A DNA stretch of 64,000 nucleotides, from the NCBI GenBank assembly GCA_951406725.2, contig OX597827.1, forward strand, positions 61,814,001 to 61,878,000. The letters run 5' to 3'. Under the pieces are notes generated by a model. That model did not search any database, was not told where the DNA came from, and saw only the letters and a list, made by a program, of their open reading frames with translations. How positions within the stretch are numbered: position 1 is the stretch's first letter; each line of letters starts with the position of its first letter. Of this stretch, positions 1 through 64,000 are shown in pieces. Source of the DNA: Octopus vulgaris. Taxonomy: Eukaryota. The position numbers were made by a program, and so were the translations under genes.

Positions 1-1030
1 CATGGATAGACCTGAGATGTTTTGGCAAAGCATTAAATAGCTGTGGATCCTTGAATCCCAGGCTATGATCCTCACCTTAGATGGGACAGCTGGGACCTTT
101 GGAACAGTGTAGAGACATCCAATTTGGGGTCTCGTATAACTCTTGATTCCAAAGTTTGGTGCCAGTCCCTCCAGTATCTTCCAAATATATCCCAGCATAC
201 TTCTCCCATCTTTGTTCCAGAGAGTAGTTGTAGCTCTTTTAGTCTCTCCCAGTGGCTCAGCTGTTCCACTGATGCAATCTTACTTGTGTAATATCGCTGA
301 ACCACCTCGAGTTCCACTATTAATCTGAAACTGTAGGGGGACCACAGTTGAGAGCAGTAGTTGAGATGGCTGAGGACAAATGTCTTCCATAGGACCAGCA
401 TAGTTTCTGGTTAGTGACATACATATTGCTTGATTAGATGTCACTAAGTCTCTCAGGTACTGTGTTTTGTGTTGGGACATTACTCGGCCCCTGATGTCCA
501 GCAAGAATACTGGTGTGACATGTAGGGTGTCTGTAGTGGTCACTGGTCTGGCATGTGCAGAAGTGTCAGAGGTGGTCGTGACTACTGGTATGTGTTCCTC
601 ACACAGGATGTCTGGTGAAGCCAGGTCAGCTGATTACAATCTTCTGTGCAACCTCCAAAACAGCCTGTTGTTCAGCAGCTGCTGTCTGTACTGCATCTGC
701 AGTTTGTTTCCACTGCATCCACAGTTTGTTTCCTCCTGGGTGGTGGTATTGTATCTTGTGACCTGACTGTGTCGTTGGAGGCTGTTCTTCCTGGTCTTTG
801 GGGAAGTGGAATGAGTACTGCTCACATGGGATTTGGGATGAGCAAATCTGCAACCTATCCCAATGTTACCCTGCCAGCAGGTACTCTTTACATAGAACTT
901 GCAGACTGGTTTGGTTTCCTTTTTACCAGAGCTATTGCCATTACAGGTTCTATTTCATATTCCTTGTGAATCCACCTTTGGCCCATATCCATTCTCAGCT
1001 TGCTGATCTACTAGTGTGTGTGGGAAATTT
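1..1030 (-). mobile_element. Internally deleted non-LTR retrotransposon (CR1/L2-like) remnant: CCCH finger + endonuclease start + ORF2 C-terminus
   Basis: The minus strand encodes CKFYVKSTCWQGNIGIGCRFAH (903-838), an APE-like FLLDIRG..KTQYLRDL..ICMSLT (about 510-405) and LWKTFVLSHLNYCSQLWSPY..LEVVQRYYT..ERLKEL (401-230). The 5' boundary is approximate. Confidence 0.75.
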
Positions 1031-1634
1031 ATTTTGCTTAAACTTCTGGTCTTTTGTGAAATAAATGAAGCAGATAAGAAGGAACCCTAGCCATGTACAC
1101 ATACATGCAAAAAATACATAAATAACACACACCTTCACTCTCTCTCTCTCTCTCACACACACACATATGAAAACAATGTATGCATATGTGTTTATGTATG
1201 TTCGTGTGTGACTGACTATAAATACATAGAGCTGAACACGGTGCACGTGAATACACGCACACAGTTACACATATGTACACTCACTATCTTTCATATACAC
1301 GCACATACATCTTTTACTTTCTCCTCTCACTTCAAAGCAAATGTCATCTTCCACACATCATGAAAGCAAAAGTGAATAAATAAAATTTCTATATGGAAAT
1401 TAACAATCAATCATATCATATCATATGATCAAGTTTTATGTTTCTGTGGGTCAAAACGAAAGATTGCTGCTCAGTGTTTATTTTTAAACACAAAATCCCT
1501 GAGACCTGTTACATGCATAGATACACACTAACATCTCTCTCTCCCTCTCTGTCACATACACGCTAAAGACGATGTGTCTTACACACAACCCTCTCTCTCT
1601 CTTGCTTACACGTTCACACACACATGTACACGTT

Positions 1635-1990
1635 CATCATCATCGTTTAGCGTCCGCTTTCCATGCTGGCATGGGTTGGATGGTTCAACTAGGGTCTGGG
1701 AAGCCAGAAGGCTGCACCAGGCCCAGTCTGATCTGGCAATGTTTCTACGGCTGGATGCCCTTCCTAACGCCAACCACTCCATGAGTGTAGTGGATGCTTT
1801 TTACGTGCCACTGGCACAGGTGCCAGACGAGGCTGGCAAATGGCCACGATCGAATGGTGCTTTTTACGTGCCACTGGCGCAGAGGCCAGTCGGGGCGGCA
1901 CTGGCAACGGCCACGTTCGGATGGTTCTCTTATGTGCCACCGGCACTGGTATCACAGCCACAATTCCATTGATGTTGATCGATTTTGATT
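1635..1990 (-). mobile_element. SINE family C (Meta-domain-like GGTTGGCGTTAGGAAGGGCATCCAG core, (GAT)n tail)
   Basis: Reverse complement of the copy at 10760-11102; similar copies at about 3310, 6235, 18440, 27690, 40030-40836 and 53220. Confidence 0.75.
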
Positions 1991-2769
1991 TTGATAAGCT
2001 AAATAAATAACTTCCTCTTAAACTCAAAACAATCCTTAAGTTTGCTTCGTTAAGCAAAATTTCAGCACCTTTTCAATTACAATTAAAAATTAAACTTGTA
2101 GAGGCGCTGAAAAGTTTTATAAAGGCAAATGTAGGAATGAAGTGTTTACACAAGGAAAAAATAGTTGAAACATCTTCAGTTTCAGATTTTAATGAAATAT
2201 GAGAGAGAGATAAAAACTATATTACTTGCAATGATTTCAACTCATTTTTGTGAAACACTCAAGGGAAAATAGGTATGTGAAAGTCCAAAGGGTGTCCATT
2301 TTATTGTCGATGTCTTGAATTTTTCCCTCTAAAGTGAAAGAATTTCAACAAAAGAACGGATGTTGAAAAACATCCTAAAAAGCATTTTCTCCACTTAATG
2401 TTTTTCCACAAATGGTTTTCATATTAATTTGAAAATCGTTTCAATATATAATTTTCTAGTTAATCTGAATTTGAAAGATCTCAAAGATATACTCATCTAG
2501 CTTGTGGTGCTCCAATTAGCAGTGGCTTTTACAATTTTCCCTTTTAAAACAAAATGAGTTTGAAAACCATTACTCAATATATTTATTAAAATAATGGCTT
2601 GTATAACACTAGTTCTGCTAACATTACTTTAGTATTCACCAGACAGTATTAGGGAAAGGGACAATCTTGAGTAGTATGTATGTAAGTAAGCCATATCTTA
2701 ACTCCATAATTTGCTTAGGTCCAGAATTTTTTACAAACAAGGTCGATTTTTTTTTTTGTTTGTTTCATC

Positions 2770-2873
2770 GGCACCTTTGGCAAGTGTCTTCTACTATAGC
2801 CTCAGGCCAACCAAAGCCTTATGAGTGGATTTGTTAGGTGGAAACTGAAAGAAGCCCGTCATGTATGTGTGTG

Positions 2874-2967
<94 letters not shown>

Positions 2968-3045
2968 TGTGTGTGTGTATATATGTGTGTGTGTGTGTGT
3001 GTGTATATATGTGTGTGTGTGTGTATATATATGTGTGTGTGTGTG

Positions 3046-3076
<31 letters not shown>

Positions 3077-3270
3077 TTGTCTCCCCAACATCACTTGACA
3101 ACTGATGCTGGTGTGTTTATGTTCCCGTAACTTAGTGGTTTGACAAAAGAGACCAATAGAATAAGTACTAGGCTGACAAAGAACAAGTCCTTGGGTTGAT
3201 TTGCTTGACTAAAGACGGTGCTCCAGCATGGCCGCAGTCAAATGACTGAAACAAGTAAAAGTGTAAAAGA
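2770..3270 (+). mobile_element. SINE family A, 5'-truncated copy with an internal (TG/TA)n expansion at 2862-3077
   Basis: ggcaagtgtcttctactatagc...gaaactgaaagaagcccgtc...gactgaaacaagtaaaag, shared with 10066-10402. Confidence 0.8.
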
Positions 3271-4538
3271 AAGAATATCAGAACACACACGCATGATAAT
3301 AATAGTTGTGGCAGATACTGGTGTCCTGCAACTGGCATGTAAAAGCACCCATTGCACTTTTGGAGTGGTTGGTGTTAAGAAGGACATCCAGCCATAGAAT
3401 CCATGCCCTCAGCTTACCAGCCCTGGTCAAACTGTCTTACACATGCCAGCATGGACAACGGATGTTAAATGATGATGATGAGTGATAATTACTGCTATAT
3501 TTGTGTATCAATCAAATAATAAATCCAATAATAGAAAAGCAATGTTTTAAATCAGCCTAAAAATGTTTCTCTGCTTGTTCGTTTTGGCGCTGTAGCTTTT
3601 CAGGATGATGTTCAAAGCATTTTCATTGCTCCCCTAAAATTTTAGAGGGTGTGCTCGCACCCCCTGAAGCTCCCTGTTCCCAAGCCTATGATTAGCTCTT
3701 ACCATTACTTGAGTGGAACTTGTTAAAAGAGATGTCAGTTTGTGTTTCATTAATGAGCAAGTCATATCCATTATTGGCTCTCAAAAATCCCTCTCAGCAA
3801 GATTACAGTACTGAATGTATTTATGTGTGCAACTCTGTACACATCAGATTGTTTTTTTGTTTTGTGTGGTTAGTGGTGCACTGTCAAAGCAAAGCCTCAC
3901 ATCATTAGCTGTTTGCACAATGTGATGTGCATTTGCTGCTACTAGTTTACTCCTTGTGGTTGCATGTCCATTTTGCAGTTTACTCCAAGGTTTCTCTTAC
4001 TGAGTGCCTATGGTTGCCTGTATAAATTTTATGTGAACTTTCAGCAATACGCACACACGTTTGTTTGCGTCTGTTATGTGCATATGTTGTGTATATATGT
4101 GTGCATGTATTTGTGTATGCATGAGTATGTATGTTTGAATAGTGCATATATATGCTTGATGGTGACTTGGGATGGGAGAATTGAAAACATGTTGTGAAGA
4201 GGTGGAATAAATAGGCTTGTATATTTAAATCAATTTTGAATATAATCCAAGAAATTTGAAGCATTTTGTGAAATAACCAAGTTGGTATTTAGAACTTAAA
4301 AGGTTTTTACATAAAATTGTGCTGGAAGCTTTTCAATTTAGATATAAATATCTGCACTTTAAGACAAGCAAATATGTATTTTAGGATCAGAGGCGGCAGC
4401 TCTGGACAGATTAATATAAAATGGCTTGTCTCTCTTGAGACAATTTCAGAAATACATTACCTAAGGGTTTCAATTAATTTAGAAAATAATTAAAAATTTT
4501 ATGAATTTAGTAAAAAAAACTATTGTTGTCATTATATT

Positions 4539-4751
4539 GGTTTCAATTTTTGGCACTAGGCCGGCAGTTTTATGGGGTGAGGGACCAAATTGATTACTCC
4601 ACCATTCTTTAACTGGTACTTACTTCATCAACCACAAAAGGATGAAAGGCAAAGCTGACCTCAGTGGAATTTGAACTCAGAACTTAAAGATGGACGAAAT
4701 GCTGCTAAGCATTTCTCCTGGTGTACTAATGATTCTACCAGCTCACCACCT
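4539..4751 (-). mobile_element. SINE family B (Nin/Deu-domain-like) with 18-bp target-site duplication
   Basis: TATTGTTGTCATTATATT at 4521-4538 and 4752-4769 flanks the copy; core gcctttcatcctttc..gataa..taagtaccag on the minus strand. Confidence 0.8.
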
Positions 4752-4780
4752 TATTGTTGTCATTATATTAAGTTGATATT

Positions 4781-4968
4781 AAGGTGGTGAGTTGGCAGAA
4801 TTGTTAGCATGCTGGGCAAAATGCTTAGTGTTATTTCATTCGTCTTTACGTTTTGAGTTTAAATTCTGCTGAGGTCAACTTTACCTTTCATCCTTTTGCA
4901 GTTGACGACTAGGGTCGATGTAATTGACTTATCCTCTCCTCTGAAATTGGTGGCCTTGTGCCAAAGTT
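4781..4968 (+). mobile_element. SINE family B copy, head-to-head with 4539-4751
   Basis: aaggtggtgagttggcagaattgttagc...gagtttaaattctgctgaggtcaactttacctttcatcc. Confidence 0.75.
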
Positions 4969-5414
4969 GATGCCTGGTAGATAGCTTTAGCAAAAGATTC
5001 TTGCATGAAATTACAAACTGTATAAAATTGGTAAATGTCTGAATGTCTGAGATTTTGTCTCTTTTTTTTTAATTTTTGGTTTTGCTTTTCCTTGCCGAGT
5101 CTGTAGGAAAGGGCAGTGCCCCAGGGTGTTCATTCACAAGCTTTTTAGACTGGTGAGATTGATGCCAATGATTTTCCTGTTGAACTGTTGCAAGTCAACA
5201 CCTACGGGGAAAGATATGAGCAACTTAGGTAGTGGTGAAATTACAGAGGACACGTGAGCACACACAAACACACATGCATATATACACTAGTTTCCAACTA
5301 CCAAGTTCACTCAAAAGTTATTGGTCAGTGCCTGAGCTGTAGTAGAAGATACTTGCCAAAGGTATTGTGCAGTGGGACTAAACCTCAAAATCATGTAGTT
5401 GGAAAGCAAGCTTC

Positions 5415-5865
5415 TTTTATTCATTTAATTGGCCACAAGGGCCTTACAAAGAAAGAAAGCTACGGGCTGGACACGGACATAATGAGATGGAATGATTAAC
5501 GATATGATAATAATGAGAGCAACAGCAACGCCCGCCGATTGCTCTTTACCCGAGCACATTGTTCTTTATAAACATTTTGAAGCAACAAACCTCTTACATA
5601 ATAACACATTAAGGAGGCAATAGACCTCTTACATTAATGACATACAAAGCCATTGTGAGGCTATAAACCTCTTACACAAGTCCATTTAGGAATCAATGAA
5701 ACAATCTTCCTGCCCGATCAGATTTCTCGCCTCAGCAAAACACCTGGGCGGCTCCGAGTTGGGCCAATTTAACATAAATCTCTAGGTATTCTTAGGGAAG
5801 GAGTCCATTATCCTGAACAGGTCGTTCTCCCTCATGACGTTCTTAACCATACACCATGCCTAGTG
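5415..5865 (-). mobile_element. Putative LINE 3' fragment ending in CCCTTGTGGCCAATTAAATGAATAA
   Basis: The tail resembles the family-B SINE tail and the 46990-47370 fragment; there is a decayed reading frame at 5860-5680. Confidence 0.45.
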
Positions 5866-6779
5866 AATTTTTCTATAATTTCCTTTCTCATTTCTATTTT
5901 GTTGCATGGCTTTGTTTTTAGAATATTCTTTGGCGCATCACGTGGTCATGAGTTCAATTCATGGCGGGGCATTGTGTCTTTAAGCAGGACACTTTATTTC
6001 ATGTTGCTCAAGTCCACTCAGCTGGAAAAAATGAGTAGAACCTGTATTCTAAAGGGCCAGCCTTGTCACATTCTGTGTCATGCTGAATCTCTCTGTGAAC
6101 TTACGTTAAGGGTTTGCATGTCTGTGGACTGCTCGGCCACTTGCACATGAATTTCGTGGGGCAGGCTGTCTCATTGGTTGGATCAACTGGAACACTCATT
6201 GTCATATCGAATCGTATGCTGGTTCTTGTTGCTTCATCATCATCATCGTCATTTAACATCCGCTTTCCATGCCAGCATGGGTTGGACAATTTGACTGAAG
6301 ACTGGCGAACCAGATGGCTGCACCTGACTTCAATCTGATCTGGCAGAGTTTCTACAGCTGGATGCCCTTCCTAATGCCAACCACCCCAAGAGTGTAGTGG
6401 GTGCTTTTACGTGCCGCCGGCACGAGGGCCAGTCAGGCGGTACTGGCAATGGTCACGCTCAAATGGTGCTTTTTATGTGCCACCTGCACAGGAGCCAGTC
6501 CAGTGGCATTCCTTTTCTTTCCCCACTTTATTCTTTCCTGTTCATTTCTTCCTCGCTCATTATCTGTTTTGTTTTTGATGTTGTAAGTTTGGATATTTGC
6601 ACATTTCGGTACAAAATGCCTTTGAAATATGAACCAACAAGAGAGTCTACTACAAATAACAGCGAAATCTTCTCAAAAAAAGGATATTGGATATGCTGCG
6701 TCTGCTCAAAAAACTTATTACATTCATTTTATTCTGTTTTTAAGCAACATAACTGATTACTTCAGCTGGTTTGAGACTC

Positions 6780-7545
6780 TTAACCCTTTAGCATTCAGAT
6801 TACTCTGTCAAATGTAATCCTTATTTATTCACATTGTTTTGAATTAATCGTGTTGTCTCATAGCTTTGAAATTTCAGTGATGTGATTGTTAGTTTTGAAA
6901 TGACATTGTAGAGTAGGTGTGAGGTGCCGATGCTGGTTGATTCGAACATAAAACAAGTTGAATATTTGGACCAGATGCATCATCAGATGCTTGAAGCTAT
7001 GAGATAATACATGATTAATTCAAGGCAATATGAATAAATAAGCATTACATTTGACAGAGTAACATGAATAATGAAGGGCTAAAGTTGAGGCCGATAATCT
7101 AGTAGGAGCCATAACCCTAGTCTTTTTTAACAATACTTCATTTTAGACATTTACATATCCAGGAACAGAAATAAAACATCTGATGATGAGAATAGTTCAA
7201 ACTAACTGAAATGTAGTGTAAATTAACCAATCACATCATCAAAGTCTTTAAGCTATGAGATAATGCACGATTAATTCAAAGCAATATGAATAAATAAGCA
7301 TTACATTTGACAGAGTAATGTGAATGCTAGAGGGATAGATTGGCCATTTTGGGCCCAAATATTCTACTTGTTTTATGTTCAAACTGGCCAGATCCAGCCT
7401 CTCACACTTACCCTACAATGTCATTTTAAAAATAATCACGGCATTGAAATCTCAAAGCTATGAGATAATGCTTAATTAATTTAAAACAATTTGAATAAAT
7501 AAACATTACATTTGACAGAGTAATGTGAATGCTATAGTGTTAAAT
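6780..7545. mobile_element. Cluster of TTAA-flanked MITE family E pieces (TIR CCCTTTAGCATT), in both orientations
   Basis: ttaaccctttagcattcagattactctgtcaaatg at 6780; reverse-complement segments at about 6990-7082, 7240-7335 and 7340-7545. Confidence 0.7.
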
Positions 7546-7636
7546 TAAAAATGAATGCACTGTTTCTTTTCTCTCCTGATTCTAGTGTTAATATTTTCCA
7601 TTTCTCTTGCAGAACTTGTCTGACAGATAGACCCTC

Positions 7637-7835
7637 ATGATGAGTGTTCCTGTTAGCCAACCAGCTAATGCCACTCTAGCTCCTGCTGTTGTGTCTCCTG
7701 CCACTGTAGTGAAGAAGTTCAAAACTACAGATGTTGCTGACAACACCAAGACGGTGTTACCTCTGGCACCAGGGACTGTACCCATTGCCACTTCACAAGG
7801 TTTCCCAGGAGGAATCAGTCTGACCATTTCCAATG
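7637..7835 (+). CDS. l(3)mbt: l(3)mbt coding exon 1 (start ATG; MMSVPVSQP...SLTISN)
   Basis: Acceptor ttctcttgcAG at 7611-12; in-frame TAG at 7628 upstream of ATG 7637; phase-1 donor G|gtgagt at 7836. Confidence 0.75.
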
Positions 7836-9493
7836 GTGAGTTTTGTTTTAAAATCTTATTGTTGTAAATATTGCATGGTATTCCTCTATTGGTTTTTGTT
7901 ATTTATCTTTCGACACAAAGTATGTGGGCCTTCAGTGTCATTCTGCTAATAAATGGAGGATTCTTATTTCTTTATTGCCCACAAGGGGCTAAACATAGAG
8001 GGGACAAACAAGGACAGACAAAGGGATTAAGTCGATTACATCGACCCTAGTGTGTATCTGGTACTTAATTTATCAACTCCAGTGCGTAACTGGTATTTAA
8101 TTTATTGACCCCGAAAGGTTGAAAGGCAAAGTCGACCTCGGCGGAATTTGAACTTGGAGCATAATAGCAGACGAAATACCTATTTCTTTATTACCCACAA
8201 GGGGCTAAACATAGAGGGGACAAACAAGGACAGACAAAGAGATTAAGTCGATTACATCGACCCCAGTGCGTAACTGGTACTTAATTTATCGACCCCGAAA
8301 GGATGGAAGGCAAAGTTGACCTTGGCGGAATTTGAACTCAGAACGTAACGGCAGACGAAATACCGCTAAGCATTTCGCCCGGTGTGCTAACGTTTCTTCC
8401 AGTTCGCCGCCTTAATAGATGGAGGATTCTTGTCAGAGCCAATACTTAGCTTCATGATCTGAAATTTTCCTCTTCCTCATCATTTTAACATCCACTTTTC
8501 CATACTGGCATGGGTCGGATGGAGTTTATTGAGGCAGATTTTCTATGGCAAGATGTTCTTCCTGTTGCTAGCCCTCACTTGTTTCCAAGCAAAGTAATAT
8601 TTCCCCGTGGCTAAATATGTTCTTGCAGAATACTGGAAATGAACAACACCACTTGTATGACAATGGCACTCATTTACAGCTATCACACGATAAGGAGACA
8701 TGCACACAAAAATACACACATTGGGCTTCTTTTCAGTTTCCGTCTGCCAAATCCAATCACAAAGCTTTGGTTAACCTGGGCCTATAGTGGACATTTGCCC
8801 AAGGTTCCACACAGTAGGATTGAACCTGGAACCATGTGATTGTAAAGTGAGTTTTTTTTACCATGCAACCATGCCTATTCCTTCTTCTGGATAGAAAAGT
8901 AGCTTATCTTTAGTAACATTTAAAAGAAATCACTAAGAAAAATAGTGATTGTCTTTTAGAATTTTTATGTCTGCTTTTTCCATGCTGGCATGGGTTGGAC
9001 AAAACTTCTTGACACAGGACTCTATAACCCATATTCTATGGTTAGATGCCCCTCCTGTTTTTATTTTTGTTTTTTTACAAGGTTTTCTGTTGGTTTTTGC
9101 ATGTCAAGTCACTGAAACTGGAATATATTGTTTATGTAAGACAAGTGTCTCTAGTGCCATAGTGGTGTCAATGTAATGACACACGGAGACAAACATGCAT
9201 GCACCTGTTTTACACACACCATGGACTTCTATGCAGTTTCTATATTCCAAATTTCACCCCCAAGCTGCTAGTCAACTCAAAACTATAGCAGAAATTTCTT
9301 CAAGGTGCTGTGTAGTAGGATTGAACTCAGTCATGCATAGTTGCAAAGTGAACAGAAGTGTTTGCACTTGCTTTAATATTGGTTTATAATTGAATATGTT
9401 TGTGTGCCGTGAGGAGTGAATGGTAATGTTTTTGATAGAGCTGTATATGACATGGCTAGAAGACCTGGCACCTATTTACGACAAACAGAACTG

Positions 9494-9535
<42 letters not shown>

Positions 9536-11751
9536 AGTGAATTGAAGAAATGGAGTTGAACGAAGATTGAACAGAAATCCTTTTATTGCATTCTACACGT
9601 GTTTCGAAAGCCACAATTTACCAAATTCCGATTGAATAAGGAGACCATATTGTGTCTTTCTCTTCAGGAAGAAATAGGAATTCCGTTGGCAGAACAAAAA
9701 CAGAACAGAGGCGCAGCAAAACAAATCGAACGAGGAGGCATACATACATACACATATATACATATATATTTGAGTTTGTATGATTCTGTATAGATGACTA
9801 TATTAATCAATGAAATTCCAACTTAGCCTGATTTCATGTTTTATTATTTACAATACTGAAATATACTAGTACTTTCATGTGTTTGGCAATCATCAGACAC
9901 TAGAAAAAAATTCTTACCCAAAAAGTTTAGTAACATCATCATTAAAGATTTTATAACATTGTTGTAAAAAATAATCTTTTACAAACATTCACCTTTGCAC
10001 TTCAAAAACTGTATTAAGTAATCTTCATAGACTTTCATATATATATATATATAATATAATATATAGGCGTAGGAGTGGCTGTGTGGTAAGTAGCTTGCTT
10101 ACGAACCACATGATTCTGGGTTCAGTCCCACTGCGTGGCACCTTGGGCAAGTGTCTTCTGCTTGTGAGTGGGAAACTGAAAGAAGCCCGTCGTATATATG
10201 TATGTGTGTCTGTGTTTGTCCCCCCAACATTGCTTGACAGCCGATGCTGGTGTGTTTACATCCCCGTAACTTAGCGGTTCGGCAAAAGAGACCGATAGAA
10301 TAAGTACTAGGCTTACAAAGAATAAGTCCTGGGGTCGATTTGATTCGACTAAAGGCGGTGCTCCAGTATGGCTGCAGTCAAATGACTGAAACAAGTAAAA
10401 GAATAAAATAGTATATATGCATGCCACTCCATTGGTTATGATGATGAGAGTTCTAGTTGATTTGATTAGTGGAACAGCCTGCTCACGAGATTAATATACA
10501 AGTGGCTGAGCACTCCATGGACATGCGTACCCTTAATGTGGTTCACAGGGAGATTCAGTGTGACACAGAATGTGACAAGGTTGGCCCTTTGAATTACAGG
10601 TATTACTCATTTTAGCCAGCTGAGTGGATTGGAGCTTTGTGAAATAAAGTGTCTTGCTCAAGGACACAACACCCCTCCAGGAATTCTCGACCATATGACT
10701 GTTAACTGAATACCCTAACCACTAACCCATGCACCTTGTATTTGTGTGTATGTGTGTATCGATATCGCCGCTCCGACTGGCTTCTGTGCCGGTGGCACGT
10801 AAAAAGCACCATCCGATCGTGGCTGTTGCCAGCCTGGCCTGGCCTCCGTGCCGGTGGCATGTAAAAAGCACCATCCGATCGTGGCCGTTTGCCAGCCTCG
10901 TTTGGTACCTGTGCCGGTGGCACGTAAAAAGCACCCACTGCACTCACGGAGTGGTTGGCGTTAGGAAGGGCATCCAGCCGTAGAAACATTGCCAGATCAG
11001 ACTGGGCCTGGTGCAGCCTTCTGGCTTCCCAGACCCCAGTTGAACCGTCCAACCCATGCCAGCATGGAAAGCAGATGCTAAACGATGATGATGATGATGA
11101 TGAAAGTCAAGCTACAGGTATAAATTCAGGAATAAAACTAATATTGAAAAAGTTTAGAGATAGTCAAATGTATAATTCCCTTCAAGGTTCTAAGAACGAT
11201 AGAACTTATTATTCATTGAATATCTCATCCTGTATTGACCAGATGTATTTGAGCAAATAAAAACGATCAATTGTGGTATATTATGCTTAAAGCCTTTAGC
11301 ATTTTGCTTCATTTCATTGATAAACATTTCTGTTAAAGGTCAGTTTCTTTTGCTCTTCATATCTGGTCAGCTGTAAGGTTTTGTTGCTTTTACAAGTTAA
11401 TGAAATGTCATGCTCCGCACCAGGCTGTGGACCAGTGAAAGAATACGTTTTGAAAAATTGCTACTAGTTTCTTTTGCTTAGGTTTGAAATTACAGGAGTA
11501 TAAACAAACCAACACCACTAGTTTAAGTGGTGTTGGTGGTGGACTAACGTATGCATACCTGTGTGTGTACCGTTGGTGATTTTTTTTTCCTCTGTCTTCC
11601 CTTCTCTGGATCTTTCCTTCTCCTATGTTTTCGACGAAGAGCTCCGCTCGAAATGTTGAACCCTCCTTCTTCCCTTCCTTTCTGAGCGTCCAGTAACACA
11701 GTACATGTTCCACGTCCTCGTGTTGTGTTTTTTGTGCTTTCATGTTTGGAT

Positions 11752-11793
<42 letters not shown>

Positions 11794-13508
11794 CACACAC
11801 ACACACACAGTGGCGGTGCATCACTTAGTGGTTAGAGTATCAGTATTATGATCATAAGATTGTGGTTTCAATTCCTGGACCGGGCGACATGTTGTGTTCT
11901 TGAGCAAAACACTTCATTTCATGTTGCTCCAGTCCACTCAGCTGCCAAAAACGAGTAACGCTGCAATGGACTGGCATCCTGTCCATCTGGGGAACACATA
12001 TGCCATTGACACCAGGAAACTGGGCCCATGAGCCTGGCTAGGCTTTAAAAGGGCGCATTTATTATTATATATATACACACAGGTTTGGCTAAATATGAAA
12101 CATCATGAAAATTGTTCAAACTGAAGTCCTTCTTGAGCAACACATTTTTCCATTCGAGTCAATACAGAATTACAAATAGTATTTATAAAATTTTGATTTA
12201 CTGTCGGCTGACTTTTGGCCAACTTCTTAACAATGCATCTATGCCTTTGCCTATATTTGTTTATATCAGTGATACCCCAAACTTATTTTGTTGCAGAATC
12301 CTTATGTGATTTTTCCAAAAATTCTGAGTCTCACATCTATATTTGTTGGGAGATTTGGCTGTTATTTTTAGCAGATTAACTATTTACTCTTTTACTTGTT
12401 TCAGTCATTTGACCGCGGCCATGCTGGAGCACCGCCTTTAGTTGAGCAAATCGACCCCGGGACTTATTCTTTGTAAGCCCAGTACTTATTCTATCGGTCT
12501 CTTTTGCCGAACCGCTAAGTGACGGGGACGTAAACATACCAGCATCGGTTGTCAAGCAATGCTAGGGGGACAAACACAGACACACAAACACACACATACA
12601 TATACATATATATACATATATACGACGGGCTTCTTTCAGTTTCCGTCTACCAAATCCACTCACAAGGCATTGGTCGGCCCGGGGCTATAGCAGAAGACAC
12701 TCGCCCAAGATGCCACGCAGTGGGCCTGAACCCGGAACCATGTGGTTGGTTAGCAAGCTCCTTACCACACAGCCACTCCTTAAGCTGTAGTTATTTGCAA
12801 AACACTTATAGCTCTGTACCCATATTCTCTCTGCATTGCTTGCATCTTCTTGGCTCTCCTAATAAATCTGATTTATTTCCATCTACTTTCTTCTTGCCAA
12901 TTGTTATATTTCAAGTTTCACCCTTGTTGTTTTTTTCAGGTGTGATCAATGTGAAAACTGCAGGGATGCAAGGAGACAACCAGGCAGCAGCAGCAGCTGC
13001 AGCTGCTGCAGCACTAGGGATCAGACCTGCTGCAACCAGTGCACTACCAGCCACTGTCACCATGGTGAAGGGTAATTATCAGTGTCTAATACTTTTACCT
13101 CTATTTCTCACTTGTCGGTCTCTTCATTTTCTGCTTCTCATCCTTATCTTTTATTATTCTCTCTCACCTCCTCTTTTTCATCTCACTTTCATTTTTTCAT
13201 CTACTCTCCTTCTTTCGCCTCGCTTTCCTTCTTTTGCCTCGCTTTCCTTCTTTTGCCTCGCTTTCCTTCTTTCGCCTCGCTTTCCTTCTTTCGCCTCGCT
13301 TTCCTTCTTTTGCCTCGCTTTCCTTCTTTCGCCTCGCTTTCCTTCTTTCGCCTCGCTTTCTTTTTTTCGCCTAGCTTTCTTTTTTTCGCCTCGCTTTCCT
13401 TCTTTCGCCTTGCTTTCCTTCTTTCGCCTCGCTTTCCTTCTTTCGTCTCGCTTTCCTTTTGCCTCACTCTCCTTCTTTCGCCTCGCTTTCCTTCTTTCGT
13501 CTCACTTT

Positions 13509-13584
<76 letters not shown>

Positions 13585-16500
13585 TGTTTTAGATACATGT
13601 CAGCCGGATTGAGCAGACTTGTTGACTTTTATTTAATCACTGTCATTTCTAGGACTGCATTATCAAATATGTTCTTCTTTTTCTAAGACAATAGAGTAAA
13701 AATTCATTATTAGCGACAGAAACTGTTTTAGTGCAAGATAGCATTCTGTATATCTTACTAAACGTGGTCATACTGTATGTAGAAAACTCGCAGTTTTGTG
13801 AGTTTTTTTTTTTTTGTTATATCCACGTTGAGATATACATGAAGCTTACAGTAGAGTGAAATATGAGGGCGATTTGGCAGCTTCTTCTCGCACGCCTACT
13901 GACCGCCTAGATATTCTTGACGGCTCATAAAACTCTGTAAAACCATATTAGAGTGAGGTTGGGTGGATAGCAGCATATTATGAAGAAACGTGTTTTGAAT
14001 GTGTGTGTGTGTTTTTTTTAAAGATAGAAAACTTTTTAAAGCCAGCATTATTTATTTCCCTTCCACTTTCATGCTGCAACGCTTATTTCCCCTTTCTTTT
14101 AAGAAGGTTGCATCACTTATTTCCCTTCGTAATCGACACTTCATAAGATTTCAATTTTGGCCATTTTTCTGTAAAATTCAACAGCAAAGGAATTAATTTA
14201 GAAATTTCCTCAAAATTTCTTGCCGATATATGTATATATATATATGGTAGGAAGTTTGCTTCCCAGCCACCCATGTGGTTCTGGGTTTCAGTCCCACTGC
14301 TTGGCACATTGGGCAAGTGTCTTTTATTATACCCCTGATCTGATCAAAGCCTTGTGAGTGGATTTTGGTAGACAGAAACTGAAAGAAGGCGGTGAGCTGG
14401 CAGAAACGTTAGCAAGTTGGGCGAAATGCTTAGTGGTATTTCGTCTGCCGTTACGTTCTGAGTTCAAATTCCGCTGAGGTCGACTTTGCCTTTCATCCTT
14501 TCAGGGTCGATTAAATAAGTACCAGTTATGCACTGGGGTTGATATAATTGACTTAATCCGTTTGTCTGTTCTTGTTTGTCCTCTCAGTGTTTAGCCCCTT
14601 GAGGGCAATAAAGAAATAAGAAACTGAAAGAAGCCTCAGTTTGTGTGTGTGTGTCCTCCACCACTGCTTGACAACTGGTGTTGGTTTGTTTACATCCCTG
14701 TGACTCAGCGATTTGGCAAAAGAAGACTGATGGAATAGGTATCAGGCTTACTAGAAATAACAGCTAGCTCTAGCTGAGCCTTCCTTGTTGGTTTGAGGGT
14801 ATAGGAGTAGAAAGAAACAATTGAAAAGCAGCCATTCTTATCATCATCATCATTTAGCATCTAATTTTCTATGCTTGCATGGGTCAGTTAGAATGTGCTG
14901 AACCAGATTTTCTATGGCCAGATGCCTTACCTGTCATCAACTCTGACTTGTTTCTAAGCAAGGTAATATTTCCCAATTGCCAGATGGATTTTTCATGGAA
15001 GACTGGAAACAAACAACCTTGCTGTATTATGATGATGATGAATGATGTTTATTTACAACCATCACATGTGTGATGTCTAGACAAGGACCCCCCCATACAC
15101 CCCCCCCCACACACACACGTGTGCATGTGTAATACACTTCTTTCAGTTTCTGCCCCTTAACCCTTTCGTTACTGTATTTATTTTGAGATGTTCTGTGTTT
15201 CTTTCAATTACTTGAAATATAACATCGAATTAAGTAAATTAACTTCGTTATCATTAAGCTAGTGTTAGGAACATAAATTGTGACTAAGGTTTGGTGGAAG
15301 ATTTTAATTCAAAACTTATGAAAACAAGACATTTGTACTGAGAGCCAGAGTCGGTTTCAGCCGGGTTGGTAACGAAAGGGTTAAGGTTTTGGTTGACTCA
15401 GGGATATAGTAGAAGATGCTTATCCTAAGTGTTGCACAGTGGGACTGAACCCAAGACCACATGGTTGGTGAGCAGTCTTCTTAACTACACTTCCTCGCCT
15501 GCACCAAAATTGAATATTTGCAAAATACTAATAATACTATATGAGAACTGAAGAAACAAAAAATTCTCTCCTATGTAATAAAACTGAAGCCTAAATTTTC
15601 TTTTCTTTATTTTTCTTCTCGGCAGGTCATATTGGTAACATAGGAAATCTAATCAGTCCAGTTGGAACGTCCCAAGTTGCCACCTTGCCACCAGGTGTCA
15701 CTCTGCCACTGAAGATATCCAATGCGCAAGCTCTTCAGTTCCGTGCTCCTAGCATTATGTCATCCAATGCTGCTATGCAAAACTCGCTTACTGTGAAGCA
15801 GGGGCAGGCTGTGACAGTTGGCATGGCACCAAACCGTCACGCTGTTGCTGCAGCCCAGCATGGACCACAGCCGATTCGGATTCAGCCAGACATGTCTGGA
15901 GTGACCCATGTTAGTCACACACTGGTTCCCGCCATCATGCAGACCGTGAATTCCACTTCTCAGTCAACGATGACCGCCAACCTTGTTCAAGCTGTGCCGG
16001 CTACTATGAAACAGGCCAACAACGAGAGTAAGGACAAACTGCAGGAAATGTCAAAGGTCTCGATATCGTCGTCTGTAACTGCACACACGCTTCCGATCAC
16101 AGTTACGTCTGTTCCGATACAGATGACCTCTAAGCATCTTGTCACCAGTAGCAACAGTTTACCTGTCCATAAGCTGGCCAATGCAAACACAGCTACTGCT
16201 CATATGGTTCCCAGTTGCACTTTGGCAACCGGACACAAAAAGCCCTCCACGACGGCAACTCATGTTCACATGCTTCCTAATGTTCCCACCACAAACCACC
16301 CATCCATCCATATGGTTCCTGTAAGTAGTACCACTACTTTTGCGCTGAACAATTCAACTGCCCCCTCCATAAGAATGATTGGCCCGGCTGCTACGACACC
16401 CATTCACGTTGTGACCACGCTAACAACGACGGCCCCTGTAATGAGGGTGGCTTCTTCGATCGCTTCCACTTCTGCCAACACCAAGAAGTTGTCCACCATT

Positions 16501-19500
16501 CCGTCGCTGCAGGGAGCAGTCAACAGCAGCTCTGCTGCCACCCCACTTCAAATGGTTCATCCAGGATCTGCTTCTGTTCCTATGCAAATAGTTACCTCGC
16601 TCTCCAACCCTATCATTGCAACAATGTCCCAGCCGTCCCAACAGCAACAACAACAACAACAACAACAACAGCAACAACAACAACAGCCACAACCACAGCC
16701 TCAGCTGCAGGCTCAACCTCAATCCCAGCCCCAACAGCCCCAACTCCAACTCCAGCCGCCCCCGCCACCACCACCTCCACCACCACCAGCTCAAGTCCAG
16801 CTACATCCACAGGCCCAAACCCAAATCCAAACGTCTGTTCAGGTCCAATCCCAGAACCCAGTCCAAGTCCAGCCTCCTCAATCTCAGACTCAGGCCCAGC
16901 CAGATACCACGACGGACATACCACCTAAAGCTGCTGACACAGGCGGGAGTGTAGCTGACAAAGTGGAAGAGCTCACTCCTGGTCCCAAAATAAAGATTGA
17001 ACCTGACAATGACCCAGTCAACAGCCTTGACTGGGAAAATGGTATAGCCACGCTTCCAGGTAGCAATATAAAGGTGAGGCAAATCGGAAGCCTTTGATTA
17101 TCAAAAGCTGTTATTATGATTATTATTGTTGTTTTGATTATTATTATTATATTTGTTGTTATGGTTATTGTTGTTGTTGTTATTAAGGGGGTGAACTGAC
17201 AGAATCGTTATCATGTTGGGCAAAATGCTTAGCAGTATTTCATCCGTATGTGGAGATTTAATGATGATTATGACAATATATATATATATCCCCCTCTCTC
17301 TCACATACACACACGGCAGTAACTTCCACCTACCGAATTCAATCACAAAGCTCCGGTCGGCTCGGGGCTATAGTGGAAGACACCTACCCAAAGTGCCACG
17401 CATATATATATGGTTTTTCCCATAAATAATGCGTTTTTTTTATAGTTCTTTTAGTTTTCAGAATGAAGATAAACAAAGTTCTTTTTTAATCTGAAATATA
17501 CTCTCCTTTACTTTCTGCACTGCTCTTCCATCTATCTGGTTGACTTGCAAGGCCTCTCTTCCAAAATTCACTTGTCTGTGACGAAAAATACTCCTCCAGT
17601 ACTTTTCTGACCTCATCTATAGAATTCTTATTTTTTCCGTCCAAATCATTTTGAAGACTGTGGAATAAATGAAAATCAGATAGACCAATGACTGGTGAAT
17701 ATTGTGGGTGGGGCAGCGTTTCCCATTCAAACACCTCCAGTCTTCGGAATTTCATCCTTGCTGTATGTGGCCGAAAACTATCCTGATGGAAAAACACTTT
17801 TTGTCTTGAAACCAAAGGTGGTTGTTTTTCTGAAGTTCCTCAATTTGCTCGCAGTAGATCTCCTTTGTTATCGTTTGGTTTGGGCTTAAAAGTTCAAATG
17901 GACTAAACCGTTCATATTCCACGAAACAGATAACATGCCTTACGTGGGTGAAGACCTCCTTTAGCCTCGGGTGCCAGTGTTTCTCCTTTCCCTATCCACT
18001 GTCTTTAGTGCTTAATGTTTTTTTGAGAACCCATTTCTCATCACCAGTCACTATTCGGTCCAAAAATGGCTCATTTGTGAGACGTAACAGCAAAGAACAC
18101 ACATTCACTCTCTGCAAGTGATTAGACTCGGAAAGTTTGTGAGGAACCCATTGATCCAATGTGCTGATTTTTCCAATGTCATGCAGGTGTTGATGAGTGG
18201 TTGAATGATCAAATCTAAGCTTCTCTGCTAATTCCTCAACAGTTATGATGGAATTTTGTTCCACCACGGTTTGCAGGACATCCTCATCGAGTTCTACAGG
18301 ATGTCAGGAGACCGAGATGCCTAGCGGTTTGCTGTGGTGGAAAAGACACATCACAATGCTAAGTAAAAATGTGGTTGACCTGGCATACAGGCTCGTCCCT
18401 TGCAACCCTCTCCAGCTGAGTTCCCTAATCTTGCAGGCTTGTAAGTGCTGGTGCCATGTCAAAAGCACCCGTACCGGTGCTGTGTAAAAGACACCCAATG
18501 CACTCTGTAAAGTGGTTGGCATTAGGAAGGGCATCCAGCCATAGAAACCATGCCAAAACAGACATGGAACCTGAACTGCCCTTCAGCTGGTCAGCTCATG
18601 TCAAACGGTCCAACCCATGCCAGCAGGGAAAAACACATGTTAAATTGTGAGGATGATATATATATACATATATTAAATGTCTCTTTTTTTTTTGCATGTA
18701 ATAGTTTCAATGGAATGAATTCGGCATAATGGAAATTGTAAAAGACAGTGATCTCGAGTGTGTTGAGACGATGGAGACTAGCAGTGACCCAGGTAGTGCT
18801 GACAGTGCCTATACAGACACTAGCAGCAAACCAGATTCCAGTACAACGAACCCTGAATGTAACGGTATGTAATGTTCCGTATCTTGAATTTTTAAATTTT
18901 TATCTGTCTTGTTATTGGACTGCAGTTATGTCGTTGAACTGCCTCGAAAGATTTAGTGGAACAAATTAACTCTAGCATTTATTTTGGTATTTATTTTATC
19001 AGTTTCTTATTGACCACTAGGTTACAGGTTGATGTAAACATGCCAACATTGGTTGTCAAACCTTGGTGGACACACACATACACACACACATATAAACATG
19101 AACACACACACACAAGCACATGTACAAACACACATACACACACACAAGCACATGTACACACACACACACCCACAAGTGTCTGCGCACACAAGTGCCACAC
19201 ACAAGTGCATGCACACACAAGTGCATGCACACACAAGTGCACGTGCACATATAAACACTCACAAGCACACACACATAAACACATGCATAAACAAACACGC
19301 ACTCAGACACACATGGACACAAACACATGCACATATGCATAAATATATGCATGAATGCACACATGAATGAACATGCAATGCATATACACATACGTGCACA
19401 TAAACACAAACATGCACGTAAATGCACACAATGCACGCAAACGCACACACACATGCATGAAGACATACACATGCGTAAACACATGTAAACATACAGACAT

Positions 19501-22500
19501 GTAAGCACACACACACACACACATGACAAGCTTCCATACAGTTTCTATCTACTGAATTCATTCACAAGGCATTGGTTGACTCAGGACTATAACAAAAGAC
19601 ACTTGCCCAAGATACTGTCCTATGGAACTGAACTCAAAACCATGTGGTTATAAAGCTTACTTCTTAACCACTCATGCCTTTTTTCCTATTACATATAGTA
19701 GAGAATAATTTAGTAGTCATGTAGTGTTTTAGTGAAGTATAATGAAGTCTACAATGGTTAAGTAACATACTTGTATCAGCAGTATGTATCAGAGGTGGTT
19801 GACCAAACAAATCTGTAACATTTTGAAGTTCATTCTATGAGTTTCTTTTAGTCTTCTGTTATGTAACTTTGGGGTCAGTCCAACTGCTATGATAAGGCTT
19901 ATATTTGGGTAATAAAACCATGAACTTAATATATTATGTATTTGAAAACTGGACTTAAACTAAGTACGGTGATACAGTTTTATGATAATTTATGATGATT
20001 TTTGGTCCTGTAGTAATTTTGGTAGTAGTAATTTTGACACATCCATGTTATTAATCACAAATTGTATTAAGTTTTAAGACTGTTCTCTTTATTCTCTCCA
20101 GATTTGAGTAAATGCTCAAGGAAAGATGGCAGTGAGAATTGCCAGTGTTCAAATTGTAAATAGTAAGTATTATATAAAACAAACCTTATGACCATTTTGT
20201 GCTTTCTTACAAAGTGCCATGGAGGAAAAAAAAAAGTATATATCCTCCATGGTTAGAAGTAGTCCGGGAAAGTCTGGATTTGAATCCAGTCAAAATAGTA
20301 TCATTTTTCCATTTGTGATTGGCCTACACACACACACATATACCTTGTTTCAGTCATGAGACTGTGGCCATGTTGGGGCATCGCCTTGAATTTTAGTTTA
20401 ATGAATTGACACCAGTACTTATTTTTTTAAAACCTGGTACTTACTCTTACAGTCTCTTTTGCCGAACCACTGTTATGGGACATAAACCAACCAACACTGG
20501 TTCTCAAGCAGTGATGGGAGATACACATACACACTCACACACACGAACCACACATTCATATACACACAGAGGTGCAGGTGTGGTTGCGTGATGAAGAACT
20601 TTGGTTCCCAACTATATTGTTTTGGGTTCAGTCCCACTGTCTGGAACTTTGAGCACATATCTACTTACCCCTGGACTGACCAAAGCTTTGTGAGTATATT
20701 TGATAGATGGAAAAAAAAATCCCGTTGTTTTATAGTTGGTGTTCGGAAGGGCATCCATCTGTAAAAGCCATGCTAAAACAGTGGTGCTTGATACAGTTTC
20801 CCTGGCTTGCCAGCATGGAAGACGGATGTTAAAATGATGTTGGTGGTGGTGTGCCTGTTGTTTGGCCCATGCGAGCATAGAAAAAGTGGACATTCAAACG
20901 ATGATGAAACTGGAAAAATTAAGTATATATGCAACAAAAACAAAACCATATATGTATTTTCAAAATATAAAAAAAAAAAAATGTTTTTCTAAATGCTTGT
21001 TTTTATTTTTTATTTTTTTTTAACAGCAAACTCAAACGCTCCATATCAGAGAAGGATGAATGTTTAGAGAGGAAGAAGAAACGAAAGCTGGTTCTAAGTC
21101 AGGGCAACGCATGCGATAATAATAATAAGCAAGCTGTCATAAAGTGTGACAGTAACTGCAAACAGCCTGTTGTTGTCAAACAAGAGAAAGTAGAGGAAGA
21201 GGTGAAGAAGCCTATTACTGCCATAGCTGGTATGTTTTAAAGCATTGATATTGATTTTTTATATATTTTATTAATAATACGCATAGGTTTGGTTGTGTAG
21301 TAAGACGTCTGCTTCACAGCCACTTGGTTTTGAGTATATAAGTATTTGAAGCTGTGAGCTGGTAGAATCGTTAGCATGCTGAGTGTATTTTGTCCATCTT
21401 TACTTTTGAGTTCAAATTCTGCTGAGGTTGACTTTGTCTTTCATCCTTTTGGGGTTGATAAAATAAGTACTTATTTCTTTACTACCCACAAGGGGCTAAA
21501 CTCAAAGAAGACAAACAAGGACAGACAAACGGATTAAGTCTATTACATAGACCCCAGTGCGTAACTAGTACTTATTTAATCGACCCTGAAAGGATGAAAG
21601 GCAAAGTCGACCTCAGCAGAATTTGAACTCAGAATGTAACGGCAGACAAAATACCTATTTCTTTACTACCCACAAGGGGCTAAACACAGAGAGGACAAAC
21701 AAGGACAGACAAACGGATTAAGTTGATTATATCGACCCCAGTGTGTAACTAGTACTTATTTAATCAACCCTGAAAGGATGAAAGGCAAAGTCGACCTCGG
21801 CAGAATTTGAACACAGAACGTAGCAGCAGACAAAATACCGCTAAGCATTTCGGCCAGCGTGCTAACGTTTCTGTCAGTTCGCCGCCTTAAAATAAGTACC
21901 AATTGAGCACTGGGGTTGATGTGGGCGATTTAATCTCTCTCGAACTTGCTGGCCTTGTTTCAAAATTTGAAACCAATATCTACAGTATTTAAATACAAGC
22001 TATTACTAGTTTCATGCTGTGGAAACCTAATTAACTGGCAATCTTATATATCAAACTTTGTGTTTCCAAGGCAATGCTGGCATCGGCCACGTTCGGATGG
22101 TGCTTTTTACATGCCACCGGCACGGGTATCACAACTACAATTTCCATTTGATTTTTATTTTGATGTTGATGTACTTGACTCAATAGGTCTCCTCAAGCTC
22201 AATCTTGACTCAAATATATGCATTAATATATAAGGCCTAGCCAGTTTATCGCATTTTTTTTACCACATGAAACTAATAGTAGCTCATATTCAAATCCTGT
22301 GTATTAAATGATATTTATCTCTCACTGGATGGAGTACATTTTTGTTTCTTTATCCCACTAATAATAGAATGATAAATTATATATCCCCTCCCTTGGAGTT
22401 TGCAGTCTTATAAGATGTATGGTGATCACAATAGTGCTAGTGGCAAGATAAAAACATAGCTATTTGACTTGCGACCGTGAGTTCAATTCCCGGTGGTGTG

Positions 22501-24690
22501 TTGTGTCCTTGAGCAAGACACTTAATTTCACGTTGCTCCAGTCCACTCAGTTGGAAAAAAAAGAAAATGTGAGTGGTACCTGTATTTCAAATGCCAATCT
22601 TGTCACATTCTGTGTCACGATGAATCTGCCTCAGAACTATGTTAAGGGTTCATGTGTCTGTGGAGTGCTCAGCAACTTGCACATTAATTTCATGAGCAGG
22701 CTGTCATTGTAATTGATTGTGCTAGAGAGTGTATCTTCTTCATTTTACTTCTGTGTTCCATGTTGGCATGGGTTGGACAGTTTGACAGAATCTGACGGGT
22801 TAAAGGACTGCACAATACTCTATTGTTTGTTTGATAAGGTTTCTACAATCAGATGTCCTTTCTAATATCAATCACTTTACAGAGTATACTGGGTGCTGTT
22901 TTTCATTTCACCAACACTAGTAGAGTCCTCATGCAGCTTGCAAGACTATGATCCCCAAGTGAAGAGTAGGAGCTTTACGTTAGGGGAATGAGGAGCAGAG
23001 AAGTGTAAAGTACGAGACAAAGTGTAATATCTCATCTACATTTTTTTTCTTCTTGTTTTTAGCTGGAAAGAAATCAAAAGTTTTTACCTGGGCTCAGTAT
23101 TTGGATCAAGAGAATGCTGTAGGGGCACCGACCAAACTTTTTAAAGAGGTAAGCTTTTGATGTACTTTAATCCTGTGACATTTAAACCAACCATATCAAG
23201 TCCAAATAACTACCTATTTTATGTTCTAACCAGCCTAACCTGGCCTTTTAACCCTTTTGTTACCAACCCAGCTGAAACCGGCTCTGGCTCTTTAGTATAA
23301 ATGTCTTGTTTTCATAAGTTTTGAATTAAAATCTTCCACCAAACCTTAGTCACAATTTATGTTCCTAACACTAGCTTAATGATAACGATGTTATTTTACT
23401 AAATTCTTTGTTATATTTAAAATAATTGGAAGAAACACCGAACATCTCAAAATATATACAGTAACAAAAGGATTAAATCTACCCTACAATGTCATTTTAA
23501 TCCCCTCACAGAGTGTTGGTTCGCCTGGAATGGTAGTATAAGACCTTTGTACCCAAGGTGCTACGCGTTGTGACTGAATCAAAAACCATGTGGTTGGGAA
23601 GCAAACTTTTTAACCACTTAGCCACACTTGCACCTATTGATTATAGAATTAATTTTGCTCCAGTTTTATTATTGGTTAACTGTCTATTAATTCCTTTTTG
23701 TTTGCATTCCAGCCCTTCCCTGCATTGAAGAATGGTTTCAAAATTGGTATGAAGTTAGAAGGCATAGATCCAAAGCATCAGTCTCTTTATTGTGTTCTCA
23801 GTGTTGCTGAGGTAAGAGGGTTCCGAATTCGGTTACACTTTGATGGTTATTCAGAATGTTATGACTTCTGGGTCAACGCTGATTCATCGTTCATCTTCCC
23901 TGTTGGTTGGTGTGAAAAGAATGGCCGTGTTTTGCAACCCCCAAAAGGTTTGTCTTACAAAGTAATTCCATATTTATTATTTTTAACTTGCATCCATTTC
24001 TTTTACATGCGATATCTTTCTGTATACACTTTGTGTTTTTAACTCTTTGTTTTAAGTCGATGAAGAGAGCTTCCATATGATCAAGTGATCTGCTGAAAAT
24101 AGCAGCCAAATCTTTCAAATTGCAGTTAACCATTATCATTGTTTTCAACATCCGCTTTTTCCATGCTTGCATAAGTCAGATGCAATTTATTCCAGCATAT
24201 TTTTTATGGTTGGATGCACTTCCTGTCAACCACCTTTATACCTGGCTATCATTTTTTTTATCAGAAGATTGGAAAGGAATGACACTGTTTGTGTGATGGT
24301 GATGCACGTTTAAAACTATCACATGGTATCAAAGTGAAGCACACACACATGCAAACACATGCACAAACACAGACACTCATGCGCACTGGCACACGCATGC
24401 ACATACATGCGCACACACACACACACTCACTCACAAACACTTACACATTCACACTCACACACACAGACACTTGCACATGCATACATATACTGGGATGAGT
24501 GCACACACACCCACGCAGATTGACACACAGGCACATACACACACACACCCATGCAGAGACACAGACACACCCATGCACTCATGCTCACACACACACACAA
24601 TAGGTGTCTTTCAGTTTCTGTCTATCAAATCCACTCTCAAGGTTTTGTTCAACCCAGAGCTATATAGAAGATACTTACCCAAGGAGACTG

Positions 24691-24739
<49 letters not shown>

Positions 24740-27700
24740 AGAGGCTTCTTTCAGATTCTGTCTACCAAATCTACTCACAAAGCTTTGATCAGCCTGTGGC
24801 TATAGTAGAACACCTCTACCAAGGTGCCATGCAGTAGGACTGAACCCAAGACCATGCAGTTAGGAAGCAAGTTTCTTACCACAAAGCCATACCTGTAATG
24901 ATTAAAGAAATTTAAGAATTATGTTTGTCAGGCTGCAGTGAAGAGCAGAAGTTTTCATTAATGGAAACCTTAATTAATGTATGTGTTCAGTCGACAACAA
25001 ATTTCACTCTGCATAGATTTTTGTGTATATTCCTCGTCATTTCTTTTATATTTCAGGTTTCAGTTCTGAGTCATTTGTTTGGTCCGGTTACCTGAAACAT
25101 GCCAAAGCCTTTGCGGCACCAAAACACTTGTTTGTAAATCTTCATACACAGGTAAGTGGGGCTGAGGCAGGAGGAGGGCTTTGTTAAAAACCACTTCAAC
25201 GAAATAGTGTTTGAGAGTATGTATGCATTAACCCTTTTGTGACTGTATTTATTTTGAGATGCTCTGTGTTTCTTTCAATTACTTCAAATATAACAAAGAA
25301 TTTAGTAAAATAACTTAATTATCATTCAGCTAGTGTTAGGAACATAAATTGCGACTAAGGTTTGGTGGAAGATTTTAATTCAGAACTTATGAAAACAAGA
25401 CATTTGTACTATCGAGCCAGAGCCGGTTTTGGCCGGGTTGGTAACGAAAGAGTTAATTATTTCAGTCCTGATATTATTAGCAATAGTCATGGTAGTGACA
25501 GAGACCGTTGACGATGTGCTGGGCTTGAGAAGACTCATCAAACGAAGTGAAATCGTAGTTGTGGCCGTTGCTGGTGTCATGTAAATGTCATCCACAAAAT
25601 TGTAATCGTAGCTGTTGAGGCAGATTTTTTCTACAGCTCGATGCCCTTCCTGTCACCAACCCTCACCTGTTCTCAAGTAAGGGAATATTTACCCATGTTT
25701 TCATGGGAGATTGGAAACAAAGGATACAACGTGCATGACTTTGACATTCATTTACAACTATCATCTGAAATCCTGGCAAGGTGACAGTAACACACACACC
25801 CACACAGACCCACATGATCTTCGAATGTTGGGACTCATGGAGGTGAGGCAAGAAGTTGTGAAACATAAGCTTCAAATGTTGAGATTCACTGAGGGGATGA
25901 CAAGTGATTGAGACCTTGGTAGTATGCTGTGCTTGAGGGTTAGGGCTAGGTTTCACCTAACCCTAAAGCTGACAGAATCATGAGCATGCTAGGCAAAATG
26001 CTTAGTGGCATTTTGTCCGTTTTTACATTCTGGGTTCAGATACTGCCAGGGTTGACTTTTCCTTTCATTCTTCTTTTTTTTGTGGAGTGGTGGTGGTGGT
26101 CTGTAAAATAAGTACCAGCTGAGCACAGGGGTCGATGTAATCAGCTTATCATCTTCCCTGAAGCTGCTTGGCCTTGTGTCAAAATTTGAAACCAGTATTC
26201 TACCTGATTTATATTCAAAATGGCCTGATCTGGTCTCTCCGCACCTATCCTACAATCTCCTAATAATCCTTTCTACTTATAGGCACAAGGCCTGAAATTT
26301 AGGGGGAGGGGCTAATTGATTGCATTGACCCCTGTGCTCTACTGGTACTTACTTCATCAACCCCAAAAGGACAAAAGGCAAAGTCAACCTTGGTGGAATT
26401 TGAACTCAGATCGTAAGGATGGATGAAATGCCGCTTAGCAGTTTGCCTGGCAAGCTTGGGGCAACAGTTTCTGCTGACTTATACCTAGTAAACAGTTAAT
26501 AAAAGGGAGCTAATCATTTCTTCATAATATTAGGTGGGAAGAGAAGTCTGAATTTTGAAATTAAAGAATTATAAGGAAAATGATGCATAGAATACACATA
26601 TGTGATAATAATGTTACATATGACATATACAGTCACATACACCTACATTTTCATCTCAAGACATGAGCGTATTAAGTATCACATACTTTATATTGATGTG
26701 ATCCATACACACACACACGCTTCTATCCAACTCTTCTTGCTTTATACATCTGTAATAATTCCGTAATTGTTCCTGAATCTGACTGTTACCATTTGATTCC
26801 TTCCAGCCCATTGTGCCGAACCTCTTCCGTGTAGGGATGAAACTGGAGGCAGTCGACAAGAAAAACACAAGCTTGATATGTGTGGCAACAGTGGCTGACG
26901 TATTGGGCGACCGCATCTTGATACACTTTGATGGCTGGGAGGATGCGTACGACTACTGGTGCGACCCCACTTCACCTTATATCCATGCAGTTGGCTGGTG
27001 TAAGGAGAACAACGAAATACTCTCCCCTCCATGTGGTAAGTATTCTTCCATTCCTCTTTTTTTCAAAATGCTTTTTTGATCTTTGTTTTTACATTTATTG
27101 TATGCATGTGTATTTTTTGAAATACGAGATGAGTGAGTGTGTGTGTGTGTGTGTGTATTATTAAATGCATGACTATCTTCTATCTCTTACTTGTTTCAGT
27201 CAATAGACTGCGGCCATGCTGGGGCACTGCCTTGAGGAATTTTAGTTGGACTAATTGACCCCAGAGCTCTACTGAGTGTTTTAGCATGGTTTAACCTCTT
27301 GACAGAGTGTATTGAGTGCTTTTTTTTTGTGGCACTGGCACCATTGAGGTCACCAAGTAACTTGGAAGATAAAGATCCCTCAGCTGAGGTGGAAAGTGGT
27401 ATTGAGCAATTGAGCAAGGTGGCTTTATACATGGTGATGAGAGCTTAAACCATGATACACAAAAAAAAATAGATGTCTTACTGTAGAGGACATACATGGT
27501 TAACCCAGCTGGAGAGAGCGAAAGTGAGGGACTGATGTGGAAATGTGCTGGGTGTACTCTCAAGTACAAGGTGAATGTAAATGGAGAGTTATAGGACTGG
27601 ATTTAATGTGCATGTATGTATGTATGTATACATACACACACACACACATATATATCTATGTGTGTGTGTGTGTAATATATATAATCATCATCGTTTAACA

Positions 27701-28298
27701 TCCACCTTCCATGCATGCATGTGTAGGATGGCTCACAGGAGCTGACCAGGTAGAAAAACTACCCTATGCTACCCTGATTTGGCAGGGTTTTTACAGCTTG
27801 ATGCCCTTCCTAACACCAACCACTCTGCAGAGTGGACTCAGTGCTTTTTACGTGACACCAGCACAGGTGAGGTTAGTTTTGGGATGATATACATATATAT
27901 ATATAAATACAAAATGGAACAAGAATGCAAAACATCCAGATAGATGATACAAAAAAACACGGACGGGTCATTCGAAGCCTTTAATCTTCAGTCAAGAACC
28001 GGATCATCCTCGCAATTTCGGCTGTGTGTGTGTGTTTATATATATATATAATCATCTTTTAACATTCACTTTTTCATACATGTGTGAATCAAATAAAATT
28101 TGTTGGGACAGAATTTCTGTGGTTGGATGCTTTTCCTGTCCCCAACCCTCATGTTTCCAAGCAAAGTAATATTGCCCCATGACCAGCTATGCTTTCCACA
28201 AAAGACAGGCAACAGCAACATCCATCGGTTGTTATGATGGTGATGCTTGCCTGCAATCATCGCATATCAACTCAAGTGCACACACGAAAACACTTAAT

Positions 28299-28339
<41 letters not shown>

Positions 28340-31300
28340 CTTTGTTTCGCTTGATGGGTTTTTTTTTTCTGCATTTTCATTTTCCAGATTGGAAAGATCC
28401 ATTAAACTTTAGTTGGGAACGTTATCTTTCAGAGAAAAATGCGACAGCTGTACCTGCTCGAGCCTTTCGACCTGTAAGTACTTTGATCTGTATTTATTTT
28501 GCTACCAAATCAACCCCCAGTATGTATTTTTTAAGTCTGGTATTTATTCTAGAGGTCTCTTTTGCTGAAGTGTTAAGTTACAGGAACATAGACAAACCAA
28601 CGCTGGTTGTCAAGTAGTGGCAGGGAACAAAGACACACACACATAATATATATGAAGGCACATAGATTAATGGTTAGGGTGTTGCACTCATGATTGAAAG
28701 ATTGTGGGTTCAATCCCCAGACCAAGCGTTGCGTTGTGTTCTTGAGCAAAACACTTCATTTCACATTGCTTTGTGATCATTTAATCATCTGACATGTAGC
28801 ACACAGTGCACCTGTACAGGTAATGTCAGTTTGATGGAGGGAGTGAGCTTATTTGTATACAAACATTTGATCACTATAAACAAATCATCTGTGTGGTTGT
28901 TCGGCAAGAAATTGCCAAATCCCCCTATGTTGTCTAATGAGGGAAGAGTCATATCTGTCTGTCTGTCTGTCTATCTCTCTCCACACACACACACATATGG
29001 TGGACTTCCACACAATTTCCCACTATCAAATTCACTCACATGGTTTGGTCATCCTGGGACTAGACACTTGCCCAAGGTACCATGCAGTGACACAAAATCT
29101 GAACCATGTTGTTGCAAAGCAACCTTATCTACACAGCCATGGCACACTCACAAGCACACCCGCAAGCACACCCGCAAGCACACCCGCAAGCACACCTGCA
29201 AACACACCTGCAAACACACCTGCAAACACACCTGGAAATACACTCACAAACACACCCACAATTTTATTAATTCATGATATTTGATTAGTTGTATGAAAAT
29301 TTGGCATAATTATTGTATTTGATGGCATAAAAGATGCACAGATGTACCTCAGTTTCGGCAACACATATTCAGGAAAAGACATTTTTTTTTGTGTATTAAC
29401 CCTTTAACATTCAAACCGGTCATATCCAGCCCAAATATTCTACTTGTTTTCTGTTGAAAATGGCCAGATCCAGCCTCTCACACCTACCCTGCAATGTCAT
29501 TCGAAAAGTAAGCTACAGCATCATCGAAATCCCAAAGCTATGAGGTAATACATGATTACTTCAAACCACTGTAAATAACTATTACATTTGGCTGAGTAAT
29601 CTGAATACTGAAGGGTTAATGTACTATTTAAAGCAATCTGGCAGTACATTATTTAAAGGTTGCAAAAGCACTTTAGTTATAGCAGAAAACATTACTTTAT
29701 CTAAAAAGTGAGTTAGCAGTACAGCTGAACAGAAAGCAAGAAGTCAGGCTTGGTAGAAAAACCATCTGGATTGAAATCAGCCTATAGTCGGTGTCAGGGA
29801 CAAAATTAACTTATGGGAGGCTCAACTTCACATATAGGATATTCTCTTTTACTCTATTTTACTTGTTTCAGTCATTCGACTGTGGCCATGCTGGAGTACC
29901 GCCTTTAGTCAAGCAAATCGACCCCAGGAATTATTCTTTGTAAGCCTAGTATTTATTCTATTGGTCTCTTTTGCAGAACCACTAAGTTACGGGGATGTAA
30001 ACACACCAGCATCAGTTGTCAAGCGATGTTGGGGGGACAAAAATAGACACACATATATATACATATATGTGACTGGCTTCTTTCAGTTTCCGTCTACCAA
30101 TTCCACTCACAAGGCTTTGGTTGGCCCGAGGCTATAGTAGAAGACACTTGCCCAAGGTGCCATGCAGTAGGAATGAACCCGGAACCATGTGGTTCGTAAG
30201 CAAGCTACTACTTACCTCATAGCCACTTCTATGCTGGGTAATATTTTATTTTTTTTTATTTTTGAAACATTTTTTGGGGAAATGTTGCATCTTACATGTC
30301 ATCAAATATGGTAATTGATTCAATGTTGTTTTTGTATCCCTATTTTTAAAATCCCTTTTTGATATTTATATATTTTCCACCCTGATACAGCGTGCCCCCG
30401 TAAGCTTTGAGGAAGGTATGAAAATTGAAGTGGTCGACAAGCGCAATCCTATTCTTATACGTGTTGCTACGATAGCCTCAATGTCAAAGCATCGAGTGAA
30501 GATTCACTTTGACGGCTGGTTGGACATCTATGACTACTGGTTGGACGATGATAGTCCAGACATACATCCACCTGGCTGGTGTAACAGAACTGGACATATT
30601 TTACAGCCTCCTATTGGTAAATGTTGCATTTTTTTATTTCACTTTGACTGATGTTGCTTTATCTCTTCCTTTGTGTGTGTATTTGTATGAGTGTATGAGT
30701 ATATATTTGTGTGTATATTTGTGCAAGTGTATCTGTGTGTGTGTGTGTTTGATGTGTGTGTGTATTTGTATGAGTGTATGAGTATATATTTGTGTGTGTA
30801 TCTGTGTGTGTGTGTGTGTTTGATGTGTGTATGTATTTGTGTGTGTATTTGAATGCGTCCGTGTATATGTATTAGTGTGTAATGAAGTGCTTTACACGAG
30901 CACAACACACAATTGAAACTACTACCTTATGATTTTGAGTGCAACGCCCTAACCGAGCGTTTCTCAACTGGGGTTCCCTGGAACCCTAGAGTTCTGCAAA
31001 AGGGTCCTAGGGGATCTGCGAGAAAGAATGAGATAAGCTAATGTTAATTTCATGATCATTATATATATATATATATTTGTGTGTGTGTGTGTGTGTGATA
31101 TTTATCACGTGAACTACAATGTTAAAATATGAGAAAGATATGGTATATAATGTTTTTCAAGCAGGGGTTCCTTGACACGTAATTTATTTTAAGTGTTACA
31201 CAAGGGTAAAAGTGTTGAGAAACACTGCCCTAACCACTAGGCCACATGTACGCGCACACACACATTTTCACATTCACATATGTGTGCACACACACACAAA

Positions 31301-32522
31301 CACAAACTGACACACACTGACACACAAGAACACACTGACACACATATACATATCCACACACACACACTCACAAACATACTCACAAACATACAAACAAACT
31401 TGCAAACACACCTGGAAACACACTCGCAAATGCACTCATAAACGCACTTGCAAATGCACCCACAGACACACGCACGAGCACACCCACGAGCACACCCACA
31501 AGCACACTCTCACACACTCACAAAAACACACACTCACACACACAGACACACAAACACACAAAACACTCACACCCACACATACACACAAACAAACACATCT
31601 ACACACACACACACACACAATCACACACACACACACCTGAACCCATGCAGTTAGTGTACATCAAAACTGAACTCCTGATTTCTTTCTCTCTGTTGTTTAG
31701 GTCCCGGAGACTTGACTCCTGTACAAGGCCAAGGTGGATGTCCCACACCTGGGTGCAAAGGTATTGGTCACATTAAAGGTGCTAAATATGCTGGACATCA
31801 TAGGTAAGTGTGGTTCAATTCTCGGCACTTTTCCCCTTCCTAATTTCATGTTTCTCCTTTAAATATTTATTTACTATTGAGACATTAGTTTAACAGATTC
31901 ATTGTTCAAAACCTTGCTGAAATTTTCTTTACCTTTAACCCATGTGTGACCAACCCGGCTGAAACCGGCTCTGGTTCTAAGTACAAATGTCCTGTTTTCA
32001 TAAGTTTTGAATTAAAATCTTCCACCAAACCTTAGTCACAATTTATGTTCCTAACACTAGCTTAATGATAACTAAGTTATTTTACTAAATTCTTTGTTAT
32101 ATTTAAAATTAACTGAAAGAAACACAGCATCTTAAAAGAAATACAGTAATGAAAGGGTTAAATCATTCTGGATTTGATAAAATACAGGCACAAATGTGGT
32201 TGTGTGGTTAAGAAGTTTGCTTCCCAACCATATGGTCTTGAGTTCAGTCCCACTGTGTAACACCTTGGGCAAGTGTCTTCTTTTATAGCCTGAAAAAAAA
32301 CCTGGTGTGTGTGTGTGTATGTATACACACTCACACACCCATACACACACCCACACCCACCCACACACCCACACACACCCACACACATCTGTGGCTGTGT
32401 GTAAGAAACTTGTTTCCCAACCAAATGGTTCTGGGTTCAGTTCCACTACATGGCACTTTGGGCAAGTGTCTTCTACTATAGCTTGTGAGTGGGTTTAGTA
32501 GATGGAAACTGAAAGAAGCCCG

Positions 32523-32557
<35 letters not shown>

Positions 32558-35500
32558 TCTTTGTGCCTGTGTTTGTTCCCTACTCCCACTGTTTGACAAC
32601 TGCTGTTGGTGTGTTTATGTCCCTATAACTTAGCAGTTTGGTAAAAGAGACCAATAGAATATATACCAGGCTTAAAAAATCAGTACTGGTGTCTATCCGT
32701 TTGATTAAAAACAAAAAAAATTCAAGATGGTGCTTCAGCATGGCCACAATCTAATGACTGAAACAAGAGAAATAATATATATACTCTTTTACTCTTTTAC
32801 TTGTTTCAGTCTCTTGGCCATGCTGGAGCACCGCCTTTAATCGAGCAACTTGACCCCGGGACTTATTCTTTTGTATGCCCAGTACTTATTCTATCGGTCT
32901 CTTATTCCGAACCGCTTAGTAAAGGGGACATAAACACACCAGCATCGGTTGTCAAGCAATGCTAGGGGGACAAACACAGACACACAAACACACACGCATA
33001 TATATACATATATTCGATGGGCTTCTTTCAGTTTCCGTCTACCAAATCCACTCACAAGGCTTTGGTCGGCGTGAGGCTATAGTAGCAGACACTTGCCCAA
33101 GGTGCCACACAGTGGGACTGAACCCGGAATCATGTGGTTGGTAAGCAAGCTACTTACCACACAGCCTCTCCTGCGCCTATAAAGGGTTATACAACTTGTT
33201 CTTTTCCTGTCTTGCAAGTTCTTGGCGACCCCAATAGTGCCTGTGATAGTGCCATAGAAAACCATGCCAAATCAGACTGGAGTCTGGTGCAGCCTTCCAG
33301 TGTGCCAGCCCAGTCAAACCATCCAACCCATGCCAGCACGGACAACGGATTTTAAATGATGATGTGATGATGATGACGATGATGATGATAACTTTTATAT
33401 ACTGACTTAGATTTTGAGATGGATTATTTTTCTCTCTCTCTTCAGTGCATCTGGTTGTTCCTATTCCCATCTGAATATGAACAAAGAGACAACGTTACAG
33501 GACCGGTTAGGTTCAACTCGAGTTGAAGAAGGAACTAGCACCCCTATTGGACAGCGACCAGCCAGAGCTATAGAACCATCAACGGTGACTTTGGAAATGT
33601 CGTGAGTTGAACCTGTGGTTTTATTTTCTCCATCTGCCTTTGTTCTTTTCCCTCACCTATGTTCCTTTGTCATTCATCTCATTTCCTTTCTTGTATAGTA
33701 ATTGTAGTGAATATGAGTGAGGACTGTTTGTAGGTTCTTTAGAGAGGAGCAACCACTGTCAGTCAATGGTGGTTTGTTGTGAAATATGTGAGTCTTTGTT
33801 TCGATTGCTTGCAATTTTTTATGAATACAGTTTTGTTTAGTGGACTTGTATGTGTGTGTGTGTTGGGTTTTAGGTGGTTTATGAAATTAAAAAAAATTTT
33901 TTTTTTAAGCACTCTGTCAGTTACGACGACGAGGGTTCCGGTTGATCCGATCAGATCAACGGAACAGCCTGCTCGTGAAATTAACGTGTAAGTGGCTGAG
34001 CACTCCACAGACACGTGTACCCTTAACGCAGTTCTCGGGGATATTCAGCGTGACACAGAGAGTGACAAGGCCGGCCCTTTGAAATACAGGTACAACAGAA
34101 ACAGGAAGTAAGAGTGAGAGAAAGTTGTGGTGAAAGAGTACAGCAGGGATCACCACCATCCCTGCTGGAGCCTCGTGGAGCTTTAGGTGTTTTCGCTCAA
34201 TAAACACTCACAACACCTGGTCTGGGAATCGAAACCGCGATCCTACGACCGCGAGTCCGCTGCCCTAACCACTGGGCCATTGCACCTCCACGGTTTATGA
34301 AATATTAGTGAACTATATTTTTTGAGAGAAATGGCTTTTAGAAGAGGAGTTAGAATTCTTTACAGTCACCAGCAATCATGAAATAAGAGAATTTCAGGAT
34401 GTGGAGATGTGAATTTGGGATAACAGTTTGATGTGACGATTGAAGGCATCTAGACTTGGGGCAACCTACTGTGGAGTTGTGAATGATACCCAGCGTAGTA
34501 GATGACAACCAGAGTGGAAGCTGGTTAATTGAATGTGGTGATTTGATTGAAAACTATGCAGTCTATGGTGGTAAAAATATCTGATCATGGGTAATGGCCA
34601 GATTTAGAGTAAGTTTAGGTGATAGTGGTCATGTGTGATGGTAATCGTTCGTGAATGGTATGAATGTCATTTGGGAAAATAAGGGTATGTGAGAACAGTA
34701 ATTGGTAAGTGGAGTAGAGCTAGGTCATGGAATTATTATGCTCATGTGGTGCAGGCATGGCTGTATGATTCAAAAGTTTGTTTTCCAACCACATGTGTTT
34801 TGGGTTCAGATGGACAAGTACCATCAACTGTATGATTGGTTTGGTACAAACAAAGCATTGTGTATAAATTTGATAGACAGAAATTGAAAGAAGCCAGATG
34901 AATATATATATATATGGTTAGAAGTTATATGGTTATACACACACATCTCTGTCTGTCCCTTTCTCACATCACCAATAGTAGAATACAAAAATTTCTTAGA
35001 TTATATTTCTTTTTAGTGTTCTTTTTGAAGGCGTTCATGTACTGGAAATATTTCCTTAGTTCACTTTCAATGTAACTAATTTTAGATCACCTCGAAAACC
35101 TTGTGTTAACATGTATTTTCAGGAATATTAATTTCAATGATATTTTCTTTATCTAAACATGTTAATACAATAGAAACAATTGTCGGCTTTGTAAGGTGAA
35201 TTCTGAAATTAATGATGTAATTTTCTCTTTACATATTTTTGTTATACACACACACACACATACGAAATATATGCATAGCATGGTTATAGGCATGTTTGTG
35301 AAGTTAAGATTGCTTCCAACCATATGAAACATGGAAAAGTGGATGTTAAATGGTCTATATGTAGATAAGTCCATGTAGGGTGGGTGTTCAATGATACCAT
35401 GTTGTTTTTGGTGAGGAACTCACAAGTGAGGAGAGCTTGGTGTTGGTACATCATCATCATGAAGAATCTAATTCTTTGCACTCCACAAATCCGGTTGCTT

Positions 35501-36972
35501 TCACTAAGTTTCCTTCCTCAAATGCTTCAGAATGTAACAGTAAGACTTTCGATTGACGGTCTGGCCCTGGGGGTGCACAATACCACATTTCTAGGGGTGA
35601 CGCTTGTGGTAGGTTTTCCAGGTTGCTTGTCATCTTCTAGGGATGGTCTTCCACTTTTGAAGTGTCCAGGCCATTTGAAACATAGTGTATGACCCATTGA
35701 CTCATTGTGGTAATCTTGCCGAAGCATGCTGAATGTCTCTGTAGCAGACTTCTCAAGTTTAATGCAAAATTTCATGTTGGCTCTTTCTTCCTGTCCATGA
35801 CAAAAATCGCAGACTACAACATACACATTGATCACAAAAACACAAATTTCACAACTTGCAAAGTAAACACAGCAGTGTTGTTCAGCACACTGCCTCATGA
35901 AGGTCACTGCTAGCTCTCACTGCACATGCAACCGTGTGCTGCCATCTGTTGGTGTGCTACAGAACTAGTTCAGGAACTATTTGATATCACCTTGTACATA
36001 CATACATACATGCATACATCTTTGTATATATGCGTATGTATGTGTATATATATTTATATATATTTACATGTATATAGTTGTGTATGTATTTATGTATGTA
36101 TATGTGCGTATACGTAAGTGTGTGTAGTGGATAAGAATATGTCAGAAAAGGCATATAATTGATATCTCTGATATTAGAGCATGAACTTTCAGGATATATA
36201 TCAGTTTGCTCCCAACGTTTGGTCTGCGGACCTCTGGTGGTCCACAAAGGTAGTACTGGAGGTCTGTGAACATGTTAAATTGACAGACCTTTCAATAATA
36301 TCCTGGGGTTTGTGGGAAAACTCATTTAAATAAAAGGGGTCTATGGTAGTGAAAAGGTTGCGAACCAGTGGTATATACCTATCCATGAAGGATTACATAC
36401 AAATTCTCACTTACTTGATTTTCCTTTTTTTTTTTGTAGCTAAACTATGTATATTTTTATACTTGTTCGTGTATAACTATTTTATAAATACATCGATGCC
36501 ATTAACAACTTCTGTCCACCGGTTATTTTATTGTACCTTATGTCTATGTGTTGTTGGCATCCTTCTGTCTGTCTTGGGAGACAATGGGGTTGCGCATAAA
36601 CTAATCCAGTCTGATTTTTACAATTCTTTTCCTCTCCAGTTTTGCGCAGGCCTGGGCTAGATGTAAGAAAATCCTGGGTAGCCCAATTGTCAGGATTCCT
36701 CTCTCGACCTTGCTGACGTAGTCCAAAGGAGTGCAGAGCATTACGTTTGGCACCAGCTTGGTTGCAGGAGCTGCCGGAAGAGTGTCGAGTCGAACACTAA
36801 ACTGCCTACGGGGCTCCACTCCGGATTTCTTTGAAGGTTATCTCCTGGATAGGGGCCCATACTGGGTACTGTCAGCTGGAGCCAGCTGAGCCCGGGACTC
36901 GTGTCAGGCAGGGTTGTCACTTCCTGAAGTAGTAAAGAAAATCGCTACCCACCACCTAGCCTATATATCTGT

Positions 36973-37014
<42 letters not shown>

Positions 37015-40000
37015 CATACATACACACACATATCTGTGTGTGTGGTATATATCTATGTGTGTGGTATGTATCTGTGTGTGTGTATAGTTTTTATGGTGAA
37101 TTCACAAAATAGTGCAGATAATTCTGTGTCAGCATAAAGATATATACAAGTAAAATTCAGATAACACTAGTAAAATTTGAAGCAAATAGGAAAGAAGTAG
37201 ACAAGATACTATGAAGAATATAGGCGAGTGAAAATATGTGCCTGTAAGGCTTAGAAATGTTCCGTCCAACCCATGCTAGCATGGAAAACGGATGTTAAAT
37301 GATGATGATGATGATGATGATGATGACACATACATGATGGACTTTTTTGAGTTTCCATCTCCCAGATTCTACCAAATCAACTCAAAGCTTTGGTTGACCA
37401 AGGTAGAAGACACTTGCCCAACATGCTGTGGAATGGGACTGAACCTGGAATCATGTGGTTGGAAAGCAAATTTCCTAACCACAGTCATGCTTGCACCCAT
37501 TTTGAATTAATTTTTTTTTATGCCTTAATAATTTTTTTATGCTTTAACCCTTTCATTACAAACCCAGCTGAAACCAGCTCTGGCTCTTTAATATACATGT
37601 CTTGTTTTCATAAGTTTTGAATTAAAATCTTCCACCAAACCTTAGCCACAATTTATGCTCCTAAAACTAGCTTAATGATAAAGTCATTTTACTAAATTAT
37701 TCATTATATTTAAAATAATTGAAAGAAACACAGAGCATCACAAAATAAATTCAGTAATGAAAGGGTTAATCATTTTTTTATTATATAATTATTTATGTAA
37801 CTCATTATCACCTGTTGTCATCAGTGCCTGGGGATCTCATGTTAATAGGGTATCCCATGTAGCTGAACATTGTGTGTGTGTGTGTGTGTTTGTGTGTGGG
37901 CATTTGTATTTACAAGTGTGGATGCATTATGTTTTCCTGTGTTTCTGTAAGTGCTGATATATTTATGTTTGTGTGATGGGTTTAGTTCTGAATATTTGTC
38001 TATATGTGTATGATATGCTTTACAGCGATTTTTTTTCTTCTTCTTCCTACTAATATTATGTCTTCTACCAGGAAGGCTTCAGTCAAGTCTCCCATTCTAT
38101 TTTTACTTCTTTCTCCTCATATCAGTCTCTTCTATCTTCTCTCTGTCCATATGACTCTTCCAAATGCTCCCTCATATCAGCCGTCAGCCACTTGTCTGTC
38201 TTCCTCATCTAGTGCATCTGCCTCCTGTCTTGCCTCTGCCTCCCATGTCTCGTACATCCACTCCTACCTTGTCCTGTACCTTCACGCACTCCTTCCTCTT
38301 CCTCCTGACTTCCATACTCAACTTCAGTCTCTTCGTCTCTCCAATCTCTTACTGTACATTTTACATCTACTTCTCTGTCAGTATGGGTTGGATGGGTATG
38401 AAAATGCAAGCCTTTTGCATGGAATGTTGGAAAACCTTTTTTTTTTTTACAGCTGGATGGCCTGCTCTACCTTAAGCTAATAACACCCAACCACACTATC
38501 AAACCAATAAACAATCCAACCAACTGGCTAGCCAATCAGCTATGGAGTGGTGATGGTGATGGCAATGATAGTTGTGGTGGTGATCACTACTTTTTCTTTT
38601 CAGCTAGGTAGTCACTAGAGATGAGCAAATACCATCATCTTATTGCCATCATCTTGACCGTTATTGCTTTCATCCCTGTTAATGTCACCACACTCATTAA
38701 TATCGCAATTACCCGCATCACCACCTTCATCACCATCATCATCAGCCTCATATTGTAATAAACTGTTGAGCCTTCCTCATCTCTGATTTCTAACTGCTAG
38801 AATGGTACTCGTTTCTCTTGATTTCCCGCTGTTTGTGAAGGGTTATTGAAGTTCCTTACCTGTTCTTTATGTTAGTCTGTTCCTTAACCCTTTCGTTACC
38901 AACCTGGCTGAAACTGGCTCTGGCTCTGAGTACAAATGTCCTGTTTTCATAAGTTTTCAATTCTCAGAACTTTTCACCTTCCTAATTTCATGTTTTTTTT
39001 TTAAATATTTATTTACTATTGAGACATTAGTTTGACAGATTCATTGTTGAAAACCTTGCTGGAATTTTCTTTACTGTTAACCCATTTGTGACCAACCCTT
39101 CTGAAACCTGCTCTGGTTCTAAGTACAAATGGCTTGTTTTCATAAGTTTTGAATTAAAATCTTCCACCAAACCTTAGTCACAATTCCTAACACTAGCTTA
39201 ATGATAACTAAGTTATTTTACTGAATTTTTGTTTATTTAAAATAATTGAAAGAAACACAGCATCTCAAAAGAAAAAAATACGGTAATGAAAGGGTTAAAG
39301 GTTGCAAGCTGGCAGAATTGTTAGCACACCGGTATTTCATCTGTCTTTGTGTTCTGAACTCAAATTCTGCCGAGGTCAACTTTGCCTTTTATCCTTTTAG
39401 GGTTGATAAAATAAGCACCAGTTGGGCACTGGAGTCAATGTAATTGACTTACCTCCTCCCCTGAAATTACTGGCCTTGTGCCAAAATTTGGAACCAATAT
39501 TAATCTGTTCCTCTTGGTTTTTTGTGTTTTTTTCCTTCTGGCTTTTTCTCTTATCTTCTGGTCAGTCTTGATAGAGCAGATGTGTTCATAGGTATTTCAG
39601 CTATGACCAATATTGTGTCTTATGGATTCCATTATCCTATGTGTCCTTTAAGATGGTAGGGTGTAAATTGAGGGAGATTTCACTGTTATTTCTAGCAAGT
39701 TGAGTAACTCCACAGCCACTCCTTCATTAACCCGGTTCCCTTTCTACCTCCTTCTCTTCTTCCTAGAACTGTTGTCTCTCCATTATTAGTTGATCTTGAT
39801 TATGATTTCAGTTGAATTTAACATGCTTTTGACAAGGATTTAAATGTGCGCTAATAATATAGGTAGGTGGCCAAGTGTAAATAGTAGAAAAATCTTCAGT
39901 GAATGTTCCAGCCCTTAACTTTGTGGATCTACTATGCTGCCCTCACTTGGTTTACAAACTGTCTTTTCTCCTGTTCTTCAGGGCTTGCTTGCTTGCTATG

Positions 40001-40206
40001 TCTTTGTCATTCTCAAATTAGGGCATATAGATTCTGTAAAAGTGCCTGTGTGGCACCATGTAAAAGCACCCGTGCAGTTGCATGTAAAGGCAGCCAGCAC
40101 GCTCTGTAAAGTGGTTGGTGTTAGGAAGAACATTCAGCTGTAGAAAGCATGCCAGATCAGACTGGAGTCTACTACAGCTTGCCAGTTCTGGTCAAACTGT
40201 CCAATC

Positions 40207-40242
<36 letters not shown>

Positions 40243-43200
40243 CATGTGTGTATCCATCCATTAATCCATTGATCCATCCACCTTATAATGAATATAGGCG
40301 CTTAATAGAGAAGCTGGCTTGTACAACAAGTAAAAGCAGCTGTGCAATCTCACATAAAAGCATCTGTGTAGCCTCATGTAAAAGCACCTGTTCGGTGCCA
40401 TGTAAAGACACCCATGCAGTGCCACATAAGAGTGCCTGTGTAGAGCCATGTAAAAGCACCTGTGTCAGGCCATGTAAAAGTGTCTGTGTGGCGCTATATA
40501 AAAGCACCCGTGCAGAGTCACATAAAAGTGCCCATGCAGAGCCACATAAAAGTGCCCATGCTGTGCCATGTAAAGGATATCGTGCAGCGCCATGAAAAAG
40601 AGCGTGTGCAGCGCTTGTAAAAGCACCTGTGTGGAACCACATGAAAGCACCCATGTAGTGTCGTGTCAAAGCATCCAGCACTCTCTGTAATGTGGTCGGC
40701 ATTAGGAAGGGCATCCAGCTGTAGAAACCATGCCAGATCAGACTGGAGTCTGGTGCAGCTCCTCAGCTTGTCAGTTCTGGTCAAATCTTCCAATCCATGC
40801 CAGCATGGACACTGGATGTTAAATGATGATGATGATGTGTGTGTGTGTGTGTGTGTGTGTGTGACTATTACAATGAACACAGTGGACAGAACTTGAATAA
40901 AGGTGCATAGTTGAAAATAGATGGACTGGGGTACCACTTTGAAGGGTTTGGTCGAACAAATCAACCTCAGTACTTATTTTTTTTTAAAGCCTAGTACTTA
41001 TTACAAACAAATCATCTATGCAGGGTTTTCAGCAAGAATTTGTGGAATCCTCATGTATCGTCCTTGACAAGTGAAGTCCTCTATGTCACCATCTATTTCC
41101 ATCCTGTCTGTGCAGGCGCTGGCATAGCTGTGTGGTGAGACCACATGGTTCCAGGTTCAGTCCCACTGCATGACACCTTGGGCAAGTTTCTTCTATTATA
41201 GCCTTGGGCCTGCCAAATCCTCGAGTGGATTTGGTAGACGAAAACTGAAGGAAGTCTGTTGTGTGTGTGTGCGTGCGTACGCACTCACTCACTCACTCAC
41301 ACACACACACACACATTTCAGGTTCAATAGTTATGGCCAGGATATTATTGAAGTTAGGGGGTTATATGTTTTGAGTTTAAGTTTTCAGGTACTGGTTATG
41401 TAGTTGTGTGTGTGTTTGTGTGTTGTGTGTGTGTGTTTGTCCCCTATCACTACTTGACAACCATTGTTGGTTTGTTTACATCCCCATCAGTTAGTGGTTC
41501 AGTAAAGGGAACCAATAGGACAAGTACCAGGCTTTAAAAACAAAAATTAGTACCTGGGTCAAATTCATTTGACTAAAAATTCTTCAAGGCAGTGCCCCAG
41601 CATGGCCACAATCTAATAGCTCAAACAAGTAAAACAAATGAAAGAGGGTAGATATATGCTGTTTGAAGTGTTATAAAATTGATCTTTATTAGATTCTCAA
41701 GATATCAAGGCATCAGTGCCTGTCGTTCAGAGAAATTCGGCTGCTGCATAGACGGTGTAAAAGCTATCACATTGAAACCCCTATTCACATGTGTGTGTGT
41801 ATGTGCATGCATGCATGTGTGTATGCCTGTTTGTGTGTTTGTGCCTGTGTGTGTGTGTATGCTTGTTTGTATGTGTGTGTGTGTGTGTGTGTGTGTGCAT
41901 GCATATTTGTGTACACCTGTTTATGTGTGTGTGTGTTTGCACTTGCATGCATGTGTGTATGCCTGTTTGTGTGTCTGTGCCTCTGTGTGTGTGTTTGTGT
42001 ATGCCTGTTTGTATGTGTGTGCATGCATGTGTGTATACCTGTTTGTGTGTGTGTGTGTGTGTGCATGCATGCATCCCTATTTGTGTGTGTGTGCATGCAT
42101 ATGTGTGTATCCCTGTTAGTATGTGTGTGTGTGCATGTATATGTGCGCATACCTGTTTGTGTGTGTGTGTGTGTGTGTGCACGCATGCATATGTGTATCC
42201 CTGTTTGTATGTGTGTGTGTGTGTGTGCATGCATATGTGCGTATACCTGTTTGTGTGTGTGTACTTATGAGAAAATGAATGATATAAAAAAATAAGACGT
42301 ATGATAATGAAAGAGAGAGAGAAAGAGAGAGAGAGAGGCTGACTTATTAGAGAGCAGATTGTAACAACAACAACATCAAAAAAACATCAAACGTCACCGT
42401 CCAGCTGCAGCATAAATAAATTTGGTCTGCTGGTGTTTCAGGAGGAAGTGCCCAACTCCTGGATGCGATGGGGTTGGTCATGTGACAGGTAAATACTCTG
42501 CCCACCACAAGCTGTCTGGCTGTCCCTTGGCTGAGAAGAACTTTCTGAAGATGGCAAGCAAAGTGAAAGAGGAACCGGATGCCAGCACAGATTCTTCAGA
42601 TACCAAGTCATCGTTGCCTGCTGTTGTCTCTGGCCCTGGACGGAAGAAGTATGCACTTTGTATATATGTATATAAATATATGTATATATATAATATCTTA
42701 GTTTCTGTTTAGTTTTTAATTTTTATTTAAATTTAATTAATTGATTTTTTTTTTTTTTTTTTTTTTAATTATCAACCTGCTTGTTTACATGCTAAGTTAT
42801 AGTGGTTGTGGCCTAGTTACATATTTGTTATTTTAGCTGTGATGACCAAATAGCTTCTCATTTTATTTGGCTTAGCTGTTATTATGACTGGGTCATTCTT
42901 GAGCTATGCTCGTATGGTCATTTATTAGACATAACTATGACCAGATAATCTTCAACTGAGATAGCCTTATTAGCCTTATTTATTTAGCTTAGCTATCATG
43001 ATGAAGTCATTTTAGGCTGTGTTAGTTTGGTCATTATTTGTCATAGCTATAATGACCAGGTCATTTTCAGCCATGATGGCCTGCTCATTTATTTAGCTGT
43101 TGAAATTAACCATCTGTTGAGATGGTCATTTTCGGCTATGGTTCGTTAGCATTCTGGGCAAAATGCTTAGCAGCATTTCATCCATCTTAGTTCAAATGCC

Positions 43201-46200
43201 ATTGGGGTCAACTTTACCTTCCATCCTTCTGGGATCAATAAAGTAAGTACCAGCTGAGCACTGGGGTTGATTTAATTGACTTAGCCCCGCCCTTGAAATT
43301 GCTGGCCTTGTGCCAAAATTCGAAACCAGTTTTCAGCTATGGTGGTTTGGTCATTTATTTGTTCATAGCTGTAATGACCAGAACTCCTGCTGGTTAGCTT
43401 GGCTTGAAGAGTCTGTCTTGTGATTCTGACCTGTGATATTCTAATCACATACCCTAGTTCCGGACATGTGATTTCTAAGTGTGGAGAAGAAGTGGTTAGA
43501 GTACCAGCTGTAGTAGTATAGGCATTTACTCATAGCTGTAGTGATGAGGTCAGTATCAGCTATAATGACCGAGTCAATATCAACTGTAGCAGTTATTTGC
43601 TCATGGCTGTAGTGAACAAGTTGACATCAGCTACAATAGTTTAACCATTTGCTCATAGCTGTAGTGATCAGATCTTTTTTAACTTACTTTTGGTGGCACT
43701 GTCATTTCTCTGCCATAGTTCCAGTGACTAGTTCTTTTTCAGTTATTGTAGCTGAGAATGACCAGATCATTATTAGCGTGTTGGCTTGGTCCTTTTTTTT
43801 TTTATTACTTGCTGGGTTTGGAAGAAGGGGCTTTATGCATGGTTGTCATAGGTTCTCCTAGACCAGTGAAATCGATATTTTCTTGGTCCATTGCAAATCA
43901 CCGCAGCTAAGACATAAGCAAGGGTAGGAATTCTCAAGGGCTGACATTCTGTGAAAACGGGACCAGGCATAGGCATTTGTGCAGGGCCTGAGGTATTGGT
44001 TATAAGGGTGATGTGGAGGAATGCCTGAGTGGTGGCATGGGTGAGTGTGTGTTGCAGCAGCACTGTCCCTGAGAGCAAAACTCCATTGTAGAGCCTTGCC
44101 TGAAATTTGTAGAATATCAAATGTTGTGGGCTGGATTATCTTCTGGCCCTGTAGAGAAGAAGGACTGTTGTTGGGATATATCCCTAAATAAAGGATGGTC
44201 ATATATTTGATTCAGCTGTAATGACCAGGCTATTTCAAGCTGTGAAGGCCTGGTAATATATTTAGCATAATTGTAATGACCAGGTCATCTTCAGTTATGG
44301 TCAGCTAAGGTCACCTTATTTATTTATCTGATGTAACTAGTTGACCACTGTCGATGTCCAGTAAATAATCTGTCTATTTACTTGACATTATTGTAATCAC
44401 ATTTATGGTCATTTGTAGCTTTGATAATAAATTCATTTTCCATATGCATCGACCTAATCATTGACTCAGCATGGCTGTGGGTTCTTTTCGGTTGTAACTT
44501 GATCATTTGCATGTTATATTATATATAACCTGGTCATTAAGTTGGTATAAAATCAGAAAATTATGTATGTAGCTACTTTTAGTTCTGACGATCTGGTCAC
44601 TTATAACTATGTTATAGTGGATATTTATGCTATAGCTAGAGTCAGTTACTCTGAATATCTCAGCATTTACATTTTCTGTAGTGATCAGCAGATTGTTAAA
44701 CCAGTTTGTGGTTGTGACTTGTGGTCAGTTACAGTCTCAGCTGTGGCATCTTGGCCATTTATTTGACTTAGCCGAACCTACTGGGTCATTTCCAGCTGGT
44801 TTATTCCCAGAACTCCTGTTGGTTAGCTTGGCTTGAAGAGTCTGTCTTGTGATTCTGACCTGTGATATTCTAATCACATACCCTAGTTCTGGACCTGTGA
44901 TTTCTAAGTGTGGAGAAGAAGCAGTGGCTCAACCTGGGGAGACTCACTGAGCTTTGAGCTACACCCCCTGTTGAGTATTATTACTACAGAAATCCTTTGG
45001 AAGATCCCCATTTTGCAGCAGTTAGAGTGTCAGGCTCACAATCATTAGGTAGTGAGTTCAATTAGTGGACTGGGCTGTGTGTTGTGTTCTTGAGCAAGAC
45101 ACCTTATTTCATGTTGCTTCAGTTCACTCAGCTGTAGAAATGAGTTGTAATGCCATCGGTGCCAAGCTCTATCAGCTTTTGTCTTTCCCTTCGACAACAT
45201 TTGTGGTGTGGAGAGAGGAGGCTGGTATGCATGGGTAACTGCTGGTCTTCCATAAACAACCTTGCCCAGACTTGTACCTCAAAGGGTAACTTTCTAGATG
45301 CAATCTCATGGTCATCCATGACCGAATGGGGTCTTTACCCTTTTTATTTGCAATTGTACTCTTTTGATCATTACCCGGGATTTGAGACCATAGACGAGGA
45401 TAAGCATGAAAACAGAATTGAAGACGGCAAATTTGGCTTTTTTTATCTACCTCTCTTCTGTTGGGGACCAAATGCCACCTAAGGGTAGACTGAAAATGAG
45501 GTATTTGGATGATATCCATAGTCTCGGTTAGTCACTCTTGGAAATCCAGCTAGAAAGTCTAATGATGGTTGCTTCTGATAGAACCCTGTAGAGGAGGTGC
45601 TTGAGGACTCTATCCATAACCTTCCGAGGAACAGTTGCACGGAGAAGACAGATAGATGGCCAGATTTTCAGCTGTGTTGGCCTGGTTGTTTATTTACCAA
45701 GATAAATAGTTGGTCAGTTTCACTTGCAATGATCCAATCATATATATGGCGGTGTGGTTAAGAAGCTTGTTTCCCTACTACATGGTTTCAGGTTCATTCC
45801 CTCTGTGCATGGCTTCACGGACAATTGTCTTCTATAGCCACAGATCATCCAGTGCCTTGTGGGTAGATTTGGTAGGCGGAAACTGAAAGAAACCCTTTAT
45901 ATATATATATATCCACATACATATGTATGTACACACATTTCCCATCACTGCTTGACATTTGGTATTGGTTCCGCAAACTTAGTAGTTTTGCAAAAAGGAG
46001 ACTGATAGACTAAGCACTCGACTTAAAAATAAGTACTGGGGTTGATTTGCTTAACTAAACCCTTCAAGGTGGTACCCCAACAAGCCACAATCCAATGACT
46101 GAAACAAGTAAAAGATAAAAGATCTGTCTATCTACCTGAGTTTTTGTCAGTTATAGCTGTAATGACCTGGTTATGAACATAGGGGGTTAACCATGTTCTT

Positions 46201-49200
46201 GTTTATCTTAAAACGCTTTTTTTAAAAAGTATTGTTATTCTTGGGGGTGGTCATATTTTGCCAATTAAACACATGCACTGCATGCCTCTCTTCATCTTTA
46301 TTATTATTATTATTTTAGTGTTTTTGTCTAAGCTCTTTCATCACACATCCTGTGACTTATCAATGACTCCCTATCTCATGTCTCTCCTCTTGTTCTGAGG
46401 AGACACATGGGATAGAGAGTCACTGTTGAAGCCACTGGATGTGTGGCAAAAGAGCTTAGACAAAGACACTAAAATAATAATAATAATAATAATAATAATA
46501 GTAATGGGCTACAGCAAATATTCTGCTCAATACCACAGATTTGCATGTCAGTTGTTTGACCTTAACCAGTTGAGCATGTCCCTTAGTGGCTGACGATATG
46601 TACATCTCTGATCATGAGCAGAAGTAGTGGGGGAGCACCATAGCCATGTGTTGAGAGGGATTCTTTGGGGTTTGAATAATTCACCTCTGGAAACATGGGT
46701 GTTTCGTTCAACATCCTTAAACAACCTTTATTCAGGGACCTTTTCAGCAGGATGGGTTACTCAATCAGAAGAAAATTCTAACTGGTCCCCACCTGCAAGG
46801 TCATGTGCTGTTTATCATGATATGAGATCACCATGTCGCGCACATATGGTTGTGATGCATGTGCCTGGTGTACCCTTATCAGACGGGTAGTCATGATGAG
46901 TATACTGGGCTTCGTATATTTTTACCCCAGTGTCACTTTGATGGCATGCACTGCTCTCTCACTCAATAATAATAATAATAATAATTAATTAATTCGTTTT
47001 ATTGGCCACAAGGGCTGACAAAAATTAATTAAAACATAAAGGTGTAAAACACAGGACGAAAGTTACAAAGGGTTTTGTCCGTTTGGAAAAAAGCCCGTGT
47101 AAAAAAATGTGCAATAACAATGAAAATATGTAACAAATAGAACTCCCAATAGGGGGAGGTGCTTCGAAAGGTTACTCGTGGAAAAACCCATAAAAGCCAC
47201 GGGAGCCTGGTCAAAAGTGGGGGTAGAGAGCCCCTTTCTCCTTTTAAAGCTGAAGAGAATACCAAACATATAGAGCATGTGTTTAACTGGCAAAATATAT
47301 CCATCCCCAAGTGTAGCAATATCTGCTTCAATACACGGTTTCACATCAAGAATCTTGAACAACAAATACATAAGTGTAATTTTTTAAAGCTTTTTTTTTT
47401 TTTTTCTTAAACCTAGAAATACAAATTTAAATAAAAAATATATTTATAGAATTTTATATTAATATCCTATTAGTTTTAGAATATGTGTGTGAATGGTGTT
47501 TTTATGTGCTTGCATGTTTGCATGCTTTTTGTTTTGGATGTTTGTTTTGTTTGTTGGTTGGTTTGTTCACATGATAACCAAAATTAGATAGCTTTCTTAA
47601 TCTTAGTGATATTTTGTAATGGTTTTTGCAGCAGTGATGAAGAACTTCCATTATCCAATGATGTTGTTGATGATGATGATAATAATAGTGGCGACGAGGA
47701 TGAGGTGGCTAAGCTGCAATCGGATTAGAACCAGAATTGCTAGTTGTCGGATTTGTGGTTGTTGCTGATGTTTAGCTCCAGGTCGATGAGCAAACCTTTG
47801 CTCAAATGCATTCCAGCCATGTTCATCCGATAATTTAGTTTTAGGCACAGTCTATCTTGTAGTACATATCCAAAGTGTCCTTTTTAAAAAATAGTAGGGT
47901 GTGACTTGACTGCTATTTCTAGCAGAATAACTGACCACATAGTGAGCTTCTTCATTGACTCCATAGAATAGTTAGTGGCTGGTTGTGGTTGTTTTTCTGT
48001 TGTTGTTTGGTTCTAAGTCAGCTTTGATTGAGCAGACCTATCACGAGAGACATTCCAACTTTGACCATCTAGTCTTTTTCATATGTTGAGAGAACCTGGG
48101 GCAATATTATCCTTAGTAGTTTTTTTTTAAGATGGTAGGGTGTGATATGAGGGAGATTTGGTTCTATTTCCTGCAATAGCTTTGTGAGACGCTATCGTAC
48201 ATTAAATTCAAATAACGATGAATGTAAACAAACAAACGAAGTTTGCTTTAGAAGCGTTGAGATGTCTTAGAAAGTTAAAGAAGTGATTTTAAATTCTCAA
48301 TCGCAGGATAATGCTAATAATATAGCCCGAACAGGATAAGCTACCCCTATTTTGCACAAATAAGTGTTGGCAGCCGGCTGTTCTTATCATCATCATCATC
48401 ATCATCATCATCATAGACACTTCTTTCAAAAGTTCCTGTGTTTGTTATCACACATTCACCTGTGTCGTTTAAACTATGTAAAACATTTGAAAAAGAACCT
48501 GAGCTGTTTCTTGCAATAAACTATGTAAAACATTTGAAAAAGAACCTGAGCTGTTTCTTGCAATACATACATCTAAAGCAAAAAATTTTTCTTGGATCCT
48601 TAAAATATTACCACGGGCCCCCAGTTTACTATTTTGCTTGCTCGGACCACTAAAAAATCTTATATGCACTCTCAGGGGTCGTATGGATCCCAGTTGAGGA
48701 TCATTGATGTAAAGTCTTTTACATTGGTCACTAGCTATGGTATTTTCAGGAAAATCCTATTTTAGAAGTAAACTAGTTGTCCTCTAGAAAATTTAGATTT
48801 TAAATTAAGATACAACTTCTTTCCCACTCTCACATTCTGTTCGTTATTGAGATTGTGGATGGCTGAGGTACCATTGCTGTCATTGCTGGCACTATTATTA
48901 TCACCATCATCATCATCATCATCGTCATCATGATCATGGCCACTAATTGTTATCATTATTGCTCTCATTGTTGTTTGTTATGATTGCTGTAACCCACATT
49001 GTCATTATCATCATTACAGTTACTGTCATCGTCATCACCACCATCATCATCATTATCACCACCACCACCACATTGCCACTATCACCATCATCATCATTAT
49101 ATTAAAACTACTGACCATTTTTCTTGTTCATCAAACAAACCACTTACTCTTTGACCCTATTTCGTCCCTCCCCTGCCCCTCTTCCTCTCTGGACTTCTGT

Positions 49201-52200
49201 TAATTGTATTCTTTGCTCCAGTGAAATTTGGAACTGGTTGGGTTGAAAGTATGGAGTCTTGTATTGATCCAGACTTAGAATTTCATTTTGACTCTCAGAA
49301 CCTGTGATGTATATTTACTTCATGTGTTATGTATGGGTTGCATGGGTTTGTAAATTTGTGCCATATCCCCTCTACTTACTTGTACATGTGGTGGCATTCA
49401 CCTGGGGTGGATTGAGCTGACTCTAGCCAATGAGTGTTCATGGGGAAACAAGTTCACATATGATCCCTGGCCACATGCACACACACACACACAGAGACAC
49501 ACATATCATCATCATCACCATCATACTCACCCTTTTGTGTCTAATTTCCATCACCCTCTGAGTTGCTATTGCTTATAAGGTCTAGGTGCTCCTTTAGCTT
49601 GATGTCTATGGTTGGGTTCCCTTCCTTATTGACAACCACTTTACAAAGTGTAACCTGGTGCATTTTCTTATGGCAGCAACATTTCAGGGACCTCCTAATT
49701 TATACTTATTTGTACTTGCAATGGCATTCACCCAGGGTGGGTTGAGCCAACTCAAGCCAACGTCATGTTTGGAATTTCCAGTGGGGAAACAAGTTCACAT
49801 GTGGTCCCTGACCACATGCATACACATTTTGGGATAGTGTAATCCGTAGCAGCTCATCTTGCCGTCGGTTGTTGGAGATGATTTACTGACCAAGTCACTA
49901 CTGATTATCAGAGCAGACATAACCTGGGTTTGAAGTTGGTTCTAGAGACGTGCTTTAACAAAAGCTAAGGAGTGCCTCACTCCCTCTGGTCTTCCAGCAT
50001 GTCAGACACCAATCTGGAATTTCTGAGAGCCCATGCATGCTATTGCTAAATAGTCATCGAACCTACACTAAGTTCATCCACCCTTTTGACAGGTCTTGTT
50101 TTTTAGTCCTGCTGGGTTTCTAACAACCCTCTTCACCGGGCAAGCTTGGATGTTTGGGGGCATTTTAGTTGCTGTCAACTTGACTGTCCAACATGTTTTA
50201 CTGGAATCCGTGTTACCAGTGGCACTCGTGAGAGACCTCACAACTGACCTGACACATGCTGTTGAGTCAGAAATGTTGATGGAGAACTTTTGTTGCTGGT
50301 TTTATTGTTTGCTATAAACAATATCCCTTCTCCTTCTCATACAGTGTAGTCTTTTCATCAACTTGCACCCTCTGACTGAATATGTACTTAAGGGCATTGA
50401 AGATGATAATGATGATAATGATTGTGATATAGGAAATACAAGCCTCACAAAAAAAAAAAAAATCCTTTAGCGTTTAAATCGCCCATATCTGGTCAAAATA
50501 TTTTACAAGTTTTGTGTTCAAACTGACCAGATCTGGCCTCTCACACTAACCCTACAATATCATTCTAAAAATTAGCAGTTACCTCATCAAAATCTCAAAG
50601 CTACAAAATAATATACGCTTAATCCAAAACTACGTGAATAAACAGAGTGTGAATGCTAAAAGGTTAAACCAGCCATTTCTGGCCCAGATATTCTGCTTCT
50701 TTGATGTTCAAACTGACCAGATCCAACCTCTCACACCTACCCCACAATGTTGTTCTAAATAATAAGTGCATCATTGAAATCTTGAAGCTACAAGATAATG
50801 CAGTTCAAAACAATGTGAATAAATAAGTATTACATTCAACAGAATAATTTGAATGCTAAAGGCTTAAATGTATTTTATGCATCTTTTTCTTTATTACTGA
50901 ATCTTTTTGTTACCATATTTCTTTTGAAATAGCCTGGCTTTGTTTCATTTGATTTTAAAAATAAAGAAGATAGTGAAATAATTTTGTCCTTATTAAACTG
51001 GTATTTGGGACATAAATTAAAATGAAATTTTGAAGAGAGGTTTTAAGTTTAAATCACTTCAAAACAGGAAGTTTCTATCATAATACCAGGGGCCGTCTGA
51101 AGCGGGTCAATATCAAAAGGGTTAATTTCAAATTTAAACTTCTAATCCTGCCTGGTGGTATGATGTAACGATTATCTCCTTTGTGTTAACTTGCCTACTA
51201 GAGGACACCACATGTTTGATGCACACACACACACATGTATTGAATTTAATTAAGAAGGTTTGGTATGTGTGATGGTGATGGTGGTGGTGATGATGATGAT
51301 GGGATCATAATGAATGAACTAAGATGTGCATGTGTATTTGTATTAAAACCAGTATGTGTATGTAACAATATATGTATGCACTTGCACAAATATATGTATA
51401 TATGCATACAGACATCCTGTTTACACAAATAAATACAACTAGACACACATGGAATACCGTAAATCCTTGAGTATAATCCGCATTTTATTCCCAAAATTTA
51501 AAGGTCAAAATCCCTAGTGCATACTATATACGAGGTTAAGAATGAAAAATATCTTCTAAGCAATGTCCAAGTCTCTATTTGCTGTCTGGCTATGTTTATT
51601 CAGACGCATTTTGTGATGTCGGGCGCGAAAATACCTTAAGCTAAGCCTGAAAGCAATGAAGTCATAAAAGAATCATCCATAACTTGCAGTACGCAACATT
51701 TATTAAAATAAAAATATTCATAACACAGAATAACATGTAACAAAAACAATTTGCAAACATATTTACATTCCCATATAACAGTTAAGAACATCACCATTAT
51801 TGTATTACGCATACGTGGAAGTGTTTGTTCGACTAGGTGCTGCTGGATTAATTACACATGACTCAAGTTAGAGAAGGGGTGCGTATTATACACAAGGTTT
51901 ATGTTTTTCAGAAGTACAGCCCCCCCCAAAATGCCCTGCATATTATATTCAAGGGCAGACTATACGTAAGGATTTATGGTATATACGAAATAAACATACT
52001 GACACAAAACTATGTGAATTTGAAGATAATTTATCTGATGTATTATATCTACATACCTGTCTGTCTCTCTGCATGCATGCATACATGGTTTTGTGGTGAA
52101 AAAGCATGTTCCCCAGCCATGTAGTCTCCTTCAATTGAGTCCTGTTGCACAATACTTTGAGAAATTTCTCTTGTATTGTAGCTATTGGCAGACCAAAGCC

Positions 52201-54636
52201 CTGCGAGTGTATTTGGTTGACAGAAACTGAAAGAAGCCCATCATTTTTTTTTTTGTTCTTTTATTCTTTTACTTGTTTCAGTTATTAGACTGCAGCCATG
52301 CTGGAGCACTGCCTTATAGAATTCTACTTGAATGAATTAACCCCAGTATAATTTTTTTAAAAATAATTTTTTAAAGCTTGGTACTTATTCTATCGATCTC
52401 TGTTGCCAAACTGCTAAGTTATAGGGATGTAAACACACCTGTACCAGTTGTCAAGTGGTAGGGGGGGCATACACACACACACACACAAACACACCCTCAT
52501 GTACATACAAAAATACACATACATACATGTGTGTGTGTGTGTGTATACAAGGGGCTTCTTTCAGTTACCATCTACCAAATCCACTCACAAGGCTTTGGTT
52601 GGTCTAAAGTTATAGTAGAAGACACTTTACCCACAGTGCCACACTGGGACTGAACCCAGAACCATGTGGTTGGGAAGCAAGCTTCTAACCACACAGTCAC
52701 ATCTGCACCTATAAAAGAACATTTGACATTTATGTATGTGTGTGTGTGTTTGTACCCTGCGCTCGATATCATATAATGGTTATAAATGAACAACTTTGTC
52801 ACTCAAGTGATGTTGTTCATTTCCAGTCTTCCATGGAAAAACATGTCTGGCCATGAGGAAATATTACCTTGCTTGGAAACAGGTGAAGGTTGATGACGGG
52901 AAGAGCATCTGGCTCAAAGAAAATCTGCCTCAATGAATTGTAACTTGCTCGTGGAAGCATGAAAAAGTGGATGTTTGATGACGATGATGATATATATAGT
53001 ATGTGTGTGTGTGTGTGTGTTCGCACGCTGGTTTCTCTCTTTGCTTGGTTTTTGAAAAAGCAAAAACAATTTTTAATTTTTAATTTTTCAGTTTCAAAAT
53101 CTCATTGAGATTAATAATAGTTTAATGCAGCGTTTCTCAGCATATTTTTGTCCTACATCTCTCTTAGAGCTTCCAAAGTGTGTGCCTCCACCATGTACAG
53201 ACAAAGTAGGATATGGCGCTGGTGACAAGTAAAAGGCACCCTCTGCACTCTCGGAGTGGTTGGTATTAGGAAAGGCATCCAGCCAAAGAAGCCAAACCAA
53301 ACTGAAGCTTAGTACATCTTACCTGTTCTAGTTAGACTTAACCCATGCTAGCATCAAAAACAGACACTAAATGATGATGATTGTATACACACACACACAC
53401 ACACATTATGTGAAGGTGCATGGCCTAGAGGTTAGGGTGTCGCACTCACAATGACTAGATTGTGGGTTTCCCAATTCAACCTTACAATGTCATTCTGACA
53501 TTGAAATTTTGAAGCTTCGAAATAATGCTTAATTAACTGCAAACAATGTGAATTTATAAGTATCACATTTGAATAATCTGAATGTCAAAAGGTTATCATG
53601 GCTATTATTAGGACTGTGTGAGTGAGAGAAAGAGATGGTGGTGTGAATTCAAGTGATTTAATTGCAAGCAGTATTTACTCCTGTTCTTCTTAAAACTAAT
53701 GTTTCTTGACAGTTGATCTAACAGATAAATATGATATGCATGAGCAAAACATAGAATTCTGGATCAAATGGTCACATGTAGGTTGCTTCATTGGGTGTCT
53801 ATGATATATGATTGGAATGAAGTAGAGATTGGATATCTAATCTGTTATCAAGTCGGTCAAATGTGTGGGTGGTGCAGGCATAGCTGTGCGGGGTGAAGAG
53901 GTTTGCTTTTGCAACTGTGCAGTTCTGGGTTCAATCCCACTGCAATGTCACACATACAAGTGGTGCCTTGCTTTGAAACTGAGGGTTGGCGACAGGAAAG
54001 GCATCCGGCAAACATAGAAAGGTAGACATTGGAATGATGATGATGATATGTGTACATGTGAATGTTTCCTGCTGTAGCTTTTGCCTGGCCAATGTTTTGT
54101 GAGTGGAATTTGATAGACAGAAACTATTCACAAGTCTGTTTTGTGTGTGTGTTGTGTGTCTTAGTGAATATTAAACTTGTTCTTGTGTTAAACCATAAAG
54201 AACCCCATGTGCATAAAGTTGCAGGTGTGGACAGGCGTTGTTGTCGCTGTGTGGTTAAGAAGCTTGTTTTCCAATGATTTGGTTCCGGGTTCAGTCCTAC
54301 TGTGTTGCACCTTGGGCATGTGTCTTCTACTATAGCCCTGGGCTAACCAACATTTTGTGAGCTGTTATGGTAGACTGAAACTGAAAGAAGCCTGTACATG
54401 TGTGTGTGTGTGTCTCATTGTCTTGACATGTGATTATTGCAGACAAGTGTCACCATCATACAAGTGGTGCCTTACTTTGAAACCGGTGAGGGTTGATGAC
54501 AGGAAAGGCATCTGGCTTGCAAACTTAGAATGGTAGAAATTAAAATGGTGATATGTGCACATATATGCATATGTATATAGATATGTATGAATATATGTAA
54601 TGTCTGTGTGTGCGTGTGTGTACATACATACATATA

Positions 54637-54679
<43 letters not shown>

Positions 54680-54788
54680 ATATATATATATATATAATGG
54701 AGTGAATATTCAAATGAATAGTCATAAAGATCTTATCAGTGACAAATCTAAATAATTGATAGCAACAGTAACATTAATAGCAGTAAGC

Positions 54789-54827
<39 letters not shown>

Positions 54828-56414
54828 TGTTTGAATTAGTAAGGGTCTTATTTTCTTTTAATATTTAAGCAAAAAATTTATATTTATTTTCTTCCCATAC
54901 TTTGTGGATTTCTCCAATTTAGGAAAAAATCTGAGAGAAATCAACGCGAAAAGAATTGTGTATTAACGGATGAGAGTCATTCCCCTGAACCTACTGAATC
55001 ACAAGAATTCCAACCAGCTAAGGACGGAAGTGCCAAAGCATCTGCTGGTACTACTCAGAGTACTGAACAGCAAGAGTTCCAGTCTTCTGATGACAGGAGG
55101 TGAGGCCATATGTCAGCTTTTGTAATTAAGTCACTACCTAGAATCTTCTACATAGAGCTAGAATTGTTTCTTAGAAGGGAGTGAGAAAGTGTATCACATT
55201 TCTGTGTCCGGTCTCTTTTTTAATGGTTACTTTCCCTTAGCCTTGTTATGTCTGCCTGCCACTCTCTGTCTTTTTCTGATTCTGTCTCTGTCTATCTGTC
55301 TCTTCCTTCCTCCCAAGATCAGGGTGTCTATCCAGGGATCAGTTGTGTTATTAATAATATATTTCTGCTCTACTTTTATATTTTCCACATTTTTTTTAAT
55401 ACAAGATATTGATTGCCCAAAATAGTTTTCAAATGTTAAAGTTTAGTACACATTCTGTTTGCAACATTAAAGTTTCCAAATCCATTTTTTGTTCTTCATA
55501 GTGTTATCTTCAGGTCGAAGCTATTTTGGTGTGTAATTTTTACTGTTAGGTTTATGTTATCATGAGTTTATTCTTGTTTTTGGTTTATGCAGTTGGATTG
55601 AACCCAAGACCATGTGGTTGTGAAATAAACTTCTTAACCACATAGCCATACCATATCTTTGTTGATTTCTGTTTTTCCTCCTATTTTCTAGTTCAGCACC
55701 TGTGTGTTTCGTTTGTATATGTAAACATTTGAGCTTAGTGATGTCAAAATCATGATATTTGGTCAACTGCAAATGAGTAGGTGAACTTGTTTGCATCCAT
55801 TGTGTGTGTCTATGTCTCCCTCTGCTACATTTTCAATTTTTTTTTCATCTTTTCATAGTTGTGCATATATGACCTCCTCCCCTCATACACTTAATTTTCT
55901 GTTGAGCAATTTGTTTAGAAAGCAGGTACATTCATTACATTTTTCTATGCTCTATGATTTGAAACTTACCATATTTTAAATAATAATAATGAAATTATTG
56001 TGAATAGTGCTCAGGTGCACTACAAGTTATCAAAGGAGCATGTAAGGTACATAGAATTATATACAAAAGTCAGGAAAGTGAACAGTGTATGAGTCATAAC
56101 ATACATGTGTGCATGCGTGTGGAGGGGGTAGATATCAGCTTTTGTGTTGGCAAATTTCAGGAACCAGGGAGGTTTTAATTTTCTGGCAGAGAAATTAATG
56201 TATACTGTGTAAGCATTTAAACATTGTCACTATCTTTCCAAATCCTTCTGTATTTCACGTGGAATTTTTGGTCTTCCAATGTCATCATGGTGTATAAGTT
56301 GAATTATATTTTCAGTCTGTAAAATTTGTCTGAAGAATTTTGACTGGTATGCTTGAAAGTACAGAACATGTAGCCATACATAGTCATCTTCAAAACTTTA
56401 CTTCATTTTGTATC

Positions 56415-56490
<76 letters not shown>

Positions 56491-57642
56491 TGTGTGTGTA
56501 TGTATGTGTTTAATATATATATATATATAGCAATAAGAAAATGGAGGAGAACAATAGGTGGTTCATCAACTTTTAGACATTATATTATGTTAACTTATTT
56601 ATTTAGTTGCTAAACTGATAATTACAATAATATACATAGATATAACATAGTATTCTTTACATATAAGTTTTAAGATATAAAATATAGTAATATATAAGGA
56701 TACTAGTAATTATTATAAAAAACATGAATATAAATTGGGAAAATAACTTACAGCTGTTTCAGCCAATAGATAAAAATACCTCATTCTACCTTTATTACTC
56801 AAGTGGATTGAAGTATTAGGTAGATGAACATGAGGTACTTGTATATATCTCTAGGCTTCATCAGAGATTATAAAGTACATAATGTTAAGTTATAATAAAT
56901 ATAAAATAAATAAAATACACACATTTGAATACTTATATATATATATATATATTTTTATATAGATATAAATATACATACATATATAGATATACATAAATAC
57001 TGATATCTATACTGAAATATACGTACATATCTACATCCATAAGCATATATAATATTCAGTTATTAATAATATTAGATGCATTCTGTTATTCACAATAATA
57101 TTTTTATTAATATTTAGCAGAAGCAACAGATTGACTCAAAGTGCATTGGTACAAGTGCCAATGTATAGAACTCTTGGCCCTTGAGTCATTTTGTTACTTG
57201 AGCTAAATATTAATAAAAACATACACATACTCATGTTTTGAGTTCTATTTTTGCTGTTTGCATCACCATACCTCTGTGTATGTGTATATATATATATATA
57301 AAATGTGTGTGTAATTGGTAATTTCTGGTTCATCGAAGTTTGTTTTTTCCTCTTCAGATTTAAATATCTTTTTCCGAATAAAGTGAAAGAAGAAAAAGAA
57401 GACAAAAGTTGTGAGTATTTGCATCTTTTCTCATCTCCTTGTTACTCGCTATTGGTTCTGTTAGTCTTTTATTTTGGAATGTTTAACATCTCCATCCAGG
57501 TATTGGAGGTGTTCAATGAAGCCCATTCTGTTGTAACTATTCAGACCCTTATCTGTGCTTGAGATTAAGATCTTCTCCCTTTATCTTACTAATTATGAAA
57601 GCCCTGTATCAAGGTAGGGCAAGATTCTGCCTCTCCTTTGAC

Positions 57643-57707
<65 letters not shown>

Positions 57708-57883
57708 GTATATGTATATATATATGTATATGTATATATATATGTATATATATATGTATATGTATATATATATGTATATATATATGTATATGTATATATA
57801 TATGTATATATATATATATGTATATGTATATATATATGTATATGTATATATATATGTATATGTATATATATATATATGTGTAT

Positions 57884-57949
<66 letters not shown>

Positions 57950-59585
57950 GTATATGTATGTATATGTATATGTATATGTATATATATATGTATATGTATA
58001 TGTATATGTATATATATATGTATATGTATATATATATGTATATATATACATACATATACGAGCGAGCAAAATGGCCAGTGCTGAGTTGTCAAGCATTTAA
58101 ACCAAATTTTCTCAAAACAACTTGTCCGACTGTCCCATAGGCAGAATCGTTAGCACGCTGCACGAAATGCTTAGCGGTATTTCGTCTGCTGTCACGTTCT
58201 GAGTTCAAATTCCGCCGAGGTCAACTTTGCCTTTTATCCTTTCGGGATCGATAAATTAAGTACCAGTTACGCACTGGGGTCGATGTAATCGACTTAATAC
58301 CTATGTCTGTCCTTGTTTGTCCCCTCTATGTTTAGCCCCTTGTGGGCAATAAAGAAATTATTATTATTATTATTTTATTTTTCAGTTGAAACCAATGTAG
58401 ATGAGTGCCACAACAACAATGGCAGTATGAATAGTCAGCTTCACCACGGGGTGCACCGGTCGGTATTCATGTCTGCCCTTGCGCCAAACCCTTCCAAAGA
58501 TCTTCCATTGTGTTGGGAGCAGCACTCCAAGCTGTTGCCTGGCGTCGACAAAATCCGAGGTGACCATGTGGCTGAGTGGAAGGTCGATGACGTTGCCAAT
58601 TTTATCAAAACTCTTCCTGGCTGTATTGACCTGTCCAAAATATTCAGGGATGAAGTGAGTTCCTCATCTTGAATCCTTTTTTTCTTCATCTGACAGCCTT
58701 CTTCTACTTTTATCTCTCAACCCCCCTCTCTCTGTTTCTCTTTCTTTCACTTTCAACTTTGACTTTATTCTTTCTACTTTATTTTCTTTCTTTCTTTTTC
58801 CATGACTTTAAAATGTTCTTTGTTTTTTTGTTTCTCCCTTTTTGTCTCTCTCTCTCTCTCCTTTTTGTCTGTCTTTTTCTCTCTTTCTGTCTAATTCTCT
58901 TTGTCTCTCTCTCTCTTCCTTTGTCTGTGTGTCTTTTTCTCTCTTTCTGTCTAATTCTCTTTGTCTCTCTCTCTCTTCCTTTGTCTGTGTGTCTTTTTCT
59001 CTCTTTCTGTCTAATTCTCTTTGTCTCTCTGTCTCTTCCTTTGTCTCTGTCTCTTTTTTTCTCTTTCTGTCTAATTCTCTTTGTCTCTCTGTCTGTCCCT
59101 CTCTCTCCCACTTCTGTGTTATGTGTCTCTCACTCCCTTTCATTCCATGTCTGTCTCTTGTTTTTCTCATCCCTCATCTCTGTTTATATGTATCACCCTT
59201 TTTCTCTTATATACTTTCTCTCTCTTCCTCTTTGTTGCTGTCTTCATCTCTTTTTTAATCCTCCTTTTGCATGTTCTCTCTCTCTCTCTCTTTTTCTCTC
59301 GCACTCTCCCCCTTTGCTTATTCTGTCCATCTTTATTTCACTCCTTTTCTCATTTCCCCATCCCTCTATATCTCTTTCCATTTCATTTCCCTCACTTCCC
59401 CACATACTTCCACTCACTCACCGAACCTCTCATTCTTTTTTCTATCCTTGCAGCACATTGATGGTGAAGCTTTTCTCATGCTTAACCAGACTGACATTGT
59501 GAAGATCTTAAACTGCAAATTGGGACCGGCACTGAAGATCTTCAACAGTATCCTGATGTTTAAAAGTACTGCTGATGTTGATTGA
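7637..59585 (+). CDS. l(3)mbt: lethal(3)malignant brain tumor-like protein (L3MBTL1/3/4 family), whole multi-exon CDS: 19 coding exons, about 1418 aa, 3xMBT + 2xC2HC zinc finger + SAM
   Basis: All exons listed below join in frame with GT-AG boundaries (summed length 4257 nt = 1419 codons including TGA). The translation shows three MBT repeats (GMKLE..D...HFDG.....DYW), CPTPGC C2HC fingers and a SAM domain ([28 protein letters not shown]). Confidence 0.93.
7966..8413 (-). mobile_element. SINE family B tandem dimer with about 17-bp TSD
   Basis: ATA(A/G)ATGGAGGATTCTT on both sides; two head-to-tail units. Confidence 0.8.
9591..9670 (-). ncRNA. Minimal type-I hammerhead ribozyme (Penelope-like type)
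   Basis: Minus strand: uuc-CUGAAGA-GAAAGaCACAAU...AUUGUGgCUUUC-GAAAC-ACGU-GUA-gaa. Core, stem II, palindromic loop 3 and stem I are all present. Confidence 0.75.
10066..10402 (+). mobile_element. SINE family A, near full-length tRNA-derived copy
   Basis: A-box TGGCTGTGTGG, B-box GGTTCAGTCCC, then ccttgggcaagtgtcttc; more than 20 partial copies in the window. Confidence 0.85.
10760..11102 (+). mobile_element. SINE family C copy with about 60-bp internal tandem units and (GAT)n tail
   Basis: Three gtgccggtggcacgtaaaaagcacc units, then ggttggcgttaggaagggcatccagc. Confidence 0.8.
11555..11756 (+). mobile_element. Penelope-like terminal-repeat fragment with decayed hammerhead, abutting (TA)n
   Basis: tcGACGA-a-GAGCtccGCTC-GAAA at 11631-11653; the element runs directly into (TA)n at 11756. 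Confidence 0.5.
12385..12780 (-). mobile_element. SINE family A full-length copy
   Basis: Reverse complement of the 10066-10402 family, with high similarity. Confidence 0.85.
12940..13071 (+). CDS. l(3)mbt: l(3)mbt coding exon 2 (GVINVKTAG...Ala10...TMVK)
   Basis: ttttttcAG acceptor; G|gtaatt donor; phase 1-1. Confidence 0.8.
13212..13581. repeat. 19-bp pyrimidine-rich minisatellite (CGCCTCGCTTTCCTTCTTT, about 15 units) followed by (CT)n(AT)n
   Basis: Direct reading of the tandem units. Confidence 0.9.
14388..14619 (+). mobile_element. SINE family B inserted into a family A copy (TSD AGAAACTGAAAG)
   Basis: The family A sequence is interrupted at gaaactgaaagaag and resumes after the same motif. 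Confidence 0.8.
15161..15380. mobile_element. piggyBac-type MITE family D (220 bp, TIR CCCTTTCGTTAC, TTAA TSD)
   Basis: TTAA|CCCTTTCGTTAC ... GTAACGAAAGGG|TTAA; further copies at about 23250, 25230, 31937, 37545 and 38885-39297. Confidence 0.85.
15626..17073 (+). CDS. l(3)mbt: l(3)mbt coding exon 3, large low-complexity exon (Thr/Ala/Pro/Gln-rich, Q16, P11) ending in [16 protein letters not shown]
   Basis: 1448-nt open frame (track ORF 15685..17097); ggcAG acceptor; AAG|gtgagg donor; the end matches the conserved L3MBTL N-terminal motif. Confidence 0.9.
17407..18302 (-). pseudogene. Decayed mariner (DD34D) transposase with 3' TIR
   Basis: [22 protein letters not shown] and [13 protein letters not shown] motifs with 34 residues between the last two Asp; frameshifted and 5'-truncated. 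Confidence 0.9.
18705..18864 (+). CDS. l(3)mbt: l(3)mbt coding exon 4 ([12 protein letters not shown]...NPECN)
   Basis: Continues the motif (cf. L3MBTL3 GSDLKFRVNEFGALEVI); atAG acceptor; G|gtatgt donor; not in the ORF track. Confidence 0.88.
19065..19525. repeat. Degenerate (CA)n/CACATG low-complexity tract inside a family A SINE
   Basis: Direct reading. Confidence 0.85.
20102..20162 (+). CDS. l(3)mbt: l(3)mbt coding exon 5, Cys-rich small exon ([20 protein letters not shown])
   Basis: ctctccAG acceptor; TA|gtaagt donor; phase 1-2 is exactly what is needed to link exons 4 and 6. Confidence 0.8.
21027..21229 (+). CDS. l(3)mbt: l(3)mbt coding exon 6 (basic RKKKRK NLS-like stretch; VKQE)
   Basis: Poly-T tract then aacAG; open frame [24 protein letters not shown]...AIA; G|gtatgt donor. 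Confidence 0.82.
21471..21888 (-). mobile_element. SINE family B tandem dimer nested in an opposite-strand family B copy
   Basis: TSD TAAAATAAGTAC on both sides; the host copy spans about 21350-21975 on +. Confidence 0.8.
23063..23148 (+). CDS. l(3)mbt: l(3)mbt exon 7, MBT repeat 1 arm ([22 protein letters not shown])
   Basis: F.W..YL.....AP..LF MBT arm motif; AG acceptor and gtaagc donor. Confidence 0.92.
23713..23947 (+). CDS. l(3)mbt: l(3)mbt exon 8, MBT repeat 1 core
   Basis: [65 protein letters not shown]. Confidence 0.96.
25057..25151 (+). CDS. l(3)mbt: l(3)mbt exon 9, MBT repeat 2 arm ([20 protein letters not shown])
   Basis: MBT arm motif; tttcAG acceptor; CAG|gtaagt donor. Confidence 0.92.
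26807..27035 (+). CDS. l(3)mbt: l(3)mbt exon 10, MBT repeat 2 core (methyl-lysine pocket D/F/W/Y intact)
   Basis: [59 protein letters not shown]. Confidence 0.96.
28388..28473 (+). CDS. l(3)mbt: l(3)mbt exon 11, MBT repeat 3 arm ([23 protein letters not shown])
   Basis: MBT arm motif; ttccAG acceptor; gtaagt donor. Confidence 0.93.
29313..30311. mobile_element. Old TA-flanked Tc/pogo-like MITE containing a nested MITE E (29397-29619) and SINE A (29846-30230)
   Basis: The left end ttgtatttgatggcataaaagatgca matches the reverse complement of the right end tgcatcttacatgtcatcaaatatgg. Confidence 0.55.
30391..30616 (+). CDS. l(3)mbt: l(3)mbt exon 12, MBT repeat 3 core
   Basis: [23 protein letters not shown]...[26 protein letters not shown]. 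Confidence 0.96.
30955..31227. mobile_element. hAT-type MITE with 8-bp TSD CCCTAACC
   Basis: TIR (c)AGCGTTTCTCAAC / GTTGAGAAACACTG; CCCTAACC at 30947-54 and 31228-35. Confidence 0.8.
31701..31803 (+). CDS. l(3)mbt: l(3)mbt exon 13, first C2HC zinc finger, N-terminal part ([21 protein letters not shown])
   Basis: CPTPGC motif; tttAG acceptor; AG|gtaagt donor; not in the ORF track. Confidence 0.93.
32388..33180. mobile_element. Two SINE family A copies tail-to-tail (32388-32770 on +, 32783-33180 on -)
   Basis: gactgaaacaag is followed within about 30 nt by cttgtttcagtc. Confidence 0.8.
33446..33601 (+). CDS. l(3)mbt: l(3)mbt exon 14, end of C2HC finger 1 ([16 protein letters not shown])
   Basis: Phase 2-2; completes the finger; ttcAG acceptor; TC|gtgagt donor. 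Confidence 0.9.
33897..34290 (-). mobile_element. SINE family F, full-length young tRNA-derived copy with polyA tail and 12-bp TSD
   Basis: Head ggaggtgcaatggcccagtggttagggcagcggactcgcgg...ggtttcgattccc; TSD GGTTTATGAAAT at 33876 and 34292; relatives at about 5940, 10430 and 22465. Confidence 0.85.
35370..35996 (-). mobile_element. Internally deleted mariner element (HTH region plus a piece of the catalytic domain, 5' TIR)
   Basis: [41 protein letters not shown] and [18 protein letters not shown]; TIR-like tacaaggtgatatcaaatagttcctgaactag. Confidence 0.8.
36202..36369. mobile_element. Degenerate hAT-like MITE
   Basis: Imperfect TIRs cagtttgctcccaac / ggttgcgaaccagtg. Confidence 0.5.
36548..36960 (-). 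mobile_element. GC-richer retroelement with RTE-5'UTR / Ceph-domain-like sequence and CAACAAC tail
   Basis: aaatccggagtggagcccc...ctcctgcaaccaagctggtgccaaacgta...cctttggac; the family assignment comes from my memory of RTE-derived elements. Confidence 0.45.
40320..40670 (+). repeat. About 23-bp degenerate tandem array (CATGTAAAAGCACCTGTGTGGCGC-like) expanded from the family C SINE head
   Basis: Repeated gtaaaagcacc units leading into the family C core at 40690. Confidence 0.75.
41788..42262. repeat. (TG)n/TGCA/ATGCCTGTT low-complexity array
   Basis: Direct reading. Confidence 0.9.
42442..42648 (+). CDS. l(3)mbt: l(3)mbt exon 15, second C2HC zinc finger ([28 protein letters not shown])
   Basis: Canonical MYT1-type C2HC finger; tttcAG acceptor; AA|gtatgc donor. 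Confidence 0.94.
43830..44200 (-). mobile_element. Decayed LINE ORF2 C-terminal fragment
   Basis: Frameshifted FY...YNG...[23 protein letters not shown] resembles the LINE terminal 'SFFPRTSALWNSLP' motif. Confidence 0.5.
46298..46490. repeat. Foldback palindrome, about 90-bp arms, 7-nt loop
   Basis: ...ctatctcatgtctctcctc-ttgttct-gaggagacacatgggatag...; the arms extend to (TTA)n and (TAA)n. Confidence 0.9.
46503..46985 (+). mobile_element. Probable LINE 3'UTR fragment with (AAT)n tail, inserted in an (AAT)n tract
   Basis: Complex sequence bounded by (AAT)n on both sides; it begins with an ATANILL-like ORF end. Confidence 0.5.
48471..48564. repeat. Perfect 47-bp tandem duplication
   Basis: aaactatgtaaaacatttgaaaaagaacctgagctgtttcttgcaat, twice. 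Confidence 0.95.
50462..51125. mobile_element. Tandem pair of MITE family E plus a family D-related TTAA MITE
   Basis: Two gttcaaactgaccagatc..ctctcacac..aatgctaaa units, then a ctttttgttacc...aaaagggttaa element. Confidence 0.7.
51457..51979. mobile_element. Tc/pogo-like MITE, TA-flanked, TIR CCGTAAATCCT
   Basis: TA|CCGTAAATCCTTG ... AAGGATTTATGG|TA. Confidence 0.75.
54923..55099 (+). CDS. l(3)mbt: l(3)mbt exon 16, charged linker ([12 protein letters not shown]...SSDDR), possibly a cassette exon
   Basis: 177-nt open frame with AG/gtgagg boundaries, phase 2-2; no homology motif, so less certain. Confidence 0.65.
56742..56871 (-). ncRNA. Minimal type-I hammerhead ribozyme with a greatly extended stem II
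   Basis: Minus strand: auaaucu-CUGAUGA-AGCC[long hairpin]GGCU-GAAAC-AGCU-GUA-aguuau. Confidence 0.75.
57358..57410 (+). CDS. l(3)mbt: l(3)mbt exon 17 ([18 protein letters not shown])
   Basis: Phase 2-1 is required to reach the next exon; ctcttcAG acceptor; T|gtgagt donor. Confidence 0.82.
57643..58058. repeat. About 415-bp (TA)n/TATG compound microsatellite
   Basis: Direct reading. Confidence 0.95.
58141..58375 (+). mobile_element. SINE family B copy ending about 10 nt before the exon-18 acceptor
   Basis: Family B body and tail ccccttgtgggcaataaagaaa(tta)n. Confidence 0.85.
58386..58654 (+). CDS. l(3)mbt: l(3)mbt exon 18, pre-SAM motif and SAM N-terminal part ([32 protein letters not shown])
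   Basis: Matches the L3MBTL '[13 protein letters not shown]' motif; GAA|gtgagt donor. Confidence 0.94.
58861..59100. repeat. 60-bp CT-rich tandem repeat, about 4 units
   Basis: Four consecutive 60-nt lines are nearly identical. Confidence 0.9.
59454..59585 (+). CDS. l(3)mbt: l(3)mbt exon 19, SAM C-terminal part and TGA stop
   Basis: [43 protein letters not shown]. Confidence 0.95.
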   Translation, partial: HIDGEAFLMLNQTDIVKILNCKLGPALKIFNSILMFKSTADVD

Positions 59586-60457
59586 ACTTTCACACCACAT
59601 AACATCACACTACACCTTTCAGGCACCACCTGACTTCTTCATAAGCATTCCGTTACCTCATCCCACGCAATCGTTACCCTCTCTTGCCCATTACATACTC
59701 AGCCACACTCATTACAACACACACACAGAGAAGCATACATGGTCATGCTTTCTCACACACAGGTACACATGTACACACTTTCTCTCTCTCACATGTACAC
59801 ACTCTCCCTGGCTTGTTACTATCATAACCTATTGCCCTGCCCATGTTTACATATCTCCTGTAAACTGCAATAATGATGCAATAATACTGACTGTAAGATC
59901 ATCCACAATAACAATCCAATTGATAGTAAAATCCTTACAGCAGCCACACTACCGCCAGAGCCACAATAGTAACATCGTTAATGCCCAAACTCTATAAAAC
60001 ATCCCGACCCCCCAGCCAGATTTCTCCACAACAGACTGCAAAGAATTCAAAACAAATCCCTTCATAGCGTATCACAGACGGTATGCAGACCACACACTGT
60101 ATCTACTGAACCAAATGCTGAAAAATGCAAAACTTACCTGGACATGTGAGGGACGCGGCTTGTTTGTTTGTTTTGCTACTGCAGTAAGCTCCAATCTTGC
60201 ATCGATCATCACTGCCTCTACATGTTCAAACATCAAGACAGTCATCATTTAATCTCTCTCCCTCCCTCTCTCTTTCTTTTTTTTTTTTCTTTTCTTCTGA
60301 ATTCTGTTACGACACCATCCTGTGAACGTCATTCCCTCCTTAGCACTCAATCAAGACAAAGCCCCAACATTTACAGAACAGACAAAACAGCAGCACGGCA
60401 TTGATACCCTCATTAGCTACACCCGCTAAACACTATGGTGGGATGCATACCACCTGT

Positions 60458-60463
60458 AATAAA
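60458..60463 (+). promoter_or_regulatory. Candidate polyadenylation signal (first AATAAA after the stop)
   Basis: AATAAA about 870 nt after TGA; alternatives at 61038 and 61706; usage unknown. Confidence 0.35.
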
Positions 60464-62002
60464 GTGTAAAAGTAGCAGCCGGTCGCCGGTCGTTAAATTT
60501 TAAATGAGTTCAGTTGAATTTGCCTGCTTTTGCTGTGGCTAACCTCAAAGACATATGGGCACAGACTGGACAATGGAGAAGAATGCAGAATGCACTTTGT
60601 GCTGCATACGACGGAACTTTTGTGTGCTAAAGTGCGCAGTGTGGGTCCTCAGGCAGGCATTATCACATGGTGTATCAACAGCACTGGAACAGTGAGTTGT
60701 ACCTAGTCAGTTTATCTATTATTACCCAGGTGTCAAGGTCAGTTTCGTCACAGCTACACACAACAACAACAACAACAACAGCGACAGAGCTAATTAAGGA
60801 GTCTGTATGTGGTTGTATGACCTGCTATATAAACAGTAGCCGAACCCCCCCCCTCATTTCACAGCTTGTCATCTTTGAAAAATGGCAGGATACATTGGAT
60901 AATGTTCTTTTGGATTACATTGTGTTTGAAGGTGGGGAACCAAAAAAAAAAAAAAAAAAAAACGGAACGAGAGGATCACAGCTGGATTACTTTTGATCTA
61001 GGGTCTGCTGGATTAAAGGCTGACCTGGCTGACCAACAATAAAGGCTGACCAACAATAATACAAGATCATCACTAACAACAATAGCAAGATTATTAGCAA
61101 CTGCAGCTTTGAGAAGACCATTGTTCATTGTTTTTCTTAGAATCTACTTTTCCTTGCTGACATGGGTAGGATGGAAATTTGCTTTGATGACTTTTCTATG
61201 ACTGAACACCCTTTTCTCTCATCAGTCCTCACGTGTTTCCAAGTAAGGTAATATGTCCCAATGACGAGATATCTCGGAAGATTGGAAACAAAGGACATGC
61301 TTGTGTAATGGTAAACACATGCTAACAGTTATCACACACTGACATGGCAAGGAAACAGTAATACACACAGAAAACTACACATATACACACACAAAACTAC
61401 ACATGCACACACACAAAACTACACATGCACACACAAAATTACACATGCAGACATACACAAAACTACACACACACAACTACACAAGTATACATACATATAT
61501 TTATATGCATATATATGACAGGCTTCTTTCAGTTTCTCTCTACCAAATCCATTCGCAAGGCTTTGGTTAGCCTGGAGCTATAATAGAAGAAACTTGTCCA
61601 AGGTGCCGTGCAGTAGGACTGAACCCAAAACTATGTGGTTGGGGAGCAAACTTCCTACCACATGGCCACCCAATGTTACATCACAGTATTACAATAATTT
61701 AATATAATAAAAGCAATCCAGGACAGTATTGCATCATGAGGAGTGCAGCAATGCAACGTCAAGAGTACTGAAATGCAACACTAGGAGCACTGCATTGTAG
61801 CACCAGGAGTGCAGCAATGCAGTAACGATAGTGCATAATTGTAATATCAGTAACACTGCAATGCTGGGAGTGCCTCCCATAACAGGGTGTACGATACTAT
61901 GACTACAATGTCTGTAATAATATTGCACCATCACAATTATAGCCACAACAGTAGCTGCAACACTATGCCATTCCTACAACAACCACTACCCCAGTAACAA
62001 TG

Positions 62003-62685
62003 CTTTACTGCTGCCATAGCAATGATGCTCTGCTGCTGCCATAGCAACAGTGCTCTGCCGCTGCTATAGCAACAATGCTCTGCTGCTGCCATAGCAACAA
62101 AGATATGTTGCTGCCATAGCAACAGTACTCTGCGCTCTGCTGCTGCCATAGCAACAATGCTCTGCTGCTGCCATAGGAACAGTGCTCTGTTGCTGCCATA
62201 GCAACAGTGCTCTGCTGCTGCCATAGCAACAATGACCTACTGCTGCCATAGCAACAATGCTCTGTTGCTGCCATAGCAACAGTGCTCTGCTGCTGCCATA
62301 GCAACAATGCTCTGCAGCTGCCATAGCAACAATGCTCTGCTGGTGCCATAGCAACAATGCTCTGCTGGTGCCATAGCAACAATGCTCTGCAGCTGCCATA
62401 GCAACAAAGCTCTACAGCTGCCATAGCAACAATACTCTGTTGCTGCCATAGCAACAATACTCTGTTGCTGCCATAGCAACAAAGCTCTGTTGCTGCCATA
62501 GCAACAATGCTCTGTTGCTGCCATAGCAACAATACTCTTGCTGCCATAGCAACAAAGCTCTGCTGCTGCCATAGCAACAATGCTCTGCTGCTGCCATAGC
62601 AACAATGCTCTGCTGCTGCCATAGCAACAATGCTCTGCAGTTGCCATAGCAACAATGCTCTACTGCTGCCATAGCAACAATGCTA
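62003..62685. repeat. 25-bp minisatellite, 27 units (TCTGCTGCTGCCATAGCAACAATGC)
   Basis: Units counted by hand. Confidence 0.95.
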
Positions 62686-63013
62686 CATTACAACACAGAT
62701 GTGAAGCAAACAAATCAGTGATCAGATTTTGGAATTTTGCCATTCCAGTTATTACAATCAAAAATGATTTTAATTATTAAAAAAAAAAAAACATTATCTT
62801 CATCATCACCATCATTGCCATCATCATTATCATCATCATCATCACCACCATCATCATCGTCATCATCATCATCATCACAGTGCTTCACTTAACAATAGCA
62901 AAAACAACACCAGCATAATTTTTAACTGTCTGAAAGGAGACAAAATTAGAGTTAAAAGCATTTGGTGTTTTTTTTTTTTTGTGTGTGAAAATTGAATTTT
63001 GTATATTTGTGTA

Positions 63014-63047
<34 letters not shown>

Positions 63048-63854
63048 ATGTGTATGTATGTTTTAGTAAATCTATATAAATAATCTATATTTGAAAGTTT
63101 TGTATGTATTGTCTACACATAATTGCATATAAGTGTTAAAAGCAGCAAAAAAAATCCCCAAAAATTCTAAGCTAAAATCTCTGTAAGTGTTTTATATGTG
63201 GCAGCAGTATTTTAAGTGTGTGTGTGTGTGTATGTGTGTGTTGCAAAATTCATCAGTGAGTAGTTTGTATTAACGAAGTTTCAGTTTCATTTTTAAATAC
63301 ATACATACACATTCATACTTGTATGTGTGAGTATGTATCTGGTTGTGTGAGTAGGCCATAATCAATTTAGAAGCTGGAGATGGTAAAGAAGATGGCTTAG
63401 TAGTCTTAGTTGGGAGGGAGGTAATATGTGTGTGTTATGTGAGACAAACTCATAATTGCTCATATTCTTTCTATTACAAACAAAATACAGCAAAACCAAT
63501 AAGTAAGAGAAGCAATTCTTTTCTTTTTTTTTTACCATTTATGAAATAAGCAAACCTCAAAGAAATCTGAACAGAAAAGAAATTTTAAAGATGAAGATAC
63601 AAGCAACACTAATAAGAGAGATACAAATGAAAGTCAGGCTGGATATGAATTTAATTAAGAGGGAGGGAAATATAGGCACAAGAAACCTAGATTTTGTCGG
63701 AAGGAAAAAAAAAACATTCTGAACTACTTATTTTTTAGCAGAGGTAGGAGAGATAAAAGATGAGTATAGGGATGAGGAAGGAAAAAAATCCAGTAAAAAT
63801 TTTAACTCCATATTTGTCTGTTGGAGTGACAAGGACCTGCTAGTCATCATTAAT

Positions 63855-64000
63855 GACTAAAGTTTAAAGTTTAAGGACTAAAGTTTGAAGTTTAAGGATT
63901 AAAGTTTGAGGTTTAAGGATTAAAGTTTGAGGTTTAAGGATTAAAGTTTGAAGTTTAATGACTAAAGTTTTAAGTTTAAGGACTAAAGTTTGAAGTTTAA
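63855..64000. repeat. 21-bp tandem repeat (TAAAGTTTGAGGTTTAAGGAT) running off the window
   Basis: About 7 units with a 7-nt sub-period. Confidence 0.9.

Follow-up and report, generated by a model that had tools for sequence, protein, structure and literature searches.

A Hydra-clade Penelope-like element of Octopus vulgaris carries a hammerhead motif with an unusually long helix II and insertion ends clustered at its predicted cut

The Penelope-like elements (PLEs) of the Hydra clade, e.g., Hydra-1_Obim (Craig et al. 2021, PMC8557442), encode an RT followed by a GIY-YIG endonuclease, and the marks of the clade are RWK, DKT, CxCX5C, CxxC and CxH, with no CCHH motif. As described in the same source, they target (TA)n tracts, carry a sense hammerhead in the pLTR and form partial tandems with inverted, 5′-truncated arms. 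Whole elements are generally <3 kb, the optional 3′ tail measures 30-40 bp, and the Hydra rows of File S2 (n = 26) give a loop 2 of 3-10 nt and a helix II plus loop of at most ~24 nt. The largest helix II entry of that file (~50 nt) belongs to the PLE-X1 hammerheads of Selaginella, a plant element described without an endonuclease, whose enlarged and structured loop 2 is flagged there as deviating. The minimal hammerheads of metazoan PLEs (Cervera and de la Pena 2014, PMC4209133) are of type I, with a palindromic helix III, a short helix I and a ‘larger than usual’ helix II of 6-8 bp; their predicted dependence on dimers has been formulated as a model (PMC4209133, PMC6765202). In Poseidon PAc of Anolis (Frangieh et al. 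2024, PMC11167929), the hammerhead lies near the ORF start, and the two 3′ termini with their one-sided tail have been ascribed to two internal RT start sites; cleavage is reported as protein-assisted and dispensable in vitro, with no reads at the cut in the data presented. Finally, animal non-LTR retrozymes (PMC7229834; bioRxiv 10.64898/2026.07.22.740005) are described as short tandem monomers; their repeat is non-coding, low in GC and akin to PLE pLTRs, and it contains a type I hammerhead.

The element reported here shares with the Hydra clade the domain order, the diagnostic motifs, the (TA)n targets, the sense pLTR hammerhead, the partial tandems and the inverted, 5′-truncated arms. It differs from the descriptions in PMC8557442 in a helix II plus loop of 90-114 nt, a 3′ UTR of ~2.5 kb, an optional 3′ tail of ~175 nt and a hammerhead sequence unlike that of Hydra-1_Obim. 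Type I topology, the palindromic helix III, the short helix I and the predicted need for a dimer are common to it and to the hammerheads of PMC4209133, whereas the motif studied here has ~34 pairs in helix II, which follows core position 9 without an intervening bulge. Like PAc, it has two 3′ termini and a hammerhead near the ORF start; in contrast to the published account of PAc, it shows an accumulation of genomic 5′ ends at the predicted cut and has its ORF start ~500 nt downstream. Its enlarged, structured loop 2 recalls that of the Selaginella motif, which has half the length. The retrozymes resemble it in their type I hammerhead and low-GC, non-coding repeat, but its copies are dispersed, variably truncated 3′ fragments of a coding element rather than short, head-to-tail tandem monomers. 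No PLE helix II of ~100 nt was found in the literature searched, outside of which lay Lunse et al. 2017 (PMC5785218), a paper that may list long-helix-II variants, and the supplements of PMC4209133. The long-helix-II motif is presented as a new structural variant of the Penelope hammerhead.

The motif was read on the minus strand, at 56871-56743 of the window, i.e., the whole 64,000-nt stretch of DNA that was analysed. The features referred to below are as follows.

56865..56871, minus strand: 5′ strand of helix I, AUAAUCU, from the sequence and a constrained fold; weak (2 bp, a bulge and 4 A-U pairs)
56858..56864, minus strand: catalytic core strand CUGAUGA, from the sequence; CUGACGA in most paralogues
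56761..56857, minus strand: helix II, a 97-nt imperfect hairpin with 34 predicted pairs, closed by AGCC/GGCU, from the sequence and folding
56749..56760, minus strand: GAAACAGCUGUA, i.e., core strand GAAA, palindromic helix III ACAGCUGU (56757-56750) and the GUA triplet
Between 56749 and 56748, minus strand: predicted cut
56743..56748, minus strand: 3′ strand of helix I, AGUUAU, the first bases of the predicted 3′ cleavage product
56529..57097, minus strand: 5′-truncated pLTR and 3′ UTR end of a Hydra-clade Penelope-like element, from paralogue alignments
56513..56528, no strand: (TA)n tract at the 3′ junction of the element, the usual target of the family, from the sequence
9585-9675, minus strand: the other hammerhead, of a separate and larger family with a helix II of 53-55 nt

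The sequence-only reading had proposed this architecture, with a core at 56864-58, a long stem II, a palindromic loop 3 and a cleavage site at 56749/56748, and each of these coordinates was confirmed on the minus strand. The motif follows the type I order CUGANGA ... GAAA ... UH. Among 20 family representatives, 10 of the 12 positions of the GAAA/ACAGCUGU/GUA segment (56760-56749) are invariant and the other two are at least 90% conserved, while the palindrome itself is present in 19. When both strands of the window were scanned with a hammerhead descriptor, the 9.6-kb motif was the sole match besides this one. The core-N80-110-core pattern has 726 exact matches in the genome and its reversed control has 0, which excludes a chance origin and bears out the earlier expectations that chance was improbable and that paralogues would keep the core. 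By these sequence criteria, the motif is a hammerhead with an unusually long helix II, as had also been proposed (97 nt vs at most ~24 nt in the published Hydra hammerheads of File S2). No Rfam family, hammerhead models included, matched at this place at E <= 1; the long insertion is the likely cause, and the 9.6-kb motif was missed too.

The motif region folds with z = -3.18, a value equalled by 1 of 200 shuffles. The hairpin is predicted to consist of stacked 11-bp and 7-bp helices, and the 11-bp helix, AAGUACCUCAU/AUGAGGUAUUU, has pair probabilities of 0.64-0.97. The three-way junction that the sequence-only reading had expected is not the predicted fold of the monomer: helices I and III have pair probabilities near 0, the closing pairs of helix II reach ~0.17, the core CUG pairs with the CAG of the palindrome, and constraining the RNA to the active fold costs 6.7 kcal/mol relative to the minimum. 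The pairing of helix II is backed by covariation (see below); helices I and III are compatible with the sequence, but the monomer model does not favour them. Given this predicted misfold, cleavage would probably call for a dimer; a dimer with a trans helix III formed through ACAGCUGU is predicted within 0.4 kcal/mol of the dimer minimum, in agreement with the dimer model of PMC4209133 and PMC6765202. The predicted misfold also fits the protein-assisted cleavage described for PAc (PMC11167929).

The window holds a single piece of the family, a solo remnant of 569 bp whose 3′ end falls at the short 3′ terminus of the family, ~+219 from the cut. A 221-bp query returned 1,407 genomic candidates, 40 of which were scored and showed 88-97% identity (self-match apart); most paralogues share the (TA)n 3′ junction. 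A second family match at ~50 kb was rejected, as it stems from a part of L106 that has no alignable counterpart in the remaining 3′ UTRs and probably represents a different repeat. The window copy, which carries a private change breaking one hairpin pair, is an antisense, neutrally decaying and likely inert remnant, and the locus itself is an ordinary transposon fragment. The sequence CTCCATTT occurs just before the short 3′ end in both families (56529-56550 and 9540-9560, minus strand), and it may be a candidate signal for the start of reverse transcription.

The ORF of the parent element was found by walking upstream to an RT fragment in L043, and 21 long loci around the RT were then examined. 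The pLTR repeat flanks the RT plus GIY-YIG ORF on both sides in the same orientation, with the hammerhead sense to the ORF. Of the 21 loci, 4 have the RT query 945-972 bp downstream of the 3′ end of the repeat, 3 have the hammerhead at a distance of 2.5-3.2 kb behind the endonuclease, and 5 carry an inverted copy of the repeat at the 5′ side. In L096 the pLTR passes directly into the ORF start, and L099 and L104 have colinear 3′ UTRs whose main blocks match at 72-80%. The clade marks listed in PMC8557442 were recovered as RWK in L103 and L107 (RWR in L096), DKT in L096 and L103, a CxCX5C linker in L098, and an endonuclease with CxxC and CxH in 16 of the 21 loci, one of these, L095, belonging to another family on the opposite strand; the CCHH motif was absent from the protein of the element in the loci translated. 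The single ORF, with the RT followed by a C-terminal GIY-YIG, has the Hydra-clade layout, and the (TA)n insertion preference, the pLTR with its inverted truncated copy and the one-sided tail are likewise those of the clade; in 27 of 30 head-to-head insertions, one 3′ end is long (~+390) and the other short (mostly +208 to +219). The palindromic helix III/loop 3 and the sense location in the pLTR are those of the dimer-type PLE hammerheads. Two typical, non-diagnostic traits of the clade, a length <3 kb and a compact hammerhead, are not found here. All four translated ORF copies are broken, and Pfam recognised neither the RT nor the GIY-YIG domain in three protein fragments; among the Atlas leads in neighbouring clusters, RVT_1 was found on 11-27% of members and GIY-YIG on 11%. 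Based on the diagnostic motifs and the ORF layout, we assign the motif to the pLTR of a Hydra-clade PLE, apparently an undescribed and largely decayed family of this type. The sequence-only reading stood as regards a minimal type I hammerhead with a palindromic helix III and core-keeping paralogues, and it missed the parent element.

Two other elements were considered as the autonomous partner and rejected, a Neptune-like element beside L018/L031 and a Hydra-like element in L032; each has its own hammerhead and lies tail-to-tail with the family across (TA)n. The Neptune-like PLE (L031:4155-7230; L018:1-1230) comprises an RT, a zinc-finger linker, a GIY-YIG domain and a degenerate hammerhead. 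Different PLE families share the same microsatellites, the Neptune-like PLE and the long-hairpin family meeting at one (TA)n. Downstream of the RT thumb, the ORFs of L043, L096, L098 and L103 carry long (AAT)n inserts rich in asparagine, and inserts of this kind have been described for rotifer Penelope elements (PMC3846280).

The family at 9.6 kb, which the sequence-only reading had correctly called unrelated in sequence, has 6,476 exact genomic matches to its pattern (control 0). Many of its copies are inverted pairs, and a relative lies in the 3′ UTR of the Hydra-type ORF of L032.

The positions at which genomic copies begin were mapped twice. The first mapping, with an anchor near the 3′ end, covered 70 loci taken from the top of a list of 671 matches and gave 77 arms, 5 of which were dropped because they aligned to TA repeats rather than to the anchor; 24 arms start at -3..+30 relative to the predicted cut and none at -12..-4. 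The second mapping, with an anchor just after the cut, comprised 92 distinct copies among 93 matches. After removal of L295 as an internal deletion (which took the near-cut rows from 26 to 25), 25 of the 92 copies start at -2..+10 vs 3 at -29..-3, i.e., an end density of 0.024 vs 0.0017 per base at risk (p = 1.5e-8). The upstream edge of this cluster coincides with the scissile bond within ~2 nt. Additionally, 18 arm-to-arm junctions of the first set were chosen irrespective of the cut; the farther arm ends at -2..+11 in 8 of them and runs beyond the cut in 2 (scan P ~0.003 under a rough constant-hazard null). The edge shared by insertions and arm-to-arm junctions suggests that cleaved RNA was copied in vivo. 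Because 63 of the 92 copies extend upstream beyond -29, uncut (or circular) RNA would have been the main template.

The pile-up could instead mark the transcription start of a pLTR promoter, or TA microhomology together with RT drop-off at a structured motif. Penelope pLTRs are described as containing internal promoters (PMC3846280, PMC6765202), the ends are scattered over 0..+30 rather than placed at one base, and against the most TA-like upstream patch the excess is just 2.4-fold (p = 0.14). The 9.6-kb family, examined as a replication, showed no edge: 22 of 29 copies run through the ribozyme and 2 of 29 begin in the interval from the cut to the anchor, although in that family the 3′ product up to the short end would be only ~60 nt. 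Nevertheless, a start site or microhomology leaves unexplained why the edge coincides with the scissile bond to ~2 nt and why arm-to-arm junctions, which involve no target TA, show the same edge, and drop-off is difficult to reconcile with the nearly empty 27 nt upstream (helix III and the base of helix II), where only 3 of 66 at-risk copies end. We therefore regard these explanations as unlikely, if the most serious of those considered, and in vivo cleavage as the cause of the pile-up is favoured by a slight balance of probability. The pile-up at the predicted cut is a new observation.

The conservation of the long helix II was examined in 110 homologues, 1 of 111 hammerhead matches having been dropped as spurious; two more had no z value, leaving 108 for the folding statistics. 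The insert measures 90-114 nt in the 110 homologues (exactly 97 in 51), and although these homologues fall into 21 clusters up to 55% apart, a fold with z < -2 was obtained for 99 of the 108 copies (median -4.2). In 19 representatives, the median z was -3.8 for the insert vs -1.6, +0.3 and +0.2 for flanks of equal length. In 20 representatives scored on the named structure, 18 of 40 pairs changed on both sides (shuffle mean 11.0; 1/500), and 80.5% of cells pair vs 31-39% in slid controls; these covariation counts lean in favour of the hairpin, since the sequences are related and the structure was taken from the window copy. RNAalifold, run on the same number of representatives, gave only 9 pairs, including the CUG/CAG misfold, and did not recover the distal hairpin, for which reason pairs were counted on the named structure; the distal hairpin pairs in only 74% of cells. 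Mutation rates in inserted copies were 0.034 per site in helix II vs 0.032 downstream (69 of 129 copies, four clusters). Since inserted copies mutate equally in both parts, any selection would act on master elements rather than on genomic copies, and the hairpin was likely kept by selection in active master elements. L110 and L113 carry further hammerhead-like motifs with helix II segments of 86 nt that are unrelated to the long-hairpin family; a long helix II therefore recurs in the genome.

Neutral baggage, such as a fold-back duplication that entered loop 2 a single time and was tolerated there, this loop pointing away from the core, would account for the near-equal mutation rates of the 69 copies, for the ragged distal stem of several subfamilies and for a palindrome that folds on both strands (the reverse strand reaches a median z of -3.0, almost as good). 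Nevertheless, both the length and the fold persist among the divergent clusters, together with the two-sided pair changes, and the unrelated 9.6-kb family of the same genome has its own extended helix II of 53-55 nt in 6,476 exact matches; we consider this explanation rather improbable, though only a little more so than the promoter and drop-off explanations of the pile-up. The sequence-only reading had offered two roles for the hairpin. That of a protein-binding handle is possible on the mechanistic model set out below. The other, a Dicer/Drosha or ADAR substrate yielding small RNAs or edited RNA, is suggested by the pre-miRNA size and the stacked 11-bp and 7-bp helices, by four twin-arm junctions at -44..-67 near the hairpin apex, and by the heavy A-to-I editing of cephalopods. 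It found no support, in that no ~22-nt arm of either strand is conserved across the subfamilies of the 20 representatives, no Rfam miRNA matched, inserted copies (69 of 129, four clusters) show no A>G excess (OR 1.19, p = 0.52), and the window copy is antisense to its host gene; the probability that remains for it is small. The junctions in or near the apex are those of L198, L278, L286 and L302, and both L286 arms fold back at the loop.

The window copy sits between exons of a plus-strand gene with three MBT repeats and a C2HC zinc finger (Pfam-type domains MBT and zf-C2HC, window 23680-42709), and it is thus antisense to that gene, in line with the antisense orientation given by the sequence-only reading. 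A probable SAM-like exon, read from the translation and with no Pfam match, lies downstream at about 58360-58650 (plus strand), and the layout of the gene presumably resembles that of l(3)mbt. Co-option of the copy by this gene as a regulatory intronic ribozyme, to which the intact core and the position between exons might point, is highly improbable for an antisense copy that is 88-97% identical to its paralogues, has no second family copy in the window as a pairing partner and carries a change that breaks a hairpin pair.

Taken together, the data are probably best described by a type I hammerhead of a Hydra-clade PLE pLTR with a helix II of ~100 nt that is likely selected; for this hammerhead, cleavage is predicted to require either dimerisation or the aid of the protein of the element. 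In a partial-tandem transcript, two motifs would dimerise by way of their ACAGCUGU palindromes, and cleavage would follow GUA. The resulting 3′ fragment, of ~220-390 nt, would reach the two reverse-transcription start sites and serve as one of the templates copied, so many insertions would begin at the cut, while uncut RNA would yield the copies that run through the ribozyme. Insertions lie at (TA)n, and many of them comprise two inverted arms whose 3′ ends differ, one being long and the other short. The long hairpin is likely a stable scaffold that would pre-form helix II in a very AT-rich RNA, and it may bind the protein of the element. A stronger version, in which the Penelope hammerhead cuts in vivo, the short 3′ product templates twin-armed insertions and the selected 100-nt helix II is the protein handle that switches on a misfolded ribozyme, is put forward tentatively, and we would sooner expect at least one of its parts to fail.

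The function of hammerheads in PLEs has been called unclear (PMC8557442), and insertions that start at the scissile bond offer a direct test of their role in these elements. The long helix II widens the known architecture of the hammerhead and shows the reason why standard searches miss such motifs; since compact descriptors would pass over them, thousands per genome may go uncounted. The family has hundreds of copies in the genome, and the starts at the cut suggest that the ribozyme likely cut the RNA of the element during its spread.
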